A stretch of 64,000 nucleotides of DNA. Source: Octopus vulgaris (taxonomy: Eukaryota). The notes beneath the pieces are model-generated. The model did not search any database and was not told the origin of the DNA. It worked only from the letters and a program-made list of their open reading frames with translations. Positions within the stretch are counted from its first letter, which is position 1. Every line of letters begins with the position of its first letter. Location: NCBI GenBank assembly GCA_951406725.2, contig OX597829.1:15872001-15936000 (forward strand), given 5' to 3'. Positions 1 to 64,000 of this stretch are shown here, piece by piece. Both the position numbers and the translations under genes were made by a program.

Positions 1-160
1 TGTGGGTAATAAAGAAATAGAAATAGGTATTTCGCCTGTCTTTACCTTTCATTCTTTCGGGGTCGATAAATAAAGTACCATTTGCGTACTGGGGTCGATA
101 TAATCGACTGGCCCCACTCACCCAAAATTTCGGGATTTGTGCCTTGAGCAGAAAAGAATA
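1..160 (+). mobile_element. Family B SINE multimer, cut by the window edge
   Basis: Tail TGTGGGTAATAAAGAAATA followed by another Meta-domain unit. Confidence 0.75.
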
Positions 161-401
161 TACCTATAAAAGTAGTATCCCTTATGGTAGAAACGATTAA
201 CAAAGCAAATCTGTAATAAATGTGTATATAATAATTTTCTGTAATAATGTATATATATATATACACTCAGATACACACATATACATATACAAATATATAT
301 TTGCCTATGTACATATATCTAACAAACCTTTATGCATATATGAGTGTATACACGCACAAATAAGTTATATATATATACATGAATATATATATGTATGTGT
401 G

Positions 402-603
402 TTCTTTTATTCTTTTACTTGTTTCAGTTAGTTGCCTGCGGCCATGCTGAAGCACCGCCTTAAACGGTGTTTGTCCAACAAATATTCTTTATAAGCCCAG
501 TTTTATATTCCACCGGTCTCTTTTACCGAACCGTTAAGTTACGGGCACAGCATCGGTGGTCAAGTGATGGCGGGGAGACAAACACAGACACGCACACGAA
601 TAT

Positions 604-640
<37 letters not shown>

Positions 641-1129
641 ACCATCCCCAAATACAAGAATATATGTGTGTGTGTGTGTATGTGTGTGTGTATGTGTGTG
701 TATGTGTATTGTTATATTTGGGGATGGTCACATTGTCAGTTTAGCCAATGAAAACACACGCACTATATATTTGGTGTTCACTTGCTTCAGCTTTATTTTA
801 TAGTAATTGTATTTCGGCCATATTTCTTTCCTCACAATTCTATGACCCCATCAGTAGTGCTTTGCTTTCTTCTTTTTTTTTTTTTTTGTCTGTCTCTCCT
901 TACTAATGATCTGCCATTTTGAAGAAAGCAAAGGACCACTGATGAGGTCACACAAGTGTAACGGAAGAACTCTGGCCGAAATACAATTAATATAAAATAA
1001 AGCTGAAACAAGTGAACACCAAATATATAGAGCGTGTGTTTCCATTGGCTAAACTGACAACATCAACATCCCCAAATACAACAAAATCTGTTTCAACACA
1101 CAAGAATCTTGCAAAATGAATATATAAAC

Positions 1130-1212
<83 letters not shown>

Positions 1213-1393
1213 TATACATATATATATACGACCGACTTCTTTCAGTTTCCGTCTACCAAATCCACTCACAAGGCTTTGGCTGGCCCGAGGCTATAGTAGA
1301 AGACACTTGCCCAAGGTGTCACGCAGTGGGACTGAATCCGGAATCATGTGGTTGGTAAGCAACCTACTTACCACACAGCCACTTCTACACCTA
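402..1393 (-). mobile_element. Family A SINE split by the 708-1083 palindrome
   Basis: 3' half at 402-595 and 5' half at 1228-1393. Confidence 0.85.
708..1083. repeat. About 375-bp inverted repeat inside the microsatellite of a SINE
   Basis: Arms about 708-870 and 923-1083 (TTGTCAGTTTAGCCAATG / CATTGGCTAAACTGACAA and onward); partial hammerhead core in each arm. Confidence 0.88.
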
Positions 1394-1428
1394 CATGCAT
1401 ATATGTTTATATATATATTATTTATATA

Positions 1429-1510
<82 letters not shown>

Positions 1511-2529
1511 GACAGACAGACAGACAAACAGACAGATTGAAAAAGAGAGCGAGGGAGATAGACAGATAGACTTTATATATGTATATATATCATATATGTA
1601 TGTAAGTAGGTAGGTAGGTAGGTAGGTAGGTAGGTAGGTAGGTAGGTCTGTTGGTTGGTAGGTAGTCACACTTGTTGATCTATTAATGAATACAGACTAT
1701 TGTCATTTTCAGTTACAGCCAGATAAGATTTCGGAGTGCGTGTGTGTGTGTATGTGTGTATATGTGTGTGTGTCTGTGTCTGTGTGTGTGTTCGTAATCG
1801 ACAGAAGAAGGACAACTGTTGTTGTAAAGTTACCAGCACTTTAAATCTTCCTGTTTATTTCCTGTTAGCTCATGTTAGCTCATATACACCTCACACCAAT
1901 CCTTCGCCTCCTTCCTATATATTCTAACACAAATGTATATTCATATAACCATATGTATATACCTACCTACCTACCTACATACATACATACATACATACAT
2001 ACATACATACATACATACATACATACATACTTACATACATATATGATATATATACATATATAAACATATGTGTATATATAGACATATGCAGACATACATA
2101 TAGTCGTATGTGTATGCGTCTGTATGTGAGCGTGTGTACTACGCACTTTACCAGCATAGAGTCATATGCATTTATATATATACATATGGCAATTATATAT
2201 ACAAAAAGTACATACATATGCAAAACCATCCAAATGATCAATGCATCTCACAATTTTGTACTTAAATAGATTTCCAAACCGTTGCTAGGAGCAAACAACT
2301 AAGGTGAGTACAGAAAATATATATCTGCTAATGTGAGTCAGTAAATGATAATAATAAAAGACAGGACAAATACAGAATGTAGCATATATTTATATATCGA
2401 GCTTCAGAACAGTTCCCGCCTGCTAAATTCATCTACAAGGCATTTTGTTGCTTCGAGGTTATAAATGAAATCACTTGCCCAAGGTGACGAGCTTCAACAC
2501 TGAACGCGAAACTACATAGTTGCGAGGCC

Positions 2530-2915
2530 TGCCGGGCGAAATGCTTAGCCGTATTTCGTCGGCCGTTACGTTCTGAGTTCAAATTCCGCCGAGGTCGACT
2601 TCGCTTTCATCCTTTCGGGGTCGATAAATTAAGTGGCAGTTACGCACTGGGATCGATATAATCTACTTAATCCGTCTGTCTGTCCTTGTTTGTCCTCTCT
2701 GTGTTTAGCACATTGTGGGTAGTAAAGAAATAGGCTTTCTGTCTGCCGTTACGTTCTGAGTTCAAATTCCGCCGAGGTCGATTTTGCCTTTCATCCTTTT
2801 GGGGTCGATTAAATAAGTAGCAGTTACGCACTGGGGTCGATATAATCGATTTAATCCTTTTGTCTGTCCTTGTCTGTCCCCTCTATGTTTAGCCCCTTGT
2901 GGGTAGTAAAGAAAT
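2530..2915 (+). mobile_element. Family B SINE, dimeric
   Basis: Two tandem Meta-domain bodies; the second lacks the 5' half of the head. Confidence 0.88.
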
Positions 2916-3459
2916 ATATATATGTGTGCGTGCGTGTGCGAGCATGTGTGTGTGTATTTGGGCGCGCGCGTGTCCGTGTGCGTGTTATGCGTATATGTGT
3001 GTGTGCACGTATGTGCGTGTGCATATGTGTGCGTATGTATATGTGTGCCTGTGTGTGTGCGCGTGTGTAGTGTGTGTGTGCGTATGTATAGTGTGTGTGT
3101 GTCTGTGGTATGTGTGTTTGTGTATGCATATGCGTAGTGTGTCTGTATGTGTAGTGTGTGTGCATGCGTGTGTGCATGCGTGTGTGTGTATGCATGCATG
3201 CGTGTGTGTATGTGCATGCATGTGTGTGTGTGTGGGGGGCTGTGTGTGTAAGCGTGTTTGCAAGGGTGCTGTATATATGTGCTGAATGTTATGTATTTGT
3301 TCGGAGCTGATGATTCATTCATCGCATCTTCTAGGTTCTTGTAATGTTTGAACCTACAGACAACAAGATCACTTATTTTTTTTTGTCTTACATAAAAAGA
3401 TAATAGGCAGTGCGTTGACTTTTGAACTAGACAGATAGTATTTGTAATTGTACTTGTGG

Positions 3460-4200
3460 CGACATTCACCCTGACCGGGTTGAGTCGGCTTCTTCCACCA
3501 CCCTCGAGGCATCTCGAACCATGGCATTAGAAGAAGTTTCGAGGGAATATGAATTTCACAAGCGGTCCCCAACAATCCCGCATGTAGAGACATCCTGTTT
3601 GCCGCAGATTGTCCGCAGACGCAGGGACAGAACGACCGGGGAGCCGCCGGTTGCCGAAACAGACACTCCGAGGATTTTCACCCTAATACCACTAGGTGTC
3701 AGACCAATCCGCCTTGGGTGGCCCTACCAGGAACCGAAGTTCCCGACGGCATAGCTCTGACACTACTCGTTGCCAGCGTCCCCACCACGGTGAGGAGGGG
3801 ATGGATTTTGGGGACGCTATGGTAACAGTTGTTTGAACTCTCAGTTTACGAGTCGCTCCTAACGATTTCATCAATCTTTCTAAATAGTCCACTTGAAGTC
3901 AGATGACGACGTACACTTATCTATAAGGAACCTTCTCGAGATCTTTTTTTCGCGAAGCTGAGCGCTTGATACGTCTTGCAGTGGGTCACCCACAGGAGAA
4001 CACCTTACTCTGTAGCTTCTAACAAACAGAGAGAGAAGATATAGTAAGAAACAGCTCCTCAAAATATTAGGTTGTCTTCAAACTGAAGACTCTGTATGCT
4101 TTTGACGGACTGAACTCCCACAAAAAGCACCAAAGAATAAGTTAGTGGTACTAAAGCGAGCGACGAGTAGGGCCACAAATATCTTACAGAAGCTGTATAT
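3460..4200 (-). mobile_element. Probable decayed LINE 5' or ORF1 remnant
   Basis: CpG-rich, non-microsatellite island in an AT-rich background; only weak ORF1-like patches (RVKILGV). Family not established. Confidence 0.3.
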
Positions 4201-4247
4201 TCGATTTAATTTATCTCATTATATCACTAGTGCTGATTGTCTCTACC

Positions 4248-4478
4248 TATTTCTTTACTACCCACAAGGGGCTAAACACAGAGGGGACAAACAAGGACAG
4301 ACAAACAGATTAAGTCGATTATATCGACCCCAGTGCGTAACTGGTACTTATTTAATCGACCCCGAAAGGATGAAAGGCCAAGTCGACCTCGGCAGAATTT
4401 GAACTCAGAACGTAACGGCAGGCGAAATACGGCTACGCATTTCGCCCGGTGTGCTAACGTTTCTGCCAGCTCGCCACC
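4248..4478 (-). mobile_element. Family B SINE, full length
   Basis: Same consensus; TSD ATTGTCTCTACC on both sides. Confidence 0.9.
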
Positions 4479-5126
4479 TTATTGTCTCTACCGCTGTCTC
4501 CTCACGCACCATACTTCTCACACCTTGATATTTGAACGCAGGACGCTGAGGTACGTCAATTAATTGCTGTTGATGTGGTTACTACTGCTGCTGTTGTTGT
4601 TGCAGCTATAACTTAGTTCGAGGTCTTCTTGAATCGAGAGTACCTATAACCAATGATGTTACATCCATAACCAACAAAAAATTTTTTCCAGCATTTTACA
4701 GAAGAGTTGATTTTAATGGTGAATTGATTGCTATTTCTACCATTTCAAATGTCCTCATAGGAGTTTGTTTATTGACTTCGGTGGTTTAATTGATAAAGAT
4801 TCAGATGCACTGATACACTATACCACCTAATTAGCTAATTAGCTCCAAATGTTGTTCTAATTTAGGATTGCCGTACGTCTGTATTTCCAAGGGACATATG
4901 GATTCTCAAGTCAAATTTTACGTCCGGGAAGAATTTTTTTAAAATTACCTCAGAAGTTCCAAATTTCTGCTTCCATCACTTAAAAACTTATAAATATACG
5001 TCCCATGTGGCAGATATCTTTCTCAACATCAATCCAATTGTCGTTTGGTTGCCCCACAAATAAAGAATAATTTATCCACTCATTGTCATAGTTCGATATT
5101 AACGTATCTTTAATATTTAATTTGCT

Positions 5127-5232
5127 ACTTGTTTCAGTCATTAGACTGCGGCCATTTTTAGTTGAATGAATCGACCCCAGGAATTATTTTATCGATCTCA
5201 ATTGCCGAACCGCTATGTCGTCAAGTGGGGGA

Positions 5233-5294
<62 letters not shown>

Positions 5295-5437
5295 TACCTT
5301 TATACATACATACTCAACGGGCTTCTTTCAGTTTCCATCTACTAAATCCACTCACAAGGCATTGGTCGGCCCGAAGCTATATGTGACTGAACCCGGAACT
5401 ATGTGGTTGGGAGGCAAGTTTCTAAGCACACAGCCAC
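5127..5437 (-). mobile_element. Family A SINE, internally deleted
   Basis: Same consensus. Confidence 0.8.
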
Positions 5438-6348
5438 CCGAGTGGGTAGACTGACAGATAGATAGATAGATAGTTTAATATATATATATATATACATATG
5501 TATATATGTATACATATATGAATACACATATAATCATATAGGCATATGTGTTTGAGTACGTGTATATATACGTATGTGTGTGTAACAGAAAGAAAAAAGT
5601 GAAGAAAACGAACAAGCAAAGCAAGTGGTATCACTTTAGAGTATGTATTTATAATTCAAACATAACTGCAGAGCTGTTAGAGAAAATAGGGAATTAAGAA
5701 TCTATGCATAAAGTCTGTTTCAGCTAAGTTTAGAATAGCTGTGCATTTGGTGCATTTGGTGCATATTTCATTGATTTCCCTACAAAGACCAGCTTTACCG
5801 TCTTCAGAGAGCAAATATTAAAGAATATCTTTGATAAGGGATATTAGTAGTTACTACTTTCATCGTTGAAGAGCGAACGCTTATTAAACATACCTAATAT
5901 GTTAAATCATTTATATATAACGCCAAAGGCTCAAAGTGTGTGGGCACGGAAGATCGTGATGACTGTCAATGGAGGTGTCCTAGAGTATGACGGTTCAAAT
6001 GTGACAACCCTATTCTAATTATTTTAGATTTCTACATGAATGGCAAGTGATTCACTGTGAGAGCGGGTGTTAAAAACTGAAGCAATCAGGGAAGATCCAT
6101 AATACACCAGACTTAATCCCGTCGCTCGGTTTCACGCTACGACCTGAGATTTTGGTATGTCTTTAGCAGATATCACTCAGTTGCAAGCATTCAGGCTAGA
6201 CTTCTTTCTACTCCCTGTCCTTCCGTCTGGAATTCTTTGTAATTGTTTTTCACAAGTACTCCAATTAAAATTTCATTTGGTAATACTTGAAATAAATCGT
6301 GTTTCGAAAATAAAATTTAAAAAATTTTTCATAATACAAGTCAAATTT

Positions 6349-6419
<71 letters not shown>

Positions 6420-6822
6420 TTGTCTGACCTTAACCAGTTGAGCATGTCCCTTAGTGGCTGACGATATGTGCATCTCTTATCACGAGCAGAAGTAGTGGGG
6501 CAGCATCATAACCATGTGCTGAGAGGGATTCTTTGGGCTTTGAATAATTCACCTTTGGAAACATAGGTGGTTCGTTCAACATCCTTAAACAACCCTTATT
6601 CAGGGACCTTTTGAGCGGGATGAGAAGAAAATTCTAACTGGGCCCCACCTGCAAGGTAATGTGCTGTTTATCTTGATATGAGATTACCATGTCGCTCACA
6701 TATGGTTGTGATGCATGTTCCTAGTGTACCCTTATCAGATGGGCAGTCATGATGGGTATACTGGGCTTCGTATATTTTACCCCAGTGTCACTTTGATGGC
6801 TTGCACTGCTATCTCACTCAAT
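6420..6822. repeat. Unclassified 400-bp module between two (TAA)n arrays, next to the R4/Dong-like fragment
   Basis: Complex sequence with sharp borders against (TAA)n at 6351-6419 and 6834-6931. Confidence 0.4.
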
Positions 6823-6832
6823 AATGATGATG

Positions 6833-6931
<99 letters not shown>

Positions 6932-6942
6932 TTGATAATAAA

Positions 6943-7345
6943 TAAGCCGGACATGGTCTTAATTGAGAAAGAAAGCAAACTATGTTGGATCATAGATATA
7001 GCAAGCCCAGCTGACAACAAGGTATGCGATAAGGAAGAAAGAAAAGTCGAGAGCTATGATAGGTTAGCTTGGGAAGTTAAGCAGTTGTGGTCGATGTAAA
7101 AGGTGGTAGTAGTACCAATAATTGTCGGAGCCTTGGGAACAGTGAGTAAAAATCTTGAGAAGTACGTAGAACAAATAGGGGCTGCAATAAGGGTGGAGCA
7201 CTTTCAGAAAACAGCACTGCTTGGAACTGCTCGAATACTCCGGAAGGTGCTCGAAAAATAAGAGGTGTTACCTTAGTTCAATGGTAGTGAACAACTGACA
7301 TCGTAGTATATTTCCAGCGTTAGAAGCTGTGCAAAAGCAACAATA
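6943..7345 (+). mobile_element. R4/Dong-like non-LTR retrotransposon 3' fragment (restriction-like endonuclease) in a (TAA)n array
   Basis: KPDMVLIEK...WIIDIASPADNKVCDKEERKVESY...VVVVPIIVGALGTV...QKTALLGTARILRKVL; the 5' junction directly follows (TAA)n at 6834-6931, as expected for Dong-type TAA targeting. Confidence 0.85.
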
Positions 7346-7374
7346 ACAACAGCAACAATAATGATAATAATAAT

Positions 7375-7577
7375 TCTTTTATTCTTTTACTTGTTTCAGT
7401 CATTTAACTGCAGCCATGTTGGAACACCACCATTTTAATCGAGCAAATCGACCCCAGGACTTATTCTTTGTAAGCCTACTACTTATTCTATCGGTCTTTG
7501 TTTGCCGAACCGCTAGGTTACGGGGATGTAAACACAACAACATCGCATGTCAAGCGATGTTGGGAGGACAAACACAC

Positions 7578-7657
<80 letters not shown>

Positions 7658-7720
7658 CATATATACATATACATATATATATACATATATACGACGGTCT
7701 TCTTTCAGTTTCCGTCTACA
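7375..7720 (-). mobile_element. Family A SINE, 5'-truncated
   Basis: Same consensus. Confidence 0.8.
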
Positions 7721-7741
7721 ATAACAATAACAATAATAATA

Positions 7742-7811
<70 letters not shown>

Positions 7812-8724
7812 GTAATTGTTTCACTTTTAACACCATGCCAGCAATTTTAGGGGAAGGGTGAGTCAATGACATGGACGCCTGCTCTTGACTAGAACTATAT
7901 TTTATCGACCCTGAACGGATGAAAGTTATACTTGACTTTAGCTCGATTTGAACACAGAATGTAAAGAGTACATTCCAGCTCATTATGTTCTAAGTTCAAA
8001 TCCTGCCGAAGCCAAAGTTAGCTTTTTCCACCCTTGAGGCATCTATAAAATAAGTTACTGTTGTCAGTCGTACCATTCAAATCCTCGCCTCAAAGCTGTT
8101 GGCCTTGCGCTTTCACCATCCTCCACCATATTAACTCCGTATCATCGCTTTCATCAACGTAGTCGTTCTCGTCTAGCCCTCCCCTAACACTCACCCCCAC
8201 TAAAAAAAAAAGGAAACAAAATCATTAAATAATAAATAAAATCTAGAAGACTCGTGTGGTTCAGCATCACACCATAAACGGTAACATTTAATGTTTGGTA
8301 GCATCATATGACCAGTCTGTAGGAGATAGCAAAATAGAATATCTTCACACAAGAATCTGACATTCCTTCTCTTTCAAACTCAAATATATTTTTCTTTAAT
8401 TTGCAATATAAAAAAAAAATAAACTGTTCCAATCTTTTTTCGTTCTTCTTTTTTTCTTCCATTTTTTCTTTTTTTTTTTCTTTTTTGTCTTCAGACTATT
8501 CTGTTTCTTCCAAACCAATTTCTAACTTCAACAATTTTACTTTGTCATTTTATTATTTATTTGAGCTGTCATTGTTATTGCTGTTATTATTACTGTTTTT
8601 CTTTTATTTTATTTTTCATATATCTATTCTATTTTATTTTATTTTATTTTATTTATTTTCCAGCATTAGAGAGGGGTACTTTTAATCACTATCCGAGTAT
8701 TCCCGCCTCTCAGGCGCACGCAGT

Positions 8725-9763
<1,039 letters not shown>

Positions 9764-10044
9764 CGTTTACCATCCCTTGACTCAACTTTTAATCTTTCGA
9801 CATTAATTTACTCCTGCCAAACTATTTCACATTCATTTATTGATTACAATTTAAGTAAAATTTGTCTGTAAATACATCAAAGACACATCGACGGATCCAA
9901 TCAGTTTATTTTACTTGCAAATCATAATGTATTACGGGTGGCTAGTTAAAAAAAAATAAATAAATATAAAATAAAACAAAATAAATGAATAAAAGATGGA
10001 GTCGATTGTGCTGTATATCGCAATGTGGGATGGTAGAGGCGGCG

Positions 10045-10800
<756 letters not shown>

Positions 10801-11234
10801 TGGTGGTTGATGATGCTGGGGAAATAGTTTTTGCCGAGGTGGGTTGGTTAGTTGAACGTGTGGTTGGCCTCTAGTGTTAAGGTGTAGTTGATGCTAGTGG
10901 TGATAAATGATATTTAGTGGGAAAGATGGTGGGTGAGGGTTTGTAACGGGTGTCTGTGAGTGATGTTTAATGATAGGCGGTGTTTTTGGTTGTTTTTTGT
11001 TTTTCGTTTTTTTTTTACTGTCTCTTGTTTTGTTTTTATTTGAGAGGTATAAATGGTTTTATTGGAGGGGAGCAAATCAATGGATGGTACTCCTAGTGGT
11101 CAGTAGTAGATGGTTGTCTTTTATTTATGCTTCGTGTATCAAGGACTACACTGTGTAATATGTCCTTTCTTGTTTAAGACAACGTGGTGTGAGATTTGGC
11201 TATTGCTTCTGGCACGTACACTTAAACGTTACTT

Positions 11235-11472
11235 TTTGCCTTGTTTCAGTCATTTGACTGCGGCCATGCTAGAGCACCACCTTTAGTCGAATAAATTGAC
11301 CCCAAAATTATTCTTTGTAAGCCTAGTTTTTATTATATTGTTCGCTTTTTGCCGAACCGGTAAGTGACGGGAACGTAAACATACCAGCATCGGATGTCAA
11401 GCGATGATATTGATACAAACACAGAGACAAACAACAAACATACAAACACAGAGACAAACAACAAACATATAT

Positions 11473-11508
<36 letters not shown>

Positions 11509-11660
11509 CGGGCTTCTTTTAGTTTCCGCCTACCAAACCCACTCACAAGGCTTTGGTCGGCCCGAAGTTATAGTAGAATAGACTTGCCCAAGGTGCCACA
11601 CAGTGGGACTGAACCCGGAAGCATGTGGTTGGGAAGCAAGCTTCTTACCACACAGCCACT
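11235..11660 (-). mobile_element. Family A SINE
   Basis: Same consensus; internal 27-bp tandem duplication at about 11413-11470. Confidence 0.88.
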
Positions 11661-11840
11661 GTTGCTACTGTTTCTAGCAGAGTGATTGACCACGTATATC
11701 TGAACGTTGTTCAAGATATTTCCGATGATATTTAAGATAATGTTTTAACCCCAGGCTAGGTTTAATCGACCAAGCCAACGATCAAAGTCATTCCATTGTT
11801 GTCTATCCTGCCTTGTATTTGTTTTTCGCTTTTTGCTGTT

Positions 11841-11918
<78 letters not shown>

Positions 11919-13074
11919 ATGTGTGTGTGTGTGTGTTTTGAGATATTTAGAATTATATTTTCTGATGTGCCGTCCGTTCCTTAATATTAGAAGACTATTT
12001 AGAGGCTGACTTGAAGGACAGTTGGCTGCTATTTCTAGCAGGTCCAATGATCACATCGAGGTGTCCTGGCTATTGCTTCTGCTGCTACTACTACTACTAC
12101 TGCTGTGGCCGCAGATGATGATGATGATGATGATGATATTGTTGGTTTTGCTGTTGTTTAGCCCTAAGTCAGCCCTGATGTGATCGGCACCCCACCAACC
12201 GTCGCCTATCTTTCTCTCAATTATTGTTAGCACAGGACAATATTCAAAGAGTACATTACGTCTTTTTTTTCTTTTTTTCCTTTCTTTTTAAGACAATAAG
12301 CTGTTATTTGAAGGAAATTTGTTTGCTATTTCTAGCAGTTCTGGCGACTACATAGAGGTTCTTTTGTTAGTTCCAGGTTTTGGGTTTTTTTGTTTTTTTT
12401 ATTGAAAAGAACTGACAATTTTTTGTGGTGATGATGACGATGATGATGGAGTGGGGTGATGGTGGGGTGAGGGTGATTGTGGTCGTGATGCTGCTGCTAG
12501 TGACGATAGTGGTAATGGCGACTACGACGACAATGATGACGATGATGATGATAAAAGTGATGGTGATGATGGTCTTGGTGGTGGTGGTGGTGGTGGTGGT
12601 TTTGGTTAATGGTAAGGGAAGTTCAATAATGGCTGTTGGTGGCAAATCATAAAGTGACCGAGTAACATGGAAGAGGTGTTAGTTGTCGGAATGATGGGTT
12701 GGGGGTTGGGGTTAGGTCAAAGGAAAAGGAGGAGGAGGAGGAGGAGGAAGAAGAAGAAGAAGAAGAAGAAGAAGAAGAAGAAGCTGAGGAGGAGGAGGGG
12801 GGAAAAGGAGGAAGTGGAGGATGATATCGATTTAAATAAAAGCAGAGATGTTATGATTCGGTATGCTTGTATATGTATCTGTATGTGTCTGTTTGTGCGT
12901 AATGTTTTGTTGTTGTTGCTGTTGTTGTTGTTGCTGTTGTTGTTGTTGTTGTTGTTGTTGTTGCTTTCAATTTTTATTTCGTTCGAATTTTAAAATTCGT
13001 TATTGGTGTTGATGTTGCATCTCTTGTTTTTCATTGAGTCTTTTAAAAAATTAGGCTGGTGAAATCTTTAAAAA

Positions 13075-13105
<31 letters not shown>

Positions 13106-13805
13106 GGTACATGCATATACATATATATACACACACACACATATATATAGGTGCATACATATACATATATACATACATATATACACATATACATACATAT
13201 ATTTACGTATATACATATATTTATATAGAGAGAGATTTATATATATATATATATATATATACATACATGCACATGTATGTTTAATTTATGACAACACCTT
13301 TTTTATATTTCTTGTATTTTTCGTTTGTCTTTTTTGTTTTTTGCTTTTTTTTTTGTTAATGGCTTTATCAGAATGAAGGGGCGGTGCACATGACCTTGGC
13401 AGACCCTTCCAAACCGACGAGATCGATATAGCTGTTTTTTTCTTTTGCTTATTTATTTTTTTGTTTGCTTTTTACTTTTTCTTTTATTTTTTTCTTCATT
13501 TTGAACATTTATAAGTTGACGTCTGCAGGAAAAAATACGTCGTCGGGGTGTTAAATTCTCGTAGAGTGAAAAGATTGGGAAGTTATTAAATACAAGGACC
13601 TGGAGTGGAAAGTGAATGACAGACATGTGTATCGGATGGGTTTTGATAAAAGTGGAACTCATTGCGACCAACTACATTAACCGAACAACGAAATATATAG
13701 TAGTGGCACAATAAAACATGCCTAAAGCAAGAGGTAGGATAACACATGTATCAGTGTACGGCGTACGGTCTGTTAATGAGTGAGTCTTTAAAAAATATCT
13801 GAACA

Positions 13806-14272
13806 TAGGCGCAGGAGTGGCTGTGTGGTAAGTAGCTTGCTTACCAGCCACATGGTTCCGAGTCCAGACCCACTGCGTGGCACCTTGAGCAAGTGTCTTC
13901 TACTATAACCTCGGGCCGACCAAAACCCGATTTGGTAGACGGTAACTGAAAGAAGCCCGTCGTATATATATATATTTAGATTCAGCAAAATTTAGATTCA
14001 GATGAATATGGTACTTAAGTGAAAGGCACCAGAATTTGGTATGGTATTATCCATATAAATCAAATGGGGTGATTATAATCAAAATAAGCAACAAGGATAT
14101 CCAAGGTAGTGTAGTACAATCGTTTCATGCTACTTCGTTTTATTAAACAATGTAAGTATTACATCAGTTTTAAAATGTAGAACAATCTTCAGCCACATAT
14201 AGAATTTTTTTAATTTAATGGACAATCTACATTATTATACTTATTTCATTTGCCAACATTATAAAGAGGGTA

Positions 14273-14303
<31 letters not shown>

Positions 14304-14558
14304 ATATATATATATATATATAAATACGTGTGTGTATATGTTTGTGTGTCTGTGTTTGTCCCCCCAACATCGCTTGACAACCGATGCTGGTGTGTTTACG
14401 TCCCCGTAATTTAACGATTCGGCAAAAGAGACCGATAGAATAAGTACTAGGCTTACAAAGAATAAGTCCTGGGGTCGATTTGCTCGACTAAAGGCGGTAC
14501 TCCAGCATGGCCACAGTCAAATGACTGAAACAAGTAAAAGAGTAAAAGAGTAAAGAGT
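13806..14558 (+). mobile_element. tRNA-derived SINE family A (CORE-like segment, internal TA/TG microsatellite) with a secondary insert at about 13980-14270
   Basis: Head GGCGCAGGAGTGGCTGTGTGGTAAG; GTGGCACCTTGAGCAAGTGTC; tail GCATGGCCACAGTCAAATGACTGAAACAAGTAAAAGAG. Confidence 0.88.
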
Positions 14559-14687
14559 GAGAATTTGGTCAAATGTGATTTTGAGTGGAACCGTAGCACC
14601 CACCAAGATATGAGAGTTGTACCTCTTAATGGAATTATATCTGAGGTTTACAAAAGATCAGCAATTAATTAAAGCTAGATTATCTTC

Positions 14688-14924
14688 CAAGCATAGATTG
14701 GCATATTTCGGTCATATTATGCGGAGAAAATCCCTGGAGAAGGACATCATGCTCAGAATGGTCAGTGGCAAGAGAGGAAGAGGCCGACCAAGAACCCGCT
14801 AGCTTGACACCCTCAAGAGTGATACAGGAAATGGACATAGCCAATCTGAAAGAAGCGGCCCAGGATAGAACTGATTGGAGGACACTGATCCAACGAGTAA
14901 CCGAGAGTCGACTTCGACTGAGCG

Positions 14925-14925
<1 letters not shown>
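14688..14925 (+). mobile_element. 5'-truncated RTE-clade (BovB-like) LINE 3' end with (GATA)n tail
   Basis: Translates to RLAYFGHIMRRKSLEKDIMLRMVSGKRGRGRPRTR (RTE C-terminal signature); BovB-like end GAGTCGACTTCGACTGAGCG followed by GATA repeats; TSD TAGATTATCTTC at 14676-14687 and 21598-21609. Confidence 0.85.
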
Positions 14926-15021
<96 letters not shown>

Positions 15022-15314
15022 CTTTCTTTTATTAGCCACACAGGGTTGAATACAGAGGGGACAAATACAAATGCAGAGCTTTTCTTTTCGAGGGTGGAAA
15101 AAAATAAATGTAAGATTGCGATCAAAAGGGATCGAGAGGAGGAAAAAAAATTTTTTTAAATCGTGTATCACAGAAATAATGATAAAAACATTGATAAAAC
15201 AAGATTGGGTTCATCCGTGCGAAGAAAAGCCTACAGAAAAGACCACGGGAACCTCAGTCACGGAGGAAATAACCACATGAGATCAAAATGCTCTCTTTCT
15301 TTGTTTTTTACGAT

Positions 15315-18300
15315 CTACAGGATCATGCTCAAAATGGTTTCGTCACTCGCACGCACCATCTTTGCAACATTCACCCATCTTTTTTTTAATCTTTCGCGAG
15401 ACAAAACTTCCCTCTCCATTCTCACCTTCCTTTTCAAGTGGTACTTGAAAAAGTTGATGAGCGATTGGCCAGAGAGGTAAGTGTTTGTCTCTAATCCTTT
15501 CGCTCGGCTCCACCACACACATTCTTTCACCATGGCCACCAGTACGATGAAAACTGCCTTGTCTTCCCGGTTGAGGGAAGGGGGCGGAGCAATTCTCACA
15601 ATAGACTCGGCCGATAGGCGGATTCGTCCCACACGTGACAGCAGCCGTTCGGCATAAGCCCACAGGTCTGAAATGGTTGGACATTGCACGAGTGCGTGCA
15701 GAACGGTTTCGTCGCTCTGACCGCATCTCGGGCAAGTCGGTCCAGTGTGTCTGGAACCGTGTCTGTAGAGCTTATCCCGAACAGGTAATGCTTCTCGATA
15801 GCACTGCCAGGCCAGGGATCTTTGGTGGTTGTTCATAGGTCCCGGCCCGAAAGTTATCCTGAACAGGCGGGTCAGGTGTTCCTCGTCGACGCCCAGACTC
15901 TGCCCGAGTTCGTCGTCGCACCTCCCCTCCACTAATCCTCTATAGAATGCCTTTGTTGTGATGGAGTTGCACAAGTTCGATCCCGGACGGCAGAGTTGCT
16001 TGAGAGCAACGCGACACTCGCGGTGCCATTCGCCTAGCCTCGGTCTCTGCTTGATCCATGACTGTAGTTCGTCCAAGGAGACGAGCTGCGGGAAAGCGCG
16101 CCGCACAAAAGGCGACCACACCTGTTCACCGTTGTCTATGAAGCGCCGGAGATGTCGCAGTCTCAGCGCATGTCTGCGCATCATCAACCACGGCATGCCC
16201 AGCCCTCCATTTAGCGGGTGTTGACAGCAAATGGATCGCCTAACCATCGGAACGTTTCCCTTCCACAAGAAGCGGAAGAGTATACATTCCAGTTTGGTGA
16301 TGGTAGGGTCGGGACAAGGCACGACGGTCAGACGATATACTCGATGACGGATGCGATGTACGCGTTCGCCACCTCCGCCCGACCTTTTAGGGATAGATTT
16401 CTCTCAGCCCATTTCTGGGTGAGAGTAGCCACACTAGGCGTTATCTCGCCCCAGTTCTTCTCCATTTGGAGGTCCGGACCGAACCAGACCCCGAGCAATT
16501 TAACCGGTCCGTCCGTCCAGCGTCCCACGATGGAGACGCTGTTGGACGGCATGGGCCTGCCGAGCCGCAAGCCCACTGACTTTTCCCGGTTAATTTTTGC
16601 TCCCGTTATCGCTTCGTATTCTTTTAGTGTCCCGCCGACCAGCTCTATGTGCTCGTAGCTCGACACTATGACGGTGACGTCATCCGCGTATGCAGACACG
16701 CTCCTCCCGCATCCCAGCTCTCGTGGCATGCCCCTCAGCGTCGCCAGTTTCCGCAGTAGTGGCTCAAGAGTCAATACATACAGCAGCGATGAGAGGGGGC
16801 ATCCCTGACGAACCGAACGCATGATGTTAAAAGGTCTGGATAGATGACCATTTACGCGAACTACTGAGCGGATGCCGCTGTATAAGGCAGCGATCCAACC
16901 GCGGAAAACTGGACCGAAACCAGCCGCTTTAAGGACAGCCTCGAAGTAGTGATGGTCTACCCTATCGAAGGCTTTTGATTGATCCAAATTGATCAGCGCC
17001 CCACCCATGCCAGGATTCTTAACTACCCTGTCTATGATGTAGCGCATCAGATGGAGGTTGTCATGAATACTTCTACCCGGCACGGCGCATGTTTGCGCCT
17101 TGTCGATTAGTTTCTTGATGACAAGCGCCAACCTCTCGGCTAACACCTTGGCCAAAATTTTCAAATCTGCGTTGAGCAGAGTGATGGGCCTGAAATTATC
17201 TATGACGTCCCCCTTGTTTGGGTCTTTCTTAATCAGTGCCACTGATCCTCGCTTTACAAAAGCAGGAATACTCCCGTTTTTCTGCCAGTTGCAGTAGACA
17301 GCTGCCAAGACGCTTCCAAACAAGTCTGGCATATGAAAATAAAGTTCGTAGGGCAGACCATCCAAGCCTGGTGACTTGTCTATCGCGCAGCCTACCATCG
17401 CATCCTGTACGTCCGCAGCTGTGATAGGCCTTTCACAAGACTCCACCTCTTTTGCTGAGAGTCGTGGCAAGGCATGCAGGTAGGCACTAAAGTCCACTCT
17501 GCGTTCTGACCCACCACTTGTCCCAAACAGTTGGGTGAAGTGTTGTTGAAAAGCTCCACACATCCTTTTAGGCTCGAGCAATTCGCGCCCCTGTTCATCT
17601 ATAAGAGACTTGATGGTGGCTCTGTTGCCTCGTTGCGTCTCCACCACTCGGGCCTCTTGGGCGGCTCCAACTCCTTCGTTCATCAGAGCACGCATCCTAG
17701 CTCTGACAACGCATCCCTCGTGTTTGGCGTTGAGGTGTTGGTCGAGGACCAATCTCGCCGCCAGCACGTTGGACGCGATGCCAGTTCTAAGTGCCTCTTC
17801 TAAAGCCTTAACTAATTCTCCCTCTATTCTATTTCGGTCTAATGCTAGTGCTTTACTGTATCTGACTGATTCTGCTTTAATTGCTTTTTTTAGAGCATAC
17901 CACCATCTGTTGTTGATGATGGTACCCGTCAAAGCTCCCTTAACTAATGTTCTGATCCGGTCCCTGTAAACCTGTCGTGCTGTAAAAGACGCGTTCAGTT
18001 TCCAGTAACCAGGACCCTGCCTATGTGTCTTATCTAAGTCAAGTGTACAAGTCACAAACTTGTGATCTGTGTAACTGTCTATATGAAATTGTGGACAACC
18101 TACGCTATTTTTATCTATTGTCCTACAGAATACTCTATCTAAGTATGATCTGGACGACCCGATGCGGTTACTCCATGTCCACATTGGCACATTCGGGTGG
18201 TCCAGTCGGTACCTGTCAGACAGTTGGAAACGTCTGAGCAGGTCTTTGAGGCATTTGCATCCCCTTCTATTGCTATCTCTGCCCACGTAGTCTAGATGCG

Positions 18301-18733
18301 TGTCCAGGGTGGCATTCCAATCCCCCACTAAAAGTAAAGGACGAGACGTTCCCATGAAAGACTCTAGACGTCGAAAGAAATCTGGTCGGCCTGTTAAGGA
18401 CGGAGCATAAACTGCTATCAGTCGAAAAGCACACTCATTGCTGCCATCGACATCCAAGACGACCAGCCTACCCTCCGGGTCTAGGAAAATTGCTCTTACT
18501 TTGAGATCTAGACTCTTCCGGAGAAGCACCGCGGTGCCACCTCCGCCCATTCTCGGAGAAAAATAAATGTTAAAATGTGTACCGAAACTGTGCTGGAGTG
18601 CCCGCAAGCTGTGGAGTCTGGTCTCACTGATGGCTATGATATTCAGATTTAGTGACTTGATGTCATTTAACAGGTAGCCTTGTTTCCAAGGCGACCCCAA
18701 GCCACGTACATTTATACTGCCTATTCTGAGCAT
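15315..18733 (-). pseudogene. Tx1 ORF2 (APE endonuclease, reverse transcriptase, zf-RVT) with one frameshift
   Basis: Motifs SINVRGL, ISETRLH, AVYAP, GDWNA, YLDR, TDHK (APE); SPGLDGLP, NFRPITLLNADLKIL, LDQSKAFDRV, QGCPLS, YADD (RT); CPRCGQSDETVLHALVQC. A 2-bp insertion near 16337 (IEYIV* versus IDYCLTVVPCP in copy 3) splits it into ORFs 16328-18733 and 15315-16322. Confidence 0.95.
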
Positions 18734-18802
18734 GTTCCGATAAAAAATTGTGTTTTACACACGAAAAGAAAGTGCAAAAATGAAAGAGAGAGAGAGAAAA
18801 GG

Positions 18803-20890
18803 TTACTTGTTGTTCGAAAGTCCTTTGTTTTTCACCTCACAATCTTCTTCTATGAGGCTTTTGTATAGTTTTTTTGATGAATACTTTTGAAATCTCCCTA
18901 CTGCATCAGGGTAAAGAGATTTCAGGGTGCTGTATGTGTTCTGTGTTACGTGTATTATTTTAATGTGTTGTGGTGGTGTTGTGCGTGGGTGGTTACTTGT
19001 TTTTATGTCGTTTTCAGTTATGTTAGTGTTTGACCTAATGTGTTCCATTAGGTCGTGGTTGTTTGTGTTTATGGCTGTCAACATTGTTGTGGGGTTTGAT
19101 GATGGTGTGTTTGTGTTGATGTGTTTGTTTTCTGTGGATGTTTTTGTTTCGGGAGTGGTGAATCTTCCTGCTTTGTTTGTTATCTTTTCTTTTCTTTTTT
19201 TTCTCTTTTTCTTCTCCCCCCTGTGGCTATTTGCCAATCTTCTGTGTCTTCTTCGTCTAATGACAAATCAGAAGAATCAGAGCTTGGAAGAGGGAAAATA
19301 TTGGGGTCTATTGTAGACTGTGTTGATTTTGTTGTTGGTGTTGGTTGGTGAGCGTTAGGTTGTGGTGTATGCGGTTTTGGAGGTGGAGTGTGGGTATTTT
19401 GTGTTTGAGTGATTGTAGGTATTGTTGTGTTGTTTGGAGTGTCAATTTTGTGGGGATTTGGAGTAGTAATTGTTTCTTCATTTTCGATGAGTGTCTTTTT
19501 GGCAGATCTCTTTGGTTTGGGAGTTGGTTTATTCTTGGTTGTTGTTGTTGGTGATGTTGCTTCTGTTCTTGGTGCAGTTGGTGTGGTTGTTTGGTTGGTG
19601 AGGTTTGTTTTTTGTTGATTTTCTGTGATTAGTCCTGTTCGTGCAAAACGTGGTGTGGGTAGTAAACCTGGTTTATTTGTTTTTTCCGTTGTTTTTTCGT
19701 GCTGTTTTCTTGCGGCAGATTTGCAGTCTTTTTTTAGGTGTTGTTCACTGCCGCATATGTAGCAACGTGGCCTTCTGCCATCGACGACCACATACAACTT
19801 GTGGTCTTCTGATACACATATCTGGGTGGGTATTTTCTTTATGTCTTCTTGGTTTATATGTAGTAGAAATTCTACATTTTTTCCCACCCAGTTTTTGTGC
19901 TCCGTGACCGTGGTTTCCAAAATTGTGAAATCTTTCATTTTCACACATAAGGCCTTTACTAACCAGAGATTGTTAGCTATTTTTGGGACGTTGTTTAAAG
20001 TGATCTTAGTCACTTTCTGTCCACGATAGCTTGGTATTAATGTCAGTTCATCTGAATGAAGAGTTAGCGTTGAGAAACGTTTTGCTAACTCTTCAGTGTG
20101 GAAAACCACTTGTATGTGTGCGAACTTGCTCCACCAGGTCACATAGTCTTTGTAGTTCCAGATGGGTTTCAAGCATTTTTTATTTTGCTTGTGTTAGCCT
20201 TCTCTGGACTTTTTGTTTTCTTATTAATTATTTTATAAATAATTGTTCTTTTTTTTCATCTTCTAATATTTCTTCTGGTATGTTTATTTTTACTATACCA
20301 TCTACTTCCGTTATTGTAATGTTCGTGTCTGTTATTTGTTGTGCAGTAAAATATACTGTTGTCTTTTTTTCTTTAATCGCCTCGGCGAAATTTGTTGTTG
20401 TTTTGTTATTGTTGTTGCTGGTGGTGATGTTGTTGTTGGCTGCAGTTGGTAAATTTGGTGTATTTGGTTTGATTGTGCAAGTAGAAAGGGGTGGAAAATT
20501 ACTTGCATAATTTATTTCTGTATTCGAGCAGCTTTTGTCAATTTGTTTGGTGGTCACAGTCTTTTGTTTATTCACTTCAGTTCTTGTTGTTGGAGTAAAA
20601 CAGGTCTGAACGGAATTGTTGTTGTTGTTTTTGTTGTTTTTGTTGTTGGTGGTAGTGTCAGTGGCAGAAGAGACAGCCGTGGCAGCAGATGTCGAAATGG
20701 TGGCGCAATTTTAATTTTTGTTGTCATTGTTATTTTTGTTGTTGTTGGTAGTTGAGGTAGTGGATGAGGTGGCGGCGGTGGTGGTGGTGGTGGTGAAGGC
20801 GGTGGTGGTAACAGTAGTAGTCTCTATGTTGTTCTTGCTAGTGGTGGTGTTGGTGACAGGGCTGTTACTACAAGTAGTTGTAGCGTTCAT
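18803..20890 (-). pseudogene. Tx1 ORF1 (gag-like nucleic-acid-binding protein), fragmented
   Basis: Starts MNATTTCSNS at ATG 20890; ORF pieces 20228-20575, 19180-20172 and 18803-19237; knuckle RPRCYICGSEQHLKKDC; collinear with ORF1 of copy 3. Confidence 0.85.
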
Positions 20891-21224
20891 TGCAAAGTCA
20901 TTGATGATTTTACTTTGCGCGCATAAATTCTTTTTTTTTTCTCCTAGCGTTTCCAGTCTAGGAGAAAGCTGGTCGATAAAGGAACGCGACCATCGTTCTA
21001 CAATACAATTTCTTGACATTTTCAAAATGTCGAGAAAGAAATTACAAAAGTTAAATAGGGTTGAAACTGTCCCTAGGGGCGAATTCCTCCCATGGAAAAG
21101 CACTCAAACGAAAGTTGGGTGCCTTACACACCTTATTTACAAAAATGTACACAAAATATGGGCTATAAATAGTCAAAATAAACGATTACCTTCGGAGCCG
21201 AAGTGACAGCACGTCCATAGACAG

Positions 21225-21602
<378 letters not shown>

Positions 21603-21609
21603 TATCTTC

Positions 21610-21950
21610 TGGCTCTGGTGAGACAAGTTCGTTTTGCAGTATTGCCACGTTATTTTACATTTGAGATGCTCACGAAAACTCCTCAGAGCTGTAGTAACTT
21701 TTCATGGAGGCAGCGAAGGTTAGCTGAAGTGTCGAAGATATCTGTGTAGGAAAGAGTGGTAAGATCTGTATACGTTCAAGAATTGTTATGGATAAATACA
21801 AGTCATTAATGGCCAGTAGTGACAGAGAAAAGATTGAGGAAGACATGACCAAATGATAGTGAACGCTAAAGTTGAAAATGTTGGTCAAAGAGAGTTTTAT
21901 GTACACAAGAAATTCCCAGACGAAGAGACGATTTGAGAGGAAAGTTAAAG
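21610..21950 (-). mobile_element. Old CR1/L2-like RT remnant
   Basis: SSIFSLSLLAINDL...SSTLQ resembles the SVLSPxLFLLFINDL...DDSTL region; probably continues at 14560-14675 across the RTE/Tx1 insertion. Confidence 0.45.
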
Positions 21951-22039
21951 TTAAACCATTTTAATAGCATATGCGGGTGAATACTTGCTATCAAGAAACA
22001 GTTCTATATTTAAGAGATGAGGAATTATGTACATTATTT

Positions 22040-22945
22040 ACATTTGACGGTTATTTGTCCTCAACGTTTTGACTGATATACCCTCCAGCCTTCATCAGGT
22101 GGCTTGGGGAAATTTCGAACCTGGGTTCGAATTCCTAATTTTTAGATGTTGTTATTATTATTAATATTATTATTATTATTATTATTATTATTCAAGTCAC
22201 TGCCTGGGACCGAACTTGGAATTAGTAACCCGCGCTCTTAACCACTACGCCATATGCCCGTAGGCAATTATGGAGTGAATTTTTAGGGCTTATAAATCTA
22301 ATATTTTTCTATTCTTCCTTAATACCGGTTGCTCATATCTGTTCAGACGGTTGTTGTGCTGCTTCTTTTAGTTTTCATATTTTCCAGTGGTGTTCTCTGT
22401 CTATTATTTTAACTTCATCCCACAGGGGGAGGTGGTCTCCATTTTTCCATATATGATCAGCTATACCCGATTTATCAATATCTCCCCGTGTCACAGCTTT
22501 GCAATGTTCATCTACCTTTATTTTGATGGGTTGGCATGTTTCGCCTTAGTATAACCTACCACAGCAGCATGGGATGGAGTACAAGCAGTTTTTGTTCATA
22601 TTCTCTTCTATTGGTGGTTTTACTCGAAGGAGATGTTTGCGAAGTATATTACTTTTGAATACTGTCCTGATGTCATATGGGCCGCGTATCTTTGTATCTC
22701 TTCGGAGAAGCCTTTCACATAGAGTAGACAGACTGTGGATAGTTTATTGGCTTCATTCTCTCTTCTCCTCATAATTGGAGTGAATAGTATGTTTGGGGGT
22801 AGTTGTTGCTTAACAGATTGTTACTTAGCTTGATCATTTCTTCGTGGTGGTATCACGATCGCTACTTATATTCTTCGCTCAATGTTTTAGGCACTGAGCA
22901 ATCCCTCTCTTTACACTGTATGGATGGTGGGAATTGAAGTTGAGA
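22040..22945 (-). mobile_element. Penelope-like element remnant: RT thumb, GIY-YIG endonuclease, pLTR with mutated hammerhead
   Basis: Minus strand reads NCLYSIPCCCGRLY*GETCQPIKIKVDEHCKAVTRGDIDKSGIADHIWKNGDHLPLWDEVKIIDRE; hammerhead-like motif at 22062-22102. Confidence 0.85.
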
Positions 22946-22998
22946 CAGACAGAGACGATACACAGAGAGATAGACAAAGCAAGAGAGAAAGTATTTCA

Positions 22999-23226
22999 TA
23001 TTTCTTTACTACCCTCAAGGGGCTAAACACAGAGAGGACAAACAAGGGCAGACAAACGGATTAAGTCGATTATATCGACCCCAGTGCGTAACTGCTACTT
23101 ATTTAATCGACCCCGAAAGGATGAAAGGCAAAGTCGACCTCGGCGGAATTTGAACTCAGAACGTAACGGCAGGCGAAATACGGCTACGCATTTCGTCCGG
23201 CGTGCTAACGTTTCTGCCAGCTCGCC
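22999..23226 (-). mobile_element. Family B SINE, full length
   Basis: Same consensus; 20-bp TSD GCAAGAGAGAAAGTATTTCA at 22979-22998 and 23227-23246. Confidence 0.92.
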
Positions 23227-23487
23227 GCAAGAGAGAAAGTATTTCAGTTAACGAATGTGTCCATCACAAGGAGTGAAAGAAATATCTTGATAGCAGAGCT
23301 ATAATGATTTCCACCCCTTCTCCATGGAAAGAAAAAAACCGCTGTAGAATGATTAGTAATACAGACAAGGAGCTTACCGCATGGAGGTAAAATTGCAAAA
23401 AGTTTGGCGAATGTAAGGCATAGCTCTAATGCGGGTCATTTGAAGGCAATGAAATTATTATCAGTGGCCTCCTTTGTTGGTTTAAAC

Positions 23488-23756
23488 AAGTGGTTCTCAG
23501 CCATTTTTTGCCTACGGACATTTTTGATTCTTATTTTACTCAAATGGACCCTCCTAGACATTCCATGTTTAGAAATCCTATTGTACTTTTATAATTAAAT
23601 ATTATTAGCAGATGTATAAAAAAAATTGATAAAACGCTTTTTTTTGTATTGTAGAAATATAACCACAAATTTTAACAATAAAATTTTATGTGAACTCCCA
23701 AGGGCCATATGGACCCATCCCAGCAGTGCCATATGAACCGCTATTGAGAACCAATG
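23488..23756. mobile_element. hAT (Charlie-like) MITE
   Basis: TIRs AAGTGGTTCTCAG / TTGAGAACCAATG; 8-bp TSD GTTTAAAC (23480-23487) and GTTTAAAG (23757-23764). Confidence 0.8.
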
Positions 23757-24151
23757 GTTTAAAGTAATCATGAGTGCATTGTACATTGTCCTGAGACTGA
23801 TAGAGTAAAAAAAAATGAACGTTTTAGTGAAGTTTCGTTGATTGTGTGACATTAAATTGTATCCGGCAATGAGGTTCCACCTCCGAAGTTCATGAGTTCT
23901 GATGCAGTGTGGAACAACCCCTTAGTCAACACTACTTTCAAGAGTACTCTGACGATTTTTGGTGTTGGTGGTGGTGGTGGTGGTGGTGGTGGTGGTGGTG
24001 GTGATGATGATGAAGGTCGTAGTAGTTGTGATGGTGGTATTGGTGGTGATGGTGACTGTGGTATTGCTGCTGCTGTTGCTGTTACAGTTGAGCTGTTGAG
24101 CGAAGCTGTCTTCGTTCCAGTGGGAGAAGTCCGAAAAGTGGTCCTTTGCTA

Positions 24152-24441
24152 TTCGTAATACCCGCAGAAGAGAAAGCAGGTCAACCCCCGACACCGAGAG
24201 CAACCGACGGATGGATGAATGCGCATCCAGGCTCAGCGGTTGCGTAGAAAGTCGGGGGCATGAAACAGGAAGAAAGAGTGAGAGAAAGTTGGGGCGAAAG
24301 AGTACAACAGGGGTCGCCACCACCCCTTGCCGGAGCCTCGTGGAGCTTTAGGGGTTTTCGCTCAATAAACACATACAATGCCCGGTCTGGGAATCGAAAC
24401 CGCGAGTCCGCTGCCCTAACCACTGGGCCATTGCGCCTCCA
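24152..24441 (-). mobile_element. Family C SINE, tail type 2
   Basis: Same head and core; different 3' segment ending CTTCTGCGGGTATTACGAAT. Confidence 0.85.
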
Positions 24442-26774
24442 CTTGCTGCTGCTGCTTGTGACGATGATGAGGATGACGATGATGACGACCATCACCCCCA
24501 ACACCATCACCACCCATCACCACCACCACCATCACGACGACGACGACGATGATGATGGTGGTGTGGTTGATAGTAAGGGAAATTCAATAATGGTCCGGGG
24601 TGGTTGTTACTTGTCAAAGCCCCCAAGAATAAAAGATTGTCCCATAGTTAAAGGCATACAGGACTCAGAAGATGGCAGGCCCTTAGATATTTATCATAAA
24701 GGCTCATCAGGCCGACATCAGGTGAACCATATACTGGCAGAAAGCAACGAAAAGCTTCTGCTGTGTTTTCTGCAGAAAAATTATGTAGCTTCAGATTTTG
24801 TCATGAAAATCCATGACCGATGTCACCTGTAAAAACAGACATGGTACGTGAAGAGAGCTGGAGAGCATTGTAGAACTGGAAACAAACATAGGGAAGAATA
24901 TGAGAAAGCTTTTTTCTAAGATGGCAAACAGTTACGAAGTTTTATTGATTGAGAAAAGAAAAAAAAAAAAGAGTAGAAAATTTTGGAGGATTCCTTAGAG
25001 TTCTTAACTTAACAAGTCTTCAAAAGGTCCAGCTACAATTTAGGAAGTGAAAGAAGTTGCTGGGTGAAACATGCATCTTTTGTTTTCAGAAGTGTATTTT
25101 TTGAAAGAGAATCAGCGGTGAGTAAAGTCATCCAGTTGATGAAGTGGTAAGTTTCCTCTGCTGTTGCTTCTGTTGGTGCTGATTTTGTTGTTGTTGTTGT
25201 TGTTGTTGGCAAAATACCTTGTTTGCGCTACTTCGGAATAGCTGTGTGTGAATAGCATGGTTCCTTGGCTGTTGTGGGATTAGATTATGTGAGGAATATT
25301 AAGAAATATACTTAAGAAGCCAACTTCCGTCATCGGTATATTTCTTTTGTGAAATCGAGAAGAAACTCGCTGAATGTTGGTGGTGAGTTTGGTTTTCCTA
25401 CAAGCTTCTCCCATTCAAGGGAAATCTATTGATACGATATTGATTTTTGTTAAAGGGATGTTTTCTTACCAAAATTTGAAGATGGAAACAAAAGTTGAGG
25501 GAGACGAATATAAGAAGGAAAGAAGGAGGAAAATGAGGAGGAGGAGAGTAAAATGGTGAAATAAAGTGGTGAGTGAGAGACAAATAAAATAGTGTCGCTA
25601 AGGAGTTGAAATCTAGATGCAACGTTACTGCTATTACATTAGATAAATTTATGTTCGAAGTAAGAAATAACAATATGAACAACGTGAACAGCAACAAGAA
25701 TTACAACAATGCGAAATACCTAAAGACAACAATAAAAATAATAAAAACAGTGGTAAAAGCAGCAACAATAACAACAACAGCTAACACTACTACAATAAGA
25801 GGGACACAGCCAACAGCATCAACACACACGCATTTATTTTTAATGAGATTTTCCAGCTGTCTTCGTCTCGAATGTTTGTGAAAGAAAATATAAATGCAAC
25901 GATAGTTCAGCAACAGGTCGGTCAAACATTATAAAAACAACCTCAAACGCAACCATCATGGCCAAGGCTTTCTATGTGGAAATCGGTTCCATCGCCGGTC
26001 AAAATATTGACAAGGGTAAACTAATAGTCAACGACAAGAATTAACGGGAAAAACATGAGATTCAGCTTTCATAAATACAAGAGGCATGCAGTATAGCAAG
26101 TATTACAAGACGGCAATTTTGTCGGATGTGTCACAGAGGGTTATTCAAAGAATCGATGAACGGTAACCTATTGATGAATAACTCATTGAGCAGAGAAACA
26201 AACACACAGAAAGGGAAAGCAATGTTTGAAATCTCTGTGAGAGAGAAAAGGCAGCAAGTTGTTACATCATTCGTTGTGAATATTCCAACTATCTGCGCTC
26301 TGAGTTCAAATACAGCCGACATCAACTCTGCTTTACATCTTTTATGGGGTCGATAAAAGAAGTATCAATCGAGGTTGATGAACTGGTGGAACTTAAGAAT
26401 GCCGGTCCAGATGTCTTGCGGTATTTATTCCGGCTTTTTGCATTCATAATTAAATTCCTGCTACTCGGTAGAGTTAGTCCATCACCCGGTTTAATACCAC
26501 CACTTGGCAATTTTGGTTACTTTTAGTGGAGTCCATTTTGTCGTAAGCATTTAGGTGAGGTTTCGTGTTCGGGGCTACCTTTCACCCCTCTTCTTACCAG
26601 TCCTTGAGGCCCTGTAAAGGGTCATGAACATTACGTTCCCCTATACTTAAGAATATATATAAAGAAGATATACATTACCCATGGAGAACATTTTGTTGCA
26701 GCAGATGCCAGATTTTCCACAGTTGCCGAACCGCTTAAGAACAAGGATTCCACACTTATACTAAGATATATGAG

Positions 26775-27002
26775 GGCGGCGAGCTGGCAGAAACGTTAGC
26801 ATGCCGGGCGAAATGCCTAGCGGTATTTCGTCTGCCGTTACGTTGAGTTCAAATTCAGCCGAGATCGACTCGGCCTTTCATCCTTTCGGGGTCGATAAAT
26901 TAAGTACCATTTGCGCACTGGGGTCGATATAATCGACTTAATCCGTTTGTTTGTCCTTGTTTGTCCTCTCTGTGTTTAGCCCCTTGTGGGTAATAAAGAA
27001 AT
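26775..27002 (+). mobile_element. Family B SINE
   Basis: Same consensus; short TSD ATATATGAG. Confidence 0.9.
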
Positions 27003-27648
27003 ATATATGAGCAGATGTGTGATAAAGGTAACAGTTGGGCGTGCCTACAAGACAAACTTACCGATGGCTAATTGTGATTGTTTTGCTTGATGTAGCTAGA
27101 ATTAAGATTCAAAAAGTAGGCTGGTTTGATGTAGACATATCCCTGATTAGATATGGCCAATGCTAACTAGAAAAGGAGCAAAAATTATCTAGTTAATGGA
27201 ACAACCACATGGAATTCGGTTAAATATAACGCTCGAAGGTGAACGACCTGTGACGCAAACCACTGAATGGCTTTCTGCTAAAATGAAAGAGTGAAAGAGC
27301 GAAAGAGGAAGGACCTCCCCCCACTCCCCTACCTCACCTACTGCACTCACACTTTCTACTATCGGAACCTCAACCTCAATTGTAACAACCCCCGCTATCG
27401 ACACATCAACAGCAATAACAGTAAAAGAAGTAGATCAAACAACAATTCTATCATCAACAATACCATGAAGATGAAGAAGAAAAACGAAGAACAACAACAA
27501 CAGCGACGACTACGACGACAACAACAGTAGCAGCATCAACATTTGCTGCAGCAGCAGTAGTAGTAGCAGTAGCAGCAGCAGCAGAGATTGACAAAAGCAA
27601 CTACAGTATTGACAACAAAGACCGATGACGATGACAACAACAACAGAA

Positions 27649-27772
27649 TGGAGGCGCAATGGCCCAGTGGTTAGGTAAGCGGACTCGCGGTCGTAAGAAC
27701 GCGGTTTCGATTCCCAGTTCCGGGCATTGTGAGTGTTTATTGAGCAAAAACACCTAAGCTCCACGAAGCTGC
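27649..27772 (+). mobile_element. Family C SINE 5' fragment
   Basis: Head and core only. Confidence 0.8.
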
Positions 27773-27969
27773 GGCGGGATCTTTAAAAGTATTAATACAT
27801 TAAATATGATACACGTATTATTTAATTTATATTAAAAAAATGAACAAATATCCATATAGACACATACATATATATATATATATATACATATAATAATACG
27901 TGTATCATGTTTAATGTATTAATATTAATATTTAACGCATTAATATTCATATTTTTAAAGTTCCTTATA

Positions 27970-28105
27970 ACCTCTGACGAGGCCTATGGTTATATATATA
28001 AGTACTCTATTTTTAAATGCCTACAACCTCAGTATGTTGACACCTATAGGCAATGAAAATAAAATTAACTACTTTTAGCCATAGGCTGAAACAGCTGTAA
28101 GAAGT
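27970..28105 (+). ncRNA. Hammerhead motif with long stem II insert
   Basis: CTGACGA (27974-27980), GGCCTATGGTTA...TAGCCATAGGCT, GAAA (28088-28091), CAGCTG, TA; stem I is weak. Confidence 0.65.
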
Positions 28106-28281
28106 GATTTTAATGATTTCAATAATTCATATTATGACGTTTATAATTTGTATTCTTATCTTATATGTATTGAATCATAAGATATATATGTATCCTATTG
28201 ATGTTCTCATTTTGTTAAATATATAAATAATCCAACATTATAATTTCCGAAAGTAAATTTGTTCCTCCATTTTCTTATTTG

Positions 28282-28330
<49 letters not shown>

Positions 28331-28334
28331 TACA

Positions 28335-28409
<75 letters not shown>

Positions 28410-28491
28410 TTATATATACATATATACATATATATATATATACATATATACATATATATATATATATACATATACTTATATATATATATCA

Positions 28492-28856
<365 letters not shown>

Positions 28857-29060
28857 GGTCCCGGGTTGATTCGGGGTTAACCACAGTAAATAAGGTACTC
28901 AATACATAGCCGAGTAAAATTAATTTATTATATAGAAGGAGCTCTCGTGGAGCTTTTAGGTGTTTTTCAATAAACACTTACAACGCTTCCGGTCTGGGAA
29001 TCGAAACAGTTCGATCCTGCGACCGCGAGTCCGCTATATAATAAATATATATATATTGCG

Positions 29061-29113
<53 letters not shown>

Positions 29114-29126
29114 ATAAATATATACA

Positions 29127-29659
29127 CTAGCAGAATTGCCCGGCGTTGTTCGGGGCTGAATTGCTTGAAAGTACTGTTAATGATTGCACTGAATTATGAT
29201 GATTATTCCGGCAAATATTGATATAAGTTTACGGCGAATGAATGTTTTTGTAAGTGTATAGAAAGCCGTATAAAGGGGTTCCTACCCCCTCGTAGAATGG
29301 TGTAAGAATTGAATGCGAGGTTGCCTTGAAAAGAGCCATGTTATTGTTATCATAATTGTCAGAATTTGATAGTCGTGGAAGGCGGTGTAAAACGTTCGCA
29401 GGTGAATAGGGTCTCTTTGTTTTCCACGAACGGCAGCGGATGTGATGTTACAAAACTTCATGCTGTGTTAAAAGAGAATGGATGCCCTATGTAGGCAAGA
29501 GGGGAATGAAGCATGGGTAAGTAAATATGGGTAATTTATAAAATATAGAACAATAGCATCTACTCACTATATGTCAGTGATTTGTTGGTGTGTGTTTGCA
29601 AATGTGTTCGAATAAGAAAGTGAATTGTGTTTGGCGCCTTTTTTACTAATAACAAACAC

Positions 29660-29714
<55 letters not shown>

Positions 29715-30206
29715 AGTGTTTATATGTAGTTGCTTGAAACGTTTGTGTTTATCACTGTCGTATATGTATATGTTTGCGTGTCTATGTGTGTGTGTGAGGA
29801 GTAAATCGTTATGTATTTATTTTTTTCTCTGTTTCCTCTCTGTCTTTTTTTTGAGGAGCGGTTTAAGCAATAATAAGAGAAAGTAGCAGAATGTGTGATG
29901 TTGAATAAGAGTGGTAGAAAGAGGATATGAGAGTGGTATACACTTGCAAAGAGAATGTAGCAGAAAGTGTGGTAATAGAAAGATTAAAGCAGTTGAAATG
30001 AGAGAGGCAAATCGTAAAATATTGAGTTTTATCGAATTTTTGCTTAATTGGGGGTCAAATTGAAAAAAATGTATATGCCATGACCCAATCGAATCTACTT
30101 CGAAAAATCATAGCTAAATTCCAATTGAAGAAATTCTATATTGTACAATCGTATAGCAAACGAACATAGTCACAGACAGAGAAAATCTGCCTTTTATCAT
30201 AAGAGA
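29127..30206 (-). mobile_element. Non-autonomous Helitron (Lep1/DINE-like) with internal (GT)n
   Basis: On the minus strand it starts A|TC at 30206 and ends CTAG|T at 29127, with a subterminal hairpin CCCGG...TCGGG (29139-29154); no TSD; lies in a TA-rich tract. Confidence 0.75.
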
Positions 30207-30363
30207 TATATATACATATATTTATACATACATATATATATATATACATATATGCATACATATATGTATACATATATATATATATACATATATGCATACA
30301 TATATGTATACATACATATATACATACATATATATATACATACATTTATATATACATATATAT

Positions 30364-30394
<31 letters not shown>

Positions 30395-30565
30395 CATATT
30401 TATATATAGACATATATATATATACATATATACATACATATATATACATATGAATATATATATAGACATATATATATACATATATATATTCATATATATA
30501 CATATGTATACATATATATATACATATATATACATATATATACATACATACACACATATATATAA

Positions 30566-30597
<32 letters not shown>

Positions 30598-30739
30598 GCA
30601 TATATATATATCATCAGAGAATATGCACGGATACAGAATTTTAAATAAAATCATAAAATTATTCATGATACTAAAAGAATATATTTAAGCTGTTGTAATT
30701 ATATACAAGTATAAAAATTTCATAAATTACGGGATTCCT

Positions 30740-31330
30740 GATGGGAGTAGGTGGAGGTTCACATTATCAACTTGTACTCTTCTCTTTCTCTTTTTCCTTT
30801 TTGTTGACTGTACTCCATTCTCTGTTGCTTCCCCCGTCGCTTGGGTTTCTTCCTCTTTGTCTGGTTCCTCTTCACACACCTCTGTACCATATGGCGACGC
30901 AGGAGGTGGAGGTGCGATTTCCTGAATTACTGCTGGTGCCTTTGCGACAGATGGAGGGCACTCCGCTCTTAGGTGACCTTTCTAGCAACACTTATAACAT
31001 CGGGGCGTCCTGCCTCACCTCGTCGCCACCGTTATGGTGTCGACCAGCTTTTCCAGGTCCTCTGGGGCGGCCTGGATAATCATCTCCAGACACTACTCTT
31101 TCCAATTCCTCTGCGGTATACGTGTGGCTTGGAGGACCATAATCTTCTTCTAACCCTAATAGGATGGCTGTCGCTAGTCAGGCAACATCTCCCTCTAGAG
31201 AGATTTCTTTTACCCTTACCCTGGAAGCACGTCTTCCCAGGTAAATGGACAGAAGAACCACCTGATCTGTCTTGAATGAAGTTATGGAGTGCTGCCTGGT
31301 TGTTGCCTCAGTTGTGTGACTTACTGAGGA
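30740..31330 (-). pseudogene. Isolated Tx1-type ORF1 remnant
   Basis: Minus strand reads GRTPRCYKCC*KGHLRAECPP around 30955-31015, homologous to the GRRPRCYICGSEQHLKKDC knuckle of copy 1. Confidence 0.7.
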
Positions 31331-31658
31331 TTCCCGGTCATTTAACAAAGGTTCATATATTTATGTAGATATATATATGTACATATATTTATGTATAAAT
31401 ATATATATGTATATATTTATGTATTTATATGTATATATGCTTATTATATTTATGTATATATATAGATATATATTTATGTATATATGTATATGTAATAATG
31501 AAATTATTGTATACAGTGCTCAGGTGCACCACAACTTGTCAAAAGTGCGTATAAAATATATGCAGTAATGTACAAATGTCTGGAAATATGTATATATGTA
31601 TATATGTATATATATGTATATATATGTATATATGTATATATATTTATATATATATGTA

Positions 31659-31709
<51 letters not shown>

Positions 31710-31799
31710 ATATATATGTATATATATAAGAAAATTACAAAAAGAAATTTATACGTTTAGCTAGTCCATGAAATATGTACGAATATAACCTGGAAATAT

Positions 31800-32515
31800 C
31801 TCAAAATCTGGTGGGGTAAGATAATTTAAAATGCATAGATTAATTAATTATTATACTGAGAAAAATTTTAAAGTAGAAAAGTACTTATGTCGACATGAGA
31901 TCAAACACTCCGAGATCTTGTTAAGCAATAATTTTTTGTCGGTTCGTAGTATGTCAGTGGTTTTCTTGATGCATAATTTGCAGACTTTTATATGAATATC
32001 ATATGGAGTGGATTCACTCATATTAGACTAGTTAAAGCGTATTTATTATTACTATTTTTTTTAATTTATTGATATAAATGGCCAAGGCCCTTGAAGGTTT
32101 AGATTCCCTATTTACAAACGAGTTTAAATGCGCCCTAAACTTGACTTTGGACTCAGCAATACTTCCTATATATACTTTCTAAGGATCCTTTAAAGTGCTT
32201 ACTTCGCATTTATATACAACGTTTCTATGTAGACACTGACCATTTAAAGAACAAGCATTTCGGGATTGACAATTGCATCTTTTATCCCCGGGACAATCAT
32301 TTTCCTTATTATACTAGCGTTATTATCAACTTTATTTCGCAATTTAAATCTATTATTCGTTGTTATAATCGACCACAGGTTTGGCGTCGTAGTATCGGAT
32401 AATTTCAAAGATGATCTATTGAATATAGAATGATACTTATGTTCTAAGGAGAAGTTCTTATCGATTAACCCGAAAAACATCTTAAGGCGGTTCCTGATCT
32501 GAAGGGAATTGGTTA
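31800..32515 (-). mobile_element. Penelope-like element remnant of a second lineage (linker plus GIY-YIG)
   Basis: FFGLIDKNFSLEHKYHSIFNRSSLKLS...TPNLWSIITTNN, then CSLNGQCLHRNVVYKCEV and VYIG. Confidence 0.8.
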
Positions 32516-32518
32516 TAT

Positions 32519-32554
<36 letters not shown>

Positions 32555-32591
32555 GTATGTATATATATATATATATATTCTTTCTTTCTTT

Positions 32592-32950
32592 TTCTTTTAT
32601 TCTTTTACTTGTTTCAGTCATTTGACTGCGGCCATGCTGGAGCACCGCCTTTAGTCGAGCAAATCGATCCCAGGTCTTATTTTTTGTAAGCCTAGTACTT
32701 ATTCTTCCGGTCTCTTTTGCCGAACACACCAGCATTGGCTGTCAAGCGATGTTGGGGGACAAACACAGACATACACACACACACACATATATATACGACA
32801 GGCTTCTTTCAGTTTCCGTCTACCAAATCCACTCACAAGGCTTTGGTCGGTCCGAGTAGTAGACATTTGCTCATGGTGCGACGCAGTGCGACTGAAACCG
32901 AAACCATGTGGCTTGTAAGCAAGCTACTTACTACACAACCACTCCTGTGG
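32592..32950 (-). mobile_element. Family A SINE
   Basis: Same consensus. Confidence 0.88.
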
Positions 32951-32952
32951 CT

Positions 32953-33008
<56 letters not shown>

Positions 33009-34079
33009 AAAGGAAATGAAGAAAATGCTGACAAATAATTGAAGTAATTTAAGTAATTTAATTAGGTGAAAGTTCTTTTTACCGGTTGCGCATTTGTTAT
33101 GCTTATCAAAATATATATATATATTATTTATTATTTACAAAATTTATTAAAATATTTATTAATTAAAAAAATTGACATCTCTTACAGCTGTCTCAATTCT
33201 AGACCTTCAGAAAATTAATTTATAAAATTAGAAATTATTTGAAAGTCGAATCTTGTCAGCGGTAGTTTAGGATATACAAAATAGGTGTTCAATTGAGTGT
33301 ACGGCTGCAAAGCGTTAAATGGTAAACTTTATGCATAAAGAATACACACTCACACACACACACACACACACAGACCGATAGAATAGGTACTAGGCCTTAA
33401 AAAAACAAGGCGCTGGGGGTCGATTCATTCGACAAAAAAAAGGCGGTGCTACAGCATGGCCCGAGTCCGATGACTGAAACAAGTAAAAATTAAAAGAACG
33501 AAACGATGTGATAAAGAGACAGAAAATATGTTCTTCAAACCAGCCACAAACTAAACATTGGAAACCACTTTCCCACTCACGAAACCCACCACACTCACCA
33601 CCATCCGCCCATCACCACCACTACTACCACCTACCACTTCTACAACCATGACAATAAATAAAAAATTACAGATGCAATCACAGCCGCAAAAGAAAGAAAA
33701 CGGAAAATAAAAGAAATAAGGGGTTCGAAAGAACGTACATCCAACCCCCACCTCATGCACTTCACTGATTTTCGAAAGAGTATCAACGATTTAATTCAAG
33801 TAGTAAATAATAACATCCTCGCTTCTTAAGAGGATTTCTTATTCAGACTCAGATACATTCTAAACACTAAAAACCATTTGTTAGACATAGGAGCTTTTCG
33901 AAGATGCCAAGTTAAAATGCTTTAGAGTGGTGTTTCGTGATCTTCACCTTTCAATTACTGAAAAGACAAGATCAACAGACCTTCTGAAGAACCAAAGTGG
34001 GTAGGTTATTTCTTAATTGGTTTTTCAATCTAAATGACTTCACTCTGAACGCATAGAATATATGTTTGTGCTCTAGGTT

Positions 34080-34940
34080 CGAAAGAAGTTACTTGCTCAT
34101 TGCTCGCAACCTACTAGAGATTCACATTATAACCATTAGAGAGACCAAAATCTCTGGAGCATGTCTATGCACCAATGATTCTGCTTGTCACGATATTTAT
34201 TGCGATTGGGTGGTGTTAGTCCTGGAATCCTTATGTCCCAGGGCATAGGAAATATTCTCGACGATAATTCGATAGTTTTGGATGTCAGCAGCAGCGAAAG
34301 ACGTCGACAGGGATTTCAGAGTAGAATGGAAAAAGAGGACTGTTTAGCGGCCTAGAAGGGTCAATTAGTAAGGATATCACGACCAATATGCCAGTTATGA
34401 GAATAGCACGGGACCATTTCTTTAATGTAACACGTGGGTGCGCTGTCTGACTTTGTGATCGAGCGCTAAAACACGAGGAAAGGAATGTTGTCTGATGGGA
34501 GCGCCAACAAAATTTCAATCTGTTCTTTACCAAAACTGGAAGAGTGAGGGCTTTGTTACGAGCACAAATGCAACTTTCCAGCACGAGGCGTGTGATGGTC
34601 TGAAATAATAGATTTTAAGGAATTTCTCAATGATGTACCCTACCTCTTGAGACGCCAGTTTCTGCCATAAACCGATAACAGCAGTTGAAGTGAAGAAGGC
34701 GCTGACCAGATCCAGATGCATATTGCCCGTTTGAATGATCTGACTTATGTGTTTTACGAATACATCCCAGATTTGTTTAACAATTTCTTGGAAAGTGTCG
34801 AACGTAAACGGCTCCAGAAAAGGAGCATTCCAGGACTATGAGTGGAGAAAGGGTAACGCTGCTGAAAAAAGATGCCAACCATGAGATATCATTGTTAATT
34901 TTCTGCCAATAATGTGCACAGATACCGAGCTTCAAACTCA
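34080..34940 (+). pseudogene. Highly decayed Tx1 ORF2 remnant (APE and RT N-terminus)
   Basis: Patches IHIITIRETKIS, FYEYIPDLF, VTLLKKDAN and NFLPIM align with copy 1 IIAISETRL, LYFHMPDLF, ALIKKDPN and NFRPIT. Confidence 0.7.
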
Positions 34941-35029
34941 CCAACTTGGATTGATTTCAGTCCTCACTACCGTCTTGTATTCCTTTAGAACGGTGCCGAC
35001 CACCTCCATTTCGGTGACACATCAAAACG

Positions 35030-35180
35030 GGAGTGCTGAAAAGTTCGTGACTTTGGCTAAAAGAAAATAGGAAGATCAGCTAATTACGATTTTGTTCAAC
35101 ATATTCCCCTCTCAGATTAACACACTTATTGCAGCAGTCCTTCAGTTTTTCTAAGTGCTGTAAAAGAATTGGGAAGGTAT
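35030..35180 (+). mobile_element. Mariner-like terminal fragment
   Basis: CGGGAGTGCTGAAAAGTTC resembles mariner TIRs of the CGAGGGxxxTGAAAAGT type; no partner end seen. Confidence 0.45.
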
Positions 35181-35220
35181 ATATATATGTGTGTGTATAT
35201 ATATATATATATATATGTAT

Positions 35221-35402
35221 TATGTATTTATGTATGTATGTATGTATGTATGTATGTATGTATGTATGTATGTATGTATGTATGTATGTATGTATATTTA
35301 TGTATGTATGTATTTATGTATGTGTGTTTGTATGTATGTATGTATGCATGTATGTATGTGTGTATGTATGTATGTGTGTATGTATGTATGTATGTATGTA
35401 TG

Positions 35403-35436
<34 letters not shown>

Positions 35437-35562
35437 TGTATGTATGTATGTATGTATGTATGTATATATGTATGTATATGTATGTATGTATTTATGTATG
35501 TATGTATGTATGTATGTATGTATGTATGTATGTATGTATGTATGTATGTAGATGTATGTATA
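35221..35562. repeat. (TATG)n microsatellite
   Basis: Directly visible; similar arrays at 56040-56305 and 60710-60940. Confidence 0.97.
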
Positions 35563-35564
35563 TA

Positions 35565-37123
35565 CGAGGTATTCGGGTCGAATTTGATAGTTTGCATAAA
35601 AGGATGAAAAAAAACAATAAGCCGTCCAAAATTAAAAGTATTTTAAAAACTCAAAAAGTATCAACTAGATAACAATATACTCAAAGTAACACCTTCAGCT
35701 TCCACCACAATCTCAAGGTGGCTGTAGAACCTAGCTCATGCGTCCCTCACTGTGTTCCTGGGAAGATCTTTGAAAAACTCGTTGGCTTTGCCCACCAGCT
35801 TGATCTTCTTTTTCAAGAAGAGCGGTTGGTGTCTTTCTCAGCAGCAACACACACAGTTATCCCTGGGATTGCAAATGGGGCAATTAGAACGCCAGAAATA
35901 GGGGCTGGTGAAGTCGTAGTAATTCTCTGATAACCACTTCTGACTCTTTCTGTGGGCATAGCAGGAAATCGAATTCCACTGCCATACATATGGCCTTCAA
36001 GCAGCAACGCCACTCCAGGTAGGGCTTGATACAACAGCTTCACACAGCCGTCTGAATCCAACCTATGACTTTGTTAAAAGAAGTAGAGTGGCATGATGTC
36101 ACCCTCACTGGAGGCACCCAAAGACAGTTTCGGGGAACTTGGATTTCATGATACATGGGACTTACATGGATTGTAGGTAAGTCACTTGTTGTCTTGGGTG
36201 CTGTACAGAAGTTCTTTTCATCTGAGAACCAAATCTGCCCTGGCACAACATGATGCCTCGGGTTGTTCAGGAGCATCTTTGTCTTCTTTAAGTTGTTCTT
36301 CTTGGCCGCCTTGACTGTCAGAATTTCTCCTTTGCGTCTCTTCTACGAAGAGCCGCGAAGGTCAACATTCAGAGCCAGCTTCATATTGGTGACTTCAACA
36401 CCTATCTCTCACTAAATCCCAGATTTCCTTGTTGGTATTTTCTTTCCACGGATAAACCCTATCTGCCTGACCCTTTACACTTTACATCATGACATTTCTG
36501 TGATACACGATCCCTATTGATCGTTTTTTACTTTTTTTCTTCTTTTCTTTCCTTTTTTTTCTTTCCCTTTTACGAGCTGGCAGAAACGTTAGCACGCCGG
36601 GCGAAATGCTAAGCGGTATTTCGTCTGCCGTTACGTTCTGAGTTCAAATTCCGCCGAGGTCGACTTTGCCTTTCATCTTTTCGGGGTCGATTAAATAAGT
36701 AGCAGTTACGCACTGGGGTCGATATAATCGACTTAATCCGTTTGTCTCTCCTTGTTTGTCCTCTCTGTGTTTAGCCGCTTGTGGGTAGTAATGAAACATG
36801 TATTTTCCATCACCTTGTACTGCAGTTGTTGGGTGAATTCTGGCGTGCAGATGCATTCAGAACGCTTGCACGGCATCGTAGTCTCCGTTGTAACTGCCCA
36901 TGTCGCATCTTACAGCTTTAAGGTGCTCACAAAGCACTGAGCGGTGCGAATCATTGCGATACAGATACTTCTTTTTTTCAGTATTCAGATGGCTTCTTGT
37001 TTTTCCTGTCAGTTAACTTTTTCTCAACGACAAGTTTAATCTTTGACTGTTCACCAATACATCAAATTGTTCCTGAAAACAGGAGACATAAAAAATAACG
37101 TCCAATTTAGCACGGATACCTCG
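35565..37123 (-). mobile_element. Decayed Tc1/mariner-superfamily DNA transposon, interrupted by a SINE
   Basis: Degenerate TIRs: CGAGGTATTCGGGTCGAATTTG (35565) and reverse-complement CGAGGTATCCGTGCTAAATTGG (37123). Transposase patches IWFSDEKNFC, RPYVWQ and a decayed WPPNSPDxNP-like motif. Confidence 0.75.
36573..36797 (+). mobile_element. Family B SINE inserted in the Tc1/mariner element
   Basis: Same consensus. Confidence 0.9.
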
Positions 37124-37414
37124 TGTATAATATATATGATTCAATAACACCTCTTTATTGTTAATCAATCAATTAAATACCTAACCAACTAACTAATCGA
37201 TCATTTGTTTAATGTGTCGGTTAAACCATCAATTGATTGTTTCTTTGTTAAATTCCTTTCGTTGCTGTTCATCATCAGTGACCTCATCAGTGACCTGCGC
37301 TCTCTATCTCTTCAAGGTCTGATTGTTGGCGTAATGGTCCTCCCAAAACACAACATGATTTGTTTCAACACACGAATATTCACATTAAGTATCTTGCAAA
37401 CCAAATACAAAAAC

Positions 37415-37461
<47 letters not shown>

Positions 37462-37496
37462 GCACATATACATATACATATACATATACATATCAA

Positions 37497-37726
37497 GGCG
37501 GCGAGCTGGTAGAATCGTTAGCACACCGGGCGAAATGCGTAACCGTATTTCGTTTGCCGTTACGTTCTGAGTTCAAATTCCGCCGAGGTTGACTTTACCT
37601 TTCATCCTTTCGGGATCGATAGATTAAGTACCAGTTGCGCACTGGGGTCGATGTAATCGACTTAATCTGTTTGTCTGTCCTTATTTGTCCCCTCTGTGTT
37701 TAGCCCCTTGTGGGTAGTAAAGAAAT
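37497..37726 (+). mobile_element. Family B SINE
   Basis: Same consensus. Confidence 0.9.
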
Positions 37727-37834
37727 ATATATATACATATATACATACATATATAAATATATACACACATATATATGTATGTATGTGTATGTATGTATGT
37801 ATGTGTGTATGTGTATGTGTATGTGTGTATGTAT

Positions 37835-38245
37835 CAAACCAGCTCGTTAAGAAAATCTATGTTAGAGACGAAAGCAGTATTTATACTGACAAGTAATGTT
37901 TATCACCACCTCAACGTGGGTGTTCTATAAGAATAGACGATACTTCTGATTTAACCCCCAGGAGAATGCCTCCTCCAGCTGGTTCTTCAGTGCGCTTCAC
38001 ACTCGATATATATTACAAGCAGGGAGAGAACACCTTTGCTATTGTAGCTCTGAGACCACCAGATGCTAGTTGCAAGACCAGTGGTTATGTGACATTGATT
38101 TTCTATATATATTGCAGGCTGGTGTGAACTACTGCTATGTCTAGCAGAGGAGTATCCATCACTGAAGATTACCAAAATGAGGTCGAAATTGCGTGATCTG
38201 ATGGTCTCAGACCTGGAGTCGTAGGGGGTTCTCTTCCCGCTTACA
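37835..38245 (+). mobile_element. Probable Penelope-like 3' end/pLTR with hammerhead motif
   Basis: Weak GIY-YIG C-terminal-like patch (ETKAVFI...HLNVG) upstream of a hammerhead motif at 38156-38204. Confidence 0.55.
38156..38204 (+). ncRNA. Minimal type I hammerhead ribozyme motif
   Basis: CCATCA-CTGAAGA-TT-ACC...GGT-C-GAAA-TTGCGTGA-TC-TGATGG; perfect 6-bp stem I; mismatch at the base of stem II. Confidence 0.7.
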
Positions 38246-38256
38246 ATATATATATC

Positions 38257-38332
<76 letters not shown>

Positions 38333-38520
38333 TAACCAAGAGAAGAGTGGAGATTTATTCACATCCAACACTTTTTTTTATTCAAACGTTTTTTAAAACA
38401 TACATAACACTGACCCAAAAAATGTTTCTACATCAGCGACTGCACATTACTCCGTATGCAATTATGAATCTTAGTCGCTTCAATTTCACCAAGGTTCCAT
38501 CACACACAACCTTTCCAAAG

Positions 38521-38832
38521 TGGAGGCACATGGCCTAGTGGTTAGAGCAGCGGACTCGCGGTCGAGGGACTGCGAGTTCGAATCTTAGACCGGGTGATGT
38601 GTGTGTTTATGAGCGAAACACCTAAGCTCCACGCGGCTCCGGCAGAAGGTGATTGCGAACTTCTGCTGACTCTTTCACCTCAACTTTCTCTCATTCTTTC
38701 CTCCTGCATCTTGCAGCTCACCTGCGACGGACCGACGTCCCGTCCAGGTGGGGAACCTATACGCCAAGAAACCGGGAAACCGGCCCTTATGAGCCAGGCA
38801 TGGCACGAGAAGGAACAAACATAAAAAACAAC
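38521..38832 (+). mobile_element. Family C-related SINE, tail type 3 (V-domain-like)
   Basis: Same head and core, then CCTGCGACGGACCGACGTCCCGTCCAGG...AGAAACCGGGAAACCGGCCC. Confidence 0.8.
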
Positions 38833-39406
38833 AACCTTTCCAAAGTGAACTAATTCTAAAAAGTGTCCTGCGTTTGTATTCAGCTGAAGGTGACAGCGTT
38901 ACTTTTTAATTCCATGGAATTCTGCTCTAATAATTACCTCTGCTGCTATTACAGTTGAAGCGTGGTTTTAAAATATTTATTCAGATTTCAGTTCATTATA
39001 GCAGTTTTGTTTACATTTTGCTGTGTGTCTTTCTATCTGTGTTTGCTTCCCACCACCGCTTGTCAACCGATGTTGGTGTATTTGTGTCCCCATAATTTTG
39101 TGGTTCTGAAAGAGAAATACTGATAGAATAACTACTAAGCTTTAAAAATAAACAAGGCAAAAATTCCTCTCGGGGCGGTGCCCCAATATGAGCAGAGTCC
39201 GATGACTGAAACAAGTAAGAGTTAAAAAGATAAAAGATGTGATAAAGAGACAAAAAACATGTTCTTCAACCCAGCCACGAACGAAACATGGGAGATTATT
39301 TCCCCACTCACCAAACTCACCACCACCCACCCATCACCACTACCACCACCACCACAACCTCTACAACCACTGAAATAAATATATGTATACATAAACGTTT
39401 ATGTAT

Positions 39407-39480
<74 letters not shown>

Positions 39481-39481
<1 letters not shown>

Positions 39482-39783
39482 AAGCGACAGAAGGCTTAAA
39501 TGTTAAAAAATATGTATATTTGAGTCAATATGTCTGAAGAATATTAGAAAATTTTTTTCCCTTATAATGACATAATTTTTAAAGAAAGACCGGTTTCGCA
39601 TTTAGCTTTTCAAATTTCTTGTGACGTTATGAAATTTGAAAAGCTAAATGCAAAACCGGTCTTTCTTTAAAAATTATGTCATTATAAGGGAAAAAATATT
39701 TTTTTTTTTAATTTTCTAATATTCTTCAGACATATTGACGCAAATATATATTTTTTTTAACATTTAAGCCTTCTGTCGTTTTT
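39481..39783. repeat. About 300-bp near-perfect, spacer-less palindrome between (TA)n arrays
   Basis: CGACAGAAGGCTTAAATGTTAAAAAA...TTTTTTAACATTTAAGCCTTCTGTCG, symmetric about 39625/39626. Confidence 0.92.
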
Positions 39784-39841
39784 TCACTCTTTACTATTTT
39801 TTATATATTCACCCACGTGCTTTCACAAACCAACTTTCTTA

Positions 39842-39928
<87 letters not shown>

Positions 39929-39943
39929 GTATATATTTATATA

Positions 39944-39979
<36 letters not shown>

Positions 39980-40346
39980 TGTATGTATGTATGTATATAC
40001 AAATGTTTATGTAGATATATATACACATATATACATATATATATACATATATGTATGTAAAAGATATTCTCGTGAATATTGATATGAATTAATAATTAGA
40101 ACTTCCGAAGAACAAGTACATAGTGCTAAATGACTCGAGGGATGTCACTCTCTGGCGGAATTTGGGTCAGTCGAGTCATCTGGCGCTATATACTTGATCT
40201 TGAGAAGTTCTAATATATGATTTTTATCAGTATTCATCTCATGAAAATAGTTTTTCTTGCATGATATAATGCTTCTGTTCACCAATAAAAACAAAACACG
40301 TCTGAAACAGCTGTAGTGAACCAAATTCAATCTGTTGTTGTTGTTG

Positions 40347-40422
<76 letters not shown>

Positions 40423-40452
40423 TATTGTTATTGTTATTATTATTAATATTAA

Positions 40453-40488
<36 letters not shown>

Positions 40489-40514
40489 CATATATACCTA
40501 CCTACCTACATACA

Positions 40515-40550
<36 letters not shown>

Positions 40551-40604
40551 CATGTATGTATGTATATATGTATATATATATATGCATATATATGTCTGTA
40601 TGTA

Positions 40605-40669
<65 letters not shown>

Positions 40670-40892
40670 CGGAGATGTACTCGCATAGCAAGTAATTTGA
40701 TCTGAGATCGTGTGCTGAAACGAAAACAATTGCAGCGTGGAAGCTGTTTATAAGCCATTTAAGAAACACACAAAAGCCGTTCGATTCACTTCAACATTTA
40801 AGTTTAATTCGTCAAAATACTTTCGTCGCTAAAATCCGCGACCGGTTCACTGACAAAAATCCGTGCTGCATATATATATATATATATATATG

Positions 40893-40991
<99 letters not shown>

Positions 40992-40996
40992 GTATG

Positions 40997-41045
<49 letters not shown>

Positions 41046-41102
41046 GCATGTAGATAAATAAAGAAATGGAGTTTAAACGCAGGTGTTATTCAAATTCTTT
41101 TA

Positions 41103-41197
41103 CTTTCGACATATGTTTCGAAGACAAATAATGTTGTCCAAAAGGAACAGAAGGAATAAAATGGTATAAAACAATGCAATCTTCTCATCAGGGAAAG
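41103..41197 (-). ncRNA. Minimal type I hammerhead ribozyme, inverted twin of 41753-41840
   Basis: Reverse complement reads CTTTCC-CTGATGA-GAAGA...TCTTC-GAAA-CATATG-TC-GAAAG. Confidence 0.7.
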
Positions 41198-41752
41198 AAA
41201 GTAACCAAACACATCCATAAGACATTTTAACAGAATGTAATGACCGCTTATATGATGAAGGAATCGCTAGCAAGTTTTTTTTAAAAAACCGTTAGTTGAT
41301 ACAACATCAAGGTAGTTTATATAAAGAGAAGGTGGAGAAATAAAAAAATTAGCAGAAAACTAATAGCGGAGAGACATAGAGCGAAAGGTGAATTAGAATA
41401 AAGCTTAAAGGCATGGAAGTAGATATATTTAGTGGAAATGAAATGTAAGAAAGAGTCAAAAGTCAAATTTTATAGAATACCTTTAGTTCCTATAAGTGAT
41501 TTCCACTATTCTGTAACATTCGACCTTTGACTGTTTCTTACAATTCACTCCTACTAAATATATCTACTTCCATGCCTTTAAGTTTTATTTTAATTCACCT
41601 ATCGCTCTATATCGCTCCGCTATTAGTTTTCTGTAAATTTCTTTCTTTCTCCTCCTTCTCTTTCTATAAACTACCTTGATTTTCTATCTACTAACGGTTT
41701 TTTTTTCTAACTTTTCTGTTGAAAAGTCTTATTGATATGTTTGGTTTCTTTC

Positions 41753-41840
41753 TTTCTCTGATGAGAAGATTGCATTCTTTTACACCATTTTATTCATTCT
41801 GGAATAATCTCAATGTTGTCTTCGAAACATATGTCGGAAG
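41753..41840 (+). ncRNA. Minimal type I hammerhead ribozyme (PLE type, palindromic stem III)
   Basis: TTTCT-CTGATGA-GAAGA...TCTTC-GAAA-CATATG-TC-GGAAG. Confidence 0.8.
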
Positions 41841-42040
41841 TAAAAGAATTTGAATAACACCTGCGTTTAACTCCATTTATTTATTTAACTATATTATGCA
41901 AAACATTTCAACAAAACCTGGAGTTTCTAGCCTTATAAGTAGGTTGTTACATCCTTGGTACTTGTGTGAATTTTTGCTACCCTGGTAACTGTTTATTTTT
42001 TCCGTGTTATTTGTAAACACTGGAAAAAACACATATACAT

Positions 42041-42097
<57 letters not shown>

Positions 42098-42102
<5 letters not shown>

Positions 42103-42473
42103 TATATAGAGGGTACTATTATTCATAGGTTCCGCACGCTAGGAGGGACTTTTGCAGTCAAAACTACTATCTATTTTTATAGATATGTAAAGATAAACAT
42201 TCGTACATGCTGCGGCGAATTCTACGGTTGGTTGTCGGGTATGTGATGTTGTGTTTTTTCTTATATGTCTTGAGTTCGTTGCACTGAAGAGCATAGAATG
42301 CATATTCTGCATTGATTGCGAAATCACAGGTGATATGTAACTAAATTCTGTTTTTAAATGACTCGCTTTGAAGCTTTGCATTCGGTACAATTTGTTTATT
42401 TTAATAGTTTTGACTGCAAAAGTCCCTCCTAGCGTGCGGTACCTATGAATAATAGTACCCTCTATATAATATA
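42098..42473 (+). mobile_element. Non-coding element with 69-bp inverted termini enclosing a hammerhead
   Basis: 42098-42166 and 42405-42473 are reverse complements with one mismatch; adjacent to (TA)n. Confidence 0.85.
42278..42341 (+). ncRNA. Type I hammerhead ribozyme with intact core
   Basis: Stem I GTTGCA/TGTAAC; core CTGAAGA (42284-42290); stem II GCA/TGC; GAAA (42320-42323); stem III TCAC-AG-GTGA; AUA triplet with predicted cleavage after 42335. Confidence 0.85.
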
Positions 42474-42581
42474 AATAAATATTTTCAAAGTTGAAAAAAT
42501 TTACAGATTTTTTCTCTTACGAGGTTTCTCATGCTAACTACTGATAATTTCTTATAAAGATTTTATCCTTATTTTTAAATT

Positions 42582-42628
<47 letters not shown>

Positions 42629-42752
42629 GGTGGGGGAGAGATTCTACCAGTTGTATATTGGAGAGATGTTATCCCTTAGTTGGTTGGATTCACAAACTCT
42701 AATTTTCGTGGAAAATATATATACATTCATACATACATAAATACGTACTCAC

Positions 42753-42902
<150 letters not shown>

Positions 42903-42940
42903 GGAGAGAGAGAGACAAACAGACAGACAGATAAATATAT

Positions 42941-44240
42941 ATTGTTCTTTATTAGCCACACAGGGCTGCACACAGACGGGACATATTTCAAAGTAGAGCT
43001 TTTCTTTATGTGGAGAAAAAAAAGGTGGGGTAGGTTTTCGATCAAAAGGAATCGTAAAAGGGAAAGAAAAAAAGAAAAAAGGAAAGAAAAGAAGAAAAAA
43101 AGAAAAAGAAAAAAGAAAAAAACAATCAATAGGGATCGTGTATCACAGAAATGTCATGATGTAAACTGTAAAGGGGGAAGCAAATAGGGTTTATCCGTGG
43201 AAAGAAAAGCCTACGGAAAAGACCATGGTAACCTCGGTCAATAATGTCACATGTTAACACATTTATTTGCAAGTAAGTAATTCTCTGTTTTAAATTTTTC
43301 CAGGTTCATAGGACTATGCTCAAGGTGGCTTTGTCATTCATACGTGCCATCCTTGCTACATTCAATCATCTTTTTTTTAAACATTCGCTAGACAAAACTT
43401 GCCTCTCTACTCTCACTTTCCTTTTCAAGTGATACTTGAAGAAGTTGATGAGAGATTGACCAGAGAGGAAAGTGTTTGTCTCCATTCCTTTCAGACACGT
43501 CCACCAGATACATTCTTTCGCCATAGCCACAAGAATGATAAAAATAGCTCTTCCTGCCCGTTTGAGGGAAGGAGGTGTGACAATATTGATAAACCGACTC
43601 GTCCCACACGTGACAGCAGTCGTTCGACATAAGGTCGGAAATTGTTGGACACTGCATGAGTGCGTGCAGAACGGTTTCGTCGCTCTGACTACATCTCGGG
43701 CAGGTCGGCCCCGTGTTTCTCGAGCTATGTCTGTAGAGTTCATCCCGAACGGGTAGCGCTTCACGGTAGCACTGCCAGGCCAGGGATCTCTGGAAGTTGT
43801 CCATGGACCCTGACCCGAAAGTCGTTTCAAACAGGCGGGTCAGGTATTCCTCATCGACGAACAGGTTCGCCCCGAGCTCGTGTCGTACCTCCCCTCCACT
43901 TATCCCCTATAGAATGGTTTGGTTGTGCTGAAGTCACGCAAGGTCGACCCGGGACGGCATAGTTGCTTGAGAACAACGCGACACTCGCGGTGCCATTCGC
44001 CCTTCCTCGGCCTCTTTTTGATCTACGACTGCAGTTTGGTCATGGAGACGAGCTGCGGGAAAGCGTGCCTCACAAACGGCGACCAGACCTGTTCACCGTC
44101 GTCTACGTAGAGCCGGAGATGTCGCAGTCTCAGCGCGTGTCTGCGCATCATCAACCACGGCATGCCCAGTCCTCCTTTTAACGGGAGTTGACAGCAAATG
44201 GATCGCCTGAGCATCGGGACGCATCCTTTCCACAAGAAAC

Positions 44241-44241
<1 letters not shown>
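42941..44241 (-). mobile_element. 5'-truncated Tx1-clade LINE, copy 2 (ORF2 C-terminus plus 3' UTR)
   Basis: ORFs 44023-44235 ([31 protein letters not shown]) and 43388-43804 (CPRCSQSDETVLHALMQC) are homologous to copy 1; the truncation junction abuts (GATA)n at 44241. Confidence 0.93.
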
Positions 44242-44334
<93 letters not shown>

Positions 44335-44345
44335 TAGATAGATAT

Positions 44346-44410
<65 letters not shown>

Positions 44411-44430
44411 TAGATAGATAGATATATATG

Positions 44431-44517
<87 letters not shown>

Positions 44518-44797
44518 CTTTTTATTGTAGCCACACAGGGCTAAACACAGAATAAAAATGGACGAAATACAATGTAGAATTTTTTCTTTTTGAGGTGGGA
44601 TGGGTGGGGCACAAAAAAAAACGTTTGATCAATAGGGATCTGTGGGTTGTGTGGTGTGTAAAAAAGCAATATATATATATAAAGTTCACAGTTTAGGTGT
44701 AGCCTTGGAAAGAAAAACCTACAAAAAAGACCAAGGTCACCTCAGACAGAAAATGAACACATGAGTAAGTCGCCTTACTTCTCGTTGTCCCTTTTGG

Positions 44798-47700
44798 TTA
44801 CAGATTTATGCTTAAAATAGTGTCGTCTTTCATACTGACCATTTTTGCCACTTTTACCCACTTTTTATTAAAACATTCGTTCGACAAAGCCTCCTCTCTA
44901 TTCTCATCCTCCTTTTCAAGTGGTACTTGAAAAAGTTGACGAGAGACTGACCAGAGAGGAAGGTGTTTCTTTGCAGTCCTTTCAAACGCGTCCACCACAC
45001 ACATTCTTTCGCCATAGCCATCAGCGTAACGAAAACCGTTTTTCCTTCCCGTTTAAAGGAAGGTGGTGGAACAATATCCACGATAGACTCGGCCGATATG
45101 CAGGCCCGACCTACACGTGACAACAGCTGTTCGACGAAGGTCCACAGCTCTAAAATATCTGGACACTGTACGAGTGCGTGCAGAACGGTTTCGTCGCTCT
45201 GACCGCATCTCCGGCAGGTCGGTACGGTGATGGTTTTCGAACCGTGCCTGTAGCTCTTCTCTCGAACAGGTAGTGCGTCTCGATAGCACTGCCAAGCCAG
45301 GGATTTCTGGAAGTTATCCATAGGCCCCGGCCCGAACGTCGTCCTGAACAGGCGGGTTAGGAATTTCTCGTCGACGCCCAGGTTTGCCCCGAGTGTGTCG
45401 TCGGACCTCCCCTCCACTAGTCCTCTATAGAACGCTTTAGTCATTTGGAAGTTGCACAAGTTTGACCCCGGTCGGCAGAGCTGCTGTAGAGCTTGGCGAC
45501 ACTCTCGGTGCCAATCGCCCAGTTTCGGTCTCTTCTTGATCCACGTTTGCAGTTCGGTCAGTGAGACGAGCTGCGGGAAGGCGCGCCTCACAAACGGCGC
45601 CCACACCTGTTCACCGTCGTCGATGAAGTTCCAGAGATGCCGCAGTCTCAGCGCATGCTTGCGCATCATCAACCACGGCATGCCCAGTCCTCCATTCAAC
45701 GGATGTTGACAGCAAATTGACTTCCTCACCATCGGAACGCCACCCTTCCACAGGAAGCGGAAGAGTATGCGTTCCAGTTTGGTGATGGTGGCGTCGGGAC
45801 AAGGTACGACGGTCAGGCAGTAATCGATGACGGATGCGATGTACGTGTTCGCCACCTCCGCCCGACCTTTTAGAGATAGCTTTCTCTCGGCCCATGTTTG
45901 ACTGAGAGCAACCACTCTACTCATGATCTCGTCCCAGATCTTATCCATTTGGAGGTCCGGACTGAACCAGACCCCGAGCAATTTAACCGGTCCGTCCGTC
46001 CAGCGTCCCACTACTGAGCCGCAGTCGGACGGCATGGGCTTGCTTCTCCAGGTTCCGAGTAGCAAACCCACTGACTTTTCCGGGTTAATCTTCGCTCCCG
46101 TCACCGTTTCGTATTTTCTTAGTGTCTCGCCTATCATCTGGATGTGTTTGTCGCTCGACACTATGACGGTGACATCGTCGCCAGCTTCCGTAGTAGCGGC
46201 TCGAGAGTCAATACATACAGAAGCGCCGACAGGGGACACCTCTGACGGACCGAACGCGTGATGTCAAACGGTTTCGACAGGTGACCGTTCACCCGAATCA
46301 CCGATCGGATGCCGCTATACAAGGCAGCGATCCAACCGCGGAAGACGGGACCGAAGCCAGCCGCCCTGAGGACGGCCGCCAAGTACCGATGGTCGACCCT
46401 ATCGAAGGCTTTAGACTGATCCAAATTTATCAGCTCCCCACCCATGCCAGGATCCTTAACTACCCTGTCCACAATGTAGCGCATCAGATGTAGCGCATGT
46501 TTGCGCCCTGTCGACCAGTTTACCAATGACAAGCGCCAACCTCTCGGCTATTACTTTGGCCAAAATTTTCAAATCTGCGTTTAGCAGAGTGATGGGCCTG
46601 AAATTATCTATAAAATTCCCCTTGTTTGGGTCTTTCTTCAGCAGCGTCACTGCACCTCGGCTCACGAAACCGGGGATTCTCCCGTTTTGTTGCCAGTTGC
46701 AGTAGACTGATGCCAAGAGGTCGCCAAACAAGTCTGGCATTTGACAATACAGCTCGTAGGGTAAACCATCCAATCCAGGCGACCTATCCCTCGCACAGCC
46801 CGCCATCGCATCCCGCATGTTAGCGGCTGTAATGGGACTTTCACAACACTCCGCTTCTCTTGCCGAGAGCCGCGGCAGGTCGGTCAGGTAGGCACTGAAA
46901 TCCATCCCGCGTTCCGACCCACCACTCGCACCAAACAGTCGAGCAAAGTGCTGTTGAAAGGCCTCACACATCCCTTCGGGTTCGAGTAAACTGCATCCCT
47001 GTTGATCTATTAGAGACCGAATGGTGGCTCTGTTGCCACGCTGCCTCTCTGCTACCCGGGCCTCTCGCGCAGCTTCGATCCCTTCGTTCCTTAAGGCACG
47101 CATTTTAGCTCTGACGTCGCAACCTTCGTGCTTGGCGTTGAGGTGTTGGTCGAGGGCCATCCTCGCAGCCAGCACGTTGGTTGCGCTGCCAGTGGTAAGT
47201 ACCTCTTCTAGTTTCTTAACCAGGTCTCCCTCTACTCTATTTTGATCTATCGCTAATTCCTTGCTAAACCTAATTGATTCCGATTTTATTGCCATTTTCA
47301 GGGCGTACCACCAGCGGTTGTTAACGACGGCTCCCGTCAGCGCCCTCTTAATTAACTCGCTAATCCGGTTCCTGTAAACCTGTCGCGCTAAGAGCGACGT
47401 GCTCAGTTTCCAGTAACCGGGACCCTGTCTATGTGTCTTATCTAAGTCGAGCGTACACGTAACAAATTTGTGATCTGTGTAGCTGACTATTTTAAATTGT
47501 GGACATCCTACACTATCCCTATCCGCTGTCCTGCATAGTATTCTATCTAGATAAGATCTCGACGATCCGACGCGGTTTGTCCAAGTCCACGTTGGCACGT
47601 TCGGATGGTCGAATCGGAACCTGTCAGACAAATGGAAACGTCTGAGTAGGTATTTGAGGAACTTGCACCCCCTTCTATTCCTATCCATTCCCACATAATC

Positions 47701-48150
47701 TAGATGCGTGTCCAAGGTAGCGTTCCAATCCCCTACTAACAGTAAAGGTCTAGACGTACCCAGGAAAACCTCTAGACGTCTGAAGAAATCCGCCCGACCC
47801 GTTAAGGACGGTGCATAAACTGCCATCAGACGGAATGCACACCCATTTCTGCCATCCACGTCCAAGACAACCAGCCTACCCTCCGGGTCTAGGAATATAG
47901 TTGTTACTTTTACATTTAGACTCTTTCGAAAAAGCACCGCGGTACCTCCACCACCCATGTTCGGCAGACAGGGAGAAAAATAAATGTCGAATTGATCGCC
48001 AAACATGGACGCGAGGGCCCGCGGCTTGCTGGGTCTGGTTTCACTGCTAGCTACTATATCCACGTTCAGTGACTTAATGTCATTTAGAAGGTAACCTTGC
48101 CTCCAAGCCGACGCCAAGCCACGCGCATTCACACAACCTAATTTAAGCAT
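44798..48150 (-). pseudogene. Tx1 ORF2 of copy 3, disrupted by deletions and frameshifts
   Basis: ORF pieces 46456-48150 (APE and RT N-terminus), 46161-46532 (LDQSKAFDRV) and 44854-46239 (zf-RVT). The segment leading into YADD is deleted near 46178. Confidence 0.93.
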
Positions 48151-48224
48151 AATTGACGTTTACGAAAATTGTGTTTCACACACTACATTGGAAGAGACAA
48201 GAGGCAAGAGGGCAGGTCACTTAC

Positions 48225-49987
48225 TCATTTCGAAAGTTTCATTTTTTTCTTCTTCCTTTGTAGTGTCTTTGATGAGGCGTTTGTATAGTTTTTGGAGAGG
48301 TATCGTTGAAACCCGCCTACCGCATTTGGAAATATTGTTTTCAGTGTATGGTGTTGTGTTTGTGTAATATGTACAATTCTTATGTGTTTCGGTGGTGTGG
48401 TGCGCGGATGAGTGTTTGTCTTAAAGTCATCTTCACAGATGTCCGTGTTGGATGCAATGTAATCCATGAATTTTTTATTGTCTGTGTTTATTGCAGTTAG
48501 TTGTGTGTGTGGTTTTGCGGGTTCATTGATTTTTGATTGTCTAGGGGGATGCTGTCCGGAGTTAAATATCTCCCTGCTTTACTTCCTTGTTTGGTGGGCT
48601 TTTTTTATCTTTTCCTTTTACCCCCTGTGGCTATTTGCCATTCCGTCGAACTTTCGTCGTCCGACGAATCAGAAGGTGTAAAGGCAAAGTATTTGCGTTA
48701 ATATGTATGCTTGTAGAAATTGTTGATGTTTTGTGCGGTGTTTGTGTTGTTGTGGTGTTAGGGGTAGAATTTGTCTTCTCGTCACTGATTTCTGTCTTTT
48801 TAATTGTCGTCCTCGGTGTTGGTGTTGGTCTATCTTTTGGTTCAGTATGTTGAATTGGTTGCGACGTCAACGGTGATTGTGTTGGTATTGTTTCTTTTCT
48901 TGGTGATGTTGTTGGGGTTTGTTTGCTGGTTTGTTGTTTTTCTTGGCATTATTCCATAATTGAGTGTGTTGGTGTTGGTGTTGGTGTTGGCAACAAGGGT
49001 TTTTTATTTGTTTTCTGATTTGTTCTTTCTTGTTTTTTTTGTGCCAGAGCGCACTTGGCAATTAAATGTTCTGGGCTGCCACAGTTGTAGCACCTAGGCT
49101 TTTTGCCTTCTGCTACAACATATAGGCTTTGCCCATTTTCTAAATGGATCCTATCGGGTAGGTTCTCGATAGAGGCCCCCTCAATCTGGATGGTCACTAC
49201 TATTGTTTTACCACCCCAATTGTCGTTTTTGTACACGGCGGTTTCTAATATATTTATCTTTTTCAAATGGTAACAGATTGCCTCTGTTATCCATTTGTTA
49301 GGTATCTCGGGAGGTAAATTTTTAATGCTAATTCTACTCACTCTCTGGTCTTTGTAATATGGTACTATGATGATTTCATCATTTTGCAAAAACTCCGTAG
49401 AGTGAGCTTTTGCCACTTCCTGGTTAGGGAAGCGGACCACCACTGTATTAAACTGGGGACCCCAGTTTATATATTCTTTTTTTTTCATTATGCATTTTAA
49501 ACACTTTTCTATGTCCGTTTTTGTAATCTATTTTGTTTTTTGTTTTTTCTCATAATTTTATATATAATTGTCTTATTTTCTATTTGTTCCTTTATGTGTT
49601 GAGGTGTATGCAGCACTAAATCTTGCCCTTGGGTTGTAAAGAGTGCTCTCGTTTCTATTAACTCTCATTCGTAAATTTTACTATTTCTTTTTTCTGACGC
49701 AGAGTGTCAGCGAAATTTACTGGTGTTGTTGATTCTTTTATATTAAGATCTTCACTATTAGATAGTAAGATATTTATTTCATTTTTATTGTTGTTCTTCT
49801 TGTTGTTGTTGTTTTTGTTAATAGTATTCGCGTGAGTTTCATTTTTATCATTTATGTTGGTCGTGGTAGTGGTGGAGGTGGTGGTGGTAGTAGTAGTAGT
49901 CTCGTTGTTGTTGTTGTTGTTAGTGGTGGTGGTGGTGGTGGTGGTGGTGGCGACAGAGCTGTTACCGCAAGTGGTTGCAGCGTTCAC
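48225..49987 (-). pseudogene. Tx1 ORF1 of copy 3, fragmented
   Basis: Begins NAATTCGNSS (GTG in place of the ATG of copy 1); knuckle KPRCYNCGSPEHLIAKC; C-terminal HPRTTPPKHIRIVHITQ matches HPRTTPPQHIKIIHVTQ of copy 1. Confidence 0.85.
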
Positions 49988-50317
49988 TGCTACGTCATTC
50001 AGGTTTGCACTTTGCGTGCATAAGTTCTTTTTTCTCCTAGCGTTTCCAGACTAGGAAAATGCTGGTCCATAAAGGAACGCGACCAGCGTTCTACAATAAC
50101 ATTTCTCGACATTTTTTAATGTCGAGAAGAAAAATATACAAATTAAATAGAGTTGAAACTGCCCCTAGGGGGCGAATTCTTCCCTTGGGAAAGCACTCAA
50201 ACGAAAGTTGGGTGCCTTACACACCTTATTTACAAAAATGTACACAAAATATGGGCTATAAATAGTCAAAATGAACGATTACCTTCGGAGCCGAGGTGAC
50301 AACACGTCCGTCGATAA

Positions 50318-50428
<111 letters not shown>

Positions 50429-50632
50429 TATAGATAGATAGATAGATAAGTAGGTAGATAGATTGCACTCCTGCGAGCGTGGCTATCAGTATGTGTAGGA
50501 AAGAGCATTTCCTCAATAGAAATATTAGTATCACTCTAACTGAAAATCCGGAAGGTCATATCCCGTAGCGATGTATAAATAACTAGTGAGGAATACAATT
50601 GCTATATACATGATTACATACATATGTATATA

Positions 50633-50667
<35 letters not shown>

Positions 50668-50734
50668 GTGTGTGTGTGTGTGTGTGTATCTACATAAACA
50701 TTTAAACATTTATATATACATATATACATACACA

Positions 50735-50913
<179 letters not shown>

Positions 50914-51817
50914 TAGATATATATTGATATATGCATATATATATATGTGTATGTATGTATGTATGTATGTATGTATGTATGTATGTATATACGCATGAAT
51001 ATATGCATGCTTACTTATATGTGTGCGTATATGCATGCATACTCTCCTACCTACCTACCTACATACATACATACATACATACATACATACATACATACAT
51101 ACATACATACATTCTTATACGCATACATATGTACATGTGTGTATAAATGCTTATTTGTGCTGGCATATATGTGTTCCAGTGTGTATGTGTATATGTATGT
51201 ATGTATGTATACATGTATGTCTGCATGTGTGTTTATGTCTGTGTCTATGACTGCATGTGTGTGTATGCCTGTGTGTATCGCTGCATGTGTGCGTATGTCT
51301 GTGTGTATGTCTGCATGTGCGCGTATGTCTATGTGTATGTCTGCATGTGTGTGTATGTCTGTGTGTATGTCTGCATATGTCTGTGTGCATGTACGTGTGT
51401 GGGTGTATGCATGTATATGGGTAGTTGCAAATACGTGTAAACACCAAGGACGTTAGAGTTAGACCCAAATGAACTCAACATATGGTTAACGGTCGGCTAC
51501 ATTTGCAATTATTTCACTGACCTTTTGACCTTTCTACCAACCCAATTATGCAGTATCTCAGTCTGCTTCTCTAAAACCGTTTCCTTTAATTTGGCACAAT
51601 TTTAACTGTATCTTGTATTCATCGAATTGTGTATAGAAACTCTTTTATATAATCCTATAATGGTTTCTTTCTAACAATTCATTCAGTTACTTTTTTTTTT
51701 TTTTTGATAACGAAGGGGAAAAAAACAGTTCTCAACACATGATCGGTCTTATATTTTATGATCCTTAAATCGAACAATTAAACCATTAACTACTTGCACG
51801 TTTTAAAAATGTGTATA

Positions 51818-51866
<49 letters not shown>

Positions 51867-51952
51867 CTGTGTATGTGTGTGTATATAAATATAGGCAGTA
51901 GCAGAAACTAAAAAAAAGACAAGACTAGCTATCTATATAGATAGATATGAAA

Positions 51953-52001
<49 letters not shown>

Positions 52002-52041
52002 GCACACCTGTATTTATTTATTTGTTTATTTGTTTGTTTGT

Positions 52042-52080
<39 letters not shown>

Positions 52081-52605
52081 TTAGTACCTCAGCCAATTAG
52101 TAGAATGTCTCGACTCTGAAGTATTGTTAAGAAACCAACTATAGAATCTAACTCGCTCTACTCAAAACGTCTGCTGAGAATGGAGTTGTTGTAATTGTTG
52201 CTGCTGTTGTTGTTGTTGTTGTTGTTTTTGTCATTGTTCTTATTGTTGTTGGTGTCTTTGTAGATGCTTTGTTGTTGTCTTTTGGGTTTTTTTTTAGTTT
52301 TGGTTGTTTTTGTTGGTGCTATTACTGCTGCTATTGTTGTTTGCTGTTGTCGTTGTTGTTGTTGCTTGCTGTTGCTGGTGGTGGTGGTTGTGGTGGTAGT
52401 GGTAGTGGTGGTGATAGTGGTGGTGGTGGTGGTGGTGGTGGTGGTGGTGATGGTGGTGGTGGTGGTGGTGGTTGTGGTGGTGGTGTCGTCGTTTTCGTTG
52501 TCGCTGTCATCACTGACAACGTTGTTATTGTTGTTGCTGAACAAAAAAAGTCATTTGTAAGGCAAATCATGTACCAAAACAATTATTTAAAATTCAACGT
52601 TAAGG

Positions 52606-52663
<58 letters not shown>

Positions 52664-53402
52664 GCATTCTCTCCCTCATACATACAGATACACGTACTCT
52701 CTCTTTCTCTCTCTCTCTTGCATTCTCTCTCTCACACACATTCAGACACACGTATACTCTCTCTCTCTCTCTCTCTCACACACACATACACACACACTTT
52801 CTCATTTCCTAGATATAAAGATTCTTCGATGTTCTTTTTGGCCATATCAACCAAACTCTCTGATTCCCAATCAGATTGTGTTCTTTATATTTCGTCGTTC
52901 TGATTAATTCAACACAGGCTGTTTTCGTGTCCATTTCTTTACTTAGAATAATTCTATATTCGGTTAAGTGTAATTCGTAAATAAATAGCCAAAATATATT
53001 GAATGCTACCAGAAAATTCCAAGATGCTTTGAACGGCAAATTGGTTGGGCAGTAGAAGAATAAAGTGAATAGATTAGAAGCTGCCAATCTCGATCCTTGA
53101 TACGGGTATTGATATTAGCCCACAGCCAAAATACTTAACTTCCCTCAGTTCAGTCCATTTAATTTTGTATCACAGAGTGAAATAATACGTTCTGTTATGT
53201 GTATGGTAAAGATTCCGAGCTGTGGATAACCCTGCGCTTCTAGCTGTAAATAGATAACCCGGTTAGATACAGTTCACTGTAGACAATTACTTATCAACAG
53301 CGTAAACGACTTAGGTGTATAATTGTGCCAGAAAGGGGTACAGTTCACTGCATGGTAGTACCCATGATCAGACAACTAATAGTTAATGGCTCACTTTCTA
53401 GT

Positions 53403-53857
53403 GAAGGCACATGGATGTGGTTAGAGCGCCGGGCTCACAATCATGAGGTAGTGAGTTCGATCCCAGGACCGGGCTGTGTACTGTGTTCTTATGCACGACA
53501 CTCTATTTCACGTTGCTCCAGTTCAGTCAGTTGTAGAGATGAGTTGTGACATCACAGGTGCCAAGCTGTATCGGCCCCTTTGCGTTTCCCTTGGATAACA
53601 CTGGTGGTATGGAGAGGGGAGGCTGGTATGCATGGGCGACTGCTGGTCTTCCATAAAACAACCTTGCCCAGACTTGTGCCTCGGAGGTGCAATCTTGTGG
53701 TCATTCATGACCGAAGAGGGTCTTTACCCTTTACCCTATGTACATATAATGGCATGGAGAGGGGAGGCTTGTCTTCCTTAAACAACCTTGCCCGGATTTG
53801 AGCCTCGGAGGGTAACTTCCTAAGTGCAATCCTATGGTCATTCATGACCGAAGGCTG
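53403..53857 (+). mobile_element. tRNA-derived SINE family D with duplicated 3' end
   Basis: A-box TGGTTAGAGCG, B-box GTTCGATCCC, CORE-like segment, tail GGTCATTCATGACCGAAG...TTTACCCTTTACC; second copy at 53990-54330. Confidence 0.8.
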
Positions 53858-53989
53858 AATCTTTTTCCAATTCGCATTGTTCTCTGTTCTATCCCGCTTC
53901 ACACCATATTTTAGCTACCATGGTATCACGTGGTATCTTGGGTCGATCGTAATCCTTCTTCATCAGTGGAATATAAAGAGACAATGCCG

Positions 53990-54330
53990 AAGTCCGTGTG
54001 GCTTAGTGGTAAGGGTATACACCTCACGATCGTGAGGTCATAAGTTCGACTCCGTTGTGTCCTTGAGCAAAACACTTTATTTCACGTTGCTCCAGTTCAA
54101 TCAGTTGTAGAGATGAGTTGCGACATCACTGGTGCCAAGCTGTATCGGCCCCTTTGCCTTTCCCTTGGATAACTTCCTTGGTGTGGAGAGGGAAGGCTGG
54201 TATGTATGGGTGACTGTTGGTCTTCCATAAAACAACCTTGCCCAGACTTGTGCCTCGGAGGGGAACTTTCTAGGTGTAATCCCATATGTCATTCGCCCAT
54301 ATGACCAAAAATCGTCTTGACTCTTTACGC
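53990..54330 (+). mobile_element. Family D SINE
   Basis: Collinear with 53403-53735. Confidence 0.8.
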
Positions 54331-55930
54331 TAATACACAGTATGTACTAGTGTACACTACATTTCACTGTACTGTATAATTCGAGAAAGGGAATGATAAT
54401 ATGCTGACGAACGTTTAGAGTCTAACTGACGAACGTTAAGAATATGTTGAGTCTAAACTTTAGACTCAATATATTCTAAACCGAAAAGCAGGAATCAATG
54501 ATTTCAGCAGGGGAAATTCTCTTGTGCTGCCAGGAATGATGTTGAACCTTCTAACAAATCAAGAAAATTTCTACCATAAAGAACAGGGAGCTAATTTTTA
54601 ATGTTACATTACGTAACTATGACAAATTGTTTCAGTATTAAGTTGGGCGAGGTTGTGACATTGAATCACAAAACAATTTTTCTATTACCTGTAGCAGTAA
54701 ATTGTTTTACGAAGTTGTTCACTATCATAACGATTTGTGGAGTGTTGGCAGAACGATTGCAATATTGGAAAAAAATGCTTTGCGGTATTTTCTTTTTGAC
54801 GCTTTAATTTCTGACTACAAATTCTTCCGAGGTCAGCTTTGTCTTTCATCCTCTCGGGGTCGATGAAATAAAGAACCAGTCAAGTAATGGTGTCGATGGT
54901 ATCGACTCAAACCTTCCTCTATAAATTATTCGACTTGCGCCTGAATCAGAAACTAATATTATAATTATTTGCGTTGGAATTTATAGTTTCTTCACTGCAT
55001 ATGGTTTTAATCACAGTGTTTCGTTGGGATAAAATTCTTGATTTCTATTTCGTATTTGCTATGAAATTAATCCTTTGAAACTCTAATTCAGATCAAATAT
55101 GCAAAACCAAAAAGGAAAAATAAATTTTGTTAAAAGTTTATCGCGTAAATAATGACATCGAGAAACGAAACATTAATCTACTGATTACAGCAGCACAAAT
55201 TCATTCGGAAAGTTATCATTTATTATCAATTAGAAGATTTAAAAGAATAAATGCAAAACAACAAGAGTGAAAGAACTAGAAAGCAACACAAAAATAAAAC
55301 AAAAACTAAACAATCTTGAATCAATTTAACAGATAGCTGCTCAGGTGCAACAGTCCTAACCCGTCTCCAGGTGTTAACTTTTCAAGTATCAAGCTTCCCA
55401 GTGGTTATATTTCAGGAACTCACTGGAAAAATTGCAAAGGAAAAATTAATTATAAGATCCCCTACAACGAATTTTGGTGGTTTAATGTTGAAGTACATAT
55501 ATGCATGCTTGTTTTCATGCATTGGTATACATGTGCGTATGCATGCATGTGTATGTATATATGACTATGAGTATATATAAATATACATATATATATTAAC
55601 ATGTACATATATGATATATATATATACAAACGTATACTCACACGCATTCATATATATGTTGATATAAGTTATATGTGCATACGCCTGGAGTTGTTAAAAC
55701 TCCCTACTACCACGACTAATAATGATATATATAAATAATGATTCTCGCTAGAAAATTGATTCAGTTCATGTATGACAAAATTATGGATGAAAAGACTTGA
55801 GATATACCTCTTTGGTGTAAACATGGGCGCCAGAGATTTTAGGAAATTTCAAGCCTAATTATAATATGTTGTGTATGTTGTGCGTGTGTGTGTATACACA
55901 TATTTATCCGTATATGTGCGTGTATATATT

Positions 55931-56019
<89 letters not shown>

Positions 56020-56829
56020 ATGTACATATATATATATATATATGTATGTATGTATGTATATATATGTATGTATGTATCTCTATTTATGTATGTATGTATG
56101 TATATGTATGTATGTATGTATATGTATGAATGTATGTATATATGTATTTATGTATGTATCTCTATTTATGTATGTATGTATATGTATGTATGTATGTATG
56201 TATGTGTGTGTGTATGTATGTATGTATGTATGTATGTATGTATGTATGTATGTATGTATGTATGTATGTATGTATGTATGTATGTATGTATGTATGTATG
56301 TATGTCACGTCATTGATGTATAAGATTCTTTTATTAGTCAAGAAAGTGCAGTCATATATTTTCAATATTTTGCAAGATATCTCAGCATAGATTTCGAAAA
56401 TAATTAGTAGTTAAAGATTGTTTCATTTTAAAAACTGTTGCCAAATGGAATAACATTATTTGACGCAGCTAATTATGTGTAGGAGCTGCGGTTGCCAAAA
56501 GATTCGGCTTTAACCACACAGATATATTCCATCTCTGATTAATTTTAAAATATCATGGTATATTCTTGAAGCCATTTTTACCTGTGATTGCCTCAAAAGA
56601 TCTGATTTAAGATTTGGTTCATGAAATGGCTGAGAATGTAATTTCAGATACTCACGCGCGTAGACATACATACATACATACACACACACTTTTTGATATA
56701 CACATGTATATCAACATAAGTACGTTATATGCATTCGCACACTCCCGTACGAACATATATTCATGTACACACCTGCACATATACATGCAAAGATATTTAC
56801 ACAAGAAGATTATACAGATAGATAGATAA

Positions 56830-56882
<53 letters not shown>

Positions 56883-56997
56883 GAGATGCATACATACATA
56901 CATAAAGGTATGTTTGTGTGTTTGTTTGTGTCTGTATATATGAATGTGTGTATGTATGTACGTATGTTGTATGAATATATATATATATATGTATGTA

Positions 56998-57050
<53 letters not shown>

Positions 57051-57100
57051 CAGTCATATATTTTCAATATTTTGCAAGATATCTCAGCATATGGATATGT

Positions 57101-57382
57101 GGAGGCGCAATGGCCCAGTGGTTAGGGCAGCGGACTCGCGGTTGTAGGATCGCGGTTTCGATTCCCAGACCGGGCGTTGTGAGTGTTTATTGAGCGAAAA
57201 CACCTAAAGCTCCACGAGGCTCCGGCAGGGGGTGGTGGTGATCCCTGCTGTACTCTTTCGCCACAACTTCCTCTCACTCTTTCTGTTGGCCTGCTCGCTT
57301 AGCCAGCGGGTTGGCGTCATTTAAAGACTAAAACAATGCGAAGCGCATTGTCACACATCTGATAGCCTGGTCGGTCACGTGT
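57101..57382 (+). mobile_element. tRNA-derived CORE-like SINE family C, tail type 1
   Basis: Head GGAGGCGCAATGGCCCAGTGGTTAGGGCAGCGGACTCGCG, B-box GGTTTCGATTCCC, GTGTTTATTGAGCGAAAACACCTAAAGCTCCAC; tail ends GGTCGGTCACGTG. Confidence 0.85.
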
Positions 57383-57637
57383 ACTCTTAACATCACTTCC
57401 ATGTTGAATCAGCGGGAAACATTTTGCAAAAGTACCTACTACGTTATTTGCTACCATTGCAGTGATTCATTATCTGTTATGTTCTTCAATCCTCGTACCT
57501 GTAGCTGAAAACAGAACGATGATCTTTGATGTTTTATAGATGTTTCTAAAAATATTCCAAGATGGATATCCGTATGTGCTTGTGTTTATTTCGGTTCTAA
57601 ATCCCCTGGTTTTATCTTTTAAATAAATCTAGTGGTT

Positions 57638-58268
57638 AGGCGTGTGTGTGGTAAGAAGCGTGCTTCCCAACCACGTGGTTCCGGGTTCAGTCCCACTGCG
57701 TGACACCTTGGGTAAGTGTCTTCCACTATAGTTTCGGGTTGACCAAAGCCCTTGTGAGTGGATTCGATACACGGAGACTCTGTATGTGTGTGGGGGGGTC
57801 CCTTTTCTATGTTTGTCCACTGCCATAGATTGACAACCGGTGTTGGTGCCCTTTCGTCTCCGTAACTTGGCGGTTCGGCAAAAAGAAACCAATAGAATAA
57901 GTACTAAGCTTAACAAAAATAAGCGCTGATGTCGATTCATACGACAAAAAACTGAAAAAGCTTGTGTGAGTGCGCGTGCGCGTCTGTGTTCGTGTATGTG
58001 TGTCTGTGTGTATGAATGTATGTGTGTATGTATGTATGTATATGGAATGTGTCTTTGTGTCTGTGTTTGTTCCCCACCACCACTTGACAACCGGTGTTGT
58101 TGTATTTACGTTCCCGTAACTTAGTGATTCATCAAAAGAACCGATAAAATAAATACTAGGCTTTACAAAAAGAATAAGTACTGTGGTCGATTTGTTCGAC
58201 TAAAATTCTTCGTGGTTGTGCACCAGCATGGCCGCAGTCTAATGGCTAAAACAAGTAAAAGATAAAAG
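57638..58268 (+). mobile_element. Family A SINE with duplicated 3' portion
   Basis: Head at 57638; TTGACAACCGGTGTTG segment present twice (57830 and 58084). Confidence 0.8.
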
Positions 58269-59699
58269 TTATGTGCTAAGGTACTAAAAAAAAACAATGA
58301 CATTAATGTGGAACGCAAATTCCTTCGTGGAATTCCTTCGTTTAAAGAGCTATTAGAAATATTCACAATACTGAAAATAATTGGATCTGGGAACATTTTC
58401 TGTTGATATAAGAATGGAATTTGGCCAAAAGAAATATTTATATTGGTATGTAGGAGAACTGCTTCCAAATCCAGAAATTTTTTACATGAATGATCTCTCT
58501 ATATATCTGTCTATCTCTCCTGTTCCACAAGAATACAAGTATCTAAATATTGGCAAATTTATTGAGCAAGGGTTGTGAACAAAGATAGATCGACTGAAGA
58601 ATATTGTGCCAGACTTTTAAAAAGTTGATAGCAGAAAGGTTTTCTTTCACAAAACAATGTCTTATATCGCATTTTCAGTAACAAAACAAGTTATCAGCAG
58701 CTGGGATATCTGACTGATTTACGGAGGAAATACACATCATAGATATTAAAATCTGCAAGATCTTTGCATATAAGGGCACGTGGCCTAGCGAATAGGGGTA
58801 TAGCAGTTTTGATCCTCAAACTGGTTGCGCGTTATGTTATCTTCGTTTCAAATTGCTCCAGTTCGCTGAGCTGTAAATGGATCCACCTCATGATGGACTA
58901 ACCTTCCGCTCGCCTAGCCATAGCGATAGTATCATTTAAAAGCTAAAACGATTCGAAATGCATCGTGACTAGTGATGTATAACAATATTCCATACCTGGT
59001 CGATACTGTGATACTGTGAAACTCCTTACATAACTGTAAGCTTTCATATGAACAGTGATATTGTCAGTTCTATATCAAGAGGAAAGATTAGCGTAAACTT
59101 TGAGTGTTGTGTAGTATCACACAATGAGTCTTAAACATCAGCCATCAAAACATTAACTAAACTCTCTCAAAAAGGGAGAGAATAACGTCCTAGAATAGTG
59201 AACTCAAGAAGGGCTCACTTCCAGATGACCCTCTACGTGACCACAGATTTTCAGGACTTGAGCATTTCAACAAAGCCTTGGAGAAGTAACATTGCATTCC
59301 ACATAAATGTTGTACAAGGGTACGTTTCCATTAACTTGAGGATGATGATTATATAGGTTTCAAATTTTGGCACAAGGTCAGCTATTTAGGGGGCGGGGTT
59401 GAGTTGAATACGTCGATCCCAGTGGTACTTATTTTATCGACCCCTAAAAGGATGAAAGGTAAAGTCAACCCTGGCAGCAAATGAACTCAGAAATTTAAAG
59501 CCAGGAAAAATGTCGTTAAGCATTTTGTCCGGCACCGTAACAACTCTGCCAGCCTTAAACGACAATAACGATAATATTAACATTACCTGTACTTTCTCTT
59601 GGGCCTGGGACCGTTACATCAAGTCACGTTTCTAAGATTATGCTTTTGTAATTCAAGAGAATCAGATAACTACAATATATTTAATGATTAAAAGAGACA

Positions 59700-59885
59700 G
59701 TGAAACCCTTAAACGCCCAAGATGTAACCGAAAATATCGATTATGTCACATTTCTACGAAACACATTACACATGTGATCAGCAGCTGCCACAAAATATCA
59801 GCATGATTCCTCCTTCCACTGCGGCATGATGCTGTTGCTAAAGCAATATACAGAGCATTTCGTAAGAAAGGTTACTCTACAATAA
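59700..59885 (+). pseudogene. R4/Dong-like LINE remnant (CCHC-RHD region)
   Basis: HVISSCHKISA*FLLPLRHDAVAKAIYRAFRKK. Confidence 0.65.
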
Positions 59886-59909
59886 ATATAGGCAATTCCT
59901 ATATACAAA

Positions 59910-60322
59910 GGCGGCGAGCTGGCAGAAACGTTAGCACGCCGGGCGAAATGCTTAGCGGTATTTTGTCTGCCGTAACGTTCTGGGTTCAAATTCCACCGAG
60001 GTCGATTTTGCCTTTCATCCTTTCGGGGTCGATAAATTAAGTACCAGTTACGCACTGGAGTCAAGGTAATAGATTTAACCCGTTTGTCTGTCCTTGTTTG
60101 TCCTCTCTATGTTTAGCCCCTTGTGGGTAGTAAAGAAATAGGTATTTCGTCTGCCGTTACGTTCTGAGTTCAAATTCCGCCGAGGTCGACTTTGCCTTTC
60201 ATCCTTTCGGGGTCGATAAATTAAGTGCCAGTTACGCACTGCGGTGGATATAATCGACTTAATCCGTTTGTCTGTCCTTGTTTGTCCCCTCTATGTTTAG
60301 CCCCTTGTGGGTAATAGAGAAA
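59910..60322 (+). mobile_element. tRNA-derived Meta-domain SINE (family B), dimeric
   Basis: Head GGCGGCGAGCTGGCAGAA, B-box GTTCAAATTCC, Meta-like GCCTTTCATCCTTTCGGGGTCGATAAATTAAGTACCAG; 20-bp TSD AATATAGGCAATTCCTATAT (59885-59904 and 60326-60345). Confidence 0.9.
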
Positions 60323-60462
60323 CATAATATAGGCAATTCCTATATTATTGAATACTTACATATCATTACAAGAAATATTGCAGGCATATTACCTTCAGAA
60401 CTTTTTAAAAAGTGCAAATATATAACATACGCTGGAGACTTAAAAGAAGTTAGTTGCTCAGC

Positions 60463-61142
60463 AGGCGTAGGTGTGTGGTAAGAAGCTTGCTTCCCAACCA
60501 CATGGTTCCAGGTTCAGTACCACTGCGTGGTACCTTAGGAAAATATCTTCAATTTTAGCTTGGCCTTGTGAGTGGACTTGGTCGACAGAAACACGTAGTT
60601 TGTGTGTGCGTGTGTGTGTGTGTGTAGATTTGTATGTTTTGTTTTGTGTATGTATTCTCATGCATACAGCTGCATGTTTAGACAGAAACTGATTGTATGC
60701 ACGTATTTATATGTATGTATGTATGTATGCATGTATGCATGTATGTATGTATGTATGTATGTGTGTATGTATGTGTGTATTTGTGTATGTATGTATGTAT
60801 GCATGCATGCATGCATGTATGTATGTATGTGTGTGTATATGTATGTATGTATGTATGTGTGTATGTGTGTATGTATGTATGTGTGTATGTGTGTATGTAT
60901 GTATGTATTTATGTATGTATGTATGCATGCATGCATATGTGTATGCAATTATGTATGTGTATTTATGTTTGTGTCTCGCTGTCTGTGTTTGTCCTCTCAC
61001 CACTGATTTACAACCAATTCCGCAAAAGAAAACGATAGAATAAAAGAAGCAGTACTGGAGTCGATTCATTCAACTACAAATTCTTCAAGGTGGTGGCCTC
61101 GCATGGCCGCAGTCTACTGACTGAAACAAGTGAAAGATAAGA
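60463..61142 (+). mobile_element. Family A SINE with expanded internal (TATG)n
   Basis: Same consensus at both ends. Confidence 0.8.
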
Positions 61143-61399
61143 AAAAAAAAATTTTAAATCCCTCCTAAAATCAACAAAAAGCAGGATATTTATGGACAAG
61201 AGCTTCGAAACCAGCAGCTTCTATTCTCTGATTATAAATTCACCAATAATATTGTACCAATAATCATTGGTATGTTTGGTTAGGCTAGTAAATATTTAGG
61301 CGGCAGTCTCTTTGCAGGTACAATCTATCAGCGAAAGAGAAAAATATTCAAGGTTTAATATGTAATTCTTCAGTGTTTATTGCTTTCTTTTCTTTTTTA

Positions 61400-61790
61400 T
61401 CCTGTTGCTCCCTCTCATGAGACATGACATTGTTGCCAGAAAATATTTATAACGCTATCTGCATGAAAGATTGTCCTGAAAGACAACAAATATGCAGCAA
61501 AACCAAAATTATCATACCTATACAAAATAAGATCTGCTGGTGGAACATTCCAATAAAATCAACATCCCGAAGCAGCAGATCTGATATTGTTCTACAGAAT
61601 AAGGAACAAAAGCCATGCATAGTTAAAGGACCGGGTGTACAGGTTATGTGAAAGTATCGCCAGAAATTTTGGAAAAAAAAAATATCTGTGGTGAAAGTAT
61701 TCGACAGGAAATTTGCAGCTCTTATATCTGGGCTAAAGATTTTTCATTAGAACAATTATATTAGTATTAGTAGTGAAAAAGTTTTGTAGA
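61400..61790 (+). pseudogene. R4/Dong-like LINE remnant (RHD and RLE region)
   Basis: MRHDIVA followed by CWWNIPIKST...SDIVLQNKEQKPCIV. Confidence 0.55.
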
Positions 61791-61919
61791 TTGCCTCGTT
61801 TCTCAAGCTGAGCGCCTAGAATGATCATATGCATATGGCATTCTCACACATACATAATCAAACACACATACTCGTATACAACAGAGACTTGCACAAGCAT
61901 CACATGAGTGTGAATATAT

Positions 61920-61960
<41 letters not shown>

Positions 61961-62634
61961 AAAGCACACACACACACATACACACCTAAATATTTACACA
62001 CGCTAACTTATATACTCACCTCTGGAATTATCTCTACTCAAACAAAGAATTTCTGTAAGTGAATGGGTTGAATTCATCGCAAAAGAACTTCTATAAATCT
62101 CAATGCAAAACATACATACAGGGAGATGTTTTTGTAGAAATAATCTAAGAAATCTGTCTGTTTTGGTTTATTCTGGCAATAAATTCAAGGCCATTTCTTT
62201 TACAAGGTATCCGGTGGTTATTATTTACAGCTTAGTATCTCTTATGGTTATACCACAAGAGGTACTAAACTAACCAATATTTTTTGTTGCTATTTTTTTT
62301 TTCATTTTTTTTTTTGTGTTCTAAAGGTCCACATAATGTTGAGAAACTTTTAGTAAACTCCTGAGATGATAATGAGAAGAGATTTGGACAAAGACGAAAA
62401 TAGATGGAAAGAAGCTAAAGTTCGATATTGATAGCTTTCTTTGAGTGCGGAATGGTATCGCTCAGACAGAACTTTCAATGTAACAGCAAAGAATAGATAC
62501 ATCAAGTAAGAGTCTGAAGGAGAACAACATTCTACGAGTCGCCAGTGAATTGATCAAGAAGAATCGCATCCCGATGTCTTTCCACATGATACAAGAATTA
62601 GTGAAACATTATTTACAGTAAATATTTATGTATG

Positions 62635-62800
62635 GGCACAGGCGTAGCTGTGTGGTAAGAAGCTTGCTTCCCAAACACATAGTTCCGGGTCCAGTCCCAC
62701 TGCGTGGCACCTTGGGTAAGTACCTTCTACTATAGCCTCGGGCCGACCAAAGCAACGTGAACTGATTTGGTTATCGTATGTAGAAGCTCATCGTGTGTGT

Positions 62801-62885
<85 letters not shown>

Positions 62886-63105
62886 TGTGTGTGTGTGTTT
62901 GTGTCTGGTGTTTGTCTCCTACCACTGATGGACAATCGGTGTTGGCGTCTTTATGTCCCCGTAACTTGACGGTTCGGCAAAAAAAAACGATAGAATAAAT
63001 ACCAGGCTTAACAAAAATAAGCGCAGAGGTCGATTCATTCGACTATAAATTTTTCAAGGCGTGCACCAGTATGGCCGCATTCTAATGACTGAGACAAGTA
63101 AAAGA
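62635..63105 (+). mobile_element. Family A SINE
   Basis: Same consensus with internal (TG)n. Confidence 0.85.
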
Positions 63106-63222
63106 AAAAATATAAGATAAAAGATATATAAAATTTATGCTTGAATATATTTCCTGCAAACTTGTTAGTTATAGTTTCCAGTATGGCATGATTTGTTGCT
63201 AAAACAATATACAATACCACTA

Positions 63223-63822
63223 AGGCGACGAGCTGGCAGAAACGTTAGTACGCCGGGCGAAATGCTTAGCGATATTTCGTCTGCCGCTACGTTCTGTGTT
63301 CAAATTCCACCGAGGTCGACTTTGTCGATTAAATAAGTACCAGTTACGCACAGAGGTCGATATAATCGACTTAATCCGTTTGTCCGTCCTTGTTTGTCCC
63401 CTCTGTGTTTAGCTCCTTGTGGGTAGTAAAGAAACAGATATTTCGTCTGTCTTAACGTTCTGAGTTCAAATTCCGCGGAGGACGACTTTACTTTTCATCT
63501 TTTCGGGGTCGATAAACTAAGAACCAGTTATGCACTGGAGTCAATATAATCAACTTAATCCCTTTGTCTGAACTTGTTTGTCCCCTCTATGTTTAGCCCC
63601 TTGTGGGCAATAAAGAAATAAGAAACGTTAGCACGCCGGGCGAAATGCGTAGCCGTATTTCGTCTGCCGCTACGTTCTGTGTTCAAATTCTGCCGAGGTC
63701 GACTTTGCCTTTTATCCTTTATGGTTCGATAAATTAAGTACCAGTTGCGTACTGAGGTTGATCTAATCGATTGGACCCCTCCCAAAACATTTAGGGTCTT
63801 GTGCGTAGAGTAGAAAAGAATA
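63223..63822 (+). mobile_element. Family B SINE, three tandem units
   Basis: Three bodies; the third ends in a different tail (GGACCCCTCCCAAAACATTTAGGGTCTTGTGCGTAGAGTAGAAAAGAATA) like the one at 110-160. Confidence 0.88.
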
Positions 63823-64000
63823 TACAATACCTCGTAGAAAAACTGCTCTGAGATAAATACTGAAAATATTGTTGATACTGAATACGTATTAATGTTTTAA
63901 CACAAGGAATACTAGTGGAGATCCTTTTCAAAACTTCTGCATGAACATGGTAACTCAAAGTGCTGGAAATAGCAGGCAAATTTTCCGCAAATGATATTCT

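What the first reader, a model, noticed from the sequence alone, without database searches (positions are those of the whole stretch)
15021..15070. Meta-domain SINE shares its 3' end with the Tx1 LINEs
Seen: LINE copy 1 ends TTGTATTTGTCCCCTCTGTATTCAACCCTGTGTGGCTAATAAAAGAAA and copy 3 ends CTGTGTTTAGCCCTGTGTGGCTACAATAAAAAG. Family B SINEs end TTGTTTGTCC(C/T)CTCTGTGTTTAGCCCCTTGTGGGTAATAAAGAAATA (for example 26957-27002). Both can form a short stem-loop before the AATAAA-like motif (AGCC-ctgtgt-GGCT; GCCC-cttgt-GGGT). Established: shared 3' tails mark stringent SINE-LINE partners, mostly for CR1, L2 and RTE, whereas mammalian L1 is relaxed. Inference: this abundant SINE is mobilised by a Tx1 that recognises a 3' stem-loop.
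Basis: partly seen in the sequence, partly recalled or inferred. Interest (0 to 1): 0.75.

Follow-up and report, generated by a model that had tools for sequence, protein, structure and literature searches.

The report
Octopod SINE carries Tx1 LINE tail
In what is likely an octopus genome, an abundant short jumping element ends in the same ~43 bases as a microsatellite-dwelling, likely Tx1-type LINE and is likely copied by that LINE's enzyme, a tail-sharing partnership that I did not find reported for this LINE group in animals.

Summary
The shared tail is real. The last ~43 nt of SINE family B match all 3 LINE ends in the window (0 of 10,000 shuffles reach the score), and these ends are the top 3 hits of a SINE-tail profile. 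Neither element has a poly(A) tail.

The stem-loop is only moderately supported. The cited copy breaks it, but 89-98% of family depth in 4 public runs restores the G-C pair, and sister SINE tails swap stem pairs around the same loop. Folding energy is not better than shuffles.

Two corrections. The SINE body does not match the Meta domain sequences I could read. Targets differ: 3 of 3 LINEs but 0 of 8 SINE insertions lie in (ATCT)n. Tx1 is inferred from architecture and target, not from a tree. No genome was available to exclude a better-matching LINE. Verdict: likely a stringent-type SINE/Tx1 pair, a new variant of a known kind.

The parts
15021..21230 (-). LINE copy 1, full length, L1 superfamily, likely Tx1 clade; ORF1 broken, ORF2 in two frames (16331-18754 APE+RT; 15318-16403 zf-RVT)
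15023..15065 (-). 3'-terminal ~43 nt of copy 1 shared with SINE B1 (35 of 43 identical to copy 26770); hairpin arms 15047-15044 and 15037-15034; position 15046 breaks the pair here and is a minority variant in the family
44518..50309 (-). LINE copy 3, full length, about 76-84% identical to copy 1; ORF1 with zf-CCHC; shared tail 44518-44551
42940..44241 (-). LINE copy 2, 5'-truncated; shared tail 42945-42985
14928..15019 (.). (AGAT)n/(ATCT)n at the 3' flank of copy 1 (5' flank: 21231-21602)
44244..44515 (.). (ATCT)n-type repeat between copy 3's 3' end and copy 2's 5' end (other flanks 50320-50427 and, about 120 nt beyond copy 2's end, 42753-42820)
26774..27003 (+). SINE B1 reference copy: tRNA-like head with A/B-box-like motifs (read by eye), unnamed body, LINE-like tail; 9-bp duplication
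4248..4480 (-). SINE B1, 12-bp target duplication
22999..23228 (-). SINE B1, 18-20-bp target duplication
37496..37727 (+). SINE B1 in a TA-rich repeat
2527..2916 (+). SINE B1 dimer, 5'-truncated
59909..60324 (+). SINE B1 dimer inside one 20-bp target duplication
63222..63822 (+). B1-B1-B2 trimer; a 13-bp repeat on both sides was read by eye
36435..36807 (+). Chimera: 8-bp duplication (36435-36442), LINE copy-2-type 3'UTR piece (to about 36575), 3-nt overlap, SINE B1 lacking its first ~7 nt (36573-36799), duplication (36800-36807); sits in a decayed transposase-like gene on the - strand
38..163 (+). SINE B2: same body, different tail, preceded by a B1 tail at 1-19
59354..59553 (-). Older SINE B3-type copy: same body, G-C-type stem around the same loop (others: 7814-7961 -, 7987-8126 +, 54809-54956 +)

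Best explanation
Family B1 is a ~232-bp SINE with a tRNA-like head whose last ~43 nt match the 3' end of this window's likely Tx1-clade LINE, and it is likely copied by that lineage's ORF2 protein, which is predicted to recognise the tail itself (probably a 4-bp stem with a 5-6 nt U/G-rich loop just before an A-rich end) rather than a poly(A) tail. Shown: the terminal sequence match, the lack of poly(A), 8-20-bp target duplications, and one SINE fused to this LINE's 3'UTR inside a single duplication. Inferred: Pol III transcription; binding of the tail by ORF2p; target-primed reverse transcription starting at the tail end; occasional template switching onto LINE RNA (the chimera) or onto another SINE RNA (dimers, trimer). 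Also inferred: the SINE misses the (ATCT)n target either because a less specific sister subfamily moves it, or because the LINE's preference partly comes from its read-through RNA end pairing with the repeat, which the SINE RNA lacks.
For: Tail match above all 10,000 shuffles for 3 of 3 LINE ends, also without the A-rich end; the LINE ends are the top 3 of 16 profile hits. In-window controls score 10-16 against 34-43 for B1 versus LINE: an RTE-like end, another SINE tail, B2 and B3 tails. In 4 of 4 runs the consensus of loose ends at 15028 (64-121 contigs, agreement 0.52-0.57) ends the LINE family with GAAACAT before ATCT units; 3 of 11 SINE tails end GAAACA and 8 of 11 GAAATA. No poly(A) on any of 11 SINE or 3 LINE ends. 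Chimera: the LINE piece matches copy 2 best (score 197 against 50 and 33; 82 of 88 nt in its unique part). The flanks align colinearly to one protein, P0134 (residues 33-48 on the right, 59 onward on the left, 10 codons between, with a 2-nt shift after them). SINE copies are 89-96% identical to their consensus, similar to the chimera/copy-2 distance. Stem: 89, 98, 97 and 96% of depth at 15046 restores G-C; no variant between 15034 and 15045 among the 40 rows shown (23 not shown). Of 27 substitutions possible at the three differing core positions, 9 keep a hairpin; of 16,092 triple substitutions touching the G-C stem, 8% do. Across 20 tails 85% of cells pair; 0 of 500 shuffles reach this; best slid control 51%.
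Against: 0 of 8 SINE insertions have (ATCT)n within 30 nt against 3 of 3 LINEs (Fisher p 0.006; copy 2's 3' side is a degenerate mix), and the SINE duplications show no common cut motif. PMC4494074 states that target choice is mainly set by the endonuclease. Seven single tails fold no better than shuffles (z from +1.36 to -1.55), and RNAalifold finds no consensus pair. The covariation rests on three tail types, so 2-3 events; I anchored the rows on the 3' arm, and the number of pairs with a double change is not above shuffles (167 of 500). LINE and B1 stems differ in register by one base. The chimera is one locus and could have formed in two steps. No genome-wide comparison with other LINE families was possible. 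Tx1 membership was not placed on a tree.
Confidence: 0.7

Rival explanations
1. The tail came from this LINE lineage, but the copies were made mostly by an unseen sister family without (ATCT)n specificity that shares the same 3' end. This is a variant of the best explanation that changes the partner, not the clade.
For: Target mismatch 0 of 8 against 3 of 3. The three copies are different subfamilies (76-84% identical). An O. vulgaris annotation lists 80 L1-Tx1 families. Loose-end agreement is only 0.52-0.57.
Against: The chimera carries a copy-2-type UTR, and copy 2 has (ATCT)n at its 5' junction. SINEU-1 and -2 share their Tx1 partner's target in only 23% and 13% of copies, at which rates 0 of 8 has probability 0.12-0.33.
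Confidence: 0.35
2. The LINE recognises the primary sequence of the tail or just its A-rich end, and the hairpin is incidental.
For: Fold z-scores not significant; no RNAalifold pairs; 9 of 27 same-position substitutions keep a hairpin anyway; the match extends about 25 nt upstream of the stem.
Against: The family majority restores the broken pair. B2/B3 tails pair in 17 of 24 cells in the same register with swapped pairs, against 7-13 when slid. Loop and stem matter in L2 LINEs (PMC4176376 passages).
Confidence: 0.35
3. The tail is a relic of an old capture from Tx1, and the SINE is now moved by another clade such as RTE, which is abundant in octopuses.
For: Target mismatch. Duplications of 8-20 bp do not identify the clade. 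RTE-BovB is reported as expanded in cephalopods. The same head and body carry at least three tails.
Against: B1 versus the RTE-like end in the window scores 10; B1 has no terminal tandem repeat; the tail match reaches the last bases; the chimera involves this LINE's sequence.
Confidence: 0.15
4. Chance similarity of pyrimidine-rich and A-rich sequence.
For: The stretch is short; a TTTGTCCCC-like motif also occurs in another SINE (E 0.21).
Against: 0 of 10,000 shuffles in nine tests; the match is terminal in both elements and found in 3 of 3 copies.
Confidence: 0.02

Closest known systems
Maize ZmSINE2/ZmSINE3 with LINE1-1_ZM, and Chlamydomonas SINEX-3_CR with L1-1_CR (PMC3747384; passages and Table 1 read)
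   Same: tRNA-type SINE sharing a ~45-80 nt 3' end with an L1-superfamily LINE; hairpin with compensatory changes in the plant case.
   Different: [quoted passage not shown] This is an animal, likely Tx1. Neither partner here ends in poly(A) or poly(T). The hairpin here is much weaker (about -5 against -11 to -18 kcal/mol, with different programs and lengths).
Crocodilian SINEU with Tx1-Mar (PMC4494074; passages and section 16 read)
   Same: A SINE inferred to be moved by a target-preferring Tx1; weaker target preference in trans.
   Different: The reverse evidence pattern: SINEU shares the target but no LINE with a shared 3' end was found, and it has poly(A) and snRNA heads. Here the tail is shared and the target is not.
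Stringent pairs of L2, CR1 and RTE (UnaSINE/UnaL2, BivaCORE-SINE2/L2; ZfL2 stem-loop binding, PMC4176376 passages; PMC4824008 parts 1-3 of 6)
   Same: Shared terminal sequence with a predicted stem-loop; tail swapping on a common head and body.
   Different: Other LINE clades; those LINEs end in their own short tandem repeats; function was tested there and not here.
Kibi, Koshi and crocodilian microsatellite-targeting Tx1 (as described in PMC4494074)
   Same: Tx1-type LINE inserted in simple repeats.
   Different: Targets listed there are (TC)n, (TTC)n, (TTCC)n, (TTTC)n. An (ATCT)n target did not come up in search.
MetaSINEs, including cuttlefish SepiaSINE2 (PMC4824008)
   Same: tRNA-type head, conserved middle, exchangeable tails, mollusc host.
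   Different: The B body does not resemble the Meta/MESC sequences readable in the supplements. SepiaSINE2 itself is only in a figure that I could not see.
Alu/L1 and U6/L1 chimeras (bioRxiv 10.1101/2025.02.02.635956, passages)
   Same: Same-orientation chimera inside one target duplication, ascribed to template switching or RNA ligation.
   Different: There the LINE is the 3' part; here the SINE is 3' and the LINE UTR is 5'.

Membership tests
MetaSINE | 66-bp Meta domain directly behind the tRNA head (members 61-86% identical to the consensus) | tested here: not met
   By-eye comparison with BivaMeta-SINE1 and BivaMD-SINE1 and MESC. A 12-nt Meta motif gave 4 two-mismatch hits against 3.48 expected, none in the body. 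The paper's Fig. 2 consensus is a picture and was not seen.
SINE (tRNA type) | Short, repeated, non-coding, with target duplications | tested here: met
   11 B1 tails, 89-96% to consensus; B1+B2 segments cover 4.3% of the window; duplications of 8-20 bp at 6 of 8 insertions.
SINE (tRNA type) | tRNA-derived head with A and B boxes | tested here: inconclusive
   Box-like motifs seen by eye (recalled consensus); head folds at z -3.5; ARAGORN 0 and Rfam 0 hits.
SINE (tRNA type) | Pol III transcription | not testable with these tools
   No raw RNA reads.
L1 superfamily (L1/Tx1) | ORF2 with AP endonuclease, RT and C-terminal zinc-binding domain, closest to L1 ORF2p | tested here: met
   PF03372, PF00078, PF13966; human L1 ORF2p E 1e-53 against R2 3e-20.
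Tx1 clade | ORF1 with CCHC zinc knuckle (feature recalled) | tested here: met
   PF00098 E 2.9e-4 in copy 3 ORF1; Atlas neighbours are CCHC and ZCCHC3-type clusters.
Tx1 clade | Target preference (more than 20% of flanks in one repeat type) | tested here: met
   3 of 3 copies in (ATCT)n, which with 30-nt margins covers 2.5% of the window; loose-end consensus in 4 of 4 runs shows ATCT units.
Tx1 clade | RT phylogeny groups with named Tx1 elements | not testable with these tools
   No named Tx1 reference was returned.
Stringent SINE/LINE pair | Shared 3'-terminal sequence | tested here: met
Stringent SINE/LINE pair | Conserved stem-loop with compensatory changes | tested here: inconclusive
   For. 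Against. Few independent events.
Stringent SINE/LINE pair | No other LINE family in the genome matches better | not testable with these tools
   No genome held; only in-window controls.
Stringent SINE/LINE pair | Tail required for mobilisation by the partner's ORF2p | not testable with these tools
   Needs an assay.

The most novel reading that the evidence does not exclude
An animal Tx1 lineage uses stringent recognition of a minimal hairpin with a U/G-rich loop, and a whole octopod SINE clan (B1, B2, B3) has tracked successive Tx1 subfamilies by swapping stem pairs around the same loop. The LINE's (ATCT)n preference comes largely from its RNA 3' end pairing with the target rather than from the endonuclease, so the same enzyme scatters the SINE genome-wide while keeping the LINE in microsatellites.
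Probability: 0.2. Interest if true: 0.75.

Novelty: new variant of a known kind. Interest (0 to 1): 0.5.

Why it matters
A 2013 survey of 58 SINE/LINE pairs found only three SINEs with L1-clade tails, all in plants or algae, and the one SINE assigned to Tx1 shares no tail with it. A tail-sharing pair in an animal would be sequence evidence that stringent 3' recognition exists in the animal L1/Tx1 branch, which bears on whether the poly(A)-only mode of mammalian L1 is derived. It would name a likely driver for one component of the octopus SINE expansion, and the 18-nt core gives a small, directly testable element. The split between shared tail and unshared target also allows a test of whether enzyme or RNA sets Tx1 specificity.

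Tried and rejected
No whole genome is held. Scans for LINE relatives gave 2 distant loci in metagenome contigs (28% and 36% identity, both contigs ending before the 3' end) and none in viral contigs. No RNA holder was listed among 24 runs, which says nothing on expression. Rfam and ARAGORN found nothing. A Pfam scan of 82 of 154 further stop-to-stop frames found no other RT (two sub-cut-off DUF hits). The 'same positions' figure came from an off-by-one slice and was discarded; one search has the corrected count. The automatic duplication finder missed the chimera's 8-mer because of my boundary choice; it was read and confirmed. The word-index protein search for the chimera's flank found nothing; the HMMER search gave 8 unnamed proteins with no Pfam family in the 5 scanned, so 'mariner-like' is my recalled reading. 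The SINE body could not be named: the SINEBase supplement could not be read, and motif searches of the library and of two supplements were empty or unrelated. Earlier-findings look-ups returned nothing. Rejected: chance similarity; the Meta label; AATAAA as a shared functional signal (8 of 11 SINE tails lack it).

Full report
Setting. The window is repeat-rich animal DNA. The best named relatives of the LINE protein are from Argonauta hians (55% and 68% identity), so the host is likely an octopod; this is an inference. No whole genome is held. Three related LINE copies lie on the minus strand: 15021-21230, 44518-50309 and a truncated one at 42940-44241. ORF2 carries AP endonuclease, RT and zf-RVT, and ORF1 of copy 3 a CCHC knuckle. 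The closest solved structure is human L1 ORF2p (E 1e-53; R2 3e-20). All three copies abut (ATCT)n repeats, which cover 2.5% of the window with margins. L1 superfamily is shown. Tx1 is inferred from the CCHC ORF1 (recalled feature) and the microsatellite target (PMC4494074); no named Tx1 sequence was returned for a tree.

The SINE. Family B1 is about 232 bp; 11 copies are 89-96% identical to their consensus. Six of 8 insertions have clear duplications of 8-20 bp. The head folds strongly (z -3.5) and has box-like motifs by eye, but ARAGORN and Rfam give nothing. The body does not resemble the Meta domain as printed for bivalve MetaSINEs or MESC SINEs, and a Meta motif is at chance level. The title's 'Meta-domain' is therefore not supported. 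I could not name the body: the SINEBase supplement and the figure with SepiaSINE2 were not readable, and either may bear on whether this family is already catalogued.

The shared tail. The SINE tail consensus scores 42, 33 and 43 against the three LINE ends; none of 10,000 dinucleotide shuffles of either side reaches these values, with or without the A-rich end. A profile of the SINE tails run over the window with family B masked ranks the three LINE ends first among 16 hits. An RTE-like end, another SINE's tail and the B2/B3 tails score 10-16 in the same scheme. Contigs of four public runs (four organism codes, three studies; one may be the window's own source) laid on 15005-15520 show a family end that reads GAAACAT and then ATCT units, at agreement 0.52-0.57. 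SINE tails end GAAATA (8 of 11) or GAAACA (3 of 11), so the match runs to the last bases. No copy of either element has a poly(A) tail, which argues against the relaxed mode of mammalian L1. The last 40 alignment columns are 65-77% identical among the three LINE copies, more than most of the UTR upstream but not uniquely so (one upstream block is 70-80%).

At 36435-36807 a piece of LINE 3'UTR, closest to copy 2 (82 of 88 nt), runs through a 3-nt overlap into a SINE lacking its first few bases, in the same orientation, with the same 8-mer at both outer edges. The flanks are two halves of one decayed gene. Protein P0134 aligns to the right flank up to residue 48 and to the left flank from residue 59, and the ten codons between sit directly behind the left repeat, with a 2-nt shift after them. 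One copy of the 8-mer thus restores colinearity. The simplest reading is one insertion in which reverse transcription began on SINE RNA and switched to LINE RNA. Similar chimeras with the LINE as 3' part are known for Alu and L1. A two-step origin (SINE inserted into a short LINE copy, then deletion through the shared tail) is not excluded, and this is one locus.

The stem-loop. Copies 2 and 3 can form 4-5 bp around a 6-nt loop, and B1 4 bp around a 5-nt loop, one base out of register. Copy 1, at the finding's coordinates, has an A-C mismatch. In the four runs 89, 98, 97 and 96% of depth at 15046 reads the base that restores G-C, so copy 1 carries a minority change; none of the 40 variant rows shown falls in 15034-15045 (23 rows not shown). 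The same head and body also occur with other tails, B2 (2 copies) and older B3 (4 copies). These keep the loop and mostly replace two C-G pairs by G-C: 17 of 24 cells pair, against 7-13 when slid. Over 20 tails 85% of cells pair and 0 of 500 shuffles reach that or the covariation score. Against this: the rows were anchored by me on the 3' arm, they stand for 2-3 events, pairs with double change are not above shuffles (167 of 500), seven single tails fold no better than shuffles, RNAalifold predicts no pair, and 9 of 27 substitutions at the differing positions would keep a hairpin anyway. I put the hairpin at about 0.55-0.6.

The main difficulty. None of 8 SINE insertions lies in (ATCT)n, against 3 of 3 LINEs (Fisher p 0.006), and their duplications share no cut motif. 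If the endonuclease alone sets the target (as stated in PMC4494074), the in-window LINE subfamilies are not the main movers. Three ways out remain: weak preference in trans (13-23% for SINEU-2 and -1, under which 0 of 8 is unremarkable), an unspecific sister family, or targeting helped by the LINE's own RNA end. The chimera, with a copy-2-type UTR at a non-ATCT site, fits the first and third.

Comparison with what is known. The 2013 review lists 58 pairs; its L1-clade pairs are maize/sorghum and Chlamydomonas, with no animal or Tx1 pair. SINEU is assigned to Tx1 by target and has no LINE with a shared end. The MetaSINE paper says partners of MetaSINEs were unknown. Searches returned no paper on a cephalopod SINE with a Tx1 tail. 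Term searches in three mollusc or octopus repeat papers and in the 2018 Repbase survey and its supplement showed no such pair. The library lacks most subscription papers, including the 1994 octopus SINE paper, and Repbase and Dfam were not searched, so a database annotation may exist. Read by listing, passages or named sections only; no paper was read whole.

Verdict. Observation confirmed. The partnership with this LINE lineage is likely (0.7), the hairpin is plausible but unproven, and the Meta label is not supported. A new variant of a known kind; interest 0.5.

Noticed in passing
14560-15019 (+): The (AGAT)n repeat that holds LINE copy 1 directly follows a fragment that looks like an RTE C-terminus and 3' end (recalled resemblance; no Pfam hit; translation). 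An RTE tail may seed the microsatellite that the Tx1-like element targets.
   Followed up: partly
1-45, 2732/2736, 60140/60141, 63436/63439: Four SINE-SINE junctions join a B1 end to about position 52 of the next monomer, at the loop of the head's long stem; the three second monomers with B1 tails share a diagnostic base. Either a dimer master copy or a switching or ligation hot spot.
   Followed up: partly
63222-63822: B1-B1-B2 trimer with a 13-bp repeat on both sides, so it likely inserted as one unit starting from a B2 tail.
   Followed up: partly
34340-35015: Old, decayed relative of the same LINE: ORF2 pieces on + (34340-34832) and one on - (35015-34947), like a 5' inversion.
   Followed up: partly
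35690-36920 (-): Decayed transposase-like gene (mariner-like by recalled motif) that hosts the chimera; relatives P0134, P0135, P0137 are unnamed.
   Followed up: partly
13808-13975 (+), 14340-14545 (+), 11229-11660 (-): A second abundant SINE with an inner TA/TG repeat and a tandem-repeat tail. It shares a short part of the B body (E 0.26) and a TTTGTCCCC-like motif, but its tail does not match the LINE.
   Followed up: no
39174-39926, 41048-41894, 42089-42482: Long inverted repeat pairs around TA repeats (MITE-like), seen in the self-comparison.
   Followed up: no
50765-50912: A long (ATCT)n without a LINE next to it, 460 nt upstream of copy 3: an empty target.
   Followed up: no

What the first reader, a model, noticed from the sequence alone, without database searches (positions are those of the whole stretch)
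37835..42590. Cluster of unrelated ribozyme-bearing modules in under 5 kb
Seen: five sequence-unrelated modules (38156, 39481, 40668, 41056, 42098) carry hammerhead or hammerhead-like motifs, separated mostly by (TA)n; three are inverted repeats. Inference: TA microsatellites in this genome host many non-coding PLE-dependent, ribozyme-containing fold-back elements that standard annotation would call unknown repeats or MITEs. Taken together this is a strong candidate for an undescribed system.
Basis: partly seen in the sequence, partly recalled or inferred. Interest (0 to 1): 0.7.

Follow-up and report, generated by a model that had tools for sequence, protein, structure and literature searches.

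The report
Penelope retroelement stubs with hammerhead ribozymes
The small hairpin-shaped repeats with hammerhead-ribozyme motifs are real, but they are likely the usual cut-down tail ends of several Penelope-like jumping genes that insert in TA repeats; the exception worth testing is one very abundant 200-base family whose ribozyme core appears to have a swapped base pair.

Summary
Four of the five modules hold a type I hammerhead fold: M4 and M5 canonical, M1 one substitution away, M3 a variant on the minus strand. M2 has only the 3' half. The motifs far exceed shuffles and the modules are unrelated in sequence. The anatomy is the published insertion product of Penelope-like elements (PLEs): 5'-truncated end, hammerhead near the 3' end, head-to-head inverted copy, one-sided tail, (TA)n target (PMC8557442, PMC4209133). 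Similar stubs lie at 709-1084 and near 14,150, so this is not a local system. M3 (40668-40870) stands out. Thousands of contigs from three DNA runs lie on it. It has two alternative 3' ends about 55 nt apart, the PLE tail signature. Its core reads G3...C8 instead of C3...G8, in this copy and in two loose-end consensus lines. My searches found that swap only as an engineered mutant. No parent element could be linked and cleavage was not tested. Verdict: known kind of debris, plus one candidate non-autonomous family with a variant ribozyme.

The parts
37835..37997 (-). One-sided extension beyond M1's inverted arm; holds a lone CUGAAGA (37990, minus) without a 3' half; may be the element's longer 3' end or a separate insert
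   Evidence: membership in M1 not tested
37998..38064 (-). M1 inverted arm, an inverted copy of 38196-38263 that stops about 3 nt 5' of the predicted cleavage site
   Evidence: 53 of 66 identical
38156..38204 (+). M1 type I hammerhead: 6-bp helix I, CUGAAGA, extra nucleotide after A9, helix II with broken 10.1-11.1 pair, GAAA, near-palindromic helix III, UC cut site after 38198
39479..39808 (.). M2 head-to-head palindrome (arms 97% identical, 12-nt centre); each arm read outward starts with a hairpin stem and a hammerhead 3' half only (intact in the left arm, one change in the right)
39809..39840 (+). About 32-nt one-sided extension of M2, the size of the published PLE tail
   Evidence: tail identity inferred
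40059..40255 (.).
40668..40730 (-). M3 optional tail; many copies end near 40724-40729 and others near 40671, in AT-rich flanks
   Evidence: table 7
40731..40870 (-). M3 body, bounded by an 11-nt imperfect inverted repeat (40731-40741 and 40860-40870); member of a very abundant family
40809..40857 (-). M3 variant type I hammerhead: 7-bp helix I, core G3-U-G-A-A-C8, position 9 C in this copy and A in the loose-end consensus, extra G, 5-bp helix II, GAAA, short palindromic helix III, U17, cut after 40815
41048..41894 (.). M4 head-to-head palindrome, arms 41048-41479 and 41507-41894, 89% identical
41101..41196 (-). M4 left-arm hammerhead copy, helix I broken by one mismatch
41753..41840 (+). M4 right-arm canonical type I hammerhead with a long loop II and palindromic helix III, cut after 41835
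42100..42470 (+). M5: inverted 5' arm (about 42091-42192) copied from the 3' end (42374-42480), body with hammerhead
42278..42341 (+). M5 canonical type I hammerhead, 6-bp helix I, CUGAAGA, helix III of 4-5 bp, UA cut site after 42335
42471..42581 (+). One-sided extension between M5's right arm and the next (TA)n
   Evidence: membership in M5 not tested

Best explanation
The modules are non-coding fold-back repeats, four with a type I hammerhead fold, and are likely independent 3'-end insertion products of several Penelope-like element (PLE) families that would have integrated into (TA)n tracts. Mechanism, inferred from published PLE biology: a GIY-YIG endonuclease/RT nicks AT-rich DNA and starts reverse transcription at one of two internal sites near the RNA 3' end, which gives copies with or without a tail. 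It usually stops early, in or just upstream of the hammerhead, and a second truncated copy is joined head to head, which gives the inverted repeat. Shown here: the folds, the inverted arms with 3' ends pointing outward, cut sites 59-135 nt from the arm ends, and for M3 two alternative 3' termini and strand-switch joints. Inferred: the enzyme, the parent families and the order of events. In M1, M4 and M5 the fold-back is predicted to bury much of the ribozyme, so most copies are probably inert. M3 is probably a short unit remobilised in trans in great numbers, with a G3:C8 core.
For: Hammerheads far above shuffles. [quoted passage not shown] The Hydra-clade table shows the same style, including extra nucleotides and U17 cut sites, with (TA)n preference for 26 of 27 families and an octopus member (PMC8557442 supplement). 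Inverted 5' copies and one-sided tails are described as typical. M3 loose ends fall at two places about 55 nt apart and run into AT-rich flanks, matching the two RT start sites that define the PLE tail (PMC11167929). 4 of the 15 joints shown switch strand at 40870 to different partner positions. No RT or GIY-YIG match in 14 of 62 frames tested from the finding. Like modules lie outside the cluster at 709-1084 and near 14,150. Arm identities of 78-97% point to separate ages. Predicted burial: 76 of 88 hammerhead nt in M4, 34 of 64 in M5, 29 of 49 in M1, 1 of 49 in M3.
Against: No module was linked by sequence to an autonomous PLE. No genome is held. The RT-type frames scanned in the window carry AP-endonuclease, RVT_1 or zf-RVT domains, which is LINE-like. 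None of six short motifs from the modules matched the octopus consensus sequences in the PMC8557442 supplement; their 3 hits were elsewhere. The M3 tail (about 55-60 nt) and the extensions of M1, M4 and M5 (111-163 nt) are longer than the published 30-40 bp. Family data exist for 1 of 6 modules only. The local clustering (p about 0.013) is not explained beyond target preference.
Confidence: 0.8

Rival explanations
1. Several or all modules are dedicated non-autonomous fold-back elements, master templates with fixed ends that are copied as units by PLE proteins.
For: For M3: thousands of contigs lie on a 203-nt unit; an 11-nt panhandle joins its 5' end to its short 3' end (9 of 11, shuffle p 0.015); strand-switch joints with different partners all pivot at the end of this cap. 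Non-autonomous PLE derivatives exist (MRC1 in PMC8557442; retrozymes).
Against: 40870 is also the last base of the stretch laid, so copies that run further 5' would not show as joints; 545 of 11103 contigs in X1 ran over an end. Truncation near the hammerhead is expected for ordinary copies. No family data for the other modules. M2 lacks half of the ribozyme.
Confidence: 0.3
2. The fold-backs are MITEs or foldback DNA transposons that target TA, and the hammerhead motifs are captured or incidental.
For: M5 has 61-bp arms that are 97% identical around a unique centre, flanked by TA.
Against: Four unrelated modules each have a hammerhead pointing towards a nearby 3' end. M1's arm stops at the cut site and M2 pivots beside a hammerhead 3' half. 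M3 shows two alternative ends and variable strand-switch joints, which cut-and-paste copying would not give.
Confidence: 0.06
3. The modules are non-LTR retrozymes that propagate through self-cleaved circular RNAs.
For: Type I hammerheads in short non-coding AT-rich units of 200-400 nt, as in animal retrozymes (PMC7229834).
Against: Retrozymes are defined by head-to-tail tandem units with a hammerhead in each. No such tandem was found here; the copies are single or head to head.
Confidence: 0.06
4. The region is a functional, selected cluster of ribozymes or hairpin RNAs.
For: Modest local enrichment. Long hairpins could act as double-stranded RNA if transcribed.
Against: Mixed orientations, different arm ages, substitutions that break helices or the core in M1, M3 and M4-left, and interspersed unrelated repeats.
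Confidence: 0.03

Closest known systems
Insertion unit of endonuclease-bearing Penelope-like elements, especially the Hydra clade incl. Hydra-1_Obim (Craig et al. 2021, PMC8557442; passages, supplement parts 2 and 53 and search hits seen)
   Same: 5' truncation, inverted 5' copy, one-sided tail, hammerhead near the 3' end, (TA)n preference, extra nucleotide after A9, U or A at the cut site
   Different: No ORF in any module; no sequence match to Hydra-1_Obim's 3' end (by eye and by motif search); tails and extensions longer; all 34 rows of that hammerhead table have a C3...G8 core, M3 has G3...C8
Minimal hammerheads of metazoan PLEs (Cervera and De la Pena 2014, PMC4209133; parts 1-2 of 4 read)
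   Same: Type I, palindromic short helix III (predicted dimer cleavage), extra nucleotide between 9 and 10.1, single motifs from truncated PLEs, pairs on opposite strands 100-700 bp apart
   Different: The natural core covariation reported there is U3-A8; M3 shows G3-C8. M4 has an unusually long loop II
PAc (Poseidon, Anolis) in vitro mechanism (Frangieh et al. 2024, PMC11167929; parts 1-2 of 4 read)
   Same: Two internal RT start sites giving an optional tail; AT-rich targets; engineered C3G/G8C double mutant partly restores cleavage
   Different: Autonomous element with ORF; tail 30-40 nt against about 55 nt in M3
Animal non-LTR retrozymes (PMC7229834, passages; bioRxiv 10.64898/2026.07.22.740005, part 1 of 5)
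   Same: Short non-coding hammerhead-bearing units proposed to be non-autonomous PLE derivatives
   Different: Those are head-to-tail tandems making circular RNAs; these are solitary or head-to-head, in microsatellites
Non-autonomous Chlamys elements such as MRC1 (PMC8557442, passage)
   Same: Non-coding PLE-dependent elements mis-annotated as other classes
   Different: Green-algal, with pLTRs and head-to-tail copies; the paper found no canonical hammerheads in most Chlamys

Membership tests
Type I hammerhead ribozyme | CUGANGA and GAAA core with three helices and NUH cut site | tested here: met
   M4 right arm and M5 pass the strict descriptor; M1 fails one helix II pair; M2 fails
Type I hammerhead ribozyme | M3: Watson-Crick pair 3:8, A9, G10.1-C11.1, A15.1-U16.1 | tested here: inconclusive
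   G3:C8, G10.1-C11.1 and A15.1-U16.1 are present in the window copy; A9 is C in the copy and A in two loose-end consensus lines built from 35 and 11 contigs
Type I hammerhead ribozyme | Self-cleavage | not testable with these tools
   Only contigs were available; no raw reads
Penelope-like element insertion | Hammerhead close to the 3' end, in sense orientation | tested here: met
   Cut sites 59-135 nt from arm ends
Penelope-like element insertion | Inverted 5'-truncated copy joined at the 5' end | tested here: met
   M1, M2, M4, M5; strand-switch joints for M3
Penelope-like element insertion | Optional one-sided tail of 30-40 bp | tested here: inconclusive
   Two 3' termini shown for the M3 family but about 55 nt apart; 32-nt extension in M2 seen in one copy only
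Penelope-like element insertion | Microsatellite, (TA)n target preference | tested here: met
   M2-M5 abut TA tracts; M3 loose ends are AT-rich
Penelope-like element insertion | Sequence continuity with an RT plus GIY-YIG ORF | not testable with these tools
   No genome held; no coding remnant in 14 frames tested
Non-LTR retrozyme | Head-to-tail tandem units, each with a hammerhead | tested here: not met
   No tandem unit in this window; genome-wide not testable
MITE / foldback DNA transposon | Fixed terminal inverted repeats and fixed ends across copies | tested here: not met
   M3 has two 3' ends and variable inversion partners; other modules not tested
MITE / foldback DNA transposon | Target-site duplication | not tested
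   Flanks are microsatellites, where a duplication cannot be read

The most novel reading that the evidence does not exclude
M3 is a 140-200-nt non-autonomous PLE parasite, a fold-back stub that became a master template with panhandle ends and reached tens of thousands of copies, and it carries an active natural G3:C8 hammerhead that standard CUGANGA descriptors cannot see. It would be a SINE-like class born from a PLE insertion scar, and would mean that ribozyme censuses miss whole high-copy families.
Probability: 0.3. Interest if true: 0.65.

Novelty: new variant of a known kind. Interest (0 to 1): 0.36.

Why it matters
The cluster itself matters little: it shows how PLE stubs of several families pile up in TA tracts and get mislabelled as MITEs or unknown repeats. 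M3 matters more. A high-copy family that keeps a compensatory swap of the catalytic 3:8 pair suggests selection on the ribozyme fold during amplification. That bears on the open question of whether PLE hammerheads do anything in transposition, since PMC11167929 found cleavage dispensable in vitro. It is directly testable with one genome alignment and one cleavage assay.

Tried and rejected
Own genome: none held, so no genome-wide scan or link to a parent element. Rfam: no hammerhead hit in focused scans of M1, M4, M5; the whole-window rows shown were microsatellite and hairpin matches, nearly all to miRNA models. No other copy of any module in the window apart from short weak matches. Pattern searches for M3 in prokaryote and viral collections: 1 hit in metagenome contigs, inside a GC-rich microbial coding region; 4 hits in viral contigs with no similarity beyond the 17-19-nt motif; 0 in genome contigs. 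All rejected as chance. Sequencing runs: no RNA holder listed on record. One run guessed to be RNA (X13) had 997 contigs on M3, which is no evidence of a discrete transcript. Table 3 lists no other letters at 40844-40870; I do not use that as evidence, since places near alignment ends appear to be filtered. ARAGORN: no tRNA in 37400-42700. Pfam: 2 weak sub-threshold hits among 14 frames of the finding, rejected. The relaxed-scan hit at 48306 and stricter-list rows at 30770 and 46641 were judged chance. The lone CUGAAGA motifs of M2 and at 37990 were not counted as hammerheads; about 1.6 such heptamers are expected by chance in the region against 7 seen. Lunse et al. 2017 on PLE hammerhead variants could not be read and may already list G3-C8. 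Earlier-findings look-ups by place, by sequence (2) and by two word sets returned nothing.
Full report
Setting. The window is AT-rich animal DNA dense in microsatellites, with a 230-bp SINE-like repeat in many copies and decayed LINE-type elements whose frames carry AP-endonuclease, RVT_1 and zf-RVT domains. From the look of the SINE and the microsatellite density I take the host to be an octopus. That label is recalled and comes from no call; the run search gave only coded names. No whole genome is held.

Checking the observation. A strict type I hammerhead descriptor finds 2 motifs in 64 kb, both in the finding: M4's right arm and M5. Shuffles give means of 0.0 and 0.06. A relaxed descriptor, written after I had seen M1 and M3, lists 6 motifs: M1, M3, M4, M5 inside, and 14192 and 48306 outside. 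After removal of simple repeats the counts were 3 in the finding (0 of 300 shuffles reach it) and 5 in the window (0 of 40). M1 has a 6-bp helix I, an extra nucleotide after A9 and a single broken pair closing helix II. M4's left arm holds a second copy with a broken helix I. M2 is a 97% palindrome with no complete hammerhead: a 3' half sits beside the centre and points outward, and its CUGAAGA points the other way. The modules share no sequence. Fold-backs number five with long arms (M1, M2, M4, M5 and an unlisted M2b) plus an 11-nt panhandle in M3.

Anatomy. In M1, M4 and M5 the hammerhead points towards a nearby end, 59-135 nt from the cut site, and an inverted copy of that end sits at the 5' side. 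In M1 the inverted arm stops about 3 nt from the cut site. In M2 both arms start next to the hammerhead's 3' half. Each module has extra sequence on one side only, 32 nt in M2 and 63-163 nt in the others; whether these belong to the elements was tested only for M3. Arm identities range from 78% to 97%, so the insertions are of different ages. None of 14 reading frames tested, of 62 listed in the finding, matches an RT or endonuclease. Folding whole modules predicts that the inverted arm buries much of the hammerhead in M4 (76 of 88 nt), M5 (34 of 64) and M1 (29 of 49), but not in M3 (1 of 49). Two similar stubs lie outside the finding: a fold-back at 709-1084 with a hammerhead core and helix II, and a motif near 14,150 between TA tracts. 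Four of six such modules within 4.2 kb has p about 0.013, a modest and post hoc excess.

The M3 family. I laid contigs from four runs on 40668-40870 at 80% likeness. 11103, 6310 and 9209 contigs were laid from X1, X2 and X4 (DNA by guess or kind unknown, three organism labels) and 997 from X13, a run guessed to be RNA. Summed depth peaks at 1.5-4.3 million against 5-90 for single listed contigs, which suggests some 10^4-10^5 copies; the tool warns that this is no copy number. Among the 24 loose-end rows shown (653 not shown), ends into AT-rich sequence of low agreement fall at 40723-40729 (9 rows) and 40670-40671 (3 rows): two alternative 3' termini about 55 nt apart. Of 15 joints shown (6 not shown), 4 switch strand at 40870 to partners at 40722, 40730, 40795 and 40799. 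This is the head-to-head arrangement with variable second copies. It also shows that the 11-nt cap at 40860-40870 was present when a further inverted copy was added. The caveat is that 40870 is the end of the stretch laid, and 545 X1 contigs ran over one end or the other. Majority letters at 40810 and 40820 restore a perfect helix I pair and a palindromic helix III. The loose-end consensus behind 40830 (35 contigs in X1, agreement 0.8; 11 in X2, 0.76; median loose length 16-17 nt, so the far letters rest on fewer contigs) gives A at position 9 and agrees with the window on G3 and C8. A 4-contig consensus behind 40831 reads differently across the core, which counts against full uniformity. The family core therefore probably reads G3-U-G-A-A-C8-A9, a compensatory swap of the tertiary 3:8 pair.

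Comparison with the literature. PMC8557442 (passages; supplement search hits and parts 2 and 53) describes PLE insertions as highly 5'-truncated, often with an inverted truncated copy at the 5' end and a 30-40-bp tail at one end, biased to microsatellites. Its Hydra clade lists (TA)n preference for 26 of 27 families, includes an octopus member, and has hammerheads with extra nucleotides and U17 cut sites. All 34 rows of its hammerhead table have C3...G8. [quoted passage not shown] PMC11167929 (parts 1-2) ties the tail to two internal RT start sites, shows AT-rich targets, and finds that the engineered C3G/G8C double mutant partly restores cleavage, which was not needed for insertion in vitro. 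PMC3088659 (section 8) lists U3-A8 as the natural covariation. PMC3884650 (passages) mentions G3-C8 only as a tested variant. PMC6765202 (passages) says PLEs tend to insert into or beside earlier copies, which fits local pile-up. PMC8967140 (passages) shows Penelope among abundant cephalopod repeats and sets unknown repeats aside. Searches for a natural G3-C8 hammerhead and for octopus hammerhead repeats found no report, but the library lacks most subscription papers, Lunse et al. 2017 could not be read, and Repbase and Dfam were not available. bioRxiv supplements were closed and may bear on related retrozyme families.

How it most likely works. Shown: folds, arms, orientation, TA flanks, M3's abundance, two 3' ends and strand-switch joints. 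Inferred: PLE RT/endonuclease complexes of several families nicked TA tracts, began reverse transcription at one of two sites near the RNA 3' end, stopped in or near the hammerhead, and joined a second truncated copy head to head. Most copies then decayed. I put 0.8 on this for the cluster. For M3 the further reading, a short unit remobilised in trans with an active swapped-core ribozyme, gets about 0.3, since neither the fixed 5' end nor activity is proven.

Verdict. The cluster is a real but known kind of PLE debris, not a new system. Earlier AI notes from other genomes reached similar readings; they are leads, not support. One family, M3, is a candidate new variant. Interest 0.36; 0.65 if the novel case holds.

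Noticed in passing
window 709-1084 (and 640-660): Another head-to-head fold-back (144 of 164 identical) with CUGAUGA, a 5-bp helix II and GAAA at 939-981 but no helix I partner; a 21-nt piece of its end recurs at 640-660 between microsatellites
   Followed up: partly
window 13964-14270, minus strand: About 300-bp segment between TA tracts with a Hydra-style type I hammerhead (core 14192, long loop II); its end beside the TA tract resembles M5's terminus over about 15 nt (seen by eye)
   Followed up: partly
window 40059-40255: Sixth fold-back inside the finding (M2b), 78% identical arms, possibly pivoting at a hammerhead helix III
   Followed up: partly
window 39597-39651: M2's centre is a 21-bp perfect stem with a 12-nt loop directly before GAAA; it may be a long helix II on which the cDNA snapped back
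   Followed up: partly
window 15021-20200 and 43123-48160: Decayed LINE-type retrotransposons (AP endonuclease, RVT_1, zf-RVT; a zinc-knuckle frame upstream of the first), some interrupted by (GATA)n arrays
   Followed up: partly
window 37495-37724, 2554-2916, 59957-60322, 63222-63770: Abundant 230-bp SINE-like repeat, with partial-tandem forms of period 184
   Followed up: no
window 38506-38847: A second SINE-like repeat flanked by a perfect 17-bp direct repeat, a likely target-site duplication
   Followed up: no
window 54435-54481: Small 47-bp palindrome with a partial direct copy just upstream
   Followed up: no

What the first reader, a model, noticed from the sequence alone, without database searches (positions are those of the whole stretch)
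42098..42473. Small non-coding element: intact hammerhead ribozyme between 69-bp inverted termini
Seen: 376-bp unit with inverted ends matching at 68 of 69 bases, beside (TA)n, containing a complete type I hammerhead at 42278-42341 (6-bp stem I, CUGAAGA, stem II with an extra AGAATG/TATTCT hairpin, GAAA, stem III TCAC/GTGA, AUA site). No credible ORF. Established: Penelope-like elements and retrozymes carry type I hammerheads, and PLE insertions often have an inverted terminal segment. Inference: a young non-autonomous, ribozyme-processed retroelement that would be misannotated as a MITE.
Basis: partly seen in the sequence, partly recalled or inferred. Interest (0 to 1): 0.8.

Follow-up and report, generated by a model that had tools for sequence, protein, structure and literature searches.

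The report
Penelope-type ribozyme insertion mimicking a MITE
This is one cut-short copy of an abundant repeat that carries a predicted self-cutting RNA motif; its matching inverted ends are likely the ordinary footprint of a Penelope-type jumping gene pasting two back-to-back pieces into a TA repeat, so it is a new example of a known kind of element and not a self-contained 376-base unit.

Summary
Both features are real. The arms match at 68 of 69 bases, and the type I hammerhead passes a strict pattern that none of 100 simulated windows passed. The 376-bp unit is not real as an element. Public contigs show an abundant family that runs about 100 nt beyond the right arm and at least 90 nt (579 nt in one contig) upstream of the inner junction. 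Other copies share the back-to-back layout with different inner junctions, and many end near 42475-42482 at microsatellites. The insertion is therefore about 42098-42582: a 72-nt inverted piece, a 410-nt forward piece with the ribozyme, and a one-sided tail inside (TA)n. This is the published footprint of Penelope-like elements (PLEs). An unrelated repeat next door has the same layout. Variation across copies mostly spares the ribozyme structure, and the motif is predicted to fold as a dimer, poorly as a monomer. No parent ORF, tandem unit, RNA or cleavage was shown. The tail (85-109 nt) is longer than the 30-40 bp in print. Verdict: new member of a known kind.

The parts
42033..42097 (.). (TA)n microsatellite, left flank and likely target
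   Evidence: Sequence; tandem repeat 42033-42108
42098..42169 (-). Inverted 72-nt arm: a 5'-truncated second copy equal to 42402-42473, 3' end pointing outwards; its outer edge blends into the (TA)n (up to about 42089)
   Evidence: 70 of 72 complementary; same layout with other inner junctions in other copies
42170..42172 (.). Head-to-head junction, 1-3 unassigned bases
   Evidence: Arm match ends at 42169; the family match begins at 42173, with other letters before it in contigs of X1, X4, X5, X8, X14
42173..42582 (+). Forward 410-nt piece: 5'-truncated 3' end of a longer, abundant repeat (pLTR-like)
   Evidence: Covered in 4 of 4 runs and 4 of 4; diverged contigs bridge the right arm into 42474-42567
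42272..42348 (+). Type I hammerhead motif (core fold 42278-42341; stem I extension to 42272/42348; stem II with 3x3 internal loop and 6-bp inner hairpin; near-palindromic stem III 42323-42334); predicted cut after 42335
   Evidence: Pattern scan and nulls; folds; variation across copies. Cleavage not tested
42402..42482 (+). Segment mirrored in the left arm, ending at end point 1 (about 42473-42482, AT-rich)
   Evidence: Contigs of other copies stop at 42474-42482; loose ends behind 42481/42482 are microsatellite-like in X5 and X8
42483..42582 (+). One-sided tail of about 85-109 nt, ending at end point 2 (about 42567-42582; exact end not fixed)
   Evidence: High contig depth to 42565, falling over 42566-42585; absent from the left side; lengths
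42583..42602 (.). (TA)n, right flank, followed by (AG)n
   Evidence: Sequence

Best explanation
The locus is one insertion of about 485 bp (42098-42582) from an abundant repeat family, made of a 410-nt forward piece with a hammerhead motif and a 72-nt inverted piece set head to head inside a (TA)n run, and it was likely written there by the endonuclease and reverse transcriptase of a Penelope-like element (PLE). Shown from sequence and contigs: the layout, the extension of the family beyond both supposed termini, variable inner junctions, and two outer end points about 100 nt apart, both 3' of the ribozyme. Inferred from the PAc in vitro work: the enzyme nicks both strands of AT-rich DNA and starts reverse transcription at two internal sites of the RNA. 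One strand copied 72 nt from site 1, the other 410 nt from site 2, and the two truncated cDNAs were joined. The inverted repeat and the one-sided tail follow from this. Inferred from folding: the ribozyme would act as a dimer between two copies in a tandem transcript of the parent, and would be weak or inactive in this single copy, which is likely a dead-end product. Not resolved: whether the parent is a coding PLE (a (TA)n-targeting, hammerhead-bearing clade such as Hydra or Neptune) or a longer non-coding derivative; I put these at about even odds.
For: Family runs past the right arm: diverged contigs bridge 42462-42473 into the tail (X1 record 4 and X4 record 27, 42376-42535; X3 record 20, 42407-42499; X2 record 15, 42418-42506). 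Family runs upstream of 42173: the same loose end in X1 (6 contigs), X4 (3), X14, X5 and X8 (1 each); 90, 91 and 579 nt long in the last three. Other copies have the same polarity with other junctions: arm to 42391 joined to 42193 (X5, 87 letters on the short side) and arm to about 42405 joined to 42251 (X1, X4). End point 1: contigs ending at 42474-42482, with microsatellite-like loose ends in X5 and X8. An unrelated repeat next door has the same layout with hammerhead cores in both arms and a 138-nt tail. Published PLE structure: inverted 5'-truncated copy, one-sided tail, (TA)n targets, hammerhead in the pLTR (PMC8557442); both-strand nicking and two internal start sites that make the tail (PMC11167929). 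Ribozyme constraint: of 9 variable places listed within 42278-42341, 0 are in the 11 core positions (P=0.16, not significant alone) and 6 are in the 15 unconstrained ones (P=0.004); 2 more keep stem I pairs. The unconstrained two-copy fold is exactly the double hammerhead.
Against: No coding partner was found or linked: three motifs of this element had 0 matches in the supplement of PMC8557442 (line breaks or cuts in the stored file could hide one). The tail is 85-109 nt against 30-40 bp in print. No target-site duplication can be read in (TA)n. Most joints have only 21-35 letters on the short side, where the tool warns of false joints, and only 1 of the 7 left-arm joints of X1 came back as an opposite-strand joint. 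Depth halves at 42481-42497 in 4 of 4 runs but rises again afterwards, so that dip may come from local indels and does not prove end point 1. A common variant at 42291 (G>A) breaks the first stem II pair unless 42319 changes too, which the tables do not show; 17 and 26 variant rows were not displayed. The energy gained by dimerising (-6.8 kcal/mol) is no more than in shuffles (201 of 300 as good). Fold-back self-priming could make the inversion instead (PMC3846280).
Confidence: 0.85

Rival explanations
1. A DNA-transposon MITE (Sola2-like or TA-targeting) with about 58-70-bp terminal inverted repeats that captured a hammerhead from a PLE and moves by cut and paste.
For: Near-perfect arms; the arms start with GAG and are flanked by TATA on both sides. 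Sola2 has AT-rich 4-bp duplications (PMC3627910); GRG/GAG ends of Sola elements are recalled, not from a call.
Against: The family continues about 100 nt beyond the right arm and at least 90 nt upstream of the inner junction; inner junctions differ among copies; this copy's own junction is not among the 15 joints or the 3. In one search the contigs that run over the left end (7, 1, 1, 1) are about matched in number by those with the other upstream sequence (6, 1, 1, 1).
Confidence: 0.04
2. A fragment of a short tandem retrozyme (about 360-500-nt monomer, circular RNA) like the other families noted in this genome, inserted by PLE machinery. This shares the insertion mechanism with the best explanation and differs in the parent.
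For: Canonical-type hammerhead with 6-bp stem I, no ORF, very abundant. Earlier AI notes describe 360- and 485-535-nt hammerhead arrays with two-armed insertions in this genome (leads only). Retrozyme monomers are common (bioRxiv 10.64898/2026.07.22.740005).
Against: A contig 99% identical to this copy (X8 record 25, 2 differences in 177) has 579 nt upstream of 42173 with no joint back into the element, so that copy is not in a tandem of period under about 950 nt (one contig). No joint from the tail end back to the start was listed. Sequence look-ups matched none of the noted families.
Confidence: 0.25
3. The inverted arm arose by fold-back self-priming or a template switch during one round of reverse transcription, not by priming on both target strands.
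For: Several short joints in other copies are near-palindromic fold-backs around 42381-42421. Palindromes at inverted junctions were read as self-priming in Adineta PLEs (PMC3846280).
Against: This copy's junction joins points 229 nt apart (42402 and 42173) and the X5 copy's 198 nt apart, so neither is a palindrome. PAc cleaves and extends both strands in vitro (PMC11167929).
Confidence: 0.15
4. The hammerhead is a chance match inside an unrelated repeat.
For: No Rfam hit; the monomer does not fold better than shuffles (z -0.7 to -1.0) and the hammerhead fold is not its lowest-energy fold.
Against: 0 of 100 simulated windows pass the strict patterns; variation avoids the paired and core positions; three diverged loose ends keep the core and re-pair the inner hairpin (read by eye).
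Confidence: 0.02

Closest known systems
Endonuclease-bearing Penelope-like elements, especially the (TA)n-targeting Hydra clade (PMC8557442: passages, supplement search, supplement part 2 of 59)
   Same: Inverted 5'-truncated copy at the 5' end, one-sided tail, (TA)n target, sense-strand type I hammerhead near the 3' end (listed about 90-430 nt from the end in Hydra-clade consensuses; 204-304 nt here), short near-palindromic stem III.
   Different: No RT or GIY-YIG ORF in this copy or linked to it. The tail is 85-109 nt, not 30-40 bp. The motif differs in sequence from the listed Hydra-1_oBim hammerhead. Stem II has a 3x3 loop and a 6-bp inner hairpin.
Poseidon_Ac (PAc) of Anolis (PMC11167929, parts 1-2 of 4 read)
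   Same: Both end points lie 3' of the hammerhead on its sense strand; AT-rich target; two start sites explain the tail.
   Different: In PAc the ORF starts in stem II and the start sites lie inside the ORF. Here the ATG in stem II meets a stop after five codons and no ORF follows.
Metazoan non-LTR retrozymes (PMC7229834, passages; bioRxiv 10.64898/2026.07.22.740005, part 1 of 5 and passages)
   Same: Non-coding, low-GC repeat with a canonical type I hammerhead, many copies, presumed PLE-dependent.
   Different: Defined by short head-to-tail units and circular RNA. This locus has less than one unit, no tandem was seen, and one close relative has 579 nt of other sequence upstream.
PLE hammerheads that need a dimer (PMC4209133, passages)
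   Same: Weak stem III with palindromic character and predicted dimer activity; that paper also reports solo motifs from truncated PLEs and pairs on opposite strands 100-700 bp apart, as in the neighbouring repeat.
   Different: This motif has a 6-bp stem I (extendable to 11) and a 4-5-bp stem III, so it is closer to the canonical form than to the minimal one.
MITEs and Sola2 DNA transposons (PMC3627910, passages)
   Same: Looks alike: short, non-coding, near-perfect inverted arms, AT-rich 4-bp flanks.
   Different: The arms are not the family's ends and the interior junction is not fixed.

Membership tests
Type I hammerhead ribozyme | Core CUGANGA, GAAA, UH at a three-way junction with stems I-III, stem I open | tested here: met
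   all core bases and 19 of 19 modelled pairs present
Type I hammerhead ribozyme | Structure kept across copies | tested here: met
   6 of 9 variable places in 15 free positions, none in the core, one stem II exception; some rows hidden; loose ends read by eye
Type I hammerhead ribozyme | Rfam hammerhead model match | tested here: not met
   no hit; the long stem II may be the cause (inference)
Type I hammerhead ribozyme | Self-cleavage | not testable with these tools
   Needs in vitro transcription; monomer stems I and III have pair probability about 0.01
PLE-type insertion | Inverted 5'-truncated copy head to head with the forward copy, with variable junctions | tested here: met
PLE-type insertion | One-sided 3' tail between two end points | tested here: met
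   longer (85-109 nt) than the published 30-40 bp, and end point 2 is not exactly fixed
PLE-type insertion | Hammerhead on the sense strand near the 3' end; AT-rich or (TA)n target | tested here: met
   comparison
Autonomous PLE | RT plus GIY-YIG ORF linked to this terminus | tested here: inconclusive
   None in this copy; upstream letters beyond 30 nt not visible; no genome held; supplement motif search empty
Non-LTR retrozyme | Head-to-tail units of about 150-500 nt, each with a hammerhead | tested here: inconclusive
   Not at this locus; no go-back joint from the tail end; one close relative argues against; short contigs limit the test
Non-LTR retrozyme | Abundant linear or circular RNA | not testable with these tools
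   No holder on record as RNA; only contigs could be laid
MITE / Sola2-type DNA transposon | Terminal inverted repeats mark both ends of the family, with a fixed interior | tested here: not met
   the family continues beyond the arm and the junctions vary
MITE / Sola2-type DNA transposon | Target-site duplication and a matching transposase | tested here: inconclusive
   TATA flanks both arms, but on the right it lies inside the repeat; no transposase library or genome was available

The most novel reading that the evidence does not exclude
A (TA)n-targeting PLE lineage whose two reverse-transcription start sites lie about 100 nt apart, three times the textbook tail, mass-produces two-armed ribozyme-bearing inserts with near-perfect inverted ends; some of these have been picked up by a DNA transposase and now move as true MITEs carrying a hammerhead, a retroelement-to-DNA-transposon conversion.
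Probability: 0.04. Interest if true: 0.7.

Novelty: new member of a known kind. Interest (0 to 1): 0.22.

Why it matters
It is mostly an annotation lesson. Two-armed PLE inserts with a short arm look like MITEs, so inverted-repeat finders would file retroelement products under DNA transposons, in genomes where both classes are being counted (for example the octopus annotation PMC13282606, whose main text has no occurrence of 'ribozyme'). Two details are of modest interest to specialists. The tail is about 100 nt here and 138 nt in the neighbour, which gives a test of the two-start-site model of PLE insertion at spacings well beyond 30-40 bp. The extended stem II with a re-paired inner hairpin is a natural hammerhead variant that Rfam models miss.

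Tried and rejected
No genome is held for this window, so copy number, tandem arrays and the partner ORF could not be read from an assembly. BLAST within the window found no second copy of the element, the tail or the neighbour. Rfam: no hammerhead hit. Collection scans with two short motifs found nothing: metagenome 0 of 2 scans, prokaryote genomes 0 of 2, viral 0 of 1; this is expected for an animal repeat. No RNA holder was listed; runs X5 and X8 are only guessed to be RNA, and I used them for structure, not expression. Summed contig depth (about 5,000-300,000 over most bins in X1 against 20-70 for single contigs) suggests copies in the thousands, but the tool says this is no copy number. 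The depth dip at 42481-42497 was rejected as proof of an end point. The dimer energy gain was rejected as evidence. The neighbour's right hammerhead did not fold as a hammerhead in unconstrained monomer or dimer folds. The 125-codon minus-strand frame has no Pfam match. Finding and neighbour share no significant similarity (best E 0.09). Sequence look-ups in earlier findings were empty, as was the look-up near this place. My first reading, a Sola2-like MITE at 55%, was dropped. Literature searches listed no paper whose title or abstract start describes this family or a hammerhead-bearing MITE; the library lacks most subscription papers and Repbase/Dfam entries, and supplements of the bioRxiv paper could not be seen.

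Full report
Observation. The window is a microsatellite-rich animal sequence. Earlier AI notes on the same genome call it octopus; I did not test that. The inverted match is as reported: 68 of 69, and 70 of 72 when extended (42098-42169 with 42402-42473). The hammerhead at 42278-42341 has every core base. It was the only hit in the window under three patterns, against 1, 0 and 0 of 100 simulated windows. Allowing a longer loop II found a second plus-strand hit at 41753-41840 and, under the loosest pattern, one minus-strand hit at 46559-46645 that I did not follow; nulls were 6, 1 and 1 of 100. Rfam has no matching model. There is no credible ORF.

Is the ribozyme real? The hammerhead fold of the 64-mer is 1.2 kcal/mol above the lowest-energy fold (-12.1 against -13.3), but in longer contexts stems I and III have pair probabilities near 0.01. 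Two copies of 42270-42350 folded without constraint give exactly the double hammerhead (-43.2 against -36.4 for two monomers), because stem III is nearly palindromic. The size of that gain is ordinary (201 of 300 shuffles gain as much), so only the shape counts. In public contigs, nine places within 42278-42341 are listed as variable. Six fall in the 15 unconstrained positions (P=0.004) and none in the 11 core positions (P=0.16); these include N7 and the cleavage base, which changes A to C. Two keep stem I pairs (G-U to G-C, U-A to U-G). One, 42291 G>A, breaks the first stem II pair unless compensated, which the tables do not show. 17 and 26 rows were hidden. By eye, three loose ends from diverged relatives (X4 before 42315; X8 before 42308 and before 42313) keep the first core box and the 3-nt stem II and 3-nt loop spacing. 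The two that show both strands of the inner hairpin re-form its 6 pairs with double changes. Three other loose ends at these places (X1, X3, X5) were noisier and do not show this cleanly. I conclude that the motif is under selection in the family. Cleavage is untested.

What are the element's limits? Twenty of 24 listed runs hold part of the stretch, in 8 studies; none is on record as RNA. Laying four runs on 42090-42585 placed 1234, 1397, 730 and 1001 contigs, with depth in 30 of 30 bins. Depth is as high beyond the right arm (42498-42565) as inside it, and four diverged contigs bridge the arm's end into that region. So the right arm is not the family's end. On the other side, contigs from five runs (X1, X4, X5, X8, X14) match from 42173 and carry the same different sequence before it: 90 nt in X14, 91 in X5 and 579 in X8. 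So the left arm is not the family's start either. The insertion is about 42098-42582 (485 bp): 72 nt inverted, 410 nt forward, (TA)n on both sides. The right end is not exact. Several contigs leave the window's sequence at 42565-42569, others reach 42582-42585, and the tool skipped the repeat-rich last part of the stretch.

Is the layout shared? Yes, with different junctions. An X5 contig has 87 letters of arm (down to 42391) joined to 42193. A locus seen in X1 and X4 joins the arm at about 42405 to 42251. One search lists 15 joints in all, 10 of them starting in the left arm and landing at places from 42251 to 42543; most have only 21-35 letters on the short side and are weak, and only 1 of 7 such X1 joints reappeared. 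This copy's own junction is not listed in either call. Many contigs stop at 42474-42482, with microsatellite-like loose ends in X5 and X8, while others run on through the tail. That gives two outer end points 85-109 nt apart, 138-147 and 232-247 nt downstream of the predicted cut. Four positions differ from 97.5-99.9% of X1 depth and the arms differ at 2 of 72, so this copy has aged a little.

The neighbour. 41048-41894 is a larger fold-back with arms about 79-88% alike. Both arms carry a hammerhead core with a palindromic 2-bp stem III and a long loop II; the left one has a stem I mismatch. A 138-nt stretch follows on the right only, up to the same (TA)n. It is unrelated in sequence to the finding. 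I read it as a second insertion of the same type; no runs were laid on it.

Mechanism. PLE insertions are described as 5'-truncated, often with an inverted 5'-truncated copy at the 5' end and a 30-40-bp tail at one end; Naiad and Hydra families prefer (TA)n, and Hydra families carry a sense-strand hammerhead near the 3' end (PMC8557442; passages, supplement search, supplement part 2 of 59). Purified PAc protein cuts and extends both strands of AT-rich DNA and starts at two internal RNA sites whose spacing is the tail; ribozyme mutants do not block insertion (PMC11167929, parts 1-2 of 4). Applied here, by inference: nicks on both strands of (TA)n primed two cDNAs, one from end point 1 that stopped after 72 nt and one from end point 2 that stopped after 410 nt, and their 5'-truncated ends were joined. 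Self-priming is a rival for the inversion (PMC3846280, passages), but this junction is not a palindrome. Metazoan hammerheads with a weak, palindromic stem III are reported to need dimers (PMC4209133, passages; PMC7229834, passages), which fits the folds.

The parent. It is not identified. The X8 contig, 175 of 177 identical to this copy, has 579 nt upstream with no joint back into the element. This argues against a short tandem monomer for that copy, but it is one contig and could include flank. Three motifs of the element and one of the neighbour were absent from the supplement of PMC8557442. Earlier AI notes describe several 360-535-nt hammerhead arrays with two-armed insertions in this genome; they shaped my test of end points, but sequence look-ups did not link this family to them. 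A 2026 preprint argues that animal retrozymes derive from PLE pLTRs (10.64898/2026.07.22.740005; part 1 of 5 and passages; supplements not seen), so the two possible parents lie on one continuum.

DNA transposon. The arms with TATA flanks resemble Sola2-type ends (4-bp AT-rich duplication, PMC3627910 passages; the GRG terminus is recalled). The defining test fails, because the arms are not the family's ends. Unitig data cannot exclude a small subfamily that moves as a unit, which I keep as the novel case at 4%. I also read passages of PMC6431247 and PMC13282606; neither passage set describes this element.

Verdict. This is an ordinary two-armed PLE-type insertion of a hammerhead-bearing repeat, with a longer tail than usual. 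New member of a known kind; interest 0.22.

Noticed in passing
window 41048-42032: Second two-armed insertion, unrelated in sequence: arms 41048-41479 and 41507-41894 (about 79-88% alike, with indels), hammerhead cores in both arms (core starts 41758 on +, 41191 on -) with a 53-59-nt loop II and palindromic 2-bp stem III, and a 138-nt one-sided tail up to the (TA)n. The arms differ enough to suggest age or two different templates.
   Followed up: partly
window 15315-18754 and 43366-48159 (minus strand): LINE-type retrotransposon frames with AP-endonuclease, RT and zf-RVT Pfam matches; several partial copies in a row in the second region. L1/Tx1 clade is my recalled label, not tested.
   Followed up: partly
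window 2554-2916 and 59957-60322: Two-copy 184-bp tandem of a SINE-like repeat at both places; resembles octopus SINEs by recall only.
   Followed up: no
window 46559-46645 (minus strand): Weak hammerhead-pattern hit under the loosest pattern only, inside a LINE frame; probably chance (null 6 of 100).
   Followed up: no
contigs laid on window 42173: The family's 30 letters upstream of 42173 loosely resemble the reverse complement of about 42360-42390 (about 20 of 29 by eye), which hints at an older inverted segment or an RNA stem enclosing the ribozyme in the parent element.
   Followed up: no
contigs laid on window 42482 and 42375 (table 5c; X3, X4): One locus ends at 42482 and, after 5 AT letters, resumes at 42375: possibly a partial tandem starting right after end point 1; orientation not shown.
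   Followed up: no
window 42463-42482: End point 1 coincides with a TATA-like AT-rich stretch; it could be a promoter motif as in Adineta pLTRs or simply pair with the (TA)n target.
   Followed up: no
window 19180-20193 and 48949-49527 (minus strand): Open frames of 337 and 192 codons upstream of the LINE frames, probably their ORF1 proteins.
   Followed up: no
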